DNA of 64,000 nucleotides from the NCBI GenBank assembly GCA_000002445.1, contig CM000207.1, positions 2,624,001 through 2,688,000 of the forward strand, in the 5' to 3' direction. The translations under genes were made by a program, and so were the position numbers. This DNA is from Trypanosoma brucei. Lineage: Eukaryota. The notes below the pieces were generated by a model, which was not told the DNA's origin, made no database searches, and was given only the letters and a program-made list of their open reading frames with translations. Positions 1 through 64,000 of the stretch are shown piece by piece (positions within the stretch are counted from its first letter, which is position 1; the number at the start of each line of letters is the position of its first letter).

Positions 1-1227
1 CTTGGGTTCTTTGTTCGTTAAGTTGAGCCAATGTTGTCGCCTCGGCTTTTAGCGCTGTCATCCACTTGACGTTTTTTGCTTCTCCTGTACGCGCATCGGT
101 TTCATACGTGACACAGACCCCGTACTGAGCGTTTGCGTTGCCGTTGCAGCTCGTTTCGCCGCCATTGTTTAGTCCGCCTAACACATTTGGGTGCTTGTTG
201 TTTTCGCCTTTGCCTGTCATGATCAGCTGGGTTAAGTCCTCCGTTACGCTGGTTAAATGAGCTGTTGTCAGGCCCTCCTTAGATACCGGCGTCCCACAGG
301 CCTTTTTTAGTATTTCCCAGTCTGGTTGTAGATCTTTGGCGCCGCTATTTTCGACGCTTAAGGGCGGTTTTGCTGTGGTGCAGACTGCTGGTTCTTTGTC
401 ACCGCTTGCTTCCATAGCGCACAGACACATTATGTCTACCTTTAGAGATTTTCCAGTTAGTGTGCCCGCAGTTTTTCTGCCAGCTGAAGCTTTGCCGCAA
501 GCTGTCTCGCGATTTGGTGACCCGCTGAGTTTTATGCTTGTTTTTTCGGCTGCTTCTCCTTCGAGCGTGTCGTTTAGAAGTCCGTTTATTTTTTTAACTG
601 TCTGATCTAGTTCGATTTTTTTCTGTCGGCCATTGTTTTCAGAAATGCAGCGAGTGTTGTATTTAGCTTTCTGAAGATGCTTGGGCTTTTATTTGCAGAA
701 AGCCACGTTTGAATTTCAAAATATTTGTTGTTTGTTTTGAGGTATTCGGCGCCTCGCTTGCAGAAAGGCCAGCCATACATTGAACACGTTGCGTTCGCGC
801 TTAAACCGGCTGGAAAAACCGGTTCTTTAGTCTCCTGTGTTTGCGCTTGCGCCATAATTTCCTTGTGGTCCGAGAGGGAAACCGCCACTGCTGCTGCAAC
901 TGTGCTTATTTCCTCCAGGTTGGCTCCAGCTGCGGGTGTTGGCAGAGTTGACTTAACTACACGAACCACTTTGCATAGGGCTGAAAAATGTGCGGCATTT
1001 AGCCCTGCGTCTGGTTTTTCCGCGGAAGCACACTTGAATCTCGTTAACAGTACGAGGGAAAATAGATTTACTGTCGTGCATATGGCGCCATGCTGTACTG
1101 GTTGCATCTGCTGCCTGCGATTTTTTGGCTTTGGCCAGAACTGTATTTTTTTTCTACTTAGGTGTTTACTTGTGACTGTCCTGTTAGTTATGGACGATAG
1201 ATAAAGGATAGAAAACTTCCTAACCAC
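1..1227 (-). pseudogene. VSG N-terminal-domain fragment, partial at the window edge; the C-terminal part lies off-window to the left.
   Basis: Minus-strand ORF 607-1227 begins with a signal-peptide-like MQPVQHGAICTTVNLFSLVLL. Translating the minus strand of 1-600 gives VSG-like Ala/Thr/Gly-rich text (…LIMTGKGENNKHPNVLGGLNNGGETSCNGNANAQYGVCVTYETDARTGEAKNVKWMTALKAEATTLAQLNEQRTQ) in other frames, so frameshifts are present. A reverse-complemented 70-bp repeat lies upstream at 2700-2795. Confidence 0.6.
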
Positions 1228-2699
1228 GAATGGCTACAAAAAGTACAAATTCAAACGCATAATGTATTTTGTTAAGCTCACACATTTTAAGTTTTTTAAA
1301 TTCCAAATTCATGTTGTTTAAACTTGCATGACAATATTTTTTTTAAAAAAGAATTTTGTGTTCCACACAGAATACGTGATTGCCGTATTTTTTATTGATT
1401 ACGTATTGGGGAGATACATAAAAGACACGCTATAGCATGTAACTTGTCACTCAATTTCATTGTGTTTTTACATGATCAACTTGTGGAAAGGTCTTTTGCA
1501 CCATAGAAACTCATGGTCACAATGACCTAATTTTTTTCAAACAAATATCCCACACTAATTTCAATCCATAGCATTCTATATCTTTTGCACTCGCACGCTT
1601 TCTCAGATCTGACTCTGTACTTTTTACAATACCACAATATTTCTATGTTATAAATTAAAATGTTATGGCTTCTAAAGCGGGTTACAGCTCAGTAACTCTT
1701 TTGTGGTACGTATTATCTCTGTAACAATACAAAGGTTTTTTGTAGGAAACCGCTTTTTTGTTGGGCTCATACAGAAAAGTCGTTACTTTTGCGCCGCTTA
1801 CGCATACGATGTTATAACTTGGAGTGATTTACACTCTGAGTTTCTTTTCCGAATGCTTGCCGTGCTCCAGTAAACTTTCATCATCTCTAATTCTTATTTG
1901 AGTTTTACGCTCGTTGAACGCAGTTAAATTGTCATTTGTATACCAGTTTGTAACTGATAAAGTTCCGCTGTTAATTTTTAAACTTCATAAATCTCATTTA
2001 TTCACGCATATATGTTCTATTTTTAGCACCTTATTTTTTTCATTCTTCCTTTACTGCCTACAGAAATTCATTTTGAAAAACAGTTTTAAAATCAAGCAAA
2101 CAAGAATATTATTCTCCACACACTGATTTTTATTATTAATGTATTAAATGAGAAAAATGTTGAATATTACATAATACTTACCCAGTTACTGCTCCTGATC
2201 CTGCTGATTCTTCTTTGAAGAAGGATAATAGTATTAACCACCATATTTAACACGACACTCTTCATAATTATCTCTGAAGTACCTTTCATCAATTTGTGTG
2301 CGAAATGTGGAGCACAGCCTCATACTGACGTACCATTATCTTCCTTTCTGCGCTATGTTGTCGCGGGTTATAAAATTTAATTTCCTCATTACTTCTTTAT
2401 TTTACGTTTTTCTCCTCTTGCAGTTCAGAAAACGTAACTATTTTACTTGTCTTGTACGGTAAACTCTGTCTCGCTTTCATTGGCCCTTTAATCATCCGCT
2501 CCTGTATAATGATGATCATAGCGATATTTGTATTTGAAGCTAGACATGTTCCATCTCCCTTTCTCTTTCTCTGCCTTTTTACTTCTCTAATTCTCTACTC
2601 ACAATATTCCTCGTTCTCTCCAACTAACTCACTTACTTTTATTTCATCCTTACTTTTGTTTTAAGTGCTTTTATATTGGCAGTGCGGCTGCTCATCACC

Positions 2700-2795
2700 A
2701 CTGCTCTTATTATAATGTTTGTATATGCACAGTCACAACACTCTATTATCATTATCAATATTATTATCATTATTATCCTTACTGCTCTTTTAAAC
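2700..2795 (-). repeat. VSG 70-bp repeat, reverse-complement orientation.
   Basis: ctgctcttattataatgtttgtatatgcacagtcacaacactctattatcattatcaatattattatcattattatcc is the reverse complement of the GATAATAATGATAGGAGAGTGTTGTGAGTGT…ATATTATAATAAGAGCAG consensus seen in the right arm. Confidence 0.8.
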
Positions 2796-3063
2796 GTATC
2801 TAATATAAATAAAATGAACAAAATAACCCAAATATCAAATATTCGTAATAACACTTGCTTTTCATTCCCTATCACTATTTTTCTTTGCACTAATATGCTA
2901 TTATCATTCACGATTTACAAAAAATATTGCAATGCTCCTAATCTTCACATTTAATCAACAAGTTTTAAAATATATTACATTCATTTATTTTATCAAAAAT
3001 GTTGCAAAATACTAAATTTTATAAAGTGTCATAAAATTAAACCAAAATATTTTAGAAAATTAT

Positions 3064-4407
3064 TTATAGAAGCACAAATGCGAGCAAAAGAGGGGAAGTT
3101 TTAATGACAAAAGAATTGCTCCCTGTGGTGTTTGCTGTTTTTCCGTCTTTCCCTTCCGCTTTAACTCCCTCTCTTGCTACGCATTTATTGCCCTTTAATT
3201 CACAGTTTTCGCTGTTGCATTTATCTTTTCTTTTGTCTGCGCAATCCTCATCTTTTGTTTGCTGTAGAATTGAGATTTCGGTCACTTCTTGCATCTCCTT
3301 TAGTTGATTGTGGTAGCAAGCGGCCGCAGCGTAGTGTACTGTCTCAGTGTTGGAATCGGTGCCTACTTTGTTCTTTTTCGTGTCCCCATTTAATGTGTAC
3401 TGAATTTCCGCTGTTGCTAGCGGTTTTAGTAGCTTTTCACTGACGCTGCCTTTTAAGTCACCAAATAGAGTTTTTACACTTTCCTTTTGTTTGTCGCCAG
3501 TTTGGCCTTTTGGTACTTCCACTTTCAGTATTAGGTCCGCTATCTGTTGCATGTGCTCGTTTTGTTGCAGCGTTTGTTCTTTTTCGTCGCCTATTGAAGT
3601 AACGACGGAGATCGTGACGTCTCTGAGCTTGCAGATTACTTGTGCTGTTTGTTTCGCGGTTACTGTGTTGGTTTTAGTACCGTATTGCTCGCAGCCGAGT
3701 TCGTCGATGCACGGTGCTTTGGCTTAACCTGCTTTTCCAATGCTGATTTCGCTTATTGTGTAGGTGTTGTATGGCGTGTCGAGCTCTGTGGTGCCTAAAG
3801 AGTTGGTTGCGGCGCTTGCTGTTCCTGTTCCAGAATAAAAAAAGCCGGGTATTGTGCCCGTTGTGCTTGCGCTGCTGGCTGTGCCGCCGACAAAGACCTT
3901 GCCTGTCCTTTCGGCGTTTGTCAAATGCTTGTCGTCAGTTAGCTTGAGTTTGTCAATCTTATCGAGGTTGCTTACAGCCCAGTCTATCCCTGCTTTGCCT
4001 GTGCCAACTTCAGTGCATGCCTCGAATTTTCCTTGTGTAAATGCTGCCTTTATCGTGCAATAGTCGTTTGTGCCGCTTGCGTAGCCGGCACGGTTTGTGC
4101 TCTTGGTGGTCGACACGAGTGTTGGGCTGCCTATTGGATTCGTGTGAATCAGTATCCTTATTTGCGCTAGCCGGCTGCTGAGGATACTTGTCTGCGCTAG
4201 TATTTCCTGCGCTTGCATCGTTTCTTGGCGCGCTGTCTGCAAATTGTGCGTAGCTAAAGCATAGGGTGCCTGGAATTGTCTGCCTTTGTTATTGGTTGCG
4301 AACTTGCAGGCTGCGTGTTGTAGAATTTTTGCTTCGTGTTGTAGCGTTTGAGCCTGTTGAAAGGCTGACAGTGCCTTTTGCTTTGATTTTTCAATAAGTT
4401 TTGTCAA
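3064..4407 (-). pseudogene. VSG pseudogene. The N-terminal domain (ORF 3724-4407) and the C-terminal domain with GPI signal (ORF 3064-3552) are in different frames.
   Basis: The C-terminal ORF ends …CNSENCELKGNKCVAREGVKAEGKDGKTANTTGSNSFVIKTSPLLLAFVLL*, a Cys-rich CTD with a hydrophobic GPI tail. The N-terminal ORF is Ala/Thr-rich VSG-like. A frameshift lies between 3552 and 3724. Confidence 0.8.
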
Positions 4408-6169
4408 GAAAATGATTTCGTCGCATGGATTTGTGCTCGCTTCTTTCTAGAGCTGCAGCGTCGCCGTAGCTGCTGTTGTTGTTAAAACACAAGGCACTAC
4501 TCTGTGCGCTATTGTATTTAGCATCTTGCTGACTTCCTTTTTGTTGCGCTGCAGTTCTAGATTGTATATTAGATTCTTTCTTGTTCTTTTAACTTTAAAC
4601 AGTGCCGCTAAGCAGTGTTCTTTGCCGGTTTCTTTTTGTTCTGTGTCGTTTTTGTAAACAGTTGTGGCTATCTGGAGGGTGCACGCAAGCGTTATGAATA
4701 GTTAGAGTCAATGTGTGTGTTTCATTTCGGTATAATCTGTGTTTGATATAGGCTTTTGCTTCCTTCTCTGGTGTTTCTTGCCCGTCGCTTGTTGGGCCGT
4801 TGGCTCAGCTGTTGCTGCTGATTATGTTGAACATGGAGGCAGCTCCTTTGAGGTTCTGCTTGAATGTATTCGGTGATGTTGCTCAAAATCTCCTATACTA
4901 TTTCCTATCTTTTTCGTTCTTTGTGCAGTCTATTGGGGCTGTTTTATCTGTTTTATCCATGATGGTCGAAACATACTTTGAGTTTCATTTTCGTTAAATG
5001 GTGAATATTCTTGCTTTTCTTACTTCTTCACATATTACCGCTAGCATATTGCTCTAAACAACCTTTATTGTTAATTATACAGTAATTCTTCTCTCACCCT
5101 CCACTAAAACGTTTCGCTTGGTTGCTAAGTTCATTGGTGTATTTAACGGGTCGCCGCTTCGGGTTATAACGGTTGGGACAGTACGCGTTTCATACATTGC
5201 AAACATTTGTGTATTTTTCACTAGACTTCACGGCTCTTCAGCTGATGCCTTCGTTCAGATGGTTGTGCCCTAGGTTCAGCCTGAATGACTGTGCCGCTCT
5301 TTTTCTTTGTTAAAGAATAGTTTATTCTTTTCCATGTTAGTAAAGGATATTGTTGCTTTTAAGCTTAAGGGTAGTGAAAGCTGTAGGAACACGAAATATT
5401 GTCTGTCAAAAGATTCTCTTGACTTCGTTTTACCTTCTGAAATAGATTAAATTGTATGTTCTGAAGTCATCTTATTTATAATAATTTAAATTGTCGTTTA
5501 GGTCGTGGTATTACATGTCATGTGACTTCAGTCTATAACGATAAAATGATTGCTTCTATCTAATAGCTTTGCCGATTGAACTGCGTTTCTAAGCACTAGG
5601 AGGCACTGTTTCTACACTATTTTTTGACGGAACAATGGTTTTACTTCTGATTTTCAATTCGTGCTCCGATATATTCTCACGTTTGCTACTCTTTCTAAAA
5701 TTTTCGTCTTCTTTATAGTTTCTGCAAGGCTGGCCGCAACCATTATCTGGTTTATTTGTTGCTACCTCCGCATAAAAGTAAGAAACTCCGGTGAGTATCG
5801 CACTATCAGACAAATTTTTCGGCCTTTACAAGTCGTATTATCTGTCTCAGACGTCTACATTTCCTGCATTTTAATTCCATTTTCCATTTTATCTGGGGTT
5901 TCTACTATTTCAATCACCACGGATAACGTAGAAACTTCATTATGTCTATACAGGAGACTTTTTCTTCACCATGTCGTTGTTTATAATGACCTTCGCCCTT
6001 ATAACTGTATTTGAAAATATATATCTACAGCCTCTTCCTTTTTCTGTGTCTTTTTTTAACAATATTTTTCTTGCTTTCTCTGTCTCAAACTAACTCACTT
6101 AATCCCATTTTAACCTTTCCATTATTTTTAATACATCTCTTCGGGTTGTGAAGTTGGTGTTATCCACCA

Positions 6170-6250
6170 CTATCGTTATAATATTTGTATATACACATAC
6201 TCACAATACTCTCCTATTATTATCATTATTATTATTACTGTTATAACCCA
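6170..6250 (-). repeat. VSG 70-bp repeat, reverse-complement orientation.
   Basis: ataatatttgtatatacacatactcacaatactctcctattattatcattattattattactg. Confidence 0.8.
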
Positions 6251-6499
6251 AGCTACTAACTAAAAACAAAATTAAATTAGAATTTCACTCAAATTTTATA
6301 ACCCATCACACTATTTCTTTGCACTTATATCCCAATTTTATACCAAAATTTCATAAATCTAAATCATTTTGAGAAAACCTGTTAAAGTAAATTAAATGTT
6401 AGCAATTTTCTATTTCTATCAAAATAGAAAATTTTGTAAAACTTCATAAATTAGAGTAAAAATCCTAAAAGGTTTAGAAAAGCAAAACTGCAAGCAAAA

Positions 6500-7876
6500 G
6501 AGGGGTTTTATTAATCATAACAGAATTGCTTCCTGTTGTTTTTGTTGTTTTGTAAGCTTTCACTCCTGCTTGTTGGTTTGCTTTTTCTGCCTCTTTTTGT
6601 GCTTTTTCAGTAATCTTTCAAGTGTTGTTTTTCCATTCGCAGCCGTTCGTTTTGCCGCATTCTCCCTCCTCTTTGCTGTCGCGTTTCGGTGCTTCTGTAT
6701 TAGTAACTTCACAATTCTCTTTGGGGTTAGGCTTTGCTCCAACTTCGCATGCAGTCCAGTTAGTGTTTAGTTGTTGTAGAAAGAAAAGTCGTCTTTTTTT
6801 GTTCGCAGTTTGTCCTGCCTTCTCTGTTCGGTGTTTTTTCATCAACTGTTTAATCGGTTTTAGTGCTGCACCTGGAAGTTCGGCTGCTTTTTCCAGCTCC
6901 CCATCTTCAAAGGCGCCGATCGACACCGTGAGCGCCGGCGGTTCAGCCTCCTCACCGTCGGCTAGGTCTATTAGCTTGCTGTTTGTGGCTTCCTGGCTCG
7001 TCAGTACATTCATAAACGCTTTTTCTTCCCTGTCGACAGCTGCGTATGTTTCTCCGGCCTCTTGCCATCCCTGCTCTGCCCCTCTCCATTGAGGTGCTGT
7101 GTTCGCGTTGTTTCTTGTTTTTAGCAGGCCGCCCATTATCCTGAAGTTTGCGTTGTCGTTGGGTAAACCTCCGCCGCTGCCTACGTTTCGAGGCAGTACC
7201 TTGCATGTTGTCCCGCTAGACCCCGTGCCTGAGTTTCCGTTCGGCGTGACCCTGAACTTGGCTTCGATGTTTACAGTTAGTTCCTCGTCCGTGAGACTTA
7301 TCATTTGCTGCTCTTTGCCCGCTTCCTTGGTGCAGGCGCCGACGTCAATGCTGTTCCGTGCACCCGCTGCTCCGGCCGCTGCTTCTGCCACGCAAGGAAC
7401 TTTGTCGCTAGTAACATCGTCGCTGCCTCGTCAATCCTGCCCGCTAACTGACCCGACCGTGCGGCGGTGGTTACGCCGCTTGCCGCCTGGGCCTGCAGGA
7501 GGTTTAGCTTTTGCTTTTTGGCTTCGTATACCATTTGGCTAAGCGTAACTAGCGTGGCGGCAGTAGGTTCGTCGCTCTGAGCTTTGACCGCCATGAAATC
7601 TTCTTGTAGTACCGAGAGCGCTGATGCTTGTGTAAAAAGCTTTTTTAAGTGATACGCTATGTTGCTTGGGGCTTGCTTTAGTTCATGAGCTAGTGCGCAC
7701 GCCGTTTTTAAGTGTGCCGCCTTTATACCGAGATGGTTTGCATCGCTGAGTTGTGGTACTTGAACCAATGCCACTAGCACTACTGCAGCTTTGGCGCATA
7801 CTCTGCTGCTTATATAGTTTTCGCTTTTGTCTGGACTACTGAACTGACTGTGGAGCGGGCTGCATCTTCCTTCCAT
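6500..7876 (-). pseudogene. VSG pseudogene (frameshifted).
   Basis: Minus-strand ORFs 7301-7876 (N-terminal domain) and 6618-7391 (…CEVTNTEAPKRDSKEEGECGKTNGCEWKNNT, a Cys-rich CTD) overlap in different frames. The GPI region is degenerate around 6500-6620. Confidence 0.75.
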
Positions 7877-8669
7877 TTTCTCTTTTCACCTTAGCAATTG
7901 CAGACTACTGCTGGAATATGGTGTTTTGCTGATGGTGTTTTTGACTTTTGCGCGAGCGTCCACTCAGTTCTACACGATGTCACTGGCTTCTCCGTTGGTC
8001 CGCTTTACAGACCGCGGCTTGCTGTTCTTGCGCATGGGCTTTCGCCAGTTAGTGGTTTCTTTGTGCAGGCATTAAATAACAACAGCAAAACACCCAGTCA
8101 TCCACGCTTACACGACTATATAGCTGCGTGACTGACTTTTGTGACGTCCCTCAAGTAACCCGCATTTAGTATTTTACGCACCATGTGCTGTAGATTGGTA
8201 CGCTGCAAATTTTAAGGTTTAATTAAACTAAAAACCACATTAGCCAAATCATCTCGACCGCTACCTCAACATGTCTTAATGTGAAAAAAGTAGCTCATCG
8301 ACAACTTCCTTTCCACCTAATGTATTATTTATCCCTGTACTATGACGTCACATATTCTCTGGTTTATTCCATATTTTATTTACTTACATTTATTTTTTTG
8401 CTGCTATTTTTGCGGATAACGTAGCACCTCCAATTGGCCTGTACCCTAGACTTTGTCTCTTCCTCACTGTTATATTATGTCCGTGTGTATGATTGTGGCC
8501 ATCGCTATTTTTGTGAATTAAACTAAGCAAATTCCATCTCCTTCCCTCCCTCATTTCTTTTTTGCGTTTTTGTAAACTATATTCACCGCACAGCGCCTTG
8601 CACTTATCTACTCCTGTTGTATTTCCGCTGTTTTTAAAGAGTCTGTTTTTGTCTTCCGTTCAATATCTA

Positions 8670-8745
8670 CCACAATAATTATAATATTCGTATATACATA
8701 CTCACAACACACTCCTATCATCATTATTACTATCATTATAACCTT
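8670..8745 (-). repeat. VSG 70-bp repeat, reverse-complement orientation.
   Basis: tataatattcgtatatacatactcacaacacactcctatcatcattattactatcattataacc. Confidence 0.8.
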
Positions 8746-8956
8746 AACTATTATCTGTAGAATAGGAAAAGTAATAAATCAGAATATATCTCATGTTTGA
8801 TACTATATCAATTATTACGTTACACCCATAAGCCACTACCATGCACATCACTAAAAATAAAATTTTATTAATTTTCACAGTTTCATAAAAAAGTGTTAAA
8901 ATATATCAAAACAGCCAGGAATTTAAATAAAGTTTCATAAAATTGAGCACATATCC

Positions 8957-10384
8957 TTACAATACTACCAAACTCATAAAAGAAGAAGCCATTCTCAGAC
9001 CCAATTTCTTATTGGCGAGAAAACTAGAATCCTTGTACTGTTTGCCTTCCCATTTGCAATACGGAGATTTACAGTCATCTTTGTTCTTTCCCTTTGCACT
9101 TATCTGAGGCAGTATTTGTCCCTCTTGTTTGAGTCTGTTACAGGGTCTTTGCATTTGCTTTTGTGGAATTAAATTTTCACTTTTTATCGCCCTCAGCTGC
9201 TCTTTCGTTGTAACTGCAGAAAGGCTTGTTGTTGCATCAATTTTATTCTGTGATTTGATTGCATACCTCTTGGGTTTCCTCTGGCTGGCATTTTGTTTGT
9301 TGAGCTACTGCGGTTGTAACCAGTTTTTCGGGCTTATTGCGTCAAAGAATTGATGTATCCTCTGTTTGACTCGCTTGTCGTGCCTGCCGCACGGCCACTA
9401 TTGCCTTGTTGGCTTTTAGTAGGGTGTCTTTTGATATCGTGAGCTCTGTCTGGTCCTTGCTCCGTCCGACTTCAGCCTCAGTAGTCGCTATGTTTTCGTA
9501 GTCCATCTTGTCGGTGGCTTCGCCCAATGTTATTACATTCTTTAGGGCCGCTATCGCTGGTGTCAGTGAAGCTGCTTTGGTGCTCGCCAGTAATTGTATT
9601 TGTGCTAATATGGTGTCGGTGTCGATGGTGCTGGTGGTTTTCCATGCTGTGTCGGTCGAATCTCTGCTAGTTATTTTCAGTAAGTCACAGACAAAAAAGT
9701 TCCACTGTTTCTTCCACCGCTTAAATCTATAAAGCCGTCGGTTGTGTCGAGCCGCGTTAGCTTACAGCCTTTGTCGGCATCGGCGCCTTTCATTGTTTCG
9801 GTTGCTGCCGCTTCTGTAAGTTCAGTAGTGTAGTCCGGTTCCGCGTTTTTCTGGTTGATGGGCCACTGCGTTGCAAGCTTACCGCTAACGGCGCACGCTC
9901 CCATGTGTTCAATTTTGGCCCGATCTGAGCCACTGTTGTCTGCGACCACGCAGTAGTTCGCGCTGCCGTTATGTGCCGAGAAAAAAAGGTTGACGGTTTC
10001 CATTATCGCGCCTGCCGCCTCTGCTGCCACGAGGCCCTTGTGGATCGTGGACTTTAATTTTGCTTTGGCTTCCGCTTGCAGTTTCTGCTGGCGCTCCCGG
10101 ACTAGCATTAGTAGGTCAATGCTTTCCGGAGGTTCCAGCATCTCTTTCTTTTTTATGCACTCCGTCATATCGTCCACCACACTTTTTGCCTTTTCGAGCG
10201 TTGAATCAACGCTCATCGCTATTGTCGCTGCGAATTCTCCATGAGCGCGCAGCTTAGTTGCCAGCGTGCACGCGTCGATGAAGCCTTTGGCAGCTAGAGC
10301 AGGCCTTACGGAGTGTACAGGACGAGCTACAACTGCGATCACAACGGCTACGCAAGCGGCCCGGAAGTTGTTGTTTAAGAACAT
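8957..10384 (-). pseudogene. VSG pseudogene, full length but with at least two frameshifts.
   Basis: ORF 9677-10384 begins with the signal peptide MFLNNNFRAACVAVVIAVVARPVHS followed by the N-terminal domain. ORF 8957-9154 ends …CKSPYCKWEGKQYKDSSFLANKKLGLRMASSFMSLVVL*, a canonical CTD and GPI signal. The 16-mer in reverse complement (gtgttaaaatatatca) sits at 8893-8908 in the 3'UTR. Confidence 0.85.
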
Positions 10385-13300
10385 TAAAACTCTTCTCTTT
10401 GTTTCGATTTACTACTTGTTGATGTTGTATATGAAGTTGTTTTTGGTAAAGTTGCAAAAAATCATCTGTAAGCGGTGTCAGCTATCGACTGTCTTCAATG
10501 TTGAAGTTAAGCTTGGGTGCGTTGTTGACGGACAAGTGATTGTCCTACCTGTGCTTTGTTTCCTTATTTTGCTTTGTGTGGTGGATAAGTTTCTGTGCTT
10601 TTTTTTCGGATTATGGCATTGAAGGGATAGAACCTCATAACACCAGAACCTTCGTTCTTGGGTCTGCATCTATTTTAACTTTCACCAGCCTATTTAGTAA
10701 GTGCTTCTCGATCTTACGGGGCTACAGTATGACGTTCAAGGATTTCTCATGCTTTTAAAAAAGACAAGTTCCTCAGTCACAGCGCTTTCATCCCTAACCT
10801 TCCTTCCTTCTTTTCTATTTTCTTTAACGGATTATCAGAAACCATACTCATTTACTGCTGTTGTTAATGTCTCTCCAGTGATTTTATCTTTGCTATTTTT
10901 CCGCACTTGTGAAAATACATTACAACTTGCAGCGGTGTATTAACGATACATCCCAAAAAACTGGCTTTCACTCTTATATCCCATCACCACAGGTTTATTA
11001 ATTACCATTTTCATTGGCATCACAGTTTTCTCCGATGGATGCACTCATTTTCAAGCCAAATGCGGACCATTTTTATTCTTCATGCATTTTAATTTTAAGA
11101 AAATCCCATGTCCTTGGGAAACAATGGTTTATATCGGCGTAGAGAGCTCAGTTTTATATTTTAAGCGTTTTATTTTTCTCTTTTCGTTTTGACATTCTGG
11201 GCGCTAATGAGAAGGTTTTGCTTCTCATTTTTCTAAACTCATTCCGTTTGGAACTTGGATTTTCGTATTTCTTCCATGTTTATTTTTGTGTTTCTACCGC
11301 TTTTTTAGTGCTTGTTACTCTCTTTTAAACGTATAAATAGATGAAAATTTAGGAAAAATAAATACTTATGTAAAATGGATGTAATTTTCTGGTGTTTGGC
11401 CGCTGGGTTGCATCTACTTAAGCTATTCTATGTCATCTCATTTATAATCTATTGATTCTTCGATTTGAGTTATATTTTCACACTTTCAGCTGACTTCAAA
11501 CTCGAAAATGTTGAAATGATTTGTTCTATCGGATAACTTGTTCAATTTACTTAAATGCAAGGCCCTATAAGCGTCAGTGCCTCTACACTATTTTTTGATG
11601 CCATAACAGTTTTATTCATCGCTTCACTTCGATGTTTTTGTGCTTTCTTTTGGTTTCTGTTGTTATCGAGACATCTACTTTGATGAGGTTGCTTTTAAAT
11701 TTATTGGAAGCACTTATTTTGTTTTTGTCTGCGACTTTAGTCGTTTTTATTTATTCTATTTTTTCTTGAGTTACAGCCAGTCGGCAAGCTGCTTAGATTC
11801 CGATAATTACAGTGTCATATGCGCATTTACTCTAGTGTACCACCATTGCACTTTAGAATTATATTCCCGTTGGTATCGTTTCGGCAGTGTACCGCTCTGC
11901 TTCTCCTTTAGCTTTGCGTTCTAGCCACATTTTGGTTGCTATGTCCATTGCAACTACTGCTTTTGAGAATGTGCCTTCCAGCTCTGTTTTGGCTTTTTAC
12001 TCCATTTCTCTGAGGTAATGTGGTGCCTCAAAAGCCTTCGTTGTTTTCGCTTTCCTGTTATGTATTGCGGTTGAGACCGCCTCAAGCAGGCTAACGAGCA
12101 GTGATACAAATACAGGGCTTGACATGATTTTTTTTATTCTTCTCTTTCCCTTTAGATTTCATGGTGGGTTGTGAGGGTTGAGGTGAGGTCTTTGGGCATT
12201 GTGTCTCCTTAGAAGCTCTTTATCTAAAGTTGTAGCGGAAAATAGGGGACGTTTTCTGGCACTTCTTTGCACTTTGTGTAGTGAATTTTTCTGTTCGTTG
12301 CTTCTATGGTTAGAGTGCTGTTTTAGATCTGCGAACCAGCATCGGTTTACTTCCGCTTCTCTTGAAGATATGTTTTGATAATTAGGGGGATTCTGGCCTC
12401 GCTATCTGTCTAACAGCCGACCTCTTCACCGCCTTTTCTTATTGATTTGGTTTCTCTTCGCAGTCTTATACCTTGTTGGCGTCACCTGATTTTTACATTC
12501 CCTCAGTAGTGAATAATGCTTGAGTTACAAGGGTTCCAGCGCTGCTGTTAATATGTGCTTTGCTTACTCTTCGCTTTCTTTTTTCTGTACCAATTTTTAT
12601 TTTCTTGTTACTTCTGGTATTTGAATTGCTTTCGGCATGAAATTTATTGCATGCATTGATACTACAATGTGATACACTCCCACTGTTCTTTATAATACTG
12701 CACATTTTTCTCCTACTTAAAATTCAGTTCTTATGGTTTATATTCTACTTTATATTCCGTTCATCTTTTTCCCTTACATGCTGATTCAGTAACAATGTAA
12801 GATTTCTGTTGCTCCTGGACCCGATTTACTTTTCCTTTTGTCATGAATTATATATGCCTGTATATCTTCTCTGTTACAGACATGGAAATTTGTGGCCAGA
12901 AAGTGTTTTTGTACTGCTTTTGCTTTATTAATCCACACTGTCAATAGCGGCTTCGTGACCTCTTTTATATAAATTACACGTTACTTGAAAGGTATTAATA
13001 TCTCCACAGCATCACAACATGTAATTGAAGAAGTGCAACCATTAATTTTCTCGACTTCATACAGTTCTTTCATAGGCTGATATATGTGTCATTTGAAGAA
13101 GTTTCCTCGTTTACACTTTTTCATTGCTCTCCTCAGTAATCCATTGGTTGTCTTAGTTTAAAAATTGATCGGGCGATAATATTATAGTATTTCGCCTAAA
13201 TGTTAGCAACAATAACCAAGTTTTTTGACGAAAAGAGTTTGACATCATTTCATACTTACTCAATCCTTTCCAGATATTTCTGCTTTTTTTCTTCCTTATT

Positions 13301-14519
13301 CTTTAGAGCTGGGCATTAGGATACGCTATCACATTAAAAACTATAGATTATACTTTCATCTCAGATGTAGCCTCTATCCATATTTGAAGAAAATACTGAA
13401 GATCATTTTGACTCTATATGGTACTGCTAATTGTCGAAACTTACGCTGCTCACATTAGGGGCATTTACCTTCGCGGATAATTCAACTTCGCATGCTGTGC
13501 GTATGATTCATTTCTTTGTGCAGCGATATTGATAGCACTGGGGAGAATTTGATACTGTTGTTTATCAAGATATTACTCATATCCGCAACTTAAATGCTCC
13601 TGTTTCCTCTATTTTTTCTATTTTCTGGTGATGTTTAATGACACTTTTTGCTTTCTTTTGAATGTAACTCTGTGTAAAACTGTAATAGAAAGAAAATACC
13701 TATAAGAAGCGACTACCGTTTTCTAAGAAAGAATTTATATTGGGATATTGTAACTCACATTACTTTTATTCTACTAACTATGCCATTTAAGGCCAATTAA
13801 AAACCTTTAGTAAATTATTATAGAAGACGACAAAAACCTGCTTACAATCTTATACCTTTGCCCATTAACCTCATTTCAACGACCAGAAAGTTTACCTTTT
13901 CTACAAAATATTGTGATGCTATAATGTTTTTATTTCTGCCTTTCCTTCGCTGTTACCTTGCTTTATTTTTCTTTCTGTTTATGTTTAAAAAGTTGGTGTT
14001 CAGTTTACTAGCTTGCACAATTTACCGTCTAATTGTTAACTACTTAATCTTTCATTTCTTTCCTGATTTTGTAATTCAGAAAAAGACAAAATTTAATACG
14101 AATAGTAAAAGCGTTAGTAGATTAATACACGTCATTACGATCAGTTCGTTAATGATAGAGCATCGAGCAAAAAATGAATTATTGGAACAGTTCCTGGGAT
14201 AATATTAGTAGTAGAACTCTAAGATAATTTACACTTTTACCCGTTGCTTATGTAAGCTGTGGAGACCCAATTTAGACTACACTAGTTCCTGTATTTTATT
14301 TATTATTAAACTCGTTATCTCCTTGTGTATGATTATTTCTATATCCATGTTTCTGTTTGACATGCGCATATTCCATCTCTTTCTTCTTATCTTTCACTCT
14401 GTCTCACTTTCTTACTCACTTAACTACTTCTGTTGCACAATCGAATTGGTTTAAGTGCTTTTTTTGTCTTCCCATTTAGTCTTCACCACTTTTTTACACG
14501 ATTAGTATACAAACGCCCG

Positions 14520-14580
14520 CAAAACTCTCATGCAATTATTATCATTACTATTACCATTATAACCGTAACTAATATACATA
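14520..14580 (-). repeat. Degenerate 70-bp repeat, reverse-complement orientation.
   Basis: caaaactctcatgcaattattatcattactattaccattataacc is a partial match to the reverse-complement consensus. It lies just 3' of the next VSG cassette. Confidence 0.5.
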
Positions 14581-14809
14581 AAATAAGCAAAATGAACCGA
14601 ATTAGAGTAGCATTCATTTTTATACCCTATAAATTTACTACTCTGTACCTATGTAGGTCATTATACACACTTTTCAATAATATCATTATTTTCATTAAGT
14701 TGCAATTTTAATCAAAAAGTGTTAAAACATATCAAATTTTAGTAAATTTAAAAATTCATCCAAATAGAAAACTTTTATAATTTTCAAATTATTATAAATT
14801 TCATGATAT

Positions 14810-16342
14810 TGAACGAGTATTTTTTAAATTCTACCAAAATCACAAGGGTGGCAGTGGCAGTCAGAGCTAATTTCTTATTTGAAAGAAAACTAAAATCTTT
14901 GCACTCTTTTCCATTTCATTTGCAACCATCTTTGCAGTCGGACCCAGTTTTTTTCGGAGCACTTTTCACCCTCTTTTGGTGCTTGTCCTGCTCCTACTGC
15001 TGTGTTTGTCTGTCCTTCATCATATTTAGGTTTGCAGTGGTTTCCTGTTGTTTTTGTAGTGCTATCCTATTTGCGGTTATTTGCTGTGCAGGTTGTGTTT
15101 GTTTTGTGGATATTGCAGTGCTGTTGTTGTGCAACTGCTGGGTTGATTTCGGATGCAGGCGGTTTTTCCAGTAGCAAGCGCTTGATTATCATCTCGGCTC
15201 TTTTTGTGTAGCTGCGCAGGACTGCGTTGGTCTTTTTCTGTATAATCGCTGCTTCGTCAGCTTTCTTTAGTTTTGCCCCTGGCGACACCTGCCACCTCCC
15301 ATGCTATTGCTTCTGGCGTCTGACCGCTTTTGAATAGCGAGAATTTGGTGAAGTCCGCGCATGCGGTGTTGGCGAATTTCTTGCATTGATGCGTTGTTCC
15401 GATTATGCCGAGTACCATGGCCATGTTTCCGCCGTTCCCTTTAGTTTTGAACATGCTTTTTAGAGCTGCTATTTTGCTTTCTATTAGCTCTGCTGATAGT
15501 TTTTCAGCAGGGTATTTTTTGCAAACTTCGTGGATAGTGTCGTAGCCTGTTTTGTGTGATGCCACGTTGTTTTCTGTTAGCTGCGGTGTTGCGCCAGTTC
15601 CACAGACATCAGTGGCTTGCGTGTCACTGAATTTGGAGCACACGCATGTCACAGTTGCGCAGAGCGCCTCGCCGACTGCTGGGAGTTCGCAAAGCACTTC
15701 GGTGTTGCCGGTTTTGGTTATTTTACACCTTTGACTAGCGCTGTCCTCGAGGGTTGGTGAGTTGTACGCCGCTTGGTTGAGGTCGCTTCTGATTTTCGCT
15801 TCCAAATTTTCTAAATCAGGTTTGTATTTGCTGTTGAATTCTTCTTGTAGTGCTGTCGCCTCTGCTATTATCGCTGCTTGTGCTAGCCTCGCCGCCGACG
15901 CTGACGGCGTGGTTAGCAAGCCGCTTGGTATTTTACTTTCTGGACTAGTGGTCTCCTTTGCGGTGGCCTGCATGTTTACATGAACCCGCTTTTTGAAGTT
16001 AATTTCGCCATATGGTTGATTGGTGTGCCCTTGACAGGCCGTCTTCTCTCCCAGCTGCGTTGTTTCTTTGGTCGGGTATTTAGCTCACCATGAAGTTTCA
16101 GCTAATGGCATGTTTAGCACTTCTAGTGCCGCGAGTTCCTCCTCGGCGGGTTTCAGTTTAGGAAGTTCCGACATGTCGGCATCTGTGAGTTTGATTAGTT
16201 GACAGAGAGCTGAAAGCTCCGCTAGGCTCTGCGCCTGGTCGTCGGTTGTGCTGCTGCTTTGAGCCAGTACGCATATTGCCACGAAGGTAAATACCTTGCG
16301 TCGCATTAGTATATTTTCTGATCTTCGACTATACCTTAACAT
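14810..16342 (-). pseudogene. VSG pseudogene (frameshifted).
   Basis: ORF 16085-16342 carries the signal peptide MRRKVFTFVAICVLAQSSS. ORF 15257-15973 is an N-terminal domain. The minus-strand translation of 14830-14960 gives CKDGCK*NGKECKDFSFLSNKKLALTATATLVIL, a CTD and GPI signal containing a stop. Confidence 0.8.
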
Positions 16343-18454
16343 TTTGTTAGTTTATACTGCTACTGTCTTGACAGTTATTGCACACGATTTTGAAGTTATT
16401 GATAAGGTTTAAAGAAAATTGCCAACGCTGGTGTGCAGTAGCAGTTTTTAAAGGTGTTTTCGTTTCTGTTTCTAATTATAGTTGTAGCCATTTTGTTCTT
16501 CGTCTGAATAACCTGCTGTAGTTATTTACTACCTTGGTTATAACTGCATTTGCTTGCGGTTTGCTGGCGCTGTTACAGCTAGCTTACCTTTTTACTGCAT
16601 TTCTCCCTCCGAGAAATAATAATCGTCACCGCACAGCGATTGTTGCGCTGCCGATAGCTGGTTAATTTTTTCTTTGCTTGTCACGACCGGTGCTACTAAC
16701 GAGGTAATAACCACGTCTGCAACCGCTGCTGACTCCTTTCTGGTCGAGTCTGAAAGATGTGGTCTTGTTGCACCTCCGGGCGTGTACCAGTCACTTCCGC
16801 CAGAAAAGGTATTTGTTGCGGCAGCTTGTCTGGGTTGTGGAACATGTTGTTAGTAAGTGAGTTTTTATTTCCACTTTCAGCTTTATTATCCTTGATTTTA
16901 CGTGTAATACCTTGGCTTTGATGGCGTCGATTACTTTGTTTAAGAACAGCCTCTATTGTAAAGTTGTTTTTATTATCGCTTCTTTGTCATCTGTGTTGCT
17001 GTTTGTTTAGCTGTTTTTTCTGTACACTGCCGGCATAACGTAAATTGTTATTGACAACCATCGGGTCTTTCCGTTAATCTTGTGTCGAAATTCCTTAATT
17101 TTGGTATAGAGGGAATGTCGCTGCAATTAACCTTGTATGATTTGGTCCTCTGTCCCCGTTGTTTTACGGTATATTCTTGACGGGATTGGGATTTTATTGG
17201 GTTGGTGGTTGCTGTCCAGTGTTTACAAGATCAAAATAAAACGTCATAAAGACTGCTCGTAGCTAAAGGAATACCTTTTAAATTTATGTGGCTGTGAATG
17301 CTTAGTTTTTTATTCTTTGTTCGGAGAAACGTTTAGGTACCCATTGTTAAGTCTGCCGCTCGTCGCTCTCTTCGGTCATGGCTACGTGCAGTACGTAGTT
17401 AGCTGCATTTCTTACCGCTTCTCTGTGCTATTTTAAACATTTACACCACTTCTGGAAACAAAATCCATAATAGATATTTTTGGATCCCTCTTCTTTATCC
17501 TTATTTTCTTTAACTAGGCTTTGATTATTTTATAATATGCACTATTATTGACTATGTAAGTCACTGCTACATTAGATCGACAGATTGTTAGTCCGTCCTT
17601 TTGGGCTGTACGGTCTGGGAAGTTTGTAAAGAGGAGTTTGCTTAGCCGAAAATTATGGGATTCTACCTATTATTTTTTGTCATCGTGTATCTGTTGTGTT
17701 TAGTGTAGAGGCTATAATGAGAACATATTTCATTATAAGATAAAAATACCACAAAATTTCTATGCCTGATTGTTAGAAGCTTCTGCTTAGCTATCAGTTC
17801 TGTCTGACGGAAATTCTTCATTACGCGCAAACAGCATAACCATGTAGCATCGTTGTTTCTCACGGACTTCCTCACTCTTCTGTTTTTTTTCTGCATCACT
17901 GTCGTTTCTGGACCGAATGCACTTTATTTCTTGAAGCATCGGACCCGCATGTATTTTTCTAGGTGCTTTTTGTCTCTACGCTTATTTAGCTGCTCCTCAG
18001 AAACCACTTATTGTATGGACTGCGCGCTTTTTAAAATACCTTAGCATCTGGAAAGTATACCAATAAAGAATTGGAGGGGTATCACCGTTTTTCGTGTCCA
18101 GTTTATTAAGCTTCTCTGTCGTTTAATATACGTCCTTCCTTATTTTTTAGCGCTTGCTTTATCTGTGCCTCAGTAACCATATTCTAATGTTTTTTCTACG
18201 AATGACAAATTAAGTCCAGTTCTATCGGCCGATGGCCTCTGTGTCCTCATAATTTTAATCTTTTACTTTTCCGAGAGATTATGATGTTATCGCTCAGCTC
18301 TGCGTTTCATTCTGCACATAAGCTGTGTCCAATGGTTCATGATGTGTTGTAACTTATCTTTTTCCTCTCTTACATTATTTTTTAATTACTTATTTACTCC
18401 CACTGTGACAGCGCCATTGTTTTAAGTGTTTCACATCACCTGCAAATGCCGTTC

Positions 18455-18610
18455 ACCACCACTCTTATTATAATATTAGTATATACACACTCACAAAACA
18501 CTCTCCTATCATTATCCTTATCATTATTATTATTATTATTATTATTGTTATTATTATTGCTGTTTTTATTATCATCCTCACTATTGCTGTTACAATAACT
18601 GTTATAACCA
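18455..18610 (-). repeat. VSG 70-bp repeat with an expanded (ATT)n tract, reverse-complement orientation.
   Basis: cttattataatattagtatatacacactcacaaaacactctcctatcattatccttatcattattattattattattattattgttattattattgctg…. Confidence 0.85.
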
Positions 18611-18894
18611 CAGATTATGTTCATAAATTAACAAAATACACAAAATAAAGAAAAAAGTAAAATTATCGTACCCTATTATCAAACTATACAGGTACGGACT
18701 TTCACCATACATTTGTTACTACAATTTCATATTTTTAAAATTTTCAAATTTTCAAAAATTTAAAAAGATTGGACAAACAGTGTTAAAATATATCATATTT
18801 TACAAAATTTATTAAATTCTTTAAAAATAAAAAATTATATATATATTTTACTATTTCCATCAATTTCAGCGATAATACTTGGAATTTTAGAATT

Positions 18895-20442
18895 TTAACA
18901 TGCTATCAAACTATTAAAAGCAGAACTCAGAGAAAATTTCTGATTGAGGAGAAAACGTCCGTTACTGCACTTTTCTGTATTCTTGTCGTGGTCGCTATCA
19001 CCTCCCTTTCTCCACCCACAATGCTTTTTGCCATCCTTGTTTGCATCCTCACAAGCTTGCTGAGTGGTAAATTTACTGAAATCAGGTTTCCCATTATTTT
19101 CTCTTGCCTTTTCTGTTTCTTTGTTAGTTTTAACGACTGGACTTTTTGGATCTTCTTCGCATGCTTTGCTTTGTTTCATTATATTTGCAGCCCTCTTCGG
19201 GTTTGCATTTTTCTGGGTTTGCTATCTTTTTGCAGTCTGTCTCTTTTGTTTCTTGTTTTTTGCTGTTAATGGATGCGTCTTGTTTAAGCTTTGCAATACC
19301 CTCAGCGGCTTTCCACTCGTAATAGGTAAGAATGTCATTTAATGTCTGCAGGTTGTCGATGCTGCCTGATGGTGTATCTTTTGTCAAGCCGGCCACACCT
19401 TGAGGAATTATTTCACTGTTTAGTTCTGCTTCAGTATCGTCGACTTTCTCTTTTTCTTCTGCTCCAAAAACTGCTGCTAAGGTTTTGGTCGCGATGCTTG
19501 GCTCTGGAGTATTCCCAAGTTTCTTAATTGTCGCTTGCGCCGCGTTGAAAAGTGCGTTCCTCTCAGATGGTTTGCCAGTTTGATTTGTGATCCTGCTATC
19601 CGAGGCCTTCAGTATTTTGGCTGTTGCGTCGTGTGCCATTGCCCATGGTTTTGTAGCTTCGTTTACTAGATTAATCAGCTGCGCAGCCTCCGCTGTTGTT
19701 GGTGGTGTGCCGGTTCTTTTTATTTGCAGGTAGCCGGCGAGAATGGCAAAAGCCGCTGGTTGGCTACCGCTGTCGCTGAAGCCGTTGGTGTCGTGTGCTA
19801 TGAGCAGCTTGCATTTCTGTGTGCCTGCTGTTCCCGTTACTTCGTTACCTGCACTCTGCGTGTGCACTAGATCCTTGTAGCCTGTCGGTGTGATGTGTTT
19901 TCGTTGCTTTTTCTTGGCTTTCGGGTTCGGTGGCTGCAAGCTGCACTCTGTGGTTCCGATCTTCGTGTTCTCCCTGCCTGGCGCCTGGGATGCCGCTGCT
20001 TCCTGGAGCAAGCACCCATTGTTCGCGGAATCCGTTTTTTCTAGCATATGCAAAAGTCATCCATCCTTCCTTTGAAATACGCTGTTGTTGATGCTGCTTT
20101 GATGTACGAAAGCAGGTCTTCTGTTTTTAGTGTCCGTAGTGCCGAGTCAGCCCTTTCTGCGAAATAGTTTTGAAGAAGTATCGACTTTTTGATTTGCTTC
20201 CTGAGAATGTTCTTGGATACGAATATCTGGGTGCGTTTGGCTGCCGGCATGTGATTGAATATGGCGCTTATCGTCTGCGTTCCTTCGTCGAGAGCTTCAC
20301 TGCTCACCGCTGCCGCGTCCTCGCTAACGCCGCACAACGCTTGCCACACCGCCGCATTGAGTCCGCTTCCGGCTGCCGCGTTTGCTTGGTTCCACAGCTC
20401 AGCGCTTAGCGACAGTGCCAGGACTAAAAGTGTTTGCCTCAT
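18895..20442 (-). pseudogene. VSG pseudogene, full length but split into three ORFs by frameshifts.
   Basis: ORF 20041-20442 has the signal peptide MRQTLLVLALSLSAELWNQANAAAGSG. ORF 19130-20053 is an N-terminal domain. ORF 18895-19179 (…ACEDANKDGKKHCGWRKGGDSDHDKNTEKCSNGRFLLNQKFSLSSAFNSLIAC) is a CTD with GPI signal. Confidence 0.85.
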
Positions 20443-21479
20443 CCTCTACTTCTGCACTGCCTTTTTAATAATATTATCTGCTTTTTGCTGTTTTTGCTCT
20501 GCTTTCATTTAATAAATATATATATATTTTTGTAGGTATAGACAGATATTCATGCGTGTGTCTATGACGTTACTCTCGTGTCGACACACAAACTGTGCTG
20601 TCATTCAGGTGGTTGTTTCGATTACCTGGCGCGCTTTAAATTTGGGTTCGTGGTGTCTGTGCGGCGTGCATAGTACAGCACATAAACTATGAATTTATTC
20701 ACGTTTACTTTTAGAAAATATTGCATACGGAACCGTCGTCCATTTCCAACAATTTTTGGGATTAGGTTGTTGAGACCTTGATTCAGTCATTCATACCTCG
20801 GAAATTTCTTATTTCATTGAAAATTAAGATTTATGAGTTATTTCTTTTAATATTTTTTCTCTTGCTTCAGAATACCTTTAAGTACCTCTGCTGAAATTTT
20901 GAAATCACTCTCATCCAGCCACATTTCTTCTTTTTTGTTAGCCAGGTGTTTCTAACGACATCAAATAACCGCTAAATACTCTTTTTATCGTCCAAAGACA
21001 TTGTATTTGCAAATAGGAATAAAGATCTGTCATCGGACAAAAAGCGACAGCCTCCGGAATATACAATGTGACAGCTGTCATTTTTAAATGAAATATCGAG
21101 TAAAATTTACTCCTCTATCATTTTATTCTCCTCTTAGGTTTGTTCCGTTTCCAGTCGGTTCACTCTGTGTCTTCCTCCATTGTCTTATACTGCCTTTACT
21201 GCAGCAACTACATTAGTAGTCCCATCTTTCTTTTATAATAGATTCTCTCTCTAGCATATTGTTCCCTATGTTCCCTCCGCATGCATAATGGCACCCCTCC
21301 ATGTTTGTGGATGAGCCAGCGCACCTGCCATTTCCATCCCTTAACCTCTGTCCCCTTGAATTTCATCCCATACTATAACTCTTGTTTGATGTAACATTCA
21401 CTTTCTTCCACACTTCACATTTAGCTTCACTGCGAGATTTCCAGTCTTCAAGTGCTTTTGTTTTGCTGAGTCATTGGGA

Positions 21480-21710
21480 CGTCACCACCACTCTTCTCAC
21501 AATATTCGTATATTCACACTCACAACACTCCACTATCATTATCATTATTATTATTATTATTACTGCTCTTATTATAATATTCGTATATTCACACTCACAA
21601 CACTCCACTATCATTATCATTATTATTATTATTATTACTGCTCTTATTATAATATCCGTATACACACACTCACAAGACTTTCCTATCATTATTATTATTA
21701 TTAACCTAAC
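21480..21710 (-). repeat. Three tandem 70-bp repeat units, reverse-complement orientation.
   Basis: cttattataatattcgtatattcacactcacaacactccactatcattatcattattattattattattactg occurs three times in tandem with small variations. Confidence 0.9.
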
Positions 21711-22002
21711 TAATTCTTATGTAATAAACTAAATTAGAAGATATTAATAATAGAATTGATTTGCAGTTCCATATCACCTTTTTATGTCATGTGCATTTTC
21801 CACCGTCACATACAATTTGCTAAAAAAATTATATTTTTATATTTTTCAAAATTTCACATTTCATCAAAAAGTATCAAAATATATCAAATTCTATAAATCG
21901 TAAAAAATTCTTAAAAAAAAATGTTTAAATTCTAAAATTATACTTTAAACAGAAAAGAAGCAGCAATCAGAGAAAATTTTTTCTTTACAAGGAAACTAAA
22001 AT

Positions 22003-23436
22003 TTAGGCACATTTACTTACGTTGATTATGTTCACCACCTCTTCTTTTCCTAAATGAACAATCTTTTTGTCATCTGTTTTGTCAGCGAGACAAGCCTCCA
22101 TGATTTTGTGCCTTGCACACCCGATTGTAGTTGTTGCACCTCCTTCTTTTGCTGCTTGTTTGCCTTCCTCACTCAATGTGCACTTTTTCTTCTCATCTTT
22201 TGCTTCGGCGTTCCACTTGCATGTTTTTTGGCACTCTTTATCTGACTCTTTCTTGTTGCACTCTGTTTCTTTGTAGTCGATGCTTTGTTGTGTTGTTACT
22301 GGTTTGTCGGAGCTGCCTGGAGTGCTTTGTGACAGTGGTTGTTTTGGTAATTCCCGTTTGAACTCGGCTGCGAGCGCATCGTTTGCGATTTTTAGTTGCT
22401 CTGCTGCTGGTGTCGCCGTTTCTTTGTGGGCGTCGATTGTTTTCATTACGCTTAGGGCGTCAAGCAATTTGTCTCCCCACGGTATTGTTCTCACACCTTT
22501 GTGAGCTGTTGTGAATGGTGTCGAGTAATCTACACAAGCTGAGTTAGTTTTGTCGCAGCCGCTGTCACCATCGAGCTTTCCTAGAATGATTTTCATGTCG
22601 CTACTGCCGGTTTTCGCCGCCCCTAGCCTGGCTTGGAATGCCGCGAGGGCCGCTGCAAGTAGCGTGTCAGCTTCGTTTGGCTCAGGGTCAGAGCCGCATT
22701 CCTTAATAAATTTTGTGTTCGCCTCCGCCTTGAAATTGTTGTCGTTCATTGCTAGTGAACCTGAATCAGCTCCTGTGCATTCGTGTGCGCTTTGGCTGTT
22801 GCAGAGGCATGTGATGTCAAGTTGTAGGCTCGTCCCCGCATTTGCTGCGGTACAGACTGCCGTCTTTGATGTAGTGTCGCCCGTGATTTGGTCGCATTCA
22901 CCTGTTTGTTTGTTTGGTTGAAGCGGCGCTGTGCAAAGAGCGGCGTCGAACAGGTCTCTTAGCCGGTTAACGGCTGCTTTTCCATTTGATTGCGGCATTG
23001 CTGTCGTTGTGGCGCCGAGCTATGTCGCTTGAGCGGCCGTTTCGTTGACGTACCCTCTGACATAGTGTTTGAACGCGTTGTCGGTGGGCAGCTGTCGCGT
23101 TTTTGCCCAGTCCGTGTTAGAATTTTTTGTTGCCTCTTTTTGTTGCTCCCACAGTGGCCACTCTTTCTGCCAGTCTATTGTTCCGAGCGATGTGCCCTTT
23201 GCCTTCTTGAGAGCATCCCAGCCCGCGTCTTTTTCTGTTTTGCCAAACAAATTCCGCCACTCGTCTGCAGCTACTGACATATTATAATTCAGAATATCTG
23301 TTAGGTCAGTACGTAACTGAGGTGCCTCGTACGTTACTTTCCTGAGCGCCCTTACTGCTGTATATACACGGCAAAGTGCCAGAAAATCTGCTTGGTTGTC
23401 GCCGGCCGCTGCTGAAGCATGCCTGATAACTTCCAA
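22003..23436 (-). pseudogene. VSG pseudogene.
   Basis: ORF 22003-22998 (331 aa) includes the CTD …ECNKKESDKECQKTCKWNAEAKDEKKKCTLSEEGKQAAKEGGATTTIGC…. ORF 23020-23436 is an upstream N-terminal piece in another frame. There is no clean signal peptide and no intact GPI tail. Confidence 0.75.
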
Positions 23437-23699
23437 ACGACTGCTGCTATTTGTATGAGAAGAACCTTCATCGTCTTTATGACTACATTCGAAAATGGAA
23501 GATTATTTCTTGCCTTGTAAGTCAGTTTATTGAAATGACTGATGCTTTTCTTGCCATCTTTCACATGGTTATGTTGCTTCTGTCAGCAATTGTCATCCAT
23601 AATTCGGTCACAGTGGTGATGGTGGTGTGCGTTTGTTGCTTGTCTACAACTTCTTAGCTCTAAAAAGATCCCCTTCTTTAAATGTACCATCACAATCAG

Positions 23700-24560
23700 C
23701 CCATAATATATATCACACTTCTCTCCGTCTATTGCATAACTTAAAATTTCCCCCCAGATCCTTCAAATTAAAATCCCTTCTTTCTCCCTTCTTGAAGCAA
23801 GTAAGGTTGGATACGATCTTTTTAGAATTTGCCTCCCAGGTTAACTCATGTCCTAGAAAGTGAAGAAACGCAGGTTTTCTGAGCGAAGTTTCGTAAGGAA
23901 CTGAGAAAAACTGCTCTTTATAATCCAGACCTATCAGCCCTCCTTGCAAAACGAATCTACTGCTGACATTCTCTTCACGTTCCACACTTCACAACAACAA
24001 GGGAATATAAATGCTTTTTTGGACCACCATTCGTCAGCCACTGCAAGAACTTTATCGAAGGCGGCTTTAAACCTCTTAAATTCCCAAACTCGTGCTATTA
24101 AATTACCGCTCCAGAGGTATGGCTTCCCTGTGTCGTGAAATTTTAGTAGAGGCGGTAGGACTTTCTCTTCTTCTGTCTTGCTTGTCATCTCAAAAAACCA
24201 CCGACAACGTTCTTTATGTTCTTTGTAATCAGAATAAACTATCAAGTCCAACTGAGGTTCATAATACTCAGCTGTCGTCATGAATAGAATCGGAGAAATT
24301 TGTTTGTCTTTAACGACACCCTCCTCACTAAATTTATCTTCATTATCATCAGTATTTTGTATAAAATATTTACTGCACTCTCATACTTCTCTTTCCATCA
24401 GAAACAATAACATAAGATCCGTCAACAGTCATTACAATATTATCATCACTTACATTCTGTCTTTCCAAAAACTCCATAACCCATATAAGCCTTTTTACAT
24501 GACTATACAAACCTCCCATAGCAATTGTAATAATTTCAACATGAGCTCACTTAATCGTTA
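23700..24560 (-). other. Conserved co-transposed-region element with a degenerate Trp-rich ORF, copy 1.
   Basis: Minus-strand ORFs 23934-24281 (…LPPLLKFHDTGKPYLWSGNLIARVWEFKRFKAAFDKVLAVADEWW…) and 23713-23985. The nucleotide sequence matches 56900-57750 on the plus strand, for example gctatgggaggtttgtatagtcatgtaaaaag and the translated piece GDLIARVWAFRKVEY. Confidence 0.6.
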
Positions 24561-25139
24561 AGAGATATTGAGCTTAAGAACACTAAATATAATTACAGCA
24601 GTAGTAGTAACATTTTCAAGACATCTAATTTTAAGACTTAAATCACCTATAAACTTTGATATTGTTATATAGGAAACAGAGAAAATTGGAGAAGACTATA
24701 CAAAAAATTCGAAAAAAAGGAAAGATATCAGTTCCGCAACTGTAGTTTCTTTTCAAAGAAACTGTGTTCACATATACAAATAATGCCTTAGCATTGTTAT
24801 GATGCAGCTGGATGTGGTTACTTTTTAAGTGTATACAGATCATCTTTCGCACGAATCCATCTTTTTTCTTTTAGAAGTTAGCATCACTCATACATACTGT
24901 TTCGCGCTATGTTTATTCCGCTTTTCCTTGCATTCCACATAATCCACTCAGTTTGCTATAGAGATTGCAGTAACTACTTGCACACGAAGGTTAAGATATA
25001 CTAAGAATTTTATTAACTTTCTCCGATAACTAACCTGACCGTCCAGTTTCGTTAGAAGATACCTATAACAGTAGCTTTAAAAATAATTTATTACCATTGA
25101 ACCCTTCCACCGTTTTAAGTGCTTCTATTTCTTTCCACT

Positions 25140-25215
25140 ACAATTACTATCATTACTGCTCTCATTATAATATTAAAATAGTCACACTCAAAACATACTA
25201 TTGCTATCACTATAT
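25140..25215 (-). repeat. Degenerate 70-bp repeat, reverse-complement orientation.
   Basis: cattactgctctcattataatattaaaatagtcacactcaaaacatactattgctatcac. Confidence 0.6.
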
Positions 25216-25439
25216 GAATACCCTAATTAATATTCATGATGCAAAAATAACCAAATTAAAATGGCACACATTTTTCATATTCTGTAACATTATTTATTTA
25301 TACCAATAGGTCACTGTCATACCAAAATTTCATATTTTATAGTTTTTCAAAATTTTACTAATTACCATATATTTATGGAAAAGATTTTTAATATATCAAA
25401 TTTTAGAAAATTCTTTCGGGAAGTATAGTTTCATAGGTT

Positions 25440-26871
25440 TTCATAAAATTGAGGAAAGCTGCTTAGAATGCAGCCAAAACTAACGCAGCAAATACCTGAG
25501 GAACAGAACCTCTCAAGTTGCTGGAAACCGACTTTTCATCTTTCTTTTCAGTATCAACTTTGGGAAAGCATCTTTAACCTCAGATTTTTTCTCATCAAAA
25601 TCACAACCTTTTTCTTCTTTGCAGGGTTTCTGTGTTGTATGCTTTTTGCACTCGTCTACAGCTTTTGTTTCTTTCTTTTCTGTTTTTCCTTTCACTTCCT
25701 CGCTGCTGGTGTCGCATTTCGGTACTGCGGGTGGTGAAGTTCCCAAAGCCACAGCCAATGCAACGCCCAGATGGTTATCCTCTTCTAGTTTCTTCAAGTT
25801 TTCAGTTGTTGCTTTTTTCGACTCGTAGTAAGTTGCCGTTTGTTTTTCCGCGTCCTGCCAAACCTGTTTGTTGAAGGTATCTTGGTCGCCGCCGAAAATT
25901 TTGTTGATTTCGTCATCTACTTTTGATGTCAGTGTCCCAGTTATCTCTGTCTCGGCTGGCATTGCGAGTAGCAGTCTCTCTACAAGGTTGAAAAACTGGG
26001 GGTGCCCTGTGCAGCTTTCTCGCACATGGGCTTCTGGGATATTGGTGAGTGCTGAGACGGCGGCGGATATGACTGTATGGTTTTCGTCCAGTTTGTCTTT
26101 GTCCACTCCGGTTAGTTTGATAGTGCCGGCGATTGGAATCTTCGCTGTTGTCCAGCTTTGTGGGCCGCTTGTTGCGGGCGGTGCTGTGTTGTGGTCTATG
26201 TTTAGCGTTACAGTGAAGATGTCGGTGGCGCTTGTGCCGCTGCACGCCACACCGCTTTTCGTGCACACGTGGCTTAATTTGAATCCGAGTTGTGGTTTCC
26301 TTAGCCCTTGTCCTTTTGCTAATGTTTCCACCGATATCGGCGGTGTGTCTTCAGCTGTTTTCGTTGTACACCCGGCTTCGACGTTTGCCGTCAGGCTTGA
26401 CGTTGTGTACACCGCGTCGCCGTAATGGGTGTTGGCGCTGGCGCCCGGTGTCACCGTGTACGTTTTTCCGCTCTGCGGTGCCCTCACTTCAGCGTCGTAC
26501 CCGCTGTACAGCGTGGTTACGAGTTTCAGATAGTGTCGGACAATCGGGCTGTTTTGGCTTAATAGTCCCGTCCAGCCGACTGCGCTATCCTGTGCTATGC
26601 CCGCTAATATCGCAAATTTGGCCTTTTGTATTCCGGAGGTCACTGCCGCGGCAACAGTTAGCTTTTCTGCTGCTTATGCCGACTCCGTCACTCTGCCTGC
26701 TGCCGTGTCTAGCAAGCCGCTTAGGTACTTTATCAGTTCCTGTGCTCGGTGCCTGCAGTTGCAGGGGTTGGTGCAATCCGTGCGTTTTTCTGCCGGCTTT
26801 GTTGCCACCGCAGCTTGGCCTAAGGTTGCAGCGCACGCAACAAGAATAATGCTTGTCAACAAATAGCACAT
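25440..26871 (-). pseudogene. VSG (B-type N-terminal domain) pseudogene with a frameshift between the signal peptide and the body, and no in-frame GPI tail.
   Basis: ORF 26674-26871 has the signal peptide MCYLLTSIILVACAATLGQAAVA. ORF 25513-26643 (376 aa) carries the B-type motifs …QVWQDAEKQTATYYESK… and the CTD cysteines …KAVDECKKHTTQKPCKEEKGCDFDEKK…. Confidence 0.8.
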
Positions 26872-29124
26872 GTGGTTCTTTAAATGTATCCCTTGATGAT
26901 TACGTCCACAGTGGTGTCTGATCTTTAACTAGACTGGAAGCCGAGTTAGTATGCAGTAATTCACCTAGATATTTGTGTATTTCTAAGGTTATTTTAGCGT
27001 AAAATTTTGGTTTTTATCGACTGGTTAATTTCTTGTCGCAGATTAGCTTCCATTTTTAGCTACTTCTTTTTGATGCTGCTTGCAGTGAATATTGGATAAT
27101 TCTGTCTGTTTTTTTGTAGTTTTATATCGTCAGCATACTCTGAGGCTTCGGATTTTTTCTCAATGGACCTGCTGGTTTGGGGCTAGTCAGTTTGATGCTC
27201 GCCACCTTGTAGTTCACTGGCGGCTGCGTCACTGTTTATGCTATATCGTTTGTGTTTAAGCTCTGTGCTCTTTATTCACTGTTATTTAAGCAACCTAGGA
27301 AGTTTTTTGGTTCCGACGTATGTTGAATTTCCTGCCATGACTGATTTTGTCGTTTGCAGTCTCACCGTGAGCGTCTGTTTCAAAATGGTCCCCTCTCCTC
27401 TGAGAAGAAACTTTTCCCAAAATTACGTCTTTTTGCCTTCATTTTTAGCTTTTTCTTTGCCTACATTTTTTGTAAGATAATTTTGTAACTAGCGTCAGTT
27501 TTTGTGGCACATAGAGTTGTCTGATTGGACCGCCAGGTTAACAGGTTGCTTTTTGTTTTTTCAGTTGCCGCCGGTTTTTCGTTGTCCGTCGTTGTTTGAG
27601 CACTTCCATTGATAGTTTTGTGCGAAGTGAGTTTTTCCGCATGTCCTGCCGCATCTCTTATCGTTTGTGATCACTTTTTCTGAGGAAGGTGCCGTTTTGA
27701 CGGTATTTTGTGTCTTGTAAGCTGCCAGTGTGTTGTATTCTCCGTCTTGGTTTGTTGCTAGTCGCGTCGTCTTTTCCAGCTTAAAGAGACGTACAGCGTT
27801 GGATTTTGTCGCTGCGGCTTCTCTTTAAGTTGGCAACGGGGAAGCGGAGTCTAGTAGCTTGTTCGCGTGCCGGATTTCCGTACAAAAGTCACTCGCAGCT
27901 GTTTCTTCCGTTGACCTTCCTACATCGCTGATGGTTAATAACGGAATAAAAATTATCGCTAATTGCGGATACCGTTGGTGGAACCTTTTTTGTAGTTTGT
28001 TATTTGCTAGTGTTCTTCTTCGTCTGTCGATCCTGATGATTTCTTTCCTACTTTCTTACTTTTTATGGGGCTTATTTCTGAATACTGGTTGTCGTTTTTA
28101 CACAACAGCTGAATGGTGCGCCCACGGGCCTATCGTCTTGAATGTTTAGTAGTACCAAAGCAGGGCTATATTATGATCTTCTTCGGCTGCTGATGTGTAG
28201 ATATGAGATGAATTGTGTTTCAGGATATTGGGTTTGCCGTTCAGCTTCTGATTGTGGCATGTTAATCTGTCGTATTACCGTATTGATTAATATTAGTTCT
28301 GCTAGCAGCTAACTAGACGCTGGTGACCCCTCTTCGATGTTTATCTCCTGCTTGATACTCTTGAGCCGCCGTCATTTGCGGCGTCTTTTAGGCCTAAGCT
28401 TGCGATAATCTTTTTCCGAGAAAGTCTTTGTGGTCTGGCTCGAGCCTCACACACAAGTCTTTAGGTTGTGCTTTGTGTCTTCGGTATATTGAATAGCAAC
28501 TTCCACAGGACAATATTACTATGTTTGTAAGAGTTTTTTTACAGTGATATCCTTTTTTTCTAAAATTACATTTATGCTCCTTCCTTATATGCTCTTCTAG
28601 CCGCCCCACCCGTAGAAAACACACATTAAATCTATGAAGTGACACCCTCCATCAGATAGCGGTTCATATCACGATTTGCAATCATAATAAAAACTACAGG
28701 GGTACACAATGTGCAATGCTGCATATATCAATTTTTGAGTAAAATAAGGATCATTATTGTCTCCTGCCCATCTTATTAATAATTTATTATTTTCCTTTCT
28801 TTCTATTTTGTCGTTTCATTCATATTTTTTATCTTCTTTTTCTCTCCAGCTCCTTTTTTTCGAAACATATAGCTAACTCGCTTTGTATGTACACTAGATT
28901 TTGTCTTTACATTGTTATTCACTCAATCATCTTGTCGTATATGATAATACCCATTGTCATGTTTTTGACAAATGGTATACTTTATATTCATATCTTCCTC
29001 TCTGTCTTTCTGCATCCCTGTTTATAATATTCCTTGTGCTCTCCCTTTTTCAATCACTGATTTTCTTTTAACCCTCATCATAATTTTAAATGTCTCTACT
29101 TTTGCTGTTCATTCGTATTTTCCA

Positions 29125-29215
29125 CCACTATTATCATGAAATTAGTATATACACAATTATGATACTCTCATATCATCATGACAATTATTATTATTATTAT
29201 TTTAACCTTAACTAC
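29125..29215 (-). repeat. VSG 70-bp repeat, reverse-complement orientation.
   Basis: attagtatatacacaattatgatactctcatatcatcatgacaattattattattattatttta. Confidence 0.7.
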
Positions 29216-29479
29216 TATCCATAAAATGAACAATACAAACTAACTTAGAATACCAATCATTTTTCACACCGTATTACGCTACTTTTCTACACATTCACCG
29301 CTATAATGCACGGTTTACTAAACTTTTATACCTTAAAATAACTTTGAATTTCCACTAATTTGTACATTTTCATGAAAAACTGTAAAAATGAATCAAATAT
29401 AGCAATTTTATAAAATGTTCTCTAAATCACAAATTACATAATTTTCATAAAATTTGTCAAAACATCCTTTATGATATTT

Positions 29480-30871
29480 AATCATAGAAATAAGTCGAGA
29501 AAAAGAGGAGCCTTAACGACAAAAGAACTGTTACCTGTGGTGTTAGTGTTTTTTTCTTCCTTCTCCCTTTACTTTTATCGTATCTTTAAGTTCGCACTTT
29601 CCGTCTTTGTGTTCGCAATCTTTGTCCTCTGTGCATTTAGTTGCTTCAGTGTTTTCCTTGCATTTTTCTGTTGATGACTTGATTTGTGTCTCGCTGCTTT
29701 TTCCCTGACCTTGTGGGTAGTTCTGTGTCCTCTGAAATTTTGAAAAGCCGGTTGCTACAGCTGCTGCTGCTTGAGTGTCTCCGTTCAGCTGTGATATGTC
29801 GACAGTCTGGTCGTCTTTTCCACTGTAGTACGTCGCTTTTGTTTTTTCTATTGCTTGCCATATCTTGGTTTGAAACTCTGTCCCATCTTCTTTGCCATAG
29901 TATTTCCGGAGCGCTGCGTCGAGTGCCGCTTTGCTGGTTCCGGTTAGATCTGATACCGGCTTGTCGCTGACAGCTGTTCGGTACACCAGTGTATTGAAGT
30001 CACTTGAGGCCGTGTATGTTTCTAGGGCTGTGAGGTCTCTGTGGCTCAGTAACGCCGCAGCTGCCTGAAATGCTGCGCTGTGCTTGGCTTGTAGTTCTGA
30101 CGTTGTCAAATGTGACAGCTTGATGTTAGTTATGCCTATTTTTTGGTGGATTTTCCCGGTTATTTGTCCGCCCGCATGTGTGCTGGTTGTGTGCTTGAAG
30201 TGAGCGCCGATCGTTACTTTGTCGCTTGCTACGTTGTTGCAGGCGCCACTGCCCCCTTGGTTCGTGCACTTTAGTGTTGTTTCCATTGTCAGTTCAGTTA
30301 CCTCGATTCTCTGATCGAAAGTGAAGACTAAGTCCTCGATCGGTGTTTTGTCATCGTCTTCCGTGTTCCCGCAGCTGCTTCGCGTTTTCTTGTTGTGGTT
30401 GTTAGCTGCAAACGTGGCACTTACTAGCGCCGAAACTGCAGCTTGCGTTATAACAGCAACGTCGTACGCGGCAGCTACATAATTGAGTTGGTCGTATAGT
30501 ACAGCTACTTCCTTTAGGCGTTGCAGGTGATCTTTAACTTTGGGGAGTCGTGTTTCGACCGTCCTTGCGTACTGTGCTGCTTTCGTGACTGCTGTCGCTA
30601 GCAGGGGTGTTAATGCTCTTTTCAGCTCTTTGTTTCCGTTTGCAATTCCCAGTAAGAGTTTTTCGATTGTGGCGGCGTCCTTTTGTAAATTCTTTTGTGC
30701 CGCTTCAGCTGCAGCTCTCAGCCTGTCTGCGAGTTGAGCTATTCGTGCAAGGCACTTGCACGGACAGCCGCACTGCTCTCGGGCAGCTGATTGTTTTACT
30801 GCGCTTGCCGTTGGTGCTCCGAGCAGCCACACCGTGTACAGTATGATTGGTGTCGGTTTCGGTGCGTTCAT
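29480..30871 (-). CDS. Near-intact VSG (B-type), 442-aa ORF with signal peptide. The GPI-signal tail is in the +1 frame.
   Basis: MNAPKPTPIILYTVWLLGAPTASA…TKIWQAIEKTKATYYSGK…CKENTEATKCTEDKDCEHKDGKCELKDTIKVKGEGRKKH*. Translating the minus strand of 29480-29545 in another frame gives TTGNSSFVVKAPLFLDLFL, so there is one frameshift near the C-terminus. Confidence 0.85.
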
Positions 30872-32595
30872 TGCTGATTTTTTTCGGTTACTTTTTCTTT
30901 TGGTTATTGAGAGCTTCTTTGGGTTAGGTTTCTTTTTTTGTTTCCTTCCGTGGTGTGATTGGGAAAGTGGTGCTTCGGCGGTCTTGGTTAGAACAGCCGC
31001 CGTTACCTGGCCGCTGGGGCCATAAGAGAATCCTGCTTAGTGTATGGTGTCTCTGGCTCGTTTCTGTTGGCAGCTGCTGCTCGTATTGGTTATAAGAGTT
31101 CAGCTAGCTTTCTTATGTTGATGTGCCGGCTCCGGACTTGCAACGAGTCACTTGCGTTTCTTTTTGTTAGATTGGTAAACAATTAGCACAGTTATTTGAA
31201 TATAGCTGTTTTAATCGCTTCCTTAGGAATGTAGCTTGTCTAATGGATAGGCGTGTTATCACAATCAATGGCGACGTTGTAACTTTCTGAATTCTTAGCC
31301 AACTAGGCATTGGTTGATAAATTAAGTAAGACCGTGGATAATAACTTAAATAAGTCAAAGGAATTTCATTTTATCCCGTTCTCGCCGGATACACTTCTAT
31401 TGAGCTGGTTTTGTAGCTGAGAATCACTGGTGTGAAGACCGTTTCCTGCGTGCACCGGTATTACTCCGGCGCAAAAATAGTTGCAGGCTTGTTGTAGAGA
31501 CTATTTCAAAGGTGTTCTAGCGTCGCTGTTTTATGCCTTTGTGGTTTAAGCGACTCCAGATAGAAGATTAGCACAATCAGTTATTTATTTATTGCTAGCC
31601 AAAAGACCAAGCAGCGTTACAAGTAAACACGCCATATATAGGCTACTATAGTTAGTGATGTTGTTGGTTTGTTGGCTTCACTTGTTGACCAGTCTCAGTT
31701 TTTCCACAATTGTAGGTAGCTCTGCCGTTTTAATTGCTTGAATTATCTTTTGTGCACGATCCCTGGCCAAATGTAAGCAAACTATTGTATAAAGTTGTGC
31801 AGCACTGTATTTTTTTCAACGTACATGAAAAATAAAAGAAAGAATGCTGATTTGGCTAATTTTATTGTTTACGGTAAAAATAACGCAGTTAACACCAGAA
31901 ATATCAACTTTTAAATCTGTACTGTACAATGCTATATCCGTATATAAAAGATATATCATTTATGGTCAGTGCCTGCTTCTGTTGCTGTCCACCCCCTGTT
32001 GCAGCGATGGTTCTACAGTAATAATATAACGATGACACTTCGGTCATACGCATGACCTTGCTAATTGTTTAATACCTGTCGTGCCTGACCCTCATAGTAG
32101 TTTATAATGGAAATGTCTTTGGCTTTTTATTCGCCTTTTTGGTTTTATCGATGCCACCTCAGTGCGCATACTTATGTGAACTATACATTCCTTAAATGAC
32201 CTCAACCTTTTTCTATTGAGCAAGCATGGAATCGGAAAAGTACCACTATTGTTCATTTTTACTTTATAAAGCTTTGCTGAGGGGTTCAATCTCCCGGTTA
32301 CTCTCCATGAGAATTCTTCGAGTTTGCACATTATTCAGAGACCCCTTCTTTTGTTAATACCATCTGTAACGTAAAAGATGTACTAAGAGTGCAATCTGCA
32401 CTTTGCGTATACCTTGTTTTCGACTAATTCATCTCCATGTTTAAGATAACATACATCGTCATATTAGTGTTTGATACTGTATATATTCCCTCCCCATATA
32501 TCGCTCTTCTAATTATTTCTCCCCTACTATTACTACAAGTGCATCTATTTTATCATTATCATACACATTTTGCACTTGCCCTATTCCAATATCAG

Positions 32596-32765
32596 TACAC
32601 ACACACACACAGAACATTTTTCTCTTATTATTATTATTATTATTATTACTATTATTATTACTATTATTATTATTCTCATCCTCATTACTGCTCTTATTAT
32701 AATATTAGTATAGTCACACTCACAACATACTACTATTACTACTATTTCTAATACTCTCATACCCT
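32596..32765 (-). repeat. 70-bp repeats with a long (AAT)n tract, reverse-complement orientation. They form the outer end of the left inverted-repeat copy.
   Basis: …ttattattattattattactattattattactattattattattctcatcctcattactgctcttattataatattagtatagtcacactcacaacatactactatt…. Confidence 0.8.
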
Positions 32766-33901
32766 AACTAATATCCGTAAAATCGACAAAAACTAAAAAA
32801 AAAGAATGTTGCTTATTAGTACACGCATTTCATACACTAACATCATACTTTACACCTATAGACTACTATTATATTAAAATTTTGTATTTTTAATATCTTT
32901 ATCATTTACACATCTTCATAAATTTTAAAATTGAGCAAAAAATTCACTAGAAGTTTCAAAATACCACACAACTCATAAAGACAATTATAATCAGAAATAA
33001 TTATTATTTACAAGGAACCTGTAGTCTTTGAAAGCATTATTTTCCTATTTTCAATTGCTAGTGCAATCTCTCTGTTGGTTATATTTGCATTTTGAAGAAG
33101 TTTGCGTCCCTTCAGTTCCTGTTTGTATTGCTGTTTTCTATATTGCTTTCGTGTTAGATTTGCAGTTTTTTCCATCCTTCTCACTTTTTTAAAATTTTCT
33201 TCGTGCCTTCGTGGGAGTTTCCCCCCACTGGCGCGACCATCAGCCATCACCGTAGAGCCCTGAGATGCTATCGGTCTGGCGACTGTGGCAGAGTCTCCCT
33301 TTTTTATTCAGCCTAACACACTCTCTATAATTTTTGTTGTAGCTCCGCAGTTGAACGGAATACAGCAGATGGGGCGAGAAGCCACCCAACCCGGACTCTC
33401 CCAAAGATGTCAATTAGCAACCCTTTTGTTTTTATTTTTGTTATTCGTTTATTATTCTCTCCCCCTCTTTCTGTTTTTGTTGCTTGTTGACTGCATACCC
33501 CCTCTGTCTCTGAGGGTGTCTGGACTATTCCTGCGTCCGGTGCTTTTCCTGCTAGCTCCACACTCGGCAATAAGGGGGAAAGTTGCAGAAAGGAAAGTGG
33601 GTTGTATAACTGTTACATTAGGGGAGGACTTCACATGCGGCCGGTTCCGTTCAACCGCAATGAGAAATTGCGCCAGCCTTTTAGAGAATCATACATCCTG
33701 CACACACACACCTTATACAGCTAACCTGACACGTAGTTCCTTCAAACCGGGACAGCTCATCAGGTGCAGCGACGTTTCTTCGCAGTCGCCGCGTTGTCTG
33801 GTAACAGCGCGCTCTACCTTCATACCGTGCATCTTATTTTGATGGAGGGTGAGGCCAGTTTTGCTAGCACACTGCCTTCAGCATGTCGGGCACACCAACA
33901 T
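32690..33901. repeat. Left copy of the ~1.2-kb inverted repeat: 70-bp repeat, VSG 3'-end fragment with 3'UTR, and the first ~650 bp of the ingi.
   Basis: This span is the reverse complement of 38403-39615. Plus-strand ORF 33285-33842 (…LFLFLLLVDCIPPLSLRVSGLFLRPVLFLLAPHSAIRGKVAERKVGCITVTLGEDF…) is nearly identical to minus-strand ORF 38469-38873. ORFs 33008-33250(-) and 39061-39303(+) are the identical 80 aa. The match ends at about 33901 on the left and 38403 on the right. Confidence 0.9.
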
Positions 33902-36103
33902 GGATGTGTTTGTATGCGGGGAATCAGTGGCACACAATTTTGTGCTTTTGCTGCATTTAAGCTCGACTCCCTCACCTTTGTGGAAAGCCTTACAGTGTCG
34001 GATGAGAGAATCCCTGCAACTGAGCACTTTTTGACACACACCACACTGCACCTCTCCTTTCCCAGTGGCGTCAACGTTTTCCTCACGGGCACGCTTACGA
34101 GGGAATTGCACCACCACTACGGTACCGTCCTCCATCACTATGCTCTTATGTTTGAATTTCTTGTGTAGTGACCGGGAAGAGCGTGTACCGAAGCTCGTCT
34201 CGCACAGGTCACATTGAAACGGCAGCTTCCGTGTATCCTGAGAGACTGGCGCTGCTGGGGCTCTACCATCTCCTTGCAATGAGTCCTCGTTCTCTCGCCC
34301 CCTTTTCACGCGGCAACTACCGCTACCTATGCCATGTATTGTTCTAAGGTGGTGTAGTAGTGGGCCTGGTACTGCGAATTTGGAGGCACAGATGGTACAA
34401 TGAAGCACCTGCGGTCTCATCGGGACTCGTGTGCTCGATGGTAGAGGAACGATCGCCACCACTGGAGGGGGCTCCGGGGGGATATCCACTGCGGGTGTTG
34501 CATCGCCGTATTTGATCCTCCGGAGGGCATCAGCTCGCACAAAGCCATGTTTGTTTACCATGTGCGTTACAGTACTCGAGCGGCATTGGTATGTGGCATC
34601 ACATTCCGTACATTTGGTCGGTTCGGAGGTTCTCTGAAGAGTGCGTGTCGCAACAGTTGGGACTGTTTGTATTGTTGGCCCTATCGCTGCATGTTGTGGG
34701 TTGCACCATCGGCACTGTGGAGGCACACTCGGGTTGATCTTTCGCAACATCCATCCATAGTGTCTTGAAGACCCAACCCGAAAGCGTGCCAGTGCTGTTT
34801 CTTCTTCCCTCGTCAGTTCTTCTTTATGTTTTGTTGGAAAGTGGTTGCCCGTGATACCAAACCTATGAGTGTTCTCATGGACTTCTTCCGACCTAAGCAC
34901 TCGCTTCGCATAAGCAATGATGTCGGGGATCCATGTATCTCGCAACTGTGGTAAATCAGCGGCCTTTTTGGCCATTTCATCACAAACCTCATTCCGTTTC
35001 ACGCCACAATGGCCAAACACAAATTGCAGTCGGATACGTATCTTCCTTCTCTGAACTTGAAGCAGAAGCCTCCATAGTCGTCTTAGAATTGGGTCCGTTA
35101 CGGCTAGGGTGCCTGTCTGCAGTGCTGTTAACATTGACAGCGAGTCAGAGAAGATGGACAACCTGCTAGGTGTGCTTCTGTATGCCGGAAGCCATTTCAG
35201 CAGCCGTTGCAGTTCTATCTCTAATGCTACGCATTCCGCTCTGTAACTGCATGAGAGTTCCCCTGCTCCGGTTTTGGGTGCACAAATCAGCGTGTTGTTT
35301 CTATAGAGCAGGGCAGCTGCTCCGGACTTCTCACCGAGGGACACGGATCCATCAGTCCACAATTCGTAGTGCTCTCGCCGCGGTGGCTCCTTCCCCCTCC
35401 GTGCAAAATGTCGTTCAATCCACTTTTCGGAAGCCTCCCTTTTGACATCGTCAGGGTCATCAGCGCACACAGGCTTTATCTGCGTGTGAAATAGCGGTCG
35501 GCAGCTGTGGCGGAGCGTCGATGTCTCCAGTGGGTGCTCGCGTGGCTCAATGTGGAGAAGAGGGTACGACAGCATGATGCGGGAATGTTGGGCTCTGACT
35601 GGGTGTTTGCTGTGGTATACTTCTTCAGCACTGCGCCGCAAACATCCGCCTCGTGACTCACACATCAGCATGAATTTCATGCTGTGCACAAGAGTGGCCG
35701 TCTTGAGTGGCAGGAGGTTTGCTTCCAGCAGAGAGTCCTCTTTGCGCGTCCCATGCGGTATGCCGGCTATGATGCGACTGGCTTTGTGTTGTGCTGCTGC
35801 AAGGAGGTCGCGACTTCGTTCCGAAGCGTCCCAGTACCATACCTCAATGCCATACATGGTGTGTGCCTGTACGAGTGCTAGATAAAAAGCTCTCAGCACT
35901 TGTCGTCTTGGCCCCCATGTAGAAGCTGAGATGGCTGCTATCTGCAGTAGTCGGAAGTCCATCTTGCGTCTCGTTTCGGCCGCATGTGTTGCCATCCCCT
36001 GCAGACGCTGGAATGTTACTCCGAGAAGCTTCGGTGTCCTGTCAGCTCCTATTCTTTCGCCGTCCAGTTGCAATGTAAGGGGATGGCGCTCTGTACACCC
36101 CAA
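33878..36103 (-). pseudogene. ingi ORF, C-terminal segment: RT C-terminus, RNaseH-like region and C2H2 zinc fingers.
   Basis: Overlaps the upstream segment by about 60 nt in a different frame, so a frameshift lies near 36042-36103. Three C2H2 fingers are present. The stop codon at 33878-80 lies inside the inverted-repeat junction. Confidence 0.85.
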
Positions 36104-38462
36104 GAGTGTGCACTTTGTTTTTCGCTACGTTGACAGACATAAAGTACTCTTTTGACCACTGTAACACAACGTTTAGGCCGCATTGCAGTGTGTGGTTGAT
36201 GACATCCCTCTCTGTGTGCCTCGCAAGTAGCGTTAGGTCGTCTGCAAAGAATCCGTGCTGCAGTAACGGCACTTCTGCAAGGCGTTGGCTCAACGAGTTC
36301 ATGACAATAATGAACATGATTGGGCCAAGGACAGTTCCTTGTGGCACTCCTCGCTCAAATGTTCTGCTTCTGGAAAGCTTCTCCTTGAATCTCACTCTGC
36401 CAGTTCGGTTACTCAGAAATGATACGCACCACTTCACAATGTAGGGTGATACCTTCATTCTGTGCATTTCCCTCGCAATTTTGTCGTGGTCTACTGTATC
36501 GAATGCCTTCGCGTAGTCAACGAATACAGCACCCGTACGAGATTGGTGCGTGGGACGGCAGAGGGCAGCGCGGACGTGCAGGAGTTGTTCGAGTGTTGAG
36601 CATCCGGGGCGAAAGCCTGATTGCTGCGGCGTCAGCTGGGACTCAACAGTGTCTCTATGCCTCGCGGCAATTATGCGCTCCATGACTTTGCAGAGACAGC
36701 TCGTGAGCGTCACAGGCCTGTAAGAATCGAGGTCCTCCGCCTTTTTTCCGGCCTTCAGGATGGGGATGATAACACCAATCTTCCATGCAGGCAGCACGAC
36801 TCCCGTTCGTAGGCTCTCATTGAATAGCCTTAGAACAACATTCAGCGCTGTTCTGCCGAGATATTGCAGTGCCTCGTTGTATAAGCAATCAGGTCCGGCT
36901 GCGGATCCACTCGGAAGTAGTTTGATCGATCTCCGTAGTTCAGCCATCGTGATGGGACTGAACTCACTCGCTATCGTCTTTATGGGTGCTGGTGGGTGTG
37001 AGTCGGGGTGCCTTCTTGCACGGGACGAGTACAGTTTACTGAACCTCTCAGCTTGACGGTAGTCCGTGATGGCCGCGTTATCAACAAGTACCGCCAGTGT
37101 GGTTAGTGGTCGTGGCGCATATACCTTCTTGACAATGTGCCAACTGCAGCGGTCTGACACCGCAAGTCTGGAGCATAGCGTTCTCCATCTCTTCTTTGTG
37201 GTACGGTCCAGGATCTGCTTACGCGTGGCTACCAACATTTCCCTTCGGTGGGAGGGTCCGCATCCAGCGATCTCTTCATCGAGTTTAGTGAGCGTTGGTG
37301 TCCAATGTGGTGGCGTTGCTCTGCAGCCACGGGGGACGAACATCTTCGTCGCAATGCGGATGGCGGAGCTCAATTTCTGTTCCAGGGTGTTGACGTTCTT
37401 CTCTCTACCAATTTTCCTGCAGAGCTCGTCAACCTTGAGACGGAAATTCCTCCAGTTAGCTTTTAGCCATACGTACATGGGCATTCGAGGCCGCGTGCAA
37501 CTCAGTGCATCTGTGTCGTCTCCAACGATAACGTCGAAAAATATGTTATGGTGATCGCTATCGGGAGAATACAGCGATGTCCACGTGTACACTGTGCAAT
37601 TCCTTGACAGTGTCACATCAAGGGTAGATTCCCCGTGGTGGCGCGCGTACCTGGTGCACTCACCAGTGTTGCAGACCAGAAACTGGTTGTCAATGCACCA
37701 CTGTGTGAGGGTTTCACCCTTGGTATTTGGTGGGCTCGTGCGATCCCATGCCAACGCGTGTGCGTTAGCGTCTGCACCGATGAGCTGGGCACCGTCAGTT
37801 GTCAGAAGCGTATCTAGGTCAGTTGCCGTGAAGGTGTGTTTTGGTGGGATGTATGCCGACGTGACAGTCAGCGCCGTTCCACGTGCAAGGTGAATTGTTG
37901 CATGCACTTGTTCAATGCGACCAACAACGGCCATACCGGTCTCGACTAGTAAGTCCTCCCTCACTAGTATTGATACACCACCTCCTTTGCAGTTACGAGC
38001 TATTCCGTGATGTTGGTAGCCAGCAACGCTAAAGCAAGCCTCCTCTCCAAGCGTCATCCTTGTCTCGCTCAACAGACAAAAGGCGATCCGCTCATCAACA
38101 AGGGTTTTGTGGAGTGCTAATCTCTTTCCTTGAGATAGCCCGGCGCAGTTCCACTGCATCCCGCGCAACGACGGGCCGGGATTCTCTTCCACATCACCGG
38201 ACAGCAGCATCTTAGTGCGGATGATACTGCTGATGGCACGCTTTGACGTGCCCAGGGACCGACAAATGAAAAACGGTGTCCCAGCAAGACGCTGCTGATC
38301 CCTGTGCTGTATCATCGGGGAAAGCCAAGAGGCAGCAGTGTTTCCCATGAAAGGAACGCTGCTAGCTCTTGGCTTCCCCCGATGATACGGGGTACTGGAT
38401 CCTGGCACCACGTTGAGGTGCCTGACATGCGGAAGGCAGTGTGCTAGCAAAACTGGCCTCAC
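36042..38462 (-). pseudogene. ingi ORF, middle segment: 2A-like peptide, AP endonuclease and reverse transcriptase.
   Basis: …TKMLLSGDVEENPGPSLRGMQWNC… is a 2A-like D(V/I)ExNPGP motif encoded at about 38173-38199. Endonuclease and RT motifs are as listed for the element. Confidence 0.9.
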
Positions 38463-38468
38463 CCTCCA

Positions 38469-38873
38469 TCAAAATAAGATGCACGGTATGAAGGTAGAGC
38501 GCGCTGTTACCAGACAACGCGGCGACTGCGAAGAAACGTCGCTGCACCTGATGAGCTGTCCCGGTTTGAAGGAACTACGTGTCAGGTTAGCTGTATAAGG
38601 TGTGTGTGTGCAGGATGTATGATTCTCTAAAAGGCTGGCGCAATTTCTCATTGCGGTTGAACGGAACCGGCCGCATGTGAAGTCCTCCCCTAATGTAACA
38701 GTTATACAACCCACTTTCCTTTCTGCAACTTTCCCCCTTATTGCCGAGTGTGGAGCTAGCAGGAAAAGCACCGGACGCAGGAATAGTCCAGACACCCTCA
38801 GAGACAGAGAGGGTATGCAGTCAACAAGCAACAGGAACAGAAAGAGGGGGAGAGAATAATAAACGAATAACAA
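38469..38873 (-). pseudogene. ingi ORF, N-terminal segment, separated from the next segment by an in-frame TGA.
   Basis: This 134-aa ORF is in the same frame as ORF 36042-38462. A single TGA at 38469-38471 intervenes. Confidence 0.8.
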
Positions 38874-39060
38874 AAATCAAAACAAAAGGATTGCTAATTG
38901 ACATCTTTGGGAGAGTCCGGGTTGGGTGGCTTCTCGCCCCATCTGCTGTATTCCGTTCAACTGCGGAGCTACAACAAAAATTATAGAGAGTGTGTTAGGC
39001 TGAATAAAAAAGGGAGACTCTGCCACAGTCGCCAGACCGATAGCATCTCAGGGCTCTACG

Positions 39061-39450
39061 GTGATGGCTGATGGTCGCGCCAGTGGGGGGAAACTCCCAC
39101 GAAGGCACGAAGAAAATTTTAAAAAAGTGAGAAGGATGGAAAAAACTGCAAATCTAACACGAAAGCAATATAGAAAACAGCAATACAAACAGGAACTGAA
39201 GGGACGCAAACTTCTTCAAAATGCAAATATAACCAACAGAGAGATTGCACTAGCAATTGAAAATAGGAAAATAATGCTTTCAAAGACTACAGGTTCCTTG
39301 TAAATAATAATTATTTCTGATTATAATTGTCTTTATGAGTTGTGTGGTATTTTGAAACTTCTAGTGAATTTTTTGCTCAATTTTAAAATTTATGAAGATG
39401 TGTAAATGATAAAGATATTAAAAATACAAAATTTTAATATAATAGTAGTC
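39061..39450 (+). pseudogene. VSG 3'-terminal fragment (last ~20 codons and 3'UTR) abutting the ingi 5' end. A mirror copy lies at 32860-33250 on the minus strand.
   Basis: ggaaaataatgctttcaaagactacaggttccttgtaaataataa closely resembles the end of the VSG at 45757-45804 (ggaaaaatattgcttgcaaagattacggttttcttgtaaataataa, i.e. …CKDYGFLVNNK). It is followed by a VSG-3'UTR-like block ttgctcaattttaaaatttatgaag (compare ctcaattttatgaaaattatgaaac at 63107). The 80-aa ORF upstream has no cysteines, so only the extreme 3' end is VSG-derived. Confidence 0.6.
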
Positions 39451-39559
39451 TATAGGTGTAAAGTATGATGTTAGTGTATGAAATGCGTGTACTAATAAGC
39501 AACATTCTTTTTTTTTAGTTTTTGTCGATTTTACGGATATTAGTTAGGGTATGAGAGTA

Positions 39560-39690
39560 TTAGAAATAGTAGTAATAGGAGAGTGTTGTGAATGTATATA
39601 CGAATATTATAATAAGAGCAGTAATAATAGTAATAATGATAATAATAATGATAGAAAGGGGTTGTGAGTGTGTTTTATTATTATTGGGAG
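39560..39690 (+). repeat. VSG 70-bp repeats, forward orientation.
   Basis: aggagagtgttgtgaatgtatatacgaatattataataagagcagtaataatagtaataatgataataataatgatagaaaggggttgtgagtgtg. Confidence 0.85.
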
Positions 39691-40634
39691 ATTTATGATA
39701 AACCCAAAATAGCGGAAGAGGTGTTAACGAAAGAAACGGCTAGATTTCATTTTAACAGCACTTTTATTTATATAAAGAAATACAGGAATTGCATTAGCAG
39801 AAACGTTGGTAAGGGGAAGCTATCCTAAGTCAATCGCTTCGGGAAGGCAAACGGCAATTTTCGAGGCTGATGTAACGGCAGCGGCACAATCGATGAACGT
39901 GCAATAACTTGAATAGAGCCAACGGCGAACGTCAAGGATGACGCAGAAATAAACTATTGTTACACACCAATTGGTAAAACTAATGTTGCAATTAGCAGCA
40001 GAGCTAATTCTCATAGAGATATTGCTGTAAAGCAAATGACTGTTGGCAATGACTGGGGTTGTGAGCCCTCAAAACTGAACAAAGCTTTACAATACAGAGA
40101 TCCGGTAGAGGAATTTAAACAGCTAACAGTAAAGGGTCATAAAAAGCGAAGGGGTCTTCGTGTGTTTCATTTAATTTTGTAAGCGGTGGAAGTCTATGAC
40201 CGCTGACTAGCAGCGATGTGAAGCAGATAAGACAGTGGATCAACCAGAATTTAAGGGGAATCACCAATTTTACAGAAAATTCGGTAAAAAAAATAACTAT
40301 CACAGGGCAAACTGCTGTAAGGATTAAGATATAGACAGATGGCGCCACCAACATACAATGCTATTTTTTGTTTTCTTCATAACGCGGAGTGCAAGCAAAG
40401 GTGACTAAGTATTTTTGTAGCAGCTATTCTGATGGCGGCACTGCAAGTAACAGATAAACAAAGAATGACCGACCGGAACTCAAAAAACAGGCTGCAAGCC
40501 ACACTTACTCGTGCTTGGCAGTAAGAGCCAAATCCCCAAAACTGTAAGCACGTAGCATTCTAACCCTAAGCACACTTAACTGCAGGATTTATAACATATA
40601 CCTAAGTATAGCGAGAAGCAAAGACGTTAAAAAG

Positions 40635-42215
40635 ATGCACACCGCACTAATTTGCGCGGTATTACTTACAATGGCGATGGTGTTGCGACAGCAGGCACAA
40701 GGTGCCGTGAAAGACAACGAACACGGCGGTGATTGTGCCGCCCTTTGTGGCCTCATCCAATTTGCCGAACCAAATACGCCAGCTATCAGCCTTCCTCAAG
40801 AGATAACAGAAATAGCTGACGAACTGTTGGCAGTGAACCTGAGCATGAGCGAAGCTGCACTTCAGCAACTAGTAACAAAGCACAAAGACAAGAGCTGGGA
40901 TGACATTCCAGCCAGCGACAAACCAGCCGCACAACCTTACAAGGAGCACTGGCAGCACTGGCAAAAGTTGGCAGCAGACCCAAAACCGGAAACTGTAAAA
41001 TTCAAACTAGAGCAGTTCAGAAAAGTCAGTCAAAACACCATGGCAAAAAACAAATTTCATCTTATAGCTGACGCGGCGTTGGAGTTAGCGACAGAGGCAA
41101 AAATGCTACTGCAGAAGAAAACCAAAACGGATATAGACACAAAACTAACAAAAGCACTAAATGGCAACAATGCACCCACAAACACGTTCACGTTTTCAGG
41201 CAAGACCCGATCGCAACTGTGCGGAACTGGAACGACAACACCTGGAGAACAAGCCGGAAAGGCGTTATTGGTTGACCTTTTGTGCATTTGTGCGGGTGCC
41301 AATACAGATACCACAGCAGGCAAAAGCTGCTGCAAGGGATGCGAAACAAACCCAAACCACGATGAGTGGCAACCAGCTACAAACGCCAAACTACGAGCCG
41401 AACACATAGCCAAGCAATGCCCAACCACAAGGGCAACAGCAGATAAGAGCACAACAAAGCTCCACCACCTGCTAGGAGATTTCTATACGCAAGTAAACAC
41501 GGCAAAAGGCACAGGACAAGAGATGAAATACGCCCTCGGAACTGTCGGCGGCAACGGAAACGACGGTTGCACCGGCAAGGTAGGAAGCACCAACAACGGC
41601 AGATGCGTCAAGTACACGGACAACAGCATTCTTAAGGGGACACCGCAACTTGACTGGGTGCAGAACCTCATCGACGCCGCTGCCGACTATGACGCAAGGA
41701 CAGACAACATGAACAAGATACAACGGATAGCGGATAAAATGGAGGTACTAAACAAAACCGCAACAGCATTGCTTTGGGAACAACAGCCAGTCCCAATCCT
41801 CCAAACAAAAGCGGCAACAACTACAACTCATCAAACAGCAGAGGAGACAAAACAAGAATGTAAGGCGATAACGAAAGCAGCTGACTGCAACAGCAATGGA
41901 AACTGCAAATGGACCAAACCAGACGTAAAAACAGGAACTCACTGCGAATTAAATACGACAACGAGCGAACAAGCAGCCCAAACAGGCGGAGGAGCTGCAG
42001 GAGCAACCACAACTGTAAAATGCTCTGATTATGGCACGAAAGACAAATGCGAAGAAGTCAACAAAGGAAAAGACAAACCTGTCTGCGGCTGGAGAATAGG
42101 CAAAGATAATGAAGATGATAAAGGTACAGAAAAATGCCGTGATTCCTCTATTCTACCAAACAAACACTTCGCCCTCAGCGTGGTTTCTGCTGCATTTGCG
42201 GCCTTGCTTTTTTAA
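40635..42215 (+). CDS. Intact VSG, 526 aa, with signal peptide, N-terminal domain, Cys-rich C-terminal domain and GPI-anchor signal.
   Basis: Begins with MHTALICAVLLTMAMVLRQQAQG and ends …CKAITKAADCNSNGNCKWTKPDVKTGTHCELN…CSDYGTKDKCEEVNKGKDKPVCGWRIGKDNEDDKGTEKCRDSSILPNKHFALSVVSAAFAALLF*. It is a single uninterrupted ORF. The 16-mer TGATATATTTTAACAC lies at 42276-42291 in the 3'UTR. A 70-bp repeat lies about 1 kb upstream. Confidence 0.92.
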   Translation: MHTALICAVLLTMAMVLRQQAQGAVKDNEHGGDCAALCGLIQFAEPNTPAISLPQEITEIADELLAVNLSMSEAALQQLVTKHKDKSWDDIPASDKPAAQPYKEHWQHWQKLAADPKPETVKFKLEQFRKVSQNTMAKNKFHLIADAALELATEAKMLLQKKTKTDIDTKLTKALNGNNAPTNTFTFSGKTRSQLCGTGTTTPGEQAGKALLVDLLCICAGANTDTTAGKSCCKGCETNPNHDEWQPATNAKLRAEHIAKQCPTTRATADKSTTKLHHLLGDFYTQVNTAKGTGQEMKYALGTVGGNGNDGCTGKVGSTNNGRCVKYTDNSILKGTPQLDWVQNLIDAAADYDARTDNMNKIQRIADKMEVLNKTATALLWEQQPVPILQTKAATTTTHQTAEETKQECKAITKAADCNSNGNCKWTKPDVKTGTHCELNTTTSEQAAQTGGGAAGATTTVKCSDYGTKDKCEEVNKGKDKPVCGWRIGKDNEDDKGTEKCRDSSILPNKHFALSVVSAAFAALLF

Positions 42216-42275
42216 ACCAAATTTCCCCCCTCTTTTTAAAAAACTTTGCTAAAATTTTTGCTACTTGAAAACTTC

Positions 42276-42291
42276 TGATATATTTTAACAC
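42276..42291 (+). promoter_or_regulatory. VSG 3'UTR 16-mer element.
   Basis: Exact TGATATATTTTAACAC. Further exact copies are at 45917-45932 and 49118-49133. The reverse complement is at 8893-8908 and 18780-18795. Variants are at 63163-63178 and around 52410. Confidence 0.85.
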
Positions 42292-42433
42292 CTAAATTAA
42301 GCCGAGTTTTTTTGTTGTTTGTTAAGTTTGAGATTCTGTAAAAAATATTTTCTGTTTTTCTGGCAACTAAAATTTTTTTCTTTTTCCCGTTTTTTTTTAT
42401 GTGCAGGAGGTGGTAAATAGACGGGGGAGGTAG

Positions 42434-42463
42434 TTAGGTAGGATTAGGGTTAGGGTTAGGGTT
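42434..42463 (+). repeat. Interstitial telomeric repeat tract: degenerate TTAGGT/AGGA followed by TTAGGG x3.
   Basis: tagttaggtaggattagggttagggttagggttaa, with the G-strand reading 5'→3' on the plus strand, i.e. pointing away from the upstream VSG. Confidence 0.85.
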
Positions 42464-43019
42464 AATTTTACTCTAACGATTTTTTTTGATTTTCTTTCAT
42501 TTAATTGTTTTTGTTTTTTTTGGTTTTCTTTTTTTTTACAATACGTTGCTAATATTTAAATTTTTTTAAAGTGATGCAGCGGCTGTTCTGTTATGAGGAT
42601 CTTAACCCTTATTTGACCCTAGCGTAGCGGCAGCTTTTTTTCCACTGACGCCGTCAACTCGGTTTTATTTGTCCATTCGCGGCGTCGCCACGACTTGTTT
42701 TTTACGCTTAATTTTTTTCGATTCTTTTTAATTTTTATTTTAACCTTTTAATTTTTTGAGCGACAGCAGAAACATGAGTTTTCCACATTTTTTAGCTTTT
42801 TGAATTATTTGAATTCTTTTATTTGTAGCTTTGTTAAATATATATTTTTAAACGGCTTGCCGGTTTTTTTTCAAAGCAGTTGGCCACCTTATTCGTTAGC
42901 CAGCCATCTTCAATTAATTTTTTCCTATATTCGTTATCATTAGCCAGTGGCACCATCAACGCCCATATTACGGTTTCGAATTTCATCCATACAACTTACG
43001 AAAGAGATCTCTTTAGAAG

Positions 43020-43377
43020 CTAACAGCAGAGGAACAGAATAAATGCAAAGCTGTCACGAGCAAACCCACAGAAGGATGCGCAGCTGCCGGCTGCGACTAT
43101 GATAACAACAAAAAAGAGTACAAACCTAAACAAGGAGCAGAAAAACCCAGCAGCAGGAGAGATACCAAAAGATGGAGCAGCTGCAGCTGGATTTGTAACG
43201 CATAAATGTAAAGCCGCTTGTAAGAATGACAAAACAGACGGTAAAAATAATTGTGCATTTAGAAATGGTAAAGATAATGAACCTGATCAAGAAAAAGAAA
43301 CGTGCCGCTCTTCCAGTTTCCTCGTCAATAAAAAATTGGCCCTGATGTCTGCTTGTTTCATGGATTTACTATTTTAA
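43020..43377 (+). pseudogene. Orphan VSG C-terminal-domain fragment with GPI signal and no N-terminal domain.
   Basis: ORF 43099-43377 reads …THKCKAACKNDKTDGKNNCAFRNGKDNEPDQEKETCRSSSFLVNKKLALMSACFMDLLF*. Upstream text (…EEQNKCKAVTSKPTEGCAAAGCDYDNNKKEYKPKQGAEK) is CTD-like in another frame. Nothing N-terminal-domain-like lies between 42470 and 43020. Confidence 0.8.
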
Positions 43378-43579
43378 CGATTTTGATAATTTACAAGAAT
43401 TTCTATACTTTAACATTTCTTAACTGAATTGTGAAGGTAAGTGAAAATTTTTTGCATCGTAGTGTCCTGTATGTGCAAAGTAATGCTTTGTAGTGCATTA
43501 AAAATGAATGCTATTCTAATATGCAATTTTGGTTTATTCTTCTTATTTCATGAATATTTAGGTAATACTATAATAGTAT

Positions 43580-43725
43580 TGCTAATGATGATGGAAGAGT
43601 GTTGTGAGAGTGCATATACGAATATTATAATAAGAGCAGTAGTAATAATAATAATGATAATAATAATAATGATAGGAGAATGATGTGGGTGTGTATATAC
43701 TAATATTATAATAAGAATGGTGGTT
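43580..43725 (+). repeat. Two 70-bp repeat units, forward orientation.
   Basis: gatgatggaagagtgttgtgagagtgcatatacgaatattataataagagcagtagtaataataataatgataataataataatgataggagaatgatgtgggtgtgtatatactaatattataataag. Confidence 0.9.
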
Positions 43726-44256
43726 TGAAGACTAGGTAAAATATTAACATCGACGTGTTTAAAGCAATAGTAAGGATGAAATGGAACAGAAAGGTAACCA
43801 CCTGCAATCCTGTCAATTTTGATTTAAAAAAAAAGTCATATGAGTTACTAAACTACTGCTGAGAGAAATGGGTTCTGCTGAAACGTCCCTGTTGTGTTTT
43901 TAGGTTTGAAGTGTATGAAATTAAAGATGTTTAGAATAGAGAGACTAGAGGGGTTGGAGGGGAGATACCAGCGAAATGGAAAAAAGATTGTTTTATCTTT
44001 ATTTTGTATTCGCCATATGAAAGACAAAACACCTTGGCAAGCATACGTCACGATACCCAATACTGGCTTTTTCAATACATAAGAAGTAGGAAATTTTAAA
44101 TTATGAGGGATGAAGGCCAGCTGGTGCAAAGAAACACTCAAAAGGGTCTGAAAACTGGGGGCAGGAAGAAAAAGTGGTAATGAGGAGGTTTCTGCAGCGA
44201 CTGCACGATGATGCGCATGACAGTACACAGTTCCAAGCACCAAAAGATTTTTTTCA

Positions 44257-45870
44257 ATGCTTTCTTGTTTATTTAAAAGAAGTTCTGACAGGAAAACAAT
44301 GCACATAACGAAAGTGGCCGCTCTGATCCTAACGGTGACTGCTGCACTGCAAAGACTTGCCGGCGCGGCAGATGGCGACGTTGTAAAAGGCGCCAGCTGG
44401 ACCCCCCTATGCTCTATTACAGCTGACTCAGAGAAAGTAGCCGCGAACCTGCTTCAAAACCTGATACAAAATTCCCGGGATGGTGAAACAGCGCTGCAAC
44501 GCTTGATAAGGGCACTCGTGTATAACGAAGCGACAGGTGGACAGCCCCTAAACAATGCGACAATGGCAGTGTGGTCGCTGCATGCCGAGGTGGCAGGGGC
44601 GGCGACCAAGAGGATACAAGAAACAGAAGCCAAAGCGGCAGTAACAGCGGCACGAAACCTCGGCCGACTGCAAGGGGCCATTACCGAATTCCTTGAAACT
44701 CAAGCCGACGCATCGGCCGCCACAAAAGGTTGCCTGCAAGCGGCAGAAGGAAACACAGCCGTCATCGTCGGCAAGCAACAGCTGTACAGGGAACAACCGA
44801 CGTGCAAGTTGTCGTGGGACGAAGTCAAAAACGAACAAACAACCACCAGCGTTATAACAGCAGCAGGAGTCAAGCACACCAGCAGCGGTGGGCAAGAGAA
44901 CGGTCAAACAATACACACCGGTCAGGGCACAAGCTGCGACATATCACAACCACAGTCGACCTTCAAGTTAACCTACGGCACCACAGGTAACGACGTAGCC
45001 GGTCACGTACCTAAGTTAGCAGCGGGCTATTTCACGGTAGACGGAACGGGGATAAAGGTACAGAAACACGACACAGTACAGGACGCTGGAGCAGCAAGTC
45101 ACTACTTGGCGAAAGCGATAGAAGCAGTAACAGCAATAGCCCCAGCAGAAGAAACGGCCAGCATAAAAACGCTCTCAGCACTCAAAGCATCCCCAAACTT
45201 CAAAGACCCAGCTCGACGGTATTTACTTGGCAAAAAACCGGCGGAGACAGACGCCGATACACAACTGGGAGAGAAGATAACAAACGCATACGTGAACGAT
45301 GACAACGCGAAGAAAGCTTTATTTGAAGTAGTGGATGCATACCAAATACCTGATAACCTGCGGCCAAGCCCGGCTGACGACACACTCGGCAAGATCACTA
45401 GCATTCATAACCTCATGCACCTGTACTTTCACTACAGGTCGGCGCGCGAGCAGGCAATTCAAAACCGAATGCAGAAACTACAGGAAAAAGCGAAACACGC
45501 GTCTGACACAATATCTACAGAAGACAAGGAGAAAGAATGCAATAACAAGAGAAAAGACGACGAAGAAGCGTGCAAAAAACTAGAAACAGAAGGGTGCGTT
45601 TTTAACTCTGAAGGCGAAAAGGACAAAAAATGCACGTTGAAAAAAGATGTGAAAGAAAAACTAGAAAAAGCAAAAGAGAACGAAGGGAAAGATGAGAAAA
45701 AGTATCATAAATGTGCAGGGACAAAACAAGGAGATTGTGAGAAGGTTACTTGCTGCAAATGGGAAAAATATTGCTTGCAAAGATTACGGTTTTCTTGTAA
45801 ATAATAAAATTTTTCTACTTTCTACTACCTTTATGAGTTTGGTAACATATTAGCATTTTAAGGATTTAAA
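44257..45870 (+). CDS. Near-intact VSG (515-aa ORF). A +1 frameshift just before the final CKD… block puts the GPI signal out of frame.
   Basis: Signal peptide MHITKVAALILTVTAALQRLAGA, N-terminal domain, and CTD …CNNKRKDDEEACKKLETEGCVFNSEGEKDKKCTLKKD…KCAGTKQGDCEKVTCCKWEKYCLQRLRFSCK*. The +1 frame reads …ACKDYGFLVNNKIFLLSTTFMSLVTY*. An apparent 4-nt 'ttgc' duplication around 45752-45760 causes the shift. Confidence 0.85.
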
Positions 45871-46094
45871 GGATGGTTGCTCCACTTTATGAAAAATCGA
45901 AAAATTTACTATAATTTGATATATTTTAACACGTTTTGATGATACTGTGAAATACGGAGAGCTTGTTAATCAAATATTTTGTATGCAAGTGACCTATGAA
46001 TATAATGTATTAGTGGAAGAAGATATAAAAATTTAGTGCTATTCTATTTTTTAAATCGTATTTCTTTTATGGATATTAGTAATTTACCAAAAAC

Positions 46095-46170
46095 AATGAT
46101 AATGATAATGATAGAAGAGTGTTGTGTGTATGCATACACTAATATTATAATAAGAATAGTGGTGGATACT
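46095..46170 (+). repeat. 70-bp repeat, forward orientation.
   Basis: gataatgataatgatagaagagtgttgtgtgtatgcatacactaatattataataagaatagtggtgg. Confidence 0.85.
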
Positions 46171-46924
46171 ATGTGGGCAAGGAAAAGAGAAGTCCTCTAA
46201 ATAATGACAAAGGTGAAATTAGATTATATGAATTAGTAGAGCAGTGAGTGGTTGAGAGGAATTAAGAGAAATATTATTACAAAGAGAATAAAGAAGGAGA
46301 AAAGATTATACGCGATGTCAAACACAGAAATTAACGAGTGATCATAATGTGAAAAAATATGTCATAAGCGATCATACGCAAACACAACACACTGACTATA
46401 CCATATAAAACCTCTACGTTTTACAAACTGAAAATAAAAACAGATGCTGCTGACAAAAGTACAATAGAAAATAGCGTGAAAAGAATAGGAACTCGCTTAT
46501 ATGAAATAATGGAGGCTCTCTACTACTCGGCAAAAATCAATGGAAATACTCTGCCAGTTCCGTATTGTTATAGTGGATAGACACTAATACATTTTAAAGA
46601 AAACGTAATTTATATAAGGATAACCGCTATGCCAAGCTAACCAATCGTGCTAATGGGATAAAGCCAGAAACGAAGGCACTTTCAAAGTCCAGAGTGACTA
46701 GCATTCTTTGCATGTGGTCTAAATACATACAGAGTGCAAGTGATAAAAAAAGCAAGCTATGCCGTGAAAAGCAGCATCTTTTCCTGTGTATTGTGCCAGT
46801 AAGCAGTATAAAATTGAAGAAAAATAGAAGCAGCTAGAAACCAGAAGATCTTCATCTTCGAATATAGAAATATGTTCGATATTTTCAATTTTCACAGGAG
46901 TGAAGTTGCCGATGAAGCGAATAC

Positions 46925-46925
46925 A

Positions 46926-46956
<31 letters not shown>
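46925..46956. repeat. (TA)n microsatellite.
   Basis: atatatatatatatatatatatatata. A similar (TA)n tract occurs at about 55938-55972. Confidence 0.9.
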
Positions 46957-47534
46957 ACGGCACATAGTAAAATCTTATTCATAAAAAGTTGATTGGAATT
47001 CAAAATAATTAGTCACTGGCATTAAGCAGGAAGATCCAGAGGAAGATTTAAACTTCCAACGACAATTGAAACGGTTTCAGCAACTCTATTCATATGGAAG
47101 ACACAAGCAGGAACGCCTTAATTAAGCGAATAATAACCACACAGTTTAAAAGGCCAATCCTAGAGTTGAAGCAAACGAAAAACAAAAATAGCTCGTTAGA
47201 AATATCACTAAAGAAGTTCTTTCTTAACCTTATGTCGCTCATAACAAATAAGTCGCTACTTCCTTCAGGTAAAATAACTTTTTCGACCATAAGCTTCCAA
47301 AGAGAACGCACCAAGGTCGACTAAAATAGGCGAAACGCCGAACCACCGAAAGAAGTTTTCAAAAATATAGTGTAACTCATTTGTATAATACTCATCACTT
47401 TGTCCCAACACCGCGCTCCAGATGCACCCGTTGCAAGTGTAGGCTGTAGTTGGTCGCCACGGTACAGAAAACAGCATTTTTAAAGTTTGTTGTACTCACA
47501 AATAAAGAAGTGACTGGAGGAACCCTGGTCGGCA

Positions 47535-61586: not shown

Positions 61587-63098
61587 GTGATGCCCGGCAG
61601 GAAAGTCTCTATAACCAGAAAAAGTCTGATGTCCGCTGTTGCAGCACTACTGACGCTAGTGTATGCCACAACACAAGCATCACCGGCGCCCATAACCGAG
61701 GCTGACACTGGACAAGCACAGATAACAGACGTCTGCAAGGAGGCGTTTTATTTGTCTGAGCTGCGAAAAAAACTCGCGGGAGGTGTCAGAAGAAGACGAA
61801 CACAAAGACAGAAATTACTGAAGCTAAAGAGGAAGTATAGGCTTGTGGCGACCCTTGCAACCCAAGCCAACGACAGGTGTCTTTACGCCGCTTTAGCTGC
61901 CAAGCTTGAGGGGCAAGCAGAGTCGGTACAGCAACAGGCCGACAAGGCCGACGATACAGCAACCACGGCCGTGGAACTAATTGCCGAACATGTAGGCAAA
62001 CTCAAGTACGCGCAAAAACTACCGAAAACAAAGACAGCCGTAGACGGCAACGGCTACAGCCGAGCGAGCAGCGGTGGCAATATTCACCTAGAGTTAACTC
62101 GGGAGTCAAGCGACAACGGGGGCTGCAAAGAAATTGACAGCTGGGGAAAATTCAGCAGTGAACATTCTGCAATAAACGCACCCAAGTTAACAGAAATTAA
62201 AATTACGTCAAACACTAACCTCACGACAAAAATATTCAAAGACAAAATAACCATTGGCGGGTTCAGTACATGCACAGGATCCGCAGTAGCAAAAACAGGG
62301 ACGTTCTAGAATGTACTAAACAGCTGCACGGTGCCACATAGCGAAACATTAACCTATGCGCGTAACAGCCCAGACTACTCTTACAGCACAAGCACAGCAG
62401 CATTCTACACAAATCATGACCCTGAGCAAGGTTGCAAAGATGCGACAGAAGTTGCTAAACCCGGAGCAGCTAACGACATCAAACTCCGCTATGCAGTATG
62501 CGAAGCGCTCGAAACTATACAAACAGACGGGGGCAAGGTGCCACCCTTAAATGGCAAAACACTGAAAGGCGACAAACTAGTAACAAATATACTAAGAAAC
62601 TGCTTACCTGCATACCGAGCAGTAGGTAAGCCGTGAGACTTAGTCGAAGCGAAGAATTTAAACGTTTTATAGAAGCAGCATATGGGCAGACGACGGGAAA
62701 TTCAAAGAGATTTTCGATACCCCACTCGACTCACGACAGATAACCGTCAAACTGAGTGACAAAACCGAAGACAAAGAACTAACTGCACTAGCTACATCTA
62801 GCGAATGCAACGAAGCGACTAGCCATAGCACTGGACAGCGGAACAAAAAAGAAGTTGAAACATCAAAGAAACAACCTGCCGGTGCACCAGTTGCTTCCAA
62901 AGAATCAGAAGAAATATGCAAGGACAAGGCACAAAAGGAGTGCAAAGAGGAAGATGGGTGCGTATTCAAGGAAGGAAAGTGCAAAGCTAAAGTAACCACA
63001 ACAACAGGGTCGACAGGAAACACCACAGGAAGAAGTTTCGTTCTAACAAAGAAGTCCCCTCTTTTGCTTGCATTCTCCCTCGCATTATTAAATTTCTA
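61587..63098 (+). pseudogene. VSG pseudogene (three frames).
   Basis: ORF 61587-62309 has the signal peptide region MMPGRKVSITRKSLMSAVAALLTLVYATTQASPA and an N-terminal domain. ORF 62331-62636 continues it. The C-terminus in a third frame reads …EEICKDKAQKECKEEDGCVFKEGKCKAKVTTTTGSTGNTTGRSFVLTKKSPLLLAFSLALLNF* and ends at about 63098. A 16-mer variant lies at 63163-63178. Confidence 0.85.
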
Positions 63099-63349
63099 AA
63101 AGATTATGCTCAATTTTATGAAAATTATGAAACTTTCTATTGTGAGAGAATTTGATAAGATTTGATATATTATAACTCTTTTCGATTAAAATTTGTAAAC
63201 TGTTCAAACATTCAAATATTTTGAAAACATAAAAATTGAGCAAATTTAATATGAAAGCGACTTATCGGTGTAAAGCAATAGAGTGATAGGGTTTGAAAAA
63301 TTATTGATATCCTCATTTGGTTTATTTGTTTATTTTATTAATATTGTTT

Positions 63350-63435
63350 TATGACGATGGTAATAATAACAATAATAATAGGAATGTGTTGTGAGTGTGT
63401 GTATACGAATATTATAATGAGAGTAGTGGTGAAGA
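63350..63435 (+). repeat. 70-bp repeat, forward orientation. Start of the next cassette.
   Basis: aataataacaataataataggaatgtgttgtgagtgtgtgtatacgaatattataatgagagtagtggtg. Confidence 0.85.
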
Positions 63436-64000
63436 GAAAATTGATGAACAAACACAAGCACTTACAGAAATTACAAGGACGAAATGAGAGTAAGTAAGTT
63501 AGTATGAGAGTGTGTGAGGGCACGAGTAATATTATTATTAAAGGGAAGCAAAAACATAGAGAGGAAAAAGGAGATCGAATGTACGCAACTTAAGACACAA
63601 ATATGATAATAGTCATTATCATACACAAGAAGGCGATGAAAGGGCTATCATGTATAAACCAGAGTGCAGTGTACAGGGAAAATGGACTCTCCACATTATC
63701 TTAAGTGAAAGAAGTAGCAATAAAAGTAAAAAATTGAACGAAAATAACAGTATGTAATAAGATAATATGCGACAACGAAGCGAACCACAAAAGGAAATGA
63801 TGCGTCATTATGAGAAGTAGTAGCTCGTTATGATCAGTATAGTACTCAAAAATGAAGATATAATACTGCAAAAATGATAATAGAGACGGTGTTTTTTTTC
63901 TTAATGGCGGGACCCTATGTTAGGAACTAAGGTCAGTTGACAATACTGATTAATAGAATAAATAAAATTTATTTGGGATAAGAAGTGGTTGAATTCCGAA

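What the first reader, a model, noticed from the sequence alone, without database searches (positions are those of the whole stretch)
23700..24560. Conserved ~0.9-kb element with a Trp-rich degenerate ORF in the co-transposed region of two cassettes on opposite arms.
The sequence between the 70-bp repeat and the VSG is usually considered non-coding and poorly conserved. Here 23700-24560 on the minus strand and 56900-57750 on the plus strand share extended nucleotide identity. Both encode remnants of the same non-VSG-like protein, rich in Trp, Phe and Lys with no Ala/Thr bias: …LPPLLKFHDTGKPYLWSGNLIARVWEFKRFKAAFDKVLAVADEWWSKKAFIFP… against …GDLIARVWAFRKVEYTYGELLKGNG…. Both copies carry stops and frameshifts. 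I cannot assign it to a known ESAG or RHS family from memory. It may be a relic of an expression-site-associated gene that travelled with VSGs, or an unannotated conserved co-transposed-region gene family.
Basis: seen in the sequence. Interest (0 to 1): 0.5.

Follow-up and report, generated by a model that had tools for sequence, protein, structure and literature searches.

The report
Two dead ESAG3 genes upstream of VSGs

Summary
The segment 24307-24543 (minus strand) and 57089-57325 (plus strand) are 91% identical over 237 bp. Weaker homology of about 56-59% covers the rest of both regions between the 70-bp repeat and the VSG.

The "unassignable" protein is ESAG3. An exhaustive phmmer search with the longest open piece of copy A hit T. 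brucei ESAG3 at E=3.3e-41. Every other hit was an ESAG3-like protein from a Trypanosoma species. tblastn with ESAG3 covers residues 63-368 in copy A and 35-367 in copy B (1-367 with a frameshift-aware alignment).

Both copies are dead. Copy A has about 5-7 frameshifts, 3 stops and a deletion of about 110 nt. Copy B has 7 frameshifts, 6 stops and an 87-nt deletion.

An ESAG3 pseudogene 3' of the 70-bp repeat is already described for Lister 427 expression sites BES7 and BES15. ESAG pseudogenes are reported as common in subtelomeric VSG arrays. A T. b. gambiense locus shows the same order: 70-bp repeat, ESAG3 pseudogene, VSG.

The better-conserved core encodes the N-terminal part of the glycosyltransferase (GT-A) fold. 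A and B share two frameshifts there, and synonymous divergence is low (0.25 against 0.77 downstream). That points to more recent shared ancestry or gene conversion of that segment.

Verdict: a known pseudogene family, of low interest.

The parts
25143..25212 (-). 70-bp-repeat remnant that marks the upstream edge of cassette A
   Evidence: Matches the window's own 75-bp repeat consensus at 25143-25168. 25150-25212 is 87% identical to the 70-bp repeat region at 32682-32741.
24765..25099 (-). Spacer between the 70-bp repeat and the ESAG3 pseudogene in cassette A. It is probably old ESAG3 5' flank.
   Evidence: 59% identical to 56492-56804 in cassette B (E=2e-10). About 59% identical to the equivalent spacer in the T. 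b. gambiense locus L001 (E=2e-20).
23644..24634 (-). ESAG3 pseudogene, copy A. Residues about 60-368 are confidently aligned at 24576-23647, followed by the native TAG stop. A signal-peptide remnant at about 24620-24560 is assigned only through its homology to copy B.
   Evidence: phmmer of 24380-23937 hits ESAG3 at E=3.3e-41, 53% identity. tblastn with ESAG3 covers residues 63-368 at 24564-23647, E=1e-56. A family HMM built without window sequences gives E=8.7e-35. The frameshift-aware alignment gives 5 frameshifts in the confident part (24396, 24370, 24020, 23754, 23702), stops at 24576, 24549 and 23991, and D113 changed to Y. About 110 nt (roughly residues 26-62) are missing relative to copy B.
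24307..24543 (-). High-identity core of copy A (ESAG3 residues about 68-149, N-terminal part of the GT-A fold)
   Evidence: 91% identical to 57089-57325 and 81% to the gambiense copy. It contains the two frameshifts shared with copy B. There is no Rfam hit and the RNA fold z-score is 0.12.
22003..23557 (-). VSG (B-type) pseudogene directly downstream of copy A, about 87 nt after the ESAG3 stop
   Evidence: Pfam VSG_B scores E=3e-20 with a VSG C-terminal domain on ORF 22003-22998. VSG_B scores E=1.6e-16 on the N-terminal fragment. The frames are broken.
56140..56177 (+). 70-bp-repeat remnant that marks the upstream edge of cassette B
   Evidence: 89% match to the 70-bp repeat consensus.
56492..56804 (+). 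Spacer between the 70-bp repeat and the ESAG3 pseudogene in cassette B
   Evidence: Homologous to 25099-24765 and to the L001 spacer.
56887..57898 (+). ESAG3 pseudogene, copy B, covering residues 1-367 and the native TGA stop
   Evidence: tblastn with ESAG3 covers residues 35-367 at 56983-57892, E=2.5e-72. The frameshift-aware alignment runs from residue 1 at 56887. It gives 7 frameshifts (57037, 57236, 57262, 57510, 57725, 57769, 57831), 6 stops (57149, 57384, 57521, 57560, 57572, 57701) and a gap of 29 residues in the alignment (87 nt absent relative to copy A in the nucleotide alignment, roughly residues 150-178). Fragments match the family HMM at E from 9e-16 to 5e-7.
57089..57325 (+). High-identity core of copy B
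   Evidence: 91% identical to copy A and 87% to the gambiense copy.
57950..59700 (+). Heavily degenerate VSG (B-type) pseudogene downstream of copy B. The bounds are approximate.
   Evidence: Pfam VSG_B scores E=1e-9 on the fragment translated from about 58840-59150. The next 70-bp repeat lies at 59783-59841.

Best explanation
Both elements are non-functional relics of ESAG3. ESAG3 belongs to the trypanosome ESAG3/GRESAG3 family of GT-A glycosyltransferases. A 2026 preprint reports ESAG3 to be the VSG O-glucosyltransferase.

Each relic, with its old 5' flank, fills the co-transposed region between a 70-bp repeat and a B-type VSG pseudogene. The module '70-bp repeat, ESAG3, VSG' is old and has been copied between subtelomeric sites. 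I infer that the ESAG3 part lost function and now only travels passively with the VSG.

Most of the divergence between the copies built up while the genes still coded for protein. After that, each copy collected frameshifts, stops and deletions.

The roughly 240-bp core is better preserved for two reasons. First, it encodes the slowest-evolving N-terminal part of the enzyme fold. Second, the cores of A and B share a more recent ancestor that was already dead, most likely through a gene-conversion patch, which is usual in these arrays.

Shown here: the identity, the lesions, the position and the mosaic divergence. Inferred: the conversion event and the lack of any present function.
For: Identity. 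phmmer against 1.84 billion representative proteins gave 16 hits. The best is a 368-aa protein at E=3.3e-41 and 53% identity. Its cluster is named ESAG3 in Lister 427, TREU927 and T. b. gambiense records. All but two of the other 15 hits carry ESAG, ESAG3-like or ESAG-like names from T. brucei, T. congolense, T. cruzi, T. theileri, T. grayi, T. rangeli or T. conorhini. The two exceptions are one unnamed Logan sequence and one eukprot sequence. tblastn with ESAG3 gives E=1e-56 for copy A and E=2.5e-72 for copy B, and finds nothing else in the window. An HMM built only from distant family members matches fragments of both copies at E from 8.7e-35 to 5e-7.

Pseudogene state. Frameshifts, stops and deletions are mapped.

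Coding legacy. Downstream of the core, pS is 0.70-0.77 and pN 0.36-0.37 in all three pairs. Codon-position differences run third > first > second, for example 74/65/98 for A-B (p=0.002 for 23955-23800).

Mosaic structure. For A-B, the core has pS 0.25 and pN 0.11, against 0.77 and 0.37 downstream. A and B share a +2-nt and a -1-nt indel at ESAG3 residues 118 and 127. The gambiense copy lacks both.

Recurrence. T. b. gambiense DAL972 locus L001 has 70-bp repeats (8477-8617), an ESAG3 relic (9501-10595) and then a VSG-like pseudogene from 10797. The spacer upstream of the relic is also homologous in A, B and L001.

Literature. 'ESAG3 psi 3' of 70-bp repeat' is listed for BES7 and BES15 (PMC2567434). 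[quoted passage not shown] ESAG3 is reported as a GT-A O-glucosyltransferase with D110/D113, G215-G216, E244/Q245 and H297 as key residues (bioRxiv 10.64898/2026.01.27.701950). This agrees with my profile hit to the LH3 glycosyltransferase domain, E=3.8e-4.
Against: No T. brucei genome could be searched. I could not count copies genome-wide or see how this locus is annotated.

The gene-conversion explanation for the core rests on three sequences. The core is also the most conserved part when each relic is compared with functional ESAG3: 62-83% amino-acid identity for residues 50-178 against 48-64% for residues 179-368. Part of the contrast may therefore be a legacy of protein-level constraint rather than conversion.

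The core also has a dN/dS of about 0.4 between A and B. The difference counts by codon position are 7/9/17. My own hand chi-square against equal thirds gives p of about 0.08, which is not a tool result. This is not clearly neutral.

The shared TGA at W254 (23991 and 57560) could mean that the whole gene, not only the core, was already dead in the common ancestor. That would make the uneven decay harder to explain by conversion alone.
Confidence: 0.93

Rival explanations
1. The roughly 240-bp core (up to about 440 bp when the gambiense copy is included) is kept similar by selection on the DNA itself. One possibility is that it serves as an upstream homology block. It would let these cassettes recombine with the several ESAG3 copies present in every bloodstream expression site. 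The relic would then still have a role in VSG switching.
For: The core is 81-90% identical among three copies from two subspecies, while the rest is 55-59%. All three are pseudogenes, so a protein-level function cannot currently be maintaining it. Hertz-Fowler et al. note that recombination breakpoints in expression sites coincide with ESAG3 loci (PMC2567434). Recombination between ESAGs during switching has been observed (PMC12137147).
Against: Only 2 of about 15 cassettes in the window carry the relic. The pattern is equally well explained by gene conversion together with an older protein-level constraint on the GT-A core. Nothing here shows use as a recombination boundary. No RNA family matches and there is no unusual RNA fold.
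Confidence: 0.08
2. These are functional GRESAG3 genes, and the frameshifts are errors of sequencing or assembly.
For: Some frameshifts lie in A-rich runs, for example GGAAAGAG at 24396 and 57236. About 50 intact GRESAG3 genes are said to exist in subtelomeric and internal regions.
Against: Copy A has 3 in-frame stops and copy B has 6, all made by base substitutions. There is an 87-nt deletion in B and a deletion of about 110 nt in A. D113 of the metal-binding motif is Y in A. Two indels are identical in two separate copies.
Confidence: 0.01
3. The element is a new gene family specific to the co-transposed region and unrelated to any known ESAG.
For: There were no Pfam hits. The word-indexed protein search also found nothing.
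Against: Exhaustive HMMER finds ESAG3 at E=3.3e-41, and all named hits are ESAG3-like. One search was a false negative of the word index, because the same tool found only the query itself when given ESAG3.
Confidence: 0.005

Closest known systems
ESAG3 pseudogene 3' of the 70-bp repeats in T. brucei Lister 427 BES7 (VSG 427-3) and BES15 (Hertz-Fowler et al. 2008, PMC2567434)
   Same: The gene family is the same, the pseudogene state is the same, and so is the position between the 70-bp repeat and the VSG.
   Different: Those copies lie in telomeric expression sites. The two here lie in a silent subtelomeric array, upstream of VSG pseudogenes. I could not compare the DNA sequences.
Functional expression-site ESAG3 (368 aa; CAQ57304 and others), reported as a Mn2+-dependent GT-A VSG O-glucosyltransferase (bioRxiv 10.64898/2026.01.27.701950)
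   Same: Homologous over essentially the whole length. Amino-acid identity is 62-83% for residues 50-178 and 48-64% for residues 179-368. The native stop codon position is kept.
   Different: The window copies are riddled with frameshifts, stops and deletions. Copy A has lost D113 and the E244/Q245 pair. They cannot encode the enzyme.
ESAG3 relic in T. b. gambiense DAL972, FN554968.1 (locus L001). Part of it is annotated as 'hypothetical protein, unlikely' CBH11491.
   Same: The order is the same: 70-bp repeats, homologous spacer, ESAG3 relic, VSG-like pseudogene. The core is 81-87% identical to A and B.
   Different: It is much less decayed, with 2 frameshifts and 2 stops. It lacks the two indels shared by A and B.
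Chromosome-internal GRESAG3 / ESAG3-like genes (for example XP_823172, XP_823173, XP_951520)
   Same: They belong to the same superfamily and were detected with the same query at E from 1e-9 to 3e-5.
   Different: Identity is only 24-28%. They are intact genes that are not linked to a VSG or to 70-bp repeats.

Membership tests
ESAG3 / GRESAG3 (GT-A glycosyltransferase family of Trypanosoma) | Significant sequence homology to ESAG3 over most of its length | tested here: met
   phmmer gives E=3.3e-41. tblastn covers residues 63-368 in A (E=1e-56) and 35-367 in B (E=2.5e-72). The frameshift-aware alignment reaches residue 1 in B. An independent family HMM gives E=8.7e-35.
ESAG3 / GRESAG3 (GT-A glycosyltransferase family of Trypanosoma) | Intact ORF of about 368 aa with an N-terminal signal peptide (a functional member) | tested here: not met
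   Copy A has at least 5 frameshifts, 3 stops and a deletion of about 110 nt. Copy B has 7 frameshifts, 6 stops and an 87-nt deletion. The longest open pieces are 148 aa and 56 aa. They belong to the family only as pseudogenes.
ESAG3 / GRESAG3 (GT-A glycosyltransferase family of Trypanosoma) | Catalytic residues D110/D113, G215-G216, E244/Q245 and H297 (as named in the 2026 preprint) | tested here: inconclusive
   In A, D110 and H297 are kept, D113 is Y, G216 is N, E244 is lost in a frameshift and Q245 is K. In B, D110, D113, E244, Q245 and H297 are kept and one Gly of the loop is deleted. This has no bearing on function because both reading frames are broken.
ESAG3 / GRESAG3 (GT-A glycosyltransferase family of Trypanosoma) | UDP-glucose:VSG O-glucosyltransferase activity | not testable with these tools
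   This needs biochemistry. No product is expected from these loci.
VSG cassette co-transposed region | Lies between a 70-bp repeat and the start of a VSG, on the same strand as the VSG | tested here: met
   In A the order is 70-bp repeat 25143-25212, relic 24634-23644, VSG_B from 23557. In B it is 70-bp repeat 56140-56177, relic 56887-57898, VSG_B from about 57950.
VSG (A- or B-type) fragment | Match to the Pfam VSG domains | tested here: not met
   Neither joined translation has a Pfam hit at E<=0.1, whereas the neighbouring VSGs score E from 1e-9 to 1e-85.
ingi / DIRE / RHS retroelement-related sequence | Similarity to the ingi ORF or to reverse transcriptase, endonuclease or RNase H domains | tested here: not met
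   There are no Pfam hits. The only match to the window's own ingi (33878-38462) has E=0.64.

The most novel reading that the evidence does not exclude
The 5' third of array-borne ESAG3 relics, the part that once encoded the N-terminal GT-A fold, may be kept at 81-91% identity across copies and subspecies while the rest decays to 55-59%. The reason would be that it serves as an upstream homology block. It would let '70-bp repeat, ESAG3 pseudogene, VSG' cassettes recombine with the multiple ESAG3 copies in bloodstream expression sites. That would give these VSGs a second 5' entry point for gene conversion and so affect their activation probability.
Probability: 0.08. Interest if true: 0.45.

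Novelty: already known. Interest (0 to 1): 0.12.

Why it matters
It matters little beyond correct annotation. The finding shows that the co-transposed region of these two cassettes is not anonymous non-coding DNA. It is a decayed ESAG3 gene with its old flank, and it fits the published picture of ESAG pseudogenes scattered through VSG arrays.

The only mildly interesting residue is the uneven decay: the core is at 81-91% and the rest at 55-59%. This is a small, testable example of patchy gene conversion or retained homology in trypanosome subtelomeres. It gains some context from the recent report that ESAG3 is the enzyme that O-glucosylates VSGs.

Tried and rejected
1. Pfam on the joined translations gave nothing. 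ESAG3 has no Pfam family of its own. The only sign is a sub-threshold GT_PLOD hit on intact ESAG3.
2. The search for homologous proteins with the joined 303-aa translation gave nothing. Given ESAG3 itself, the same tool found only the query. The word index therefore misses this family, and one search was a false negative.
I used the 148-aa open piece instead.
4. Exact look-ups of three window VSGs, of the 115-aa relic ORF and of ESAG3 itself found no public contig. The strain and its annotation stay unknown.
5. Non-coding RNA was rejected. Rfam gave no hit at E<=1 and the core fold z-score is 0.12.
6. Duplication of the whole cassette including the VSG was checked. The two downstream VSGs are both B-type but share only short C-terminal similarity. 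Duplication of the VSG part is therefore not demonstrable.
7. A link to VSG3, whose expression site carries an ESAG3 pseudogene, was checked. The VSG downstream of copy A matches only a VSG C-terminal domain in the PDB, not VSG3.
8. ingi, DIRE and RHS origins were rejected.
9. A search for further relics in the window, by tblastn and by a six-frame HMM search, found none beyond A and B.

Full report
CONTEXT. The window is a Trypanosoma brucei-type subtelomeric VSG array. ORFs on both arms match the Pfam VSG domains at E down to 1e-85. A non-LTR retroelement with endonuclease, reverse transcriptase and RNase H domains (ingi-like) occupies 33878-38462. The genes on its two sides point away from it. 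I found 70-bp-repeat remnants at eight places on the minus arm and seven on the plus arm, so the window holds about 15 cassettes.

blastn of each region against the whole window finds exactly one partner. 24543-24307 (minus) against 57089-57325 (plus) is 91% identical over 237 bp, E=4e-93. With sensitive settings the homology continues at about 59% on both sides: 24214-23638 against 57333-57906 (E=9e-21) and 25099-24765 against 56492-56804 (E=2e-10). The homologous unit therefore spans nearly the whole interval between the 70-bp repeat and the VSG in both cassettes, and only about 240 bp are highly similar. The joined translations align at E=8e-65. Copy A lies between the 70-bp remnant at 25143-25212 and a B-type VSG pseudogene at 23557-22003. 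Copy B lies between the remnant at 56140-56177 and a degenerate B-type VSG at about 57950-59700.

WHAT IT IS. Pfam gave nothing, and so did the word-indexed protein search. The exhaustive phmmer search used the longest open piece of copy A (148 aa, 24380-23937). It gave 16 hits. The best was a 368-aa protein at E=3.3e-41 and 53% identity. Its 90% cluster is named ESAG3 (expression site-associated gene 3) in records from Lister 427 expression sites, TREU927 and T. b. gambiense. All but two of the other 15 hits are ESAG, ESAG3-like or ESAG-like proteins of T. brucei, T. congolense, T. cruzi, T. theileri, T. grayi, T. rangeli and T. conorhini. The two exceptions are one unnamed Logan sequence and one eukprot sequence.

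tblastn with ESAG3 against the window covers residues 63-368 in copy A (24564-23647, E=1e-56) and residues 35-367 in copy B (56983-57892, E=2.5e-72). It finds nothing else. An HMM built only from distant family members, with no window sequence in it, matches fragments of both copies at E from 8.7e-35 to 5e-7. It finds no third relic.

ANATOMY. I wrote a frameshift-aware protein-to-DNA alignment to map the lesions.
- Copy B runs from ESAG3 residue 1 (56887) to residue 367 and the native stop (57896-57898). It has 7 frameshifts and 6 in-frame stops. It lacks 87 nt relative to copy A, seen as a 29-residue gap at roughly residues 150-178.
- Copy A is confidently aligned from about residue 60 (24576) to residue 368 (23647), followed by TAG. 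It has 5 frameshifts in that part and 3 stops.
- Upstream of that, A keeps a stretch (24620-24560) that aligns with the signal-peptide-coding part of B. It lacks the next 110 nt or so.
- Of the catalytic residues named in the 2026 preprint, A has lost D113 (now Y), G216 (now N) and the E244/Q245 pair. B keeps most of them.
- Neither copy can encode the protein.

EVOLUTIONARY READING. Downstream of the core, synonymous sites are saturated (pS 0.70-0.77) while pN is 0.36-0.37. This holds in all pairs among A, B and a T. b. gambiense copy. Differences are ordered third > first > second codon position (independent nucleotide-alignment check, p=0.002 for one segment). These sequences therefore diverged mostly as protein-coding genes and died later.

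The core behaves differently. For A-B, pS is 0.25 and pN 0.11. A and B share a +2-nt and a -1-nt indel at ESAG3 residues 118 and 127, and the gambiense copy lacks both. The A and B cores therefore descend from one sequence that was already broken, and they separated much more recently than the 3' parts did. A gene-conversion patch is the simplest explanation.

Two caveats apply. First, the same region is also the best conserved when each relic is compared with functional ESAG3: 62-83% against 48-64% amino-acid identity. It is also 81-87% identical to the gambiense copy at the nucleotide level, against 55-59% downstream. It encodes the N-terminal half of the GT-A fold, including the DXXD motif. 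Older protein-level constraint therefore contributes to the contrast. Second, A and B also share a TGA at W254 (23991 and 57560), which may be chance or may point to an older shared death. No RNA family matches the region, and the core does not fold better than shuffled sequence (z=0.12).

THE SAME MODULE ELSEWHERE. One hit (P0002, annotated 'hypothetical protein, unlikely') led to T. b. gambiense DAL972 FN554968.1 (locus L001). That locus has 70-bp repeats at 8477-8617 and an ESAG3 relic at 9501-10595 with 2 frameshifts and 2 stops, about 61% identical to ESAG3. From 10797 there is an ORF with a VSG-like signal peptide, followed by broken VSG-like frames. The spacer between the 70-bp repeat and the relic is also homologous among A, B and L001 at 59-64%. 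The module '70-bp repeat, spacer, ESAG3, VSG' is therefore old and recurrent.

COMPARISON WITH WHAT IS KNOWN. Hertz-Fowler et al. 2008 list 'ESAG3 psi 3' of 70-bp repeat' for BES7 and two ESAG3 pseudogenes for BES15. They state that BESs 2, 4, 7 and 15 carry extra sequence (an ingi element, a VSG pseudogene or an ESAG3 pseudogene) between the 70-bp repeats and the telomere (PMC2567434). Jensen et al. [quoted passage not shown] PMC4766357 says the same. A 2026 preprint reports ESAG3 as a Mn2+-dependent GT-A O-glucosyltransferase acting on VSG3. It gives LH3/PLOD3 as the closest structure and mentions about 50 intact GRESAG3 genes. My family profile independently hits the LH3 glycosyltransferase domain in the PDB at E=3.8e-4. 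The element is thus a member, as a pseudogene, of a named and annotated family, in a configuration already described.

VERDICT. The 'ESAG relic' reading is right and the 'unannotated family' reading is wrong.
- Novelty: already known.
- Interest: low.
- Still open: why the 5' third is so much better preserved than the rest. I attribute this mainly to patchy gene conversion together with old constraint on the catalytic fold. A present-day role as recombination homology is possible but unsupported; I put it at about 8%.

Noticed in passing
window 32646-33903 and 38408-39657: A 1258-bp inverted repeat at 97.5% identity flanks the ingi-like retroelement (ORFs 33878-36103 and 36042-38462) exactly at the point where the two VSG arms diverge. 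Each arm ends in the first 70-bp repeat of its side. The strand switch therefore looks like a recent inverted duplication with the retroelement at its centre.
   Followed up: no
window 2483-3138, 28931-29553, 25155-25453 and 63013-63645: A second family of weakly conserved (64-67%) flanks next to 70-bp repeats is shared by several cassettes on both arms. Conserved non-VSG flanks are thus common here. I did not identify what they are.
   Followed up: no
proteins P0001 and alignment A4 (ESAG3 family): The ESAG3 family profile matches the glycosyltransferase domain of human LH3/PLOD3 (PDB 6wfv_A, E=3.8e-4), and D104, D110, G111 and D113 are invariant. Pfam has no ESAG3 family, only a sub-threshold GT_PLOD hit. 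A 2026 preprint reports the same fold and an O-glucosyltransferase activity.
   Followed up: yes
window 22003-23557 and about 57950-59700: Both VSG pseudogenes that follow an ESAG3 relic are B-type. VSG 427-3 follows the ESAG3 pseudogene in Lister 427 BES7 and is the reported ESAG3 substrate; from my own knowledge it is also B-type. No sequence link between the VSG downstream of copy A and VSG3 was found in the PDB search. This may be coincidence.
   Followed up: partly
L001 9989-10564 (T. b. gambiense DAL972 CBH11491): A protein annotated 'hypothetical protein, unlikely' is the open 3' part of an ESAG3 pseudogene. T. congolense CCD11578 carries the same annotation and also matches the ESAG3 query (E=1.3e-8); its sequence begins at about ESAG3 residue 63. 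Both look mis-annotated.
   Followed up: partly
tool behaviour: The word-indexed protein search did not return ESAG3 for a query that shares a run of 13 identical residues with it. Given ESAG3 itself, it returned only the query. The exhaustive search found the family at once. Negative results from the indexed search should not be trusted for trypanosome proteins.
   Followed up: yes

What the first reader, a model, noticed from the sequence alone, without database searches (positions are those of the whole stretch)
32690..39615. Palindrome-like strand-switch: a degenerate ingi bracketed by a ~1.2-kb inverted repeat built from 70-bp repeat, VSG 3' end and ingi 5' end.
All VSG cassettes left of 31 kb are minus-strand and all right of 39 kb are plus-strand. 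Exactly at the switch lie two copies of the same ~1.2-kb segment in inverted orientation, 32690-33901 and 38403-39615, enclosing about 4.5 kb of ingi coding sequence. Each copy runs from a 70-bp repeat, through a VSG C-terminal/3'UTR fragment, into the first ~650 nt of the ingi. The two copies encode identical 80-aa ORFs and near-identical 134/185-aa ORFs. The outer boundary lies in 70-bp repeats, the usual VSG gene-conversion boundary. The inner boundary lies inside a retroelement. This is not how ingi or RIME termini are organised, since those are direct repeats. It points to an inverted duplication or fold-back rearrangement, for example template switching during break-induced replication, that created or sits at a divergent strand-switch region. 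Such a structure could form a large hairpin or cruciform. It could also act as a recombination hotspot or a transcription boundary within a silent VSG array.
Basis: seen in the sequence. Interest (0 to 1): 0.75.

Follow-up and report, generated by a model that had tools for sequence, protein, structure and literature searches.

The report
Fold-back duplication at an ingi retroelement
Where two Trypanosoma brucei VSG gene arrays point away from each other, the last ~700 bases of a full-length ingi retrotransposon plus ~460 bases of the VSG-pseudogene DNA behind it have been copied in reverse onto the element's head; this looks like the scar of a break repaired by snap-back priming and finished in a 70-bp repeat, which is a known kind of rearrangement.

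Summary
The inverted repeat is real. BLAST arms are 32716-33903 and 38408-39595. The near-identical core is 32733-33889 / 38422-39578, 1157 nt with 5 mismatches. It sits exactly at a divergent VSG strand switch.

The arms do not hold the ingi 5' end. The ingi is one full-length minus-strand element, 38436 to 33195 (5242 nt). Its 5' end is fixed by the Pr77 hallmark. Its 3' end is fixed by colinearity with T. theileri elements and by published RIME primers.

The left arm is native. It holds ingi nt 4548-5242 plus 462 nt of degenerate VSG C-terminal/3'UTR flank, ending at a 70-bp repeat. The right arm is an inverted copy butted onto the ingi's 5' terminus.

At the joint, ingi nt 1-16 are overwritten by the reverse complement of the zinc-finger codons. 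From nt 17 the sequence is canonical. That zinc-finger site is the best inverted match in the whole element to ingi nt 1-29 (19/29). The copy stops at the first base of a 70-bp repeat unit.

Best reading: a break at the ingi's 5' border was repaired by microhomology-primed fold-back synthesis and captured in a 70-bp repeat. No independent assembly could be found, so an artefact is unlikely but not excluded. This is a new member of a known kind, of moderate interest.

The parts
1..32655 (-). Left VSG array. Cassettes are on the minus strand. The nearest VSG-like ORF is 29543-30871.
   Evidence: 16-mers on the minus strand. VSG_B, Trypan_glycop and Trypan_glycop_C domains on minus-strand ORFs. 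The 442-aa ORF looks like a VSG by eye.
32656..32732 (-). 70-bp repeat unit upstream of the left VSG. It forms the outer border of the left arm and is only about 85% like its counterpart on the right.
   Evidence: Matches other 70-bp repeats in the window. Mismatches and a 2-nt indel cluster at 32707-32732.
32733..33194 (-). Native 3' flank of the ingi: a degenerate VSG C-terminal domain plus 3'UTR fragment (the outer part of the left arm).
   Evidence: Translation shows a VSG C-terminal-like frame, and 54 nt match the end of VSG 44257-45804. It is 100% identical to 39117-39578.
33195..33889 (-). Native last 695 nt of the ingi (nt 4548-5242): the end of the zinc-finger ORF, the 3'UTR, an internal A-rich tract at 33422-33445, and the RIME 3' half. 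This is the inner part of the left arm.
   Evidence: The ORF continues ..SMLVCPTC*RQCASKTGLTLHQNKMHG. T. theileri protein P0002 ends ..LVCPTCGRQCV. It is colinear with T. theileri L003 and L004 through to the poly(A). The RIME-LAMP primers map in the sense orientation.
33195..38436 (-). Full-length ingi retrotransposon, 5242 nt, with APE, RT, RNase H and C2H2 zinc-finger domains. It carries one frameshift at about 36042-36103 and a TGA stop at 33878-33880.
   Evidence: Pfam domains. ORFs. Pr77 alignment. Published T. brucei ingi Pr77 consensus. The length lies within the published 4736-5419 bp range for long ingi-clade elements.
38408..38436 (-). Inner joint, covering ingi nt 1-29. Nt 1-16 (38421-38436) are overwritten by the reverse complement of the zinc-finger codons. 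Nt 17 onward is canonical. The crossover lies at nt 16-19 (38418-38421), with a shared CAC.
   Evidence: Nt 1-16 match the consensus at 8/16 and the left arm at 14/16. Nt 17-79 match the consensus at 60/63 and the left arm at 15/63. The consensus nt 1-29 matches the reverse-complemented zinc-finger site at 19/29, the best inverted partner in the element.
38422..39116 (+). Inverted copy of ingi nt 4548-5242 (the inner part of the right arm).
   Evidence: The RIME primers map in inverted orientation relative to the adjacent ingi 5' region.
39117..39578 (+). Inverted copy of the VSG C-terminal/3'UTR flank (the outer part of the right arm). It ends at the first base of a 70-bp unit.
   Evidence: first mismatch at 39579. 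Unit start GGAGAG taken from the tandem units at 43590-43720 and from the read.
39578..39653 (+). 70-bp repeat unit upstream of the right VSG. This is where the copy tract was resolved.
40635..42465 (+). First plus-strand cassette: an intact VSG (526 aa), the 3'UTR 16-mer at 42276-42291, and (TTAGGG)x3.5 at 42444-42465.
   Evidence: Pfam VSG_B plus C-terminal domain. 97% identity to T. brucei VSG 352. 16-mer. Telomere repeats.

Best explanation
**Starting state (shown).** A full-length ingi sat in the minus orientation inside a VSG pseudogene. Behind it came the VSG C-terminal/3'UTR remnant and then a 70-bp repeat.

**Proposed event (inferred).**
1. A DNA break arose at, or just upstream of, the ingi's 5' border.
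2. After resection, the 3'-ended strand carrying the complement of ingi nt 1-29 snapped back onto the same or the sister strand, about 4.5 kb inward. It paired with the zinc-finger-coding site, which is the best inverted match to those 29 nt in the element.
3. The poorly paired last 16 nt were trimmed.
4. Synthesis then copied 1157 nt: the ingi's last 695 nt and 462 nt of flank.
5. On entering the 70-bp repeat, the new strand carried a 70-bp repeat in the opposite orientation. It paired with the 70-bp repeat of a plus-oriented VSG cassette. That either closed the break or went on as break-induced replication.

**Result (shown).** The product is the present structure: a 1.16-kb inverted repeat around the 4.5-kb ingi body, at a divergent strand switch.

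**Nature of the feature (inferred).** It is a repair scar, not a device. Its likely consequences are flip-flop inversion of the ingi body by recombination between the arms, and hairpin RNA if the region is read through.
For: **The repeat and its sharp edges**
- The inverted repeat is present and both ends are sharp.
- There are 0 mismatches over 688 nt (32733-33420) and 5 over the 1157-nt core.
- Similarity drops to about 80% within roughly 25 nt at both ends.

**The left arm is native**
- The ingi ORF runs into it.
- The zinc finger LVCPTCGRQC is conserved in T. theileri.
- Two T. theileri elements are colinear with it through to their poly(A) tails.
- The published RIME primers map in the sense orientation.

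**The ingi 5' end is at 38436**
- This follows from the alignment to L1Tc Pr77 and to the T. congolense, T. grayi and T. theileri elements.
- It also follows from the published T. brucei ingi consensus.

**The joint**
- Nt 1-16 match the consensus at 8/16 but the reverse-complemented zinc-finger site at 14/16.
- Nt 17-79 match the consensus at 60/63.
- The zinc-finger site is the top-ranked inverted partner of consensus nt 1-29 in the 5242-nt element: 19/29, with the next best at 17. Only 4% of sampled 29-mers in the element have a partner that good.

**The outer end**
- The copy ends at the first base of the 70-bp unit.

**Local event, not a large palindrome**
- The two arrays share only generic VSG and 70-bp matches, so they are not mirror images.

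**Context from the literature**
- T. brucei lacks NHEJ, uses microhomology for end joining, and uses 70-bp repeats for break-induced replication (PMC12137147).
- The ingi endonuclease recognises a motif just upstream of resident elements, and tandem insertions occur there. This gives a reason for breaks at the 5' border (PMC3820030; PMC8190864).
Against: - There is no read-level or second-assembly confirmation. All look-ups of proteins encoded in this window were negative.
- Two differences between the arms fall inside the 16 resynthesised nt, against 5 in the other 1157 nt. This needs either error-prone synthesis near the switch or later mutation.
- The position of the break at the ingi border is inferred, not shown.
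- No full T. brucei ingi reference was available. The 3' end rests on T. theileri colinearity, the primer mapping and the element's length.
- The window cannot show whether the plus-strand array was already there.
Confidence: 0.6

Rival explanations
1. The joint formed during retrotransposition. While this ingi was being inserted, the completed first-strand cDNA had its 3' end complementary to ingi nt 1-29. That end snapped back on itself at the zinc-finger site and self-primed. Synthesis ran through the cDNA's 5' end into the target DNA, up to the 70-bp repeat. Recombination in the 70-bp repeat then healed the end.
For: - It explains directly why the joint lies at the element's very 5' terminus.
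- It explains why no upstream target-site duplication or VSG N-terminal half is present.
- The same microhomology and trimming logic applies.
- Self-priming of cDNA by reverse transcriptase is classical knowledge (from memory, not tested here).
Against: - The ingi differs from the family consensus at 3/63 positions in nt 17-79 and carries a frameshift and a stop, whereas the arms differ by only about 0.5%. This suggests the element is older than the duplication. The argument is weak, because the arms could be homogenised by gene conversion and defective copies can be mobilised in trans.
- It requires synthesis to continue 462 nt into duplex target DNA.
Confidence: 0.15
2. There were two separate ingi insertions. 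A 5'-truncated ingi (about 710 nt) in a plus-strand VSG pseudogene happens to lie head-to-head against a full-length minus-strand ingi in a paralogous VSG pseudogene. Gene conversion later made the shared parts identical.
For: - 5' truncation is common in LINE-like elements (general knowledge).
- VSG pseudogene C-terminal ends are a repeated family.
Against: - It needs the truncated copy to abut nt 17 of the other element exactly.
- It needs both copies to have the same 462-nt flank with 0 mismatches.
- It needs the conversion to stop exactly at the joint and at the first base of the 70-bp unit.
- It does not explain why ingi nt 1-16 are replaced.
Confidence: 0.07
3. It is an assembly or library artefact, such as an inverted chimeric join or a misplaced repeat copy.
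For: - The region is repeat-rich subtelomeric DNA.
- No independent assembly was found.
Against: - The arms are not identical: they show 5 plus 2 substitutions.
- The joint has only about 3 nt of exact overlap, so an assembler would not create it by overlap.
- Both ends fall at biologically meaningful sites: the best microhomology partner and the edge of a 70-bp unit.
- There is a 4.5-kb spacer rather than a spacer-less palindrome.
Confidence: 0.08
4. One reading: a degenerate ingi is bracketed by copies of its own 5' end.
For: None, once the strands were assigned.
Against: - The Pr77 hallmark lies at 38436 on the minus strand, at the inner edge of the right arm and not inside the arms.
- The arms carry the RIME 3' half and the zinc-finger end.
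Confidence: 0.01

Closest known systems
Fold-back (snap-back) inverted duplications with a spacer, primed at short inverted microhomology after a break. These are described in yeast, in human inverted-duplication chromosomes and in cancer genomes (from memory, not checked in the library).
   Same: - Two inverted arms surround a unique spacer.
- One arm is native and contiguous with the spacer.
- The other arm joins the far end of the spacer at a microhomology.
- Sequence distal to the break is lost.
- Substitutions are in excess next to the joint.
   Different: - The copy tract is only 1.16 kb. It does not run to the chromosome end as a palindrome but exits through a dispersed repeat (the 70-bp repeat) into a differently oriented gene array.
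- The break point coincides with a retrotransposon's 5' terminus.
VSG gene conversion and break-induced replication bounded upstream by 70-bp repeats (PMC12137147, PMC4858185).
   Same: - A 70-bp repeat serves as the homology at one boundary.
- The adjacent cassette (70-bp repeat, intact VSG, TTAGGG) has the shape of a telomeric donor.
   Different: - No VSG was replaced here.
- The other boundary is a microhomology inside an ingi.
- The copied DNA is inverted.
Long near-identical inverted repeats of T. brucei that yield siRNAs: IR1-IR7, 422-10,011 bp (PMC3447711).
   Same: - The size class is similar and arm identity is at least 99%.
- There is a kilobase-scale spacer.
- The host is T. brucei.
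- There is potential to form hairpin RNA.
   Different: - No listed repeat has this length, so this one is probably not in that list.
- This one is made of ingi/RIME and VSG-pseudogene sequence in a silent array.
- siRNA production was not tested.
L1 'twin priming' 5' inversions.
   Same: An inverted retroelement segment is joined to the rest of the element at a microhomology.
   Different: - The inverted segment here is the 3' end, not an upstream part.
- It duplicates sequence that is also present in the normal orientation.
- It drags 462 nt of non-element flank with it.
- No target-site duplication brackets the whole structure.
Normal ingi/RIME organisation and tandem ingi-RIME arrangements (PMC3820030).
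   Same: The element itself is a standard ingi with Pr77, a 2A motif, APE, RT, RNase H, a zinc finger and the RIME 3' half.
   Different: The extra copy of the 3' half is inverted and sits at the 5' end. It is not a direct tandem separated by a target-site duplication.

Membership tests
ingi (Tbingi) non-LTR retrotransposon | Pr77 / 79-bp signature at the 5' end | tested here: met
   Window 38436 to 38358 on the minus strand matches the published T. brucei ingi consensus at 60/63 for nt 17-79. Nt 1-16 are overwritten.
ingi (Tbingi) non-LTR retrotransposon | APE endonuclease, RT, RNase H and a C-terminal C2H2 zinc finger on one strand, with an N-terminal 2A motif | tested here: met
   Pfam hits to Exo_endo_phos, RVT_1 and RNase_H, with a weak hit to zf-C2H2_4. 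DVEENPGP is present in the ORF.
ingi (Tbingi) non-LTR retrotransposon | Length of about 5.2 kb, with the 3' end equal to the RIME 3' half followed by an A tail | tested here: met
   5242 nt, inside the published 4736-5419 bp range. The RIME-LAMP primers map in order and in sense orientation up to 33199. Only a short A run (GAAGAAAA) marks the end.
ingi (Tbingi) non-LTR retrotransposon | 12-bp target-site duplication and the ingi4 upstream motif | tested here: not met
   The upstream flank is replaced by the right arm, so no duplicate of the 12 nt after the tail is present upstream of 38436. This is expected if the 5' flank was lost in the rearrangement.
Microhomology-primed fold-back inverted duplication | Inverted arms of near identity around a unique spacer | tested here: met
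   The core is 1157 nt with 5 mismatches. The BLAST arms are separated by 4504 nt; between the two cores lie 4532 nt.
Microhomology-primed fold-back inverted duplication | One arm contiguous with the spacer in the ancestral arrangement | tested here: met
   The left arm is the native ingi 3' end plus flank.
Microhomology-primed fold-back inverted duplication | A single novel joint at a short inverted (micro)homology | tested here: met
   The crossover lies at ingi nt 16-19. The partner site is the best inverted match to nt 1-29 in the element, at 19/29.
Microhomology-primed fold-back inverted duplication | The structure is present in the organism's DNA (reads or PCR span the joint) | not testable with these tools
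   No reads are available, and no other assembly was found.
L1-type twin priming | The inverted part consists of element sequence only, and the whole insertion is flanked by target-site duplications | tested here: not met
   The inverted copy includes 462 nt of VSG flank, and the outer borders are 70-bp repeats.
siRNA-producing long inverted repeats of T. brucei | Small RNAs map to the arms | not testable with these tools
   No small-RNA data were available. The length does not match any of IR1-IR7.
Divergent strand-switch region | Genes on the two sides point away from each other | tested here: met
Divergent strand-switch region | Chromatin marks of transcription start regions (H2A.Z, H4K10ac and similar) | not testable with these tools
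   No epigenomic data were available.

The most novel reading that the evidence does not exclude
Fold-back priming may be a general way for a broken VSG array to be rescued when its 70-bp repeats face the wrong way. Copying back through the nearest cassette boundary would give the broken end a correctly oriented 70-bp repeat. That repeat could then invade a telomeric or array VSG donor and be extended by break-induced replication. Each such event would create a new divergent strand switch in the subtelomere. Breaks made by the ingi endonuclease beside resident elements would be a recurrent trigger. The TTAGGG tract right after the first plus-strand VSG would then be a relic of such a healing event.
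Probability: 0.12. Interest if true: 0.65.

Novelty: new member of a known kind. Interest (0 to 1): 0.35.

Why it matters
- **A base-level reconstruction.** If the structure is real in the parasite's DNA, it shows base by base how a silent VSG array was rearranged.
- **Three elements in one event.** It combines three things that matter for trypanosome genome plasticity: a retrotransposon border as the break site, microhomology use in an organism without NHEJ, and the 70-bp repeat as the exit point.
- **Strand switches in VSG arrays.** It offers a concrete and testable route by which these can arise or be remodelled.
- **Possible hairpin RNA.** It adds an ingi/RIME-containing inverted repeat that could feed the RNAi pathway.
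- **Limits.** It does not reveal a new kind of element or mechanism.

Tried and rejected
1. **My own first reading.** I rejected it after three results:
   - The real Pr77 sequence was found in PMC1874656 and PMC4748587.
   - T. theileri colinearity showed that this motif is the sense-strand 3' end.
   - The RIME primers confirmed the same orientation.
2. **A T. brucei ingi reference from the protein database.**
   - Both ingi queries returned only T. theileri, T. congolense, T. vivax and T. grayi relatives.
   - Those loci were used instead.
3. **Independent assemblies of the locus.** Five exact-protein look-ups were all negative: two intact VSGs, two versions of the ingi ORF and a joint-spanning ORF.
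4. **Homology search with the first plus-strand VSG.** It gave 97% identity to T. brucei VSG 352 but no contig.
5. **Rfam search of 32000-40200.** It returned only weak miRNA-like hits on the 38305-38393 hairpin.
6. **Native inverted repeats in T. theileri elements.** No comparable 5'/3' inverted repeats were found.
7. **A large palindromic origin of the two arrays.** This was rejected because there is no mirror synteny.
8. **A conserved hairpin downstream of Pr77.** The consensus fold from four species was weak.


Full report

Yes for the repeat and the strand switch.
- The repeat finder gives arms 32716-33903 and 38408-39595: 1188 nt, 99% complementary, with 4504 nt between them. BLAST extends the match to 1252 nt at 98%.
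- Base-by-base alignment shows that corresponding positions sum to 72311.
- The core, 32733-33889 / 38422-39578 (1157 nt), has only five substitutions: 33421, 33433, 33476, 33477 and 33501. There are none between 32733 and 33420.
- At both ends, identity falls to about 80% within roughly 25 nt and then stops.

The strand switch is supported by several lines.
- The VSG 3'UTR 16-mer occurs five times on the minus strand up to 21.9 kb and four times on the plus strand from 42.3 kb.
- AT skew changes sign near 38 kb.
- VSG Pfam domains are on minus-strand ORFs on the left and plus-strand ORFs on the right.
- The first plus-strand VSG is 97% identical to T. brucei VSG 352, so the organism is T. brucei.

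**2. What the arms are made of**

The ingi ORFs lie on the minus strand. One is 806 aa with APE and RT domains. The other is 741 aa with RNase H and a weak C2H2 zinc-finger match. The 2A motif DVEENPGP is also present.

*The 5' end.*
- The 5' end of L1Tc/ingi-clade elements is the Pr77 hallmark. The L1Tc sequence is printed in PMC1874656. The T. brucei ingi consensus, CCCTGGCGATGCCGGCCACCTCAACGTGGTGCCAGGGTCCAG..., is in Additional file 1 of PMC4748587.
- That hallmark aligns to window 38436 to 38358 on the minus strand, as do the 5' ends of the T. congolense, T. grayi and T. theileri relatives. Homology between species starts exactly there.
- So ingi nt +1 is at 38436, at the inner edge of the right arm.

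*The 3' end.*
- Reading the minus strand into the left arm, the ORF continues ...SMLVCPTC*RQCASKTGLTLHQNKMHG... This is a C2H2 finger.
- A T. theileri ingi-like protein ends ...LVCPTCGRQCV.
- Two T. theileri elements are colinear with the left arm's minus strand. The order is zinc finger, 3'UTR, an internal A-rich tract (33445-33422), a further ~230 nt, and then their poly(A) tails.
- The published RIME-LAMP primers (PMC4358998) map consistently.
  - All 'sense' primers (F3 in the 2A region at 38207-38186, then F2, B1c, LB) fall on the minus strand in the ingi 5' part and the left arm.
  - All 'antisense' primers fall on the plus strand. B3 is at 33199-33221.
  - In the right arm the orientations are reversed.
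- The ingi therefore ends at about 33195 and is 5242 nt long. This is within the published range for long ingi-clade elements (PMC3820030).
- It has one frameshift near 36042-36103 and one in-frame TGA at 33878-33880.

*Composition of each arm.*
- The left arm is native DNA. It is the ingi's last 695 nt (33195-33889) plus 462 nt of 3' flank (32733-33194).
- One frame of the flank reads like a decayed VSG C-terminal domain (...KCKYNQQRDCTSN.K.ENNAFKDYRFLVNNNYF). 54 nt of it match the end of VSG 44257-45804 at 83%.
- The flank is followed by a 70-bp repeat and the next minus-strand VSG.
- The right arm is the same 1157 nt in reverse, sitting directly against the ingi's 5' terminus.
I made the same mistake at first (see Tried and rejected).

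**3. The two borders of the copy**

*Inner border*.
- Against the published T. brucei consensus, ingi nt 17-79 in the window match at 60/63, but nt 1-16 match at only 8/16.
- Those 16 nt match the reverse complement of the zinc-finger codons in the left arm at 14/16.
- Nt 17-29 match the consensus at 13/13 and the left arm at 10/13.
- The crossover is therefore at nt 16-19 (38418-38421), with a shared CAC.
- With the consensus nt 1-16 restored, I scored the first 29 nt of the element against every inverted position in the 5242-nt element.
  - The zinc-finger site (sense positions 4534-4562) is the single best partner, at 19/29. The next best is 17.
  - Only 4% of sampled 29-mers in the element have any inverted partner that good.
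- Of the two arm differences inside the 16 nt, one is the left-arm TGA. The right copy keeps GGA (Gly), as does T. theileri (GGT). The other is Pro (left arm, and T. theileri) against Leu (right arm).

*Outer border.*
- The tandem 70-bp units at 43590-43720 show that a unit begins GGAGAGTGTTGTG....
- In the right arm that unit starts at 39578, and the first mismatch between the arms is at 39579.
- Inside the unit the two sides are only as alike as any two 70-bp repeats.

*Beyond the arms.*
- The two arrays share only generic 70-bp and VSG-end matches. The one exception is a 237-nt stretch. They are not mirror images.

**4. Mechanism**

Shown:
- One arm is native.
- There is one novel joint, at a microhomology that is the best inverted match of the element's 5' terminus.
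- The 16 poorly matching terminal nt have been replaced by template sequence.
- The tract ends at the edge of a 70-bp unit.

Inferred:
- A break arose at or just upstream of the ingi's 5' border.
- After resection, the 3' end folded back, or invaded the sister strand in inverted register, at the zinc-finger site.
- The mismatched tip was trimmed.
- Synthesis copied 1157 nt.
- The nascent strand now carried a 70-bp repeat in the plus orientation. It paired with the 70-bp repeat of a plus-oriented cassette.

This fits what is known of T. brucei repair. The organism has no NHEJ, uses microhomology for joining, and uses 70-bp repeats for break-induced replication (PMC12137147).

A reason for a break at this spot is that the ingi endonuclease recognises a motif just upstream of resident elements, where tandem insertions occur (PMC3820030; PMC8190864). 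That link is inference.

The (TTAGGG)x3.5 tract about 230 nt after the first plus-strand VSG gives that cassette the shape of a telomeric donor. This is compatible with healing by break-induced replication but does not prove it.

**5. Rivals**

a. *Snap-back of the first-strand cDNA during insertion of this very ingi.* This explains the terminal position of the joint even better. However, the element looks older than the duplication: it differs from the consensus at 3/63 positions and carries two disabling mutations, whereas the arms diverge by about 0.5%. I give it 0.15.

b. *Two independent insertions plus gene conversion.* This needs several coincidences. I give it 0.07.

c. *Assembly artefact.* The arms differ at seven positions. 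The joint has about 3 nt of exact overlap. Both borders are biologically meaningful. No independent assembly could be found, though. I give it 0.08.

**6. Consequences**

All of these are inferred.
- A 1.16-kb inverted repeat can mediate inversion of the 4.5-kb ingi body without loss of sequence.
- Read-through transcripts would fold into a long hairpin. T. brucei long inverted repeats are known siRNA sources, and ingi is the main siRNA class (PMC3447711). This repeat's length matches none of the seven listed there.
- Cruciform extrusion across a 4.5-kb spacer is unlikely.

**7. Comparison, novelty and score**

- The structure works like a microhomology-primed fold-back inverted duplication. 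It meets the features I could test.
- It differs in being short and in exiting through a 70-bp repeat into another VSG array.
- It is not twin priming, because flank DNA is included and there are no bracketing target-site duplications.
- I rate it a new member of a known kind, with interest 0.35.
- It is a well-resolved example of subtelomere remodelling that specialists would like to see confirmed with reads. It is a single, unverified locus and not a new mechanism.

Noticed in passing
window 42444-42465 (+): There is an interstitial telomere repeat tract, (TTAGGG)x3.5, about 230 nt downstream of the stop codon of the intact VSG 40635-42215. The array continues beyond it. The cassette (70-bp repeat, VSG, TTAGGG) looks like a former telomeric VSG cassette.
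   Followed up: partly
window 24307-24543 and 57089-57325: This is the only non-generic match between the left and right arrays: 237 nt at 91% identity, in inverted orientation. Its content was not examined.
   Followed up: no
window 38309-38388 (ingi nt 49-128): An 81-nt imperfect palindrome lies just after the start of Pr77. It gives weak miRNA-like Rfam hits. The T. grayi element looks palindromic at the same place, but a four-species consensus fold was weak.
   Followed up: partly
window 33878-33880 versus 38429-38431: The native ingi copy has a TGA stop inside its last zinc finger (CPTC*RQC). The inverted copy keeps GGA (Gly), which is also the state in T. theileri (GGT). The duplicate therefore preserves the older state of that codon.
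   Followed up: yes
L003 8810-9545 and L004 9395-9705 (T. theileri); window 33903-33195: T. theileri ingi-like elements share the 3'-end layout of the T. brucei ingi. The order is last zinc finger, 3'UTR, an internal A-rich tract (ATAACAAAAATAA.AACAAAAGG, nearly identical between the species), about 230 nt that resemble the RIME 3' half, and then the poly(A) tail.
   Followed up: partly
window 29543-30871 (-) and 25513-26643 (-): Two long ORFs (442 and 376 aa) look like VSGs by eye. The 442-aa one has a signal-peptide-like start, and both have Cys-rich C-terminal stretches. Neither has a Pfam VSG hit, even at E<=1.
   Followed up: partly
The 80-aa ORF runs from the ingi 3' end into the VSG remnant out of the VSG frame. 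The 185/134-aa ORFs are antisense to the ingi 3' region. The 80-aa ORF has no Pfam match. All are most likely chance ORFs.
   Followed up: yes
protein database searches: No T. brucei ingi protein was returned for either ingi query. Only T. theileri, T. congolense, T. vivax and T. grayi relatives were found. T. brucei ingi copies appear to be absent from that protein collection.
   Followed up: no
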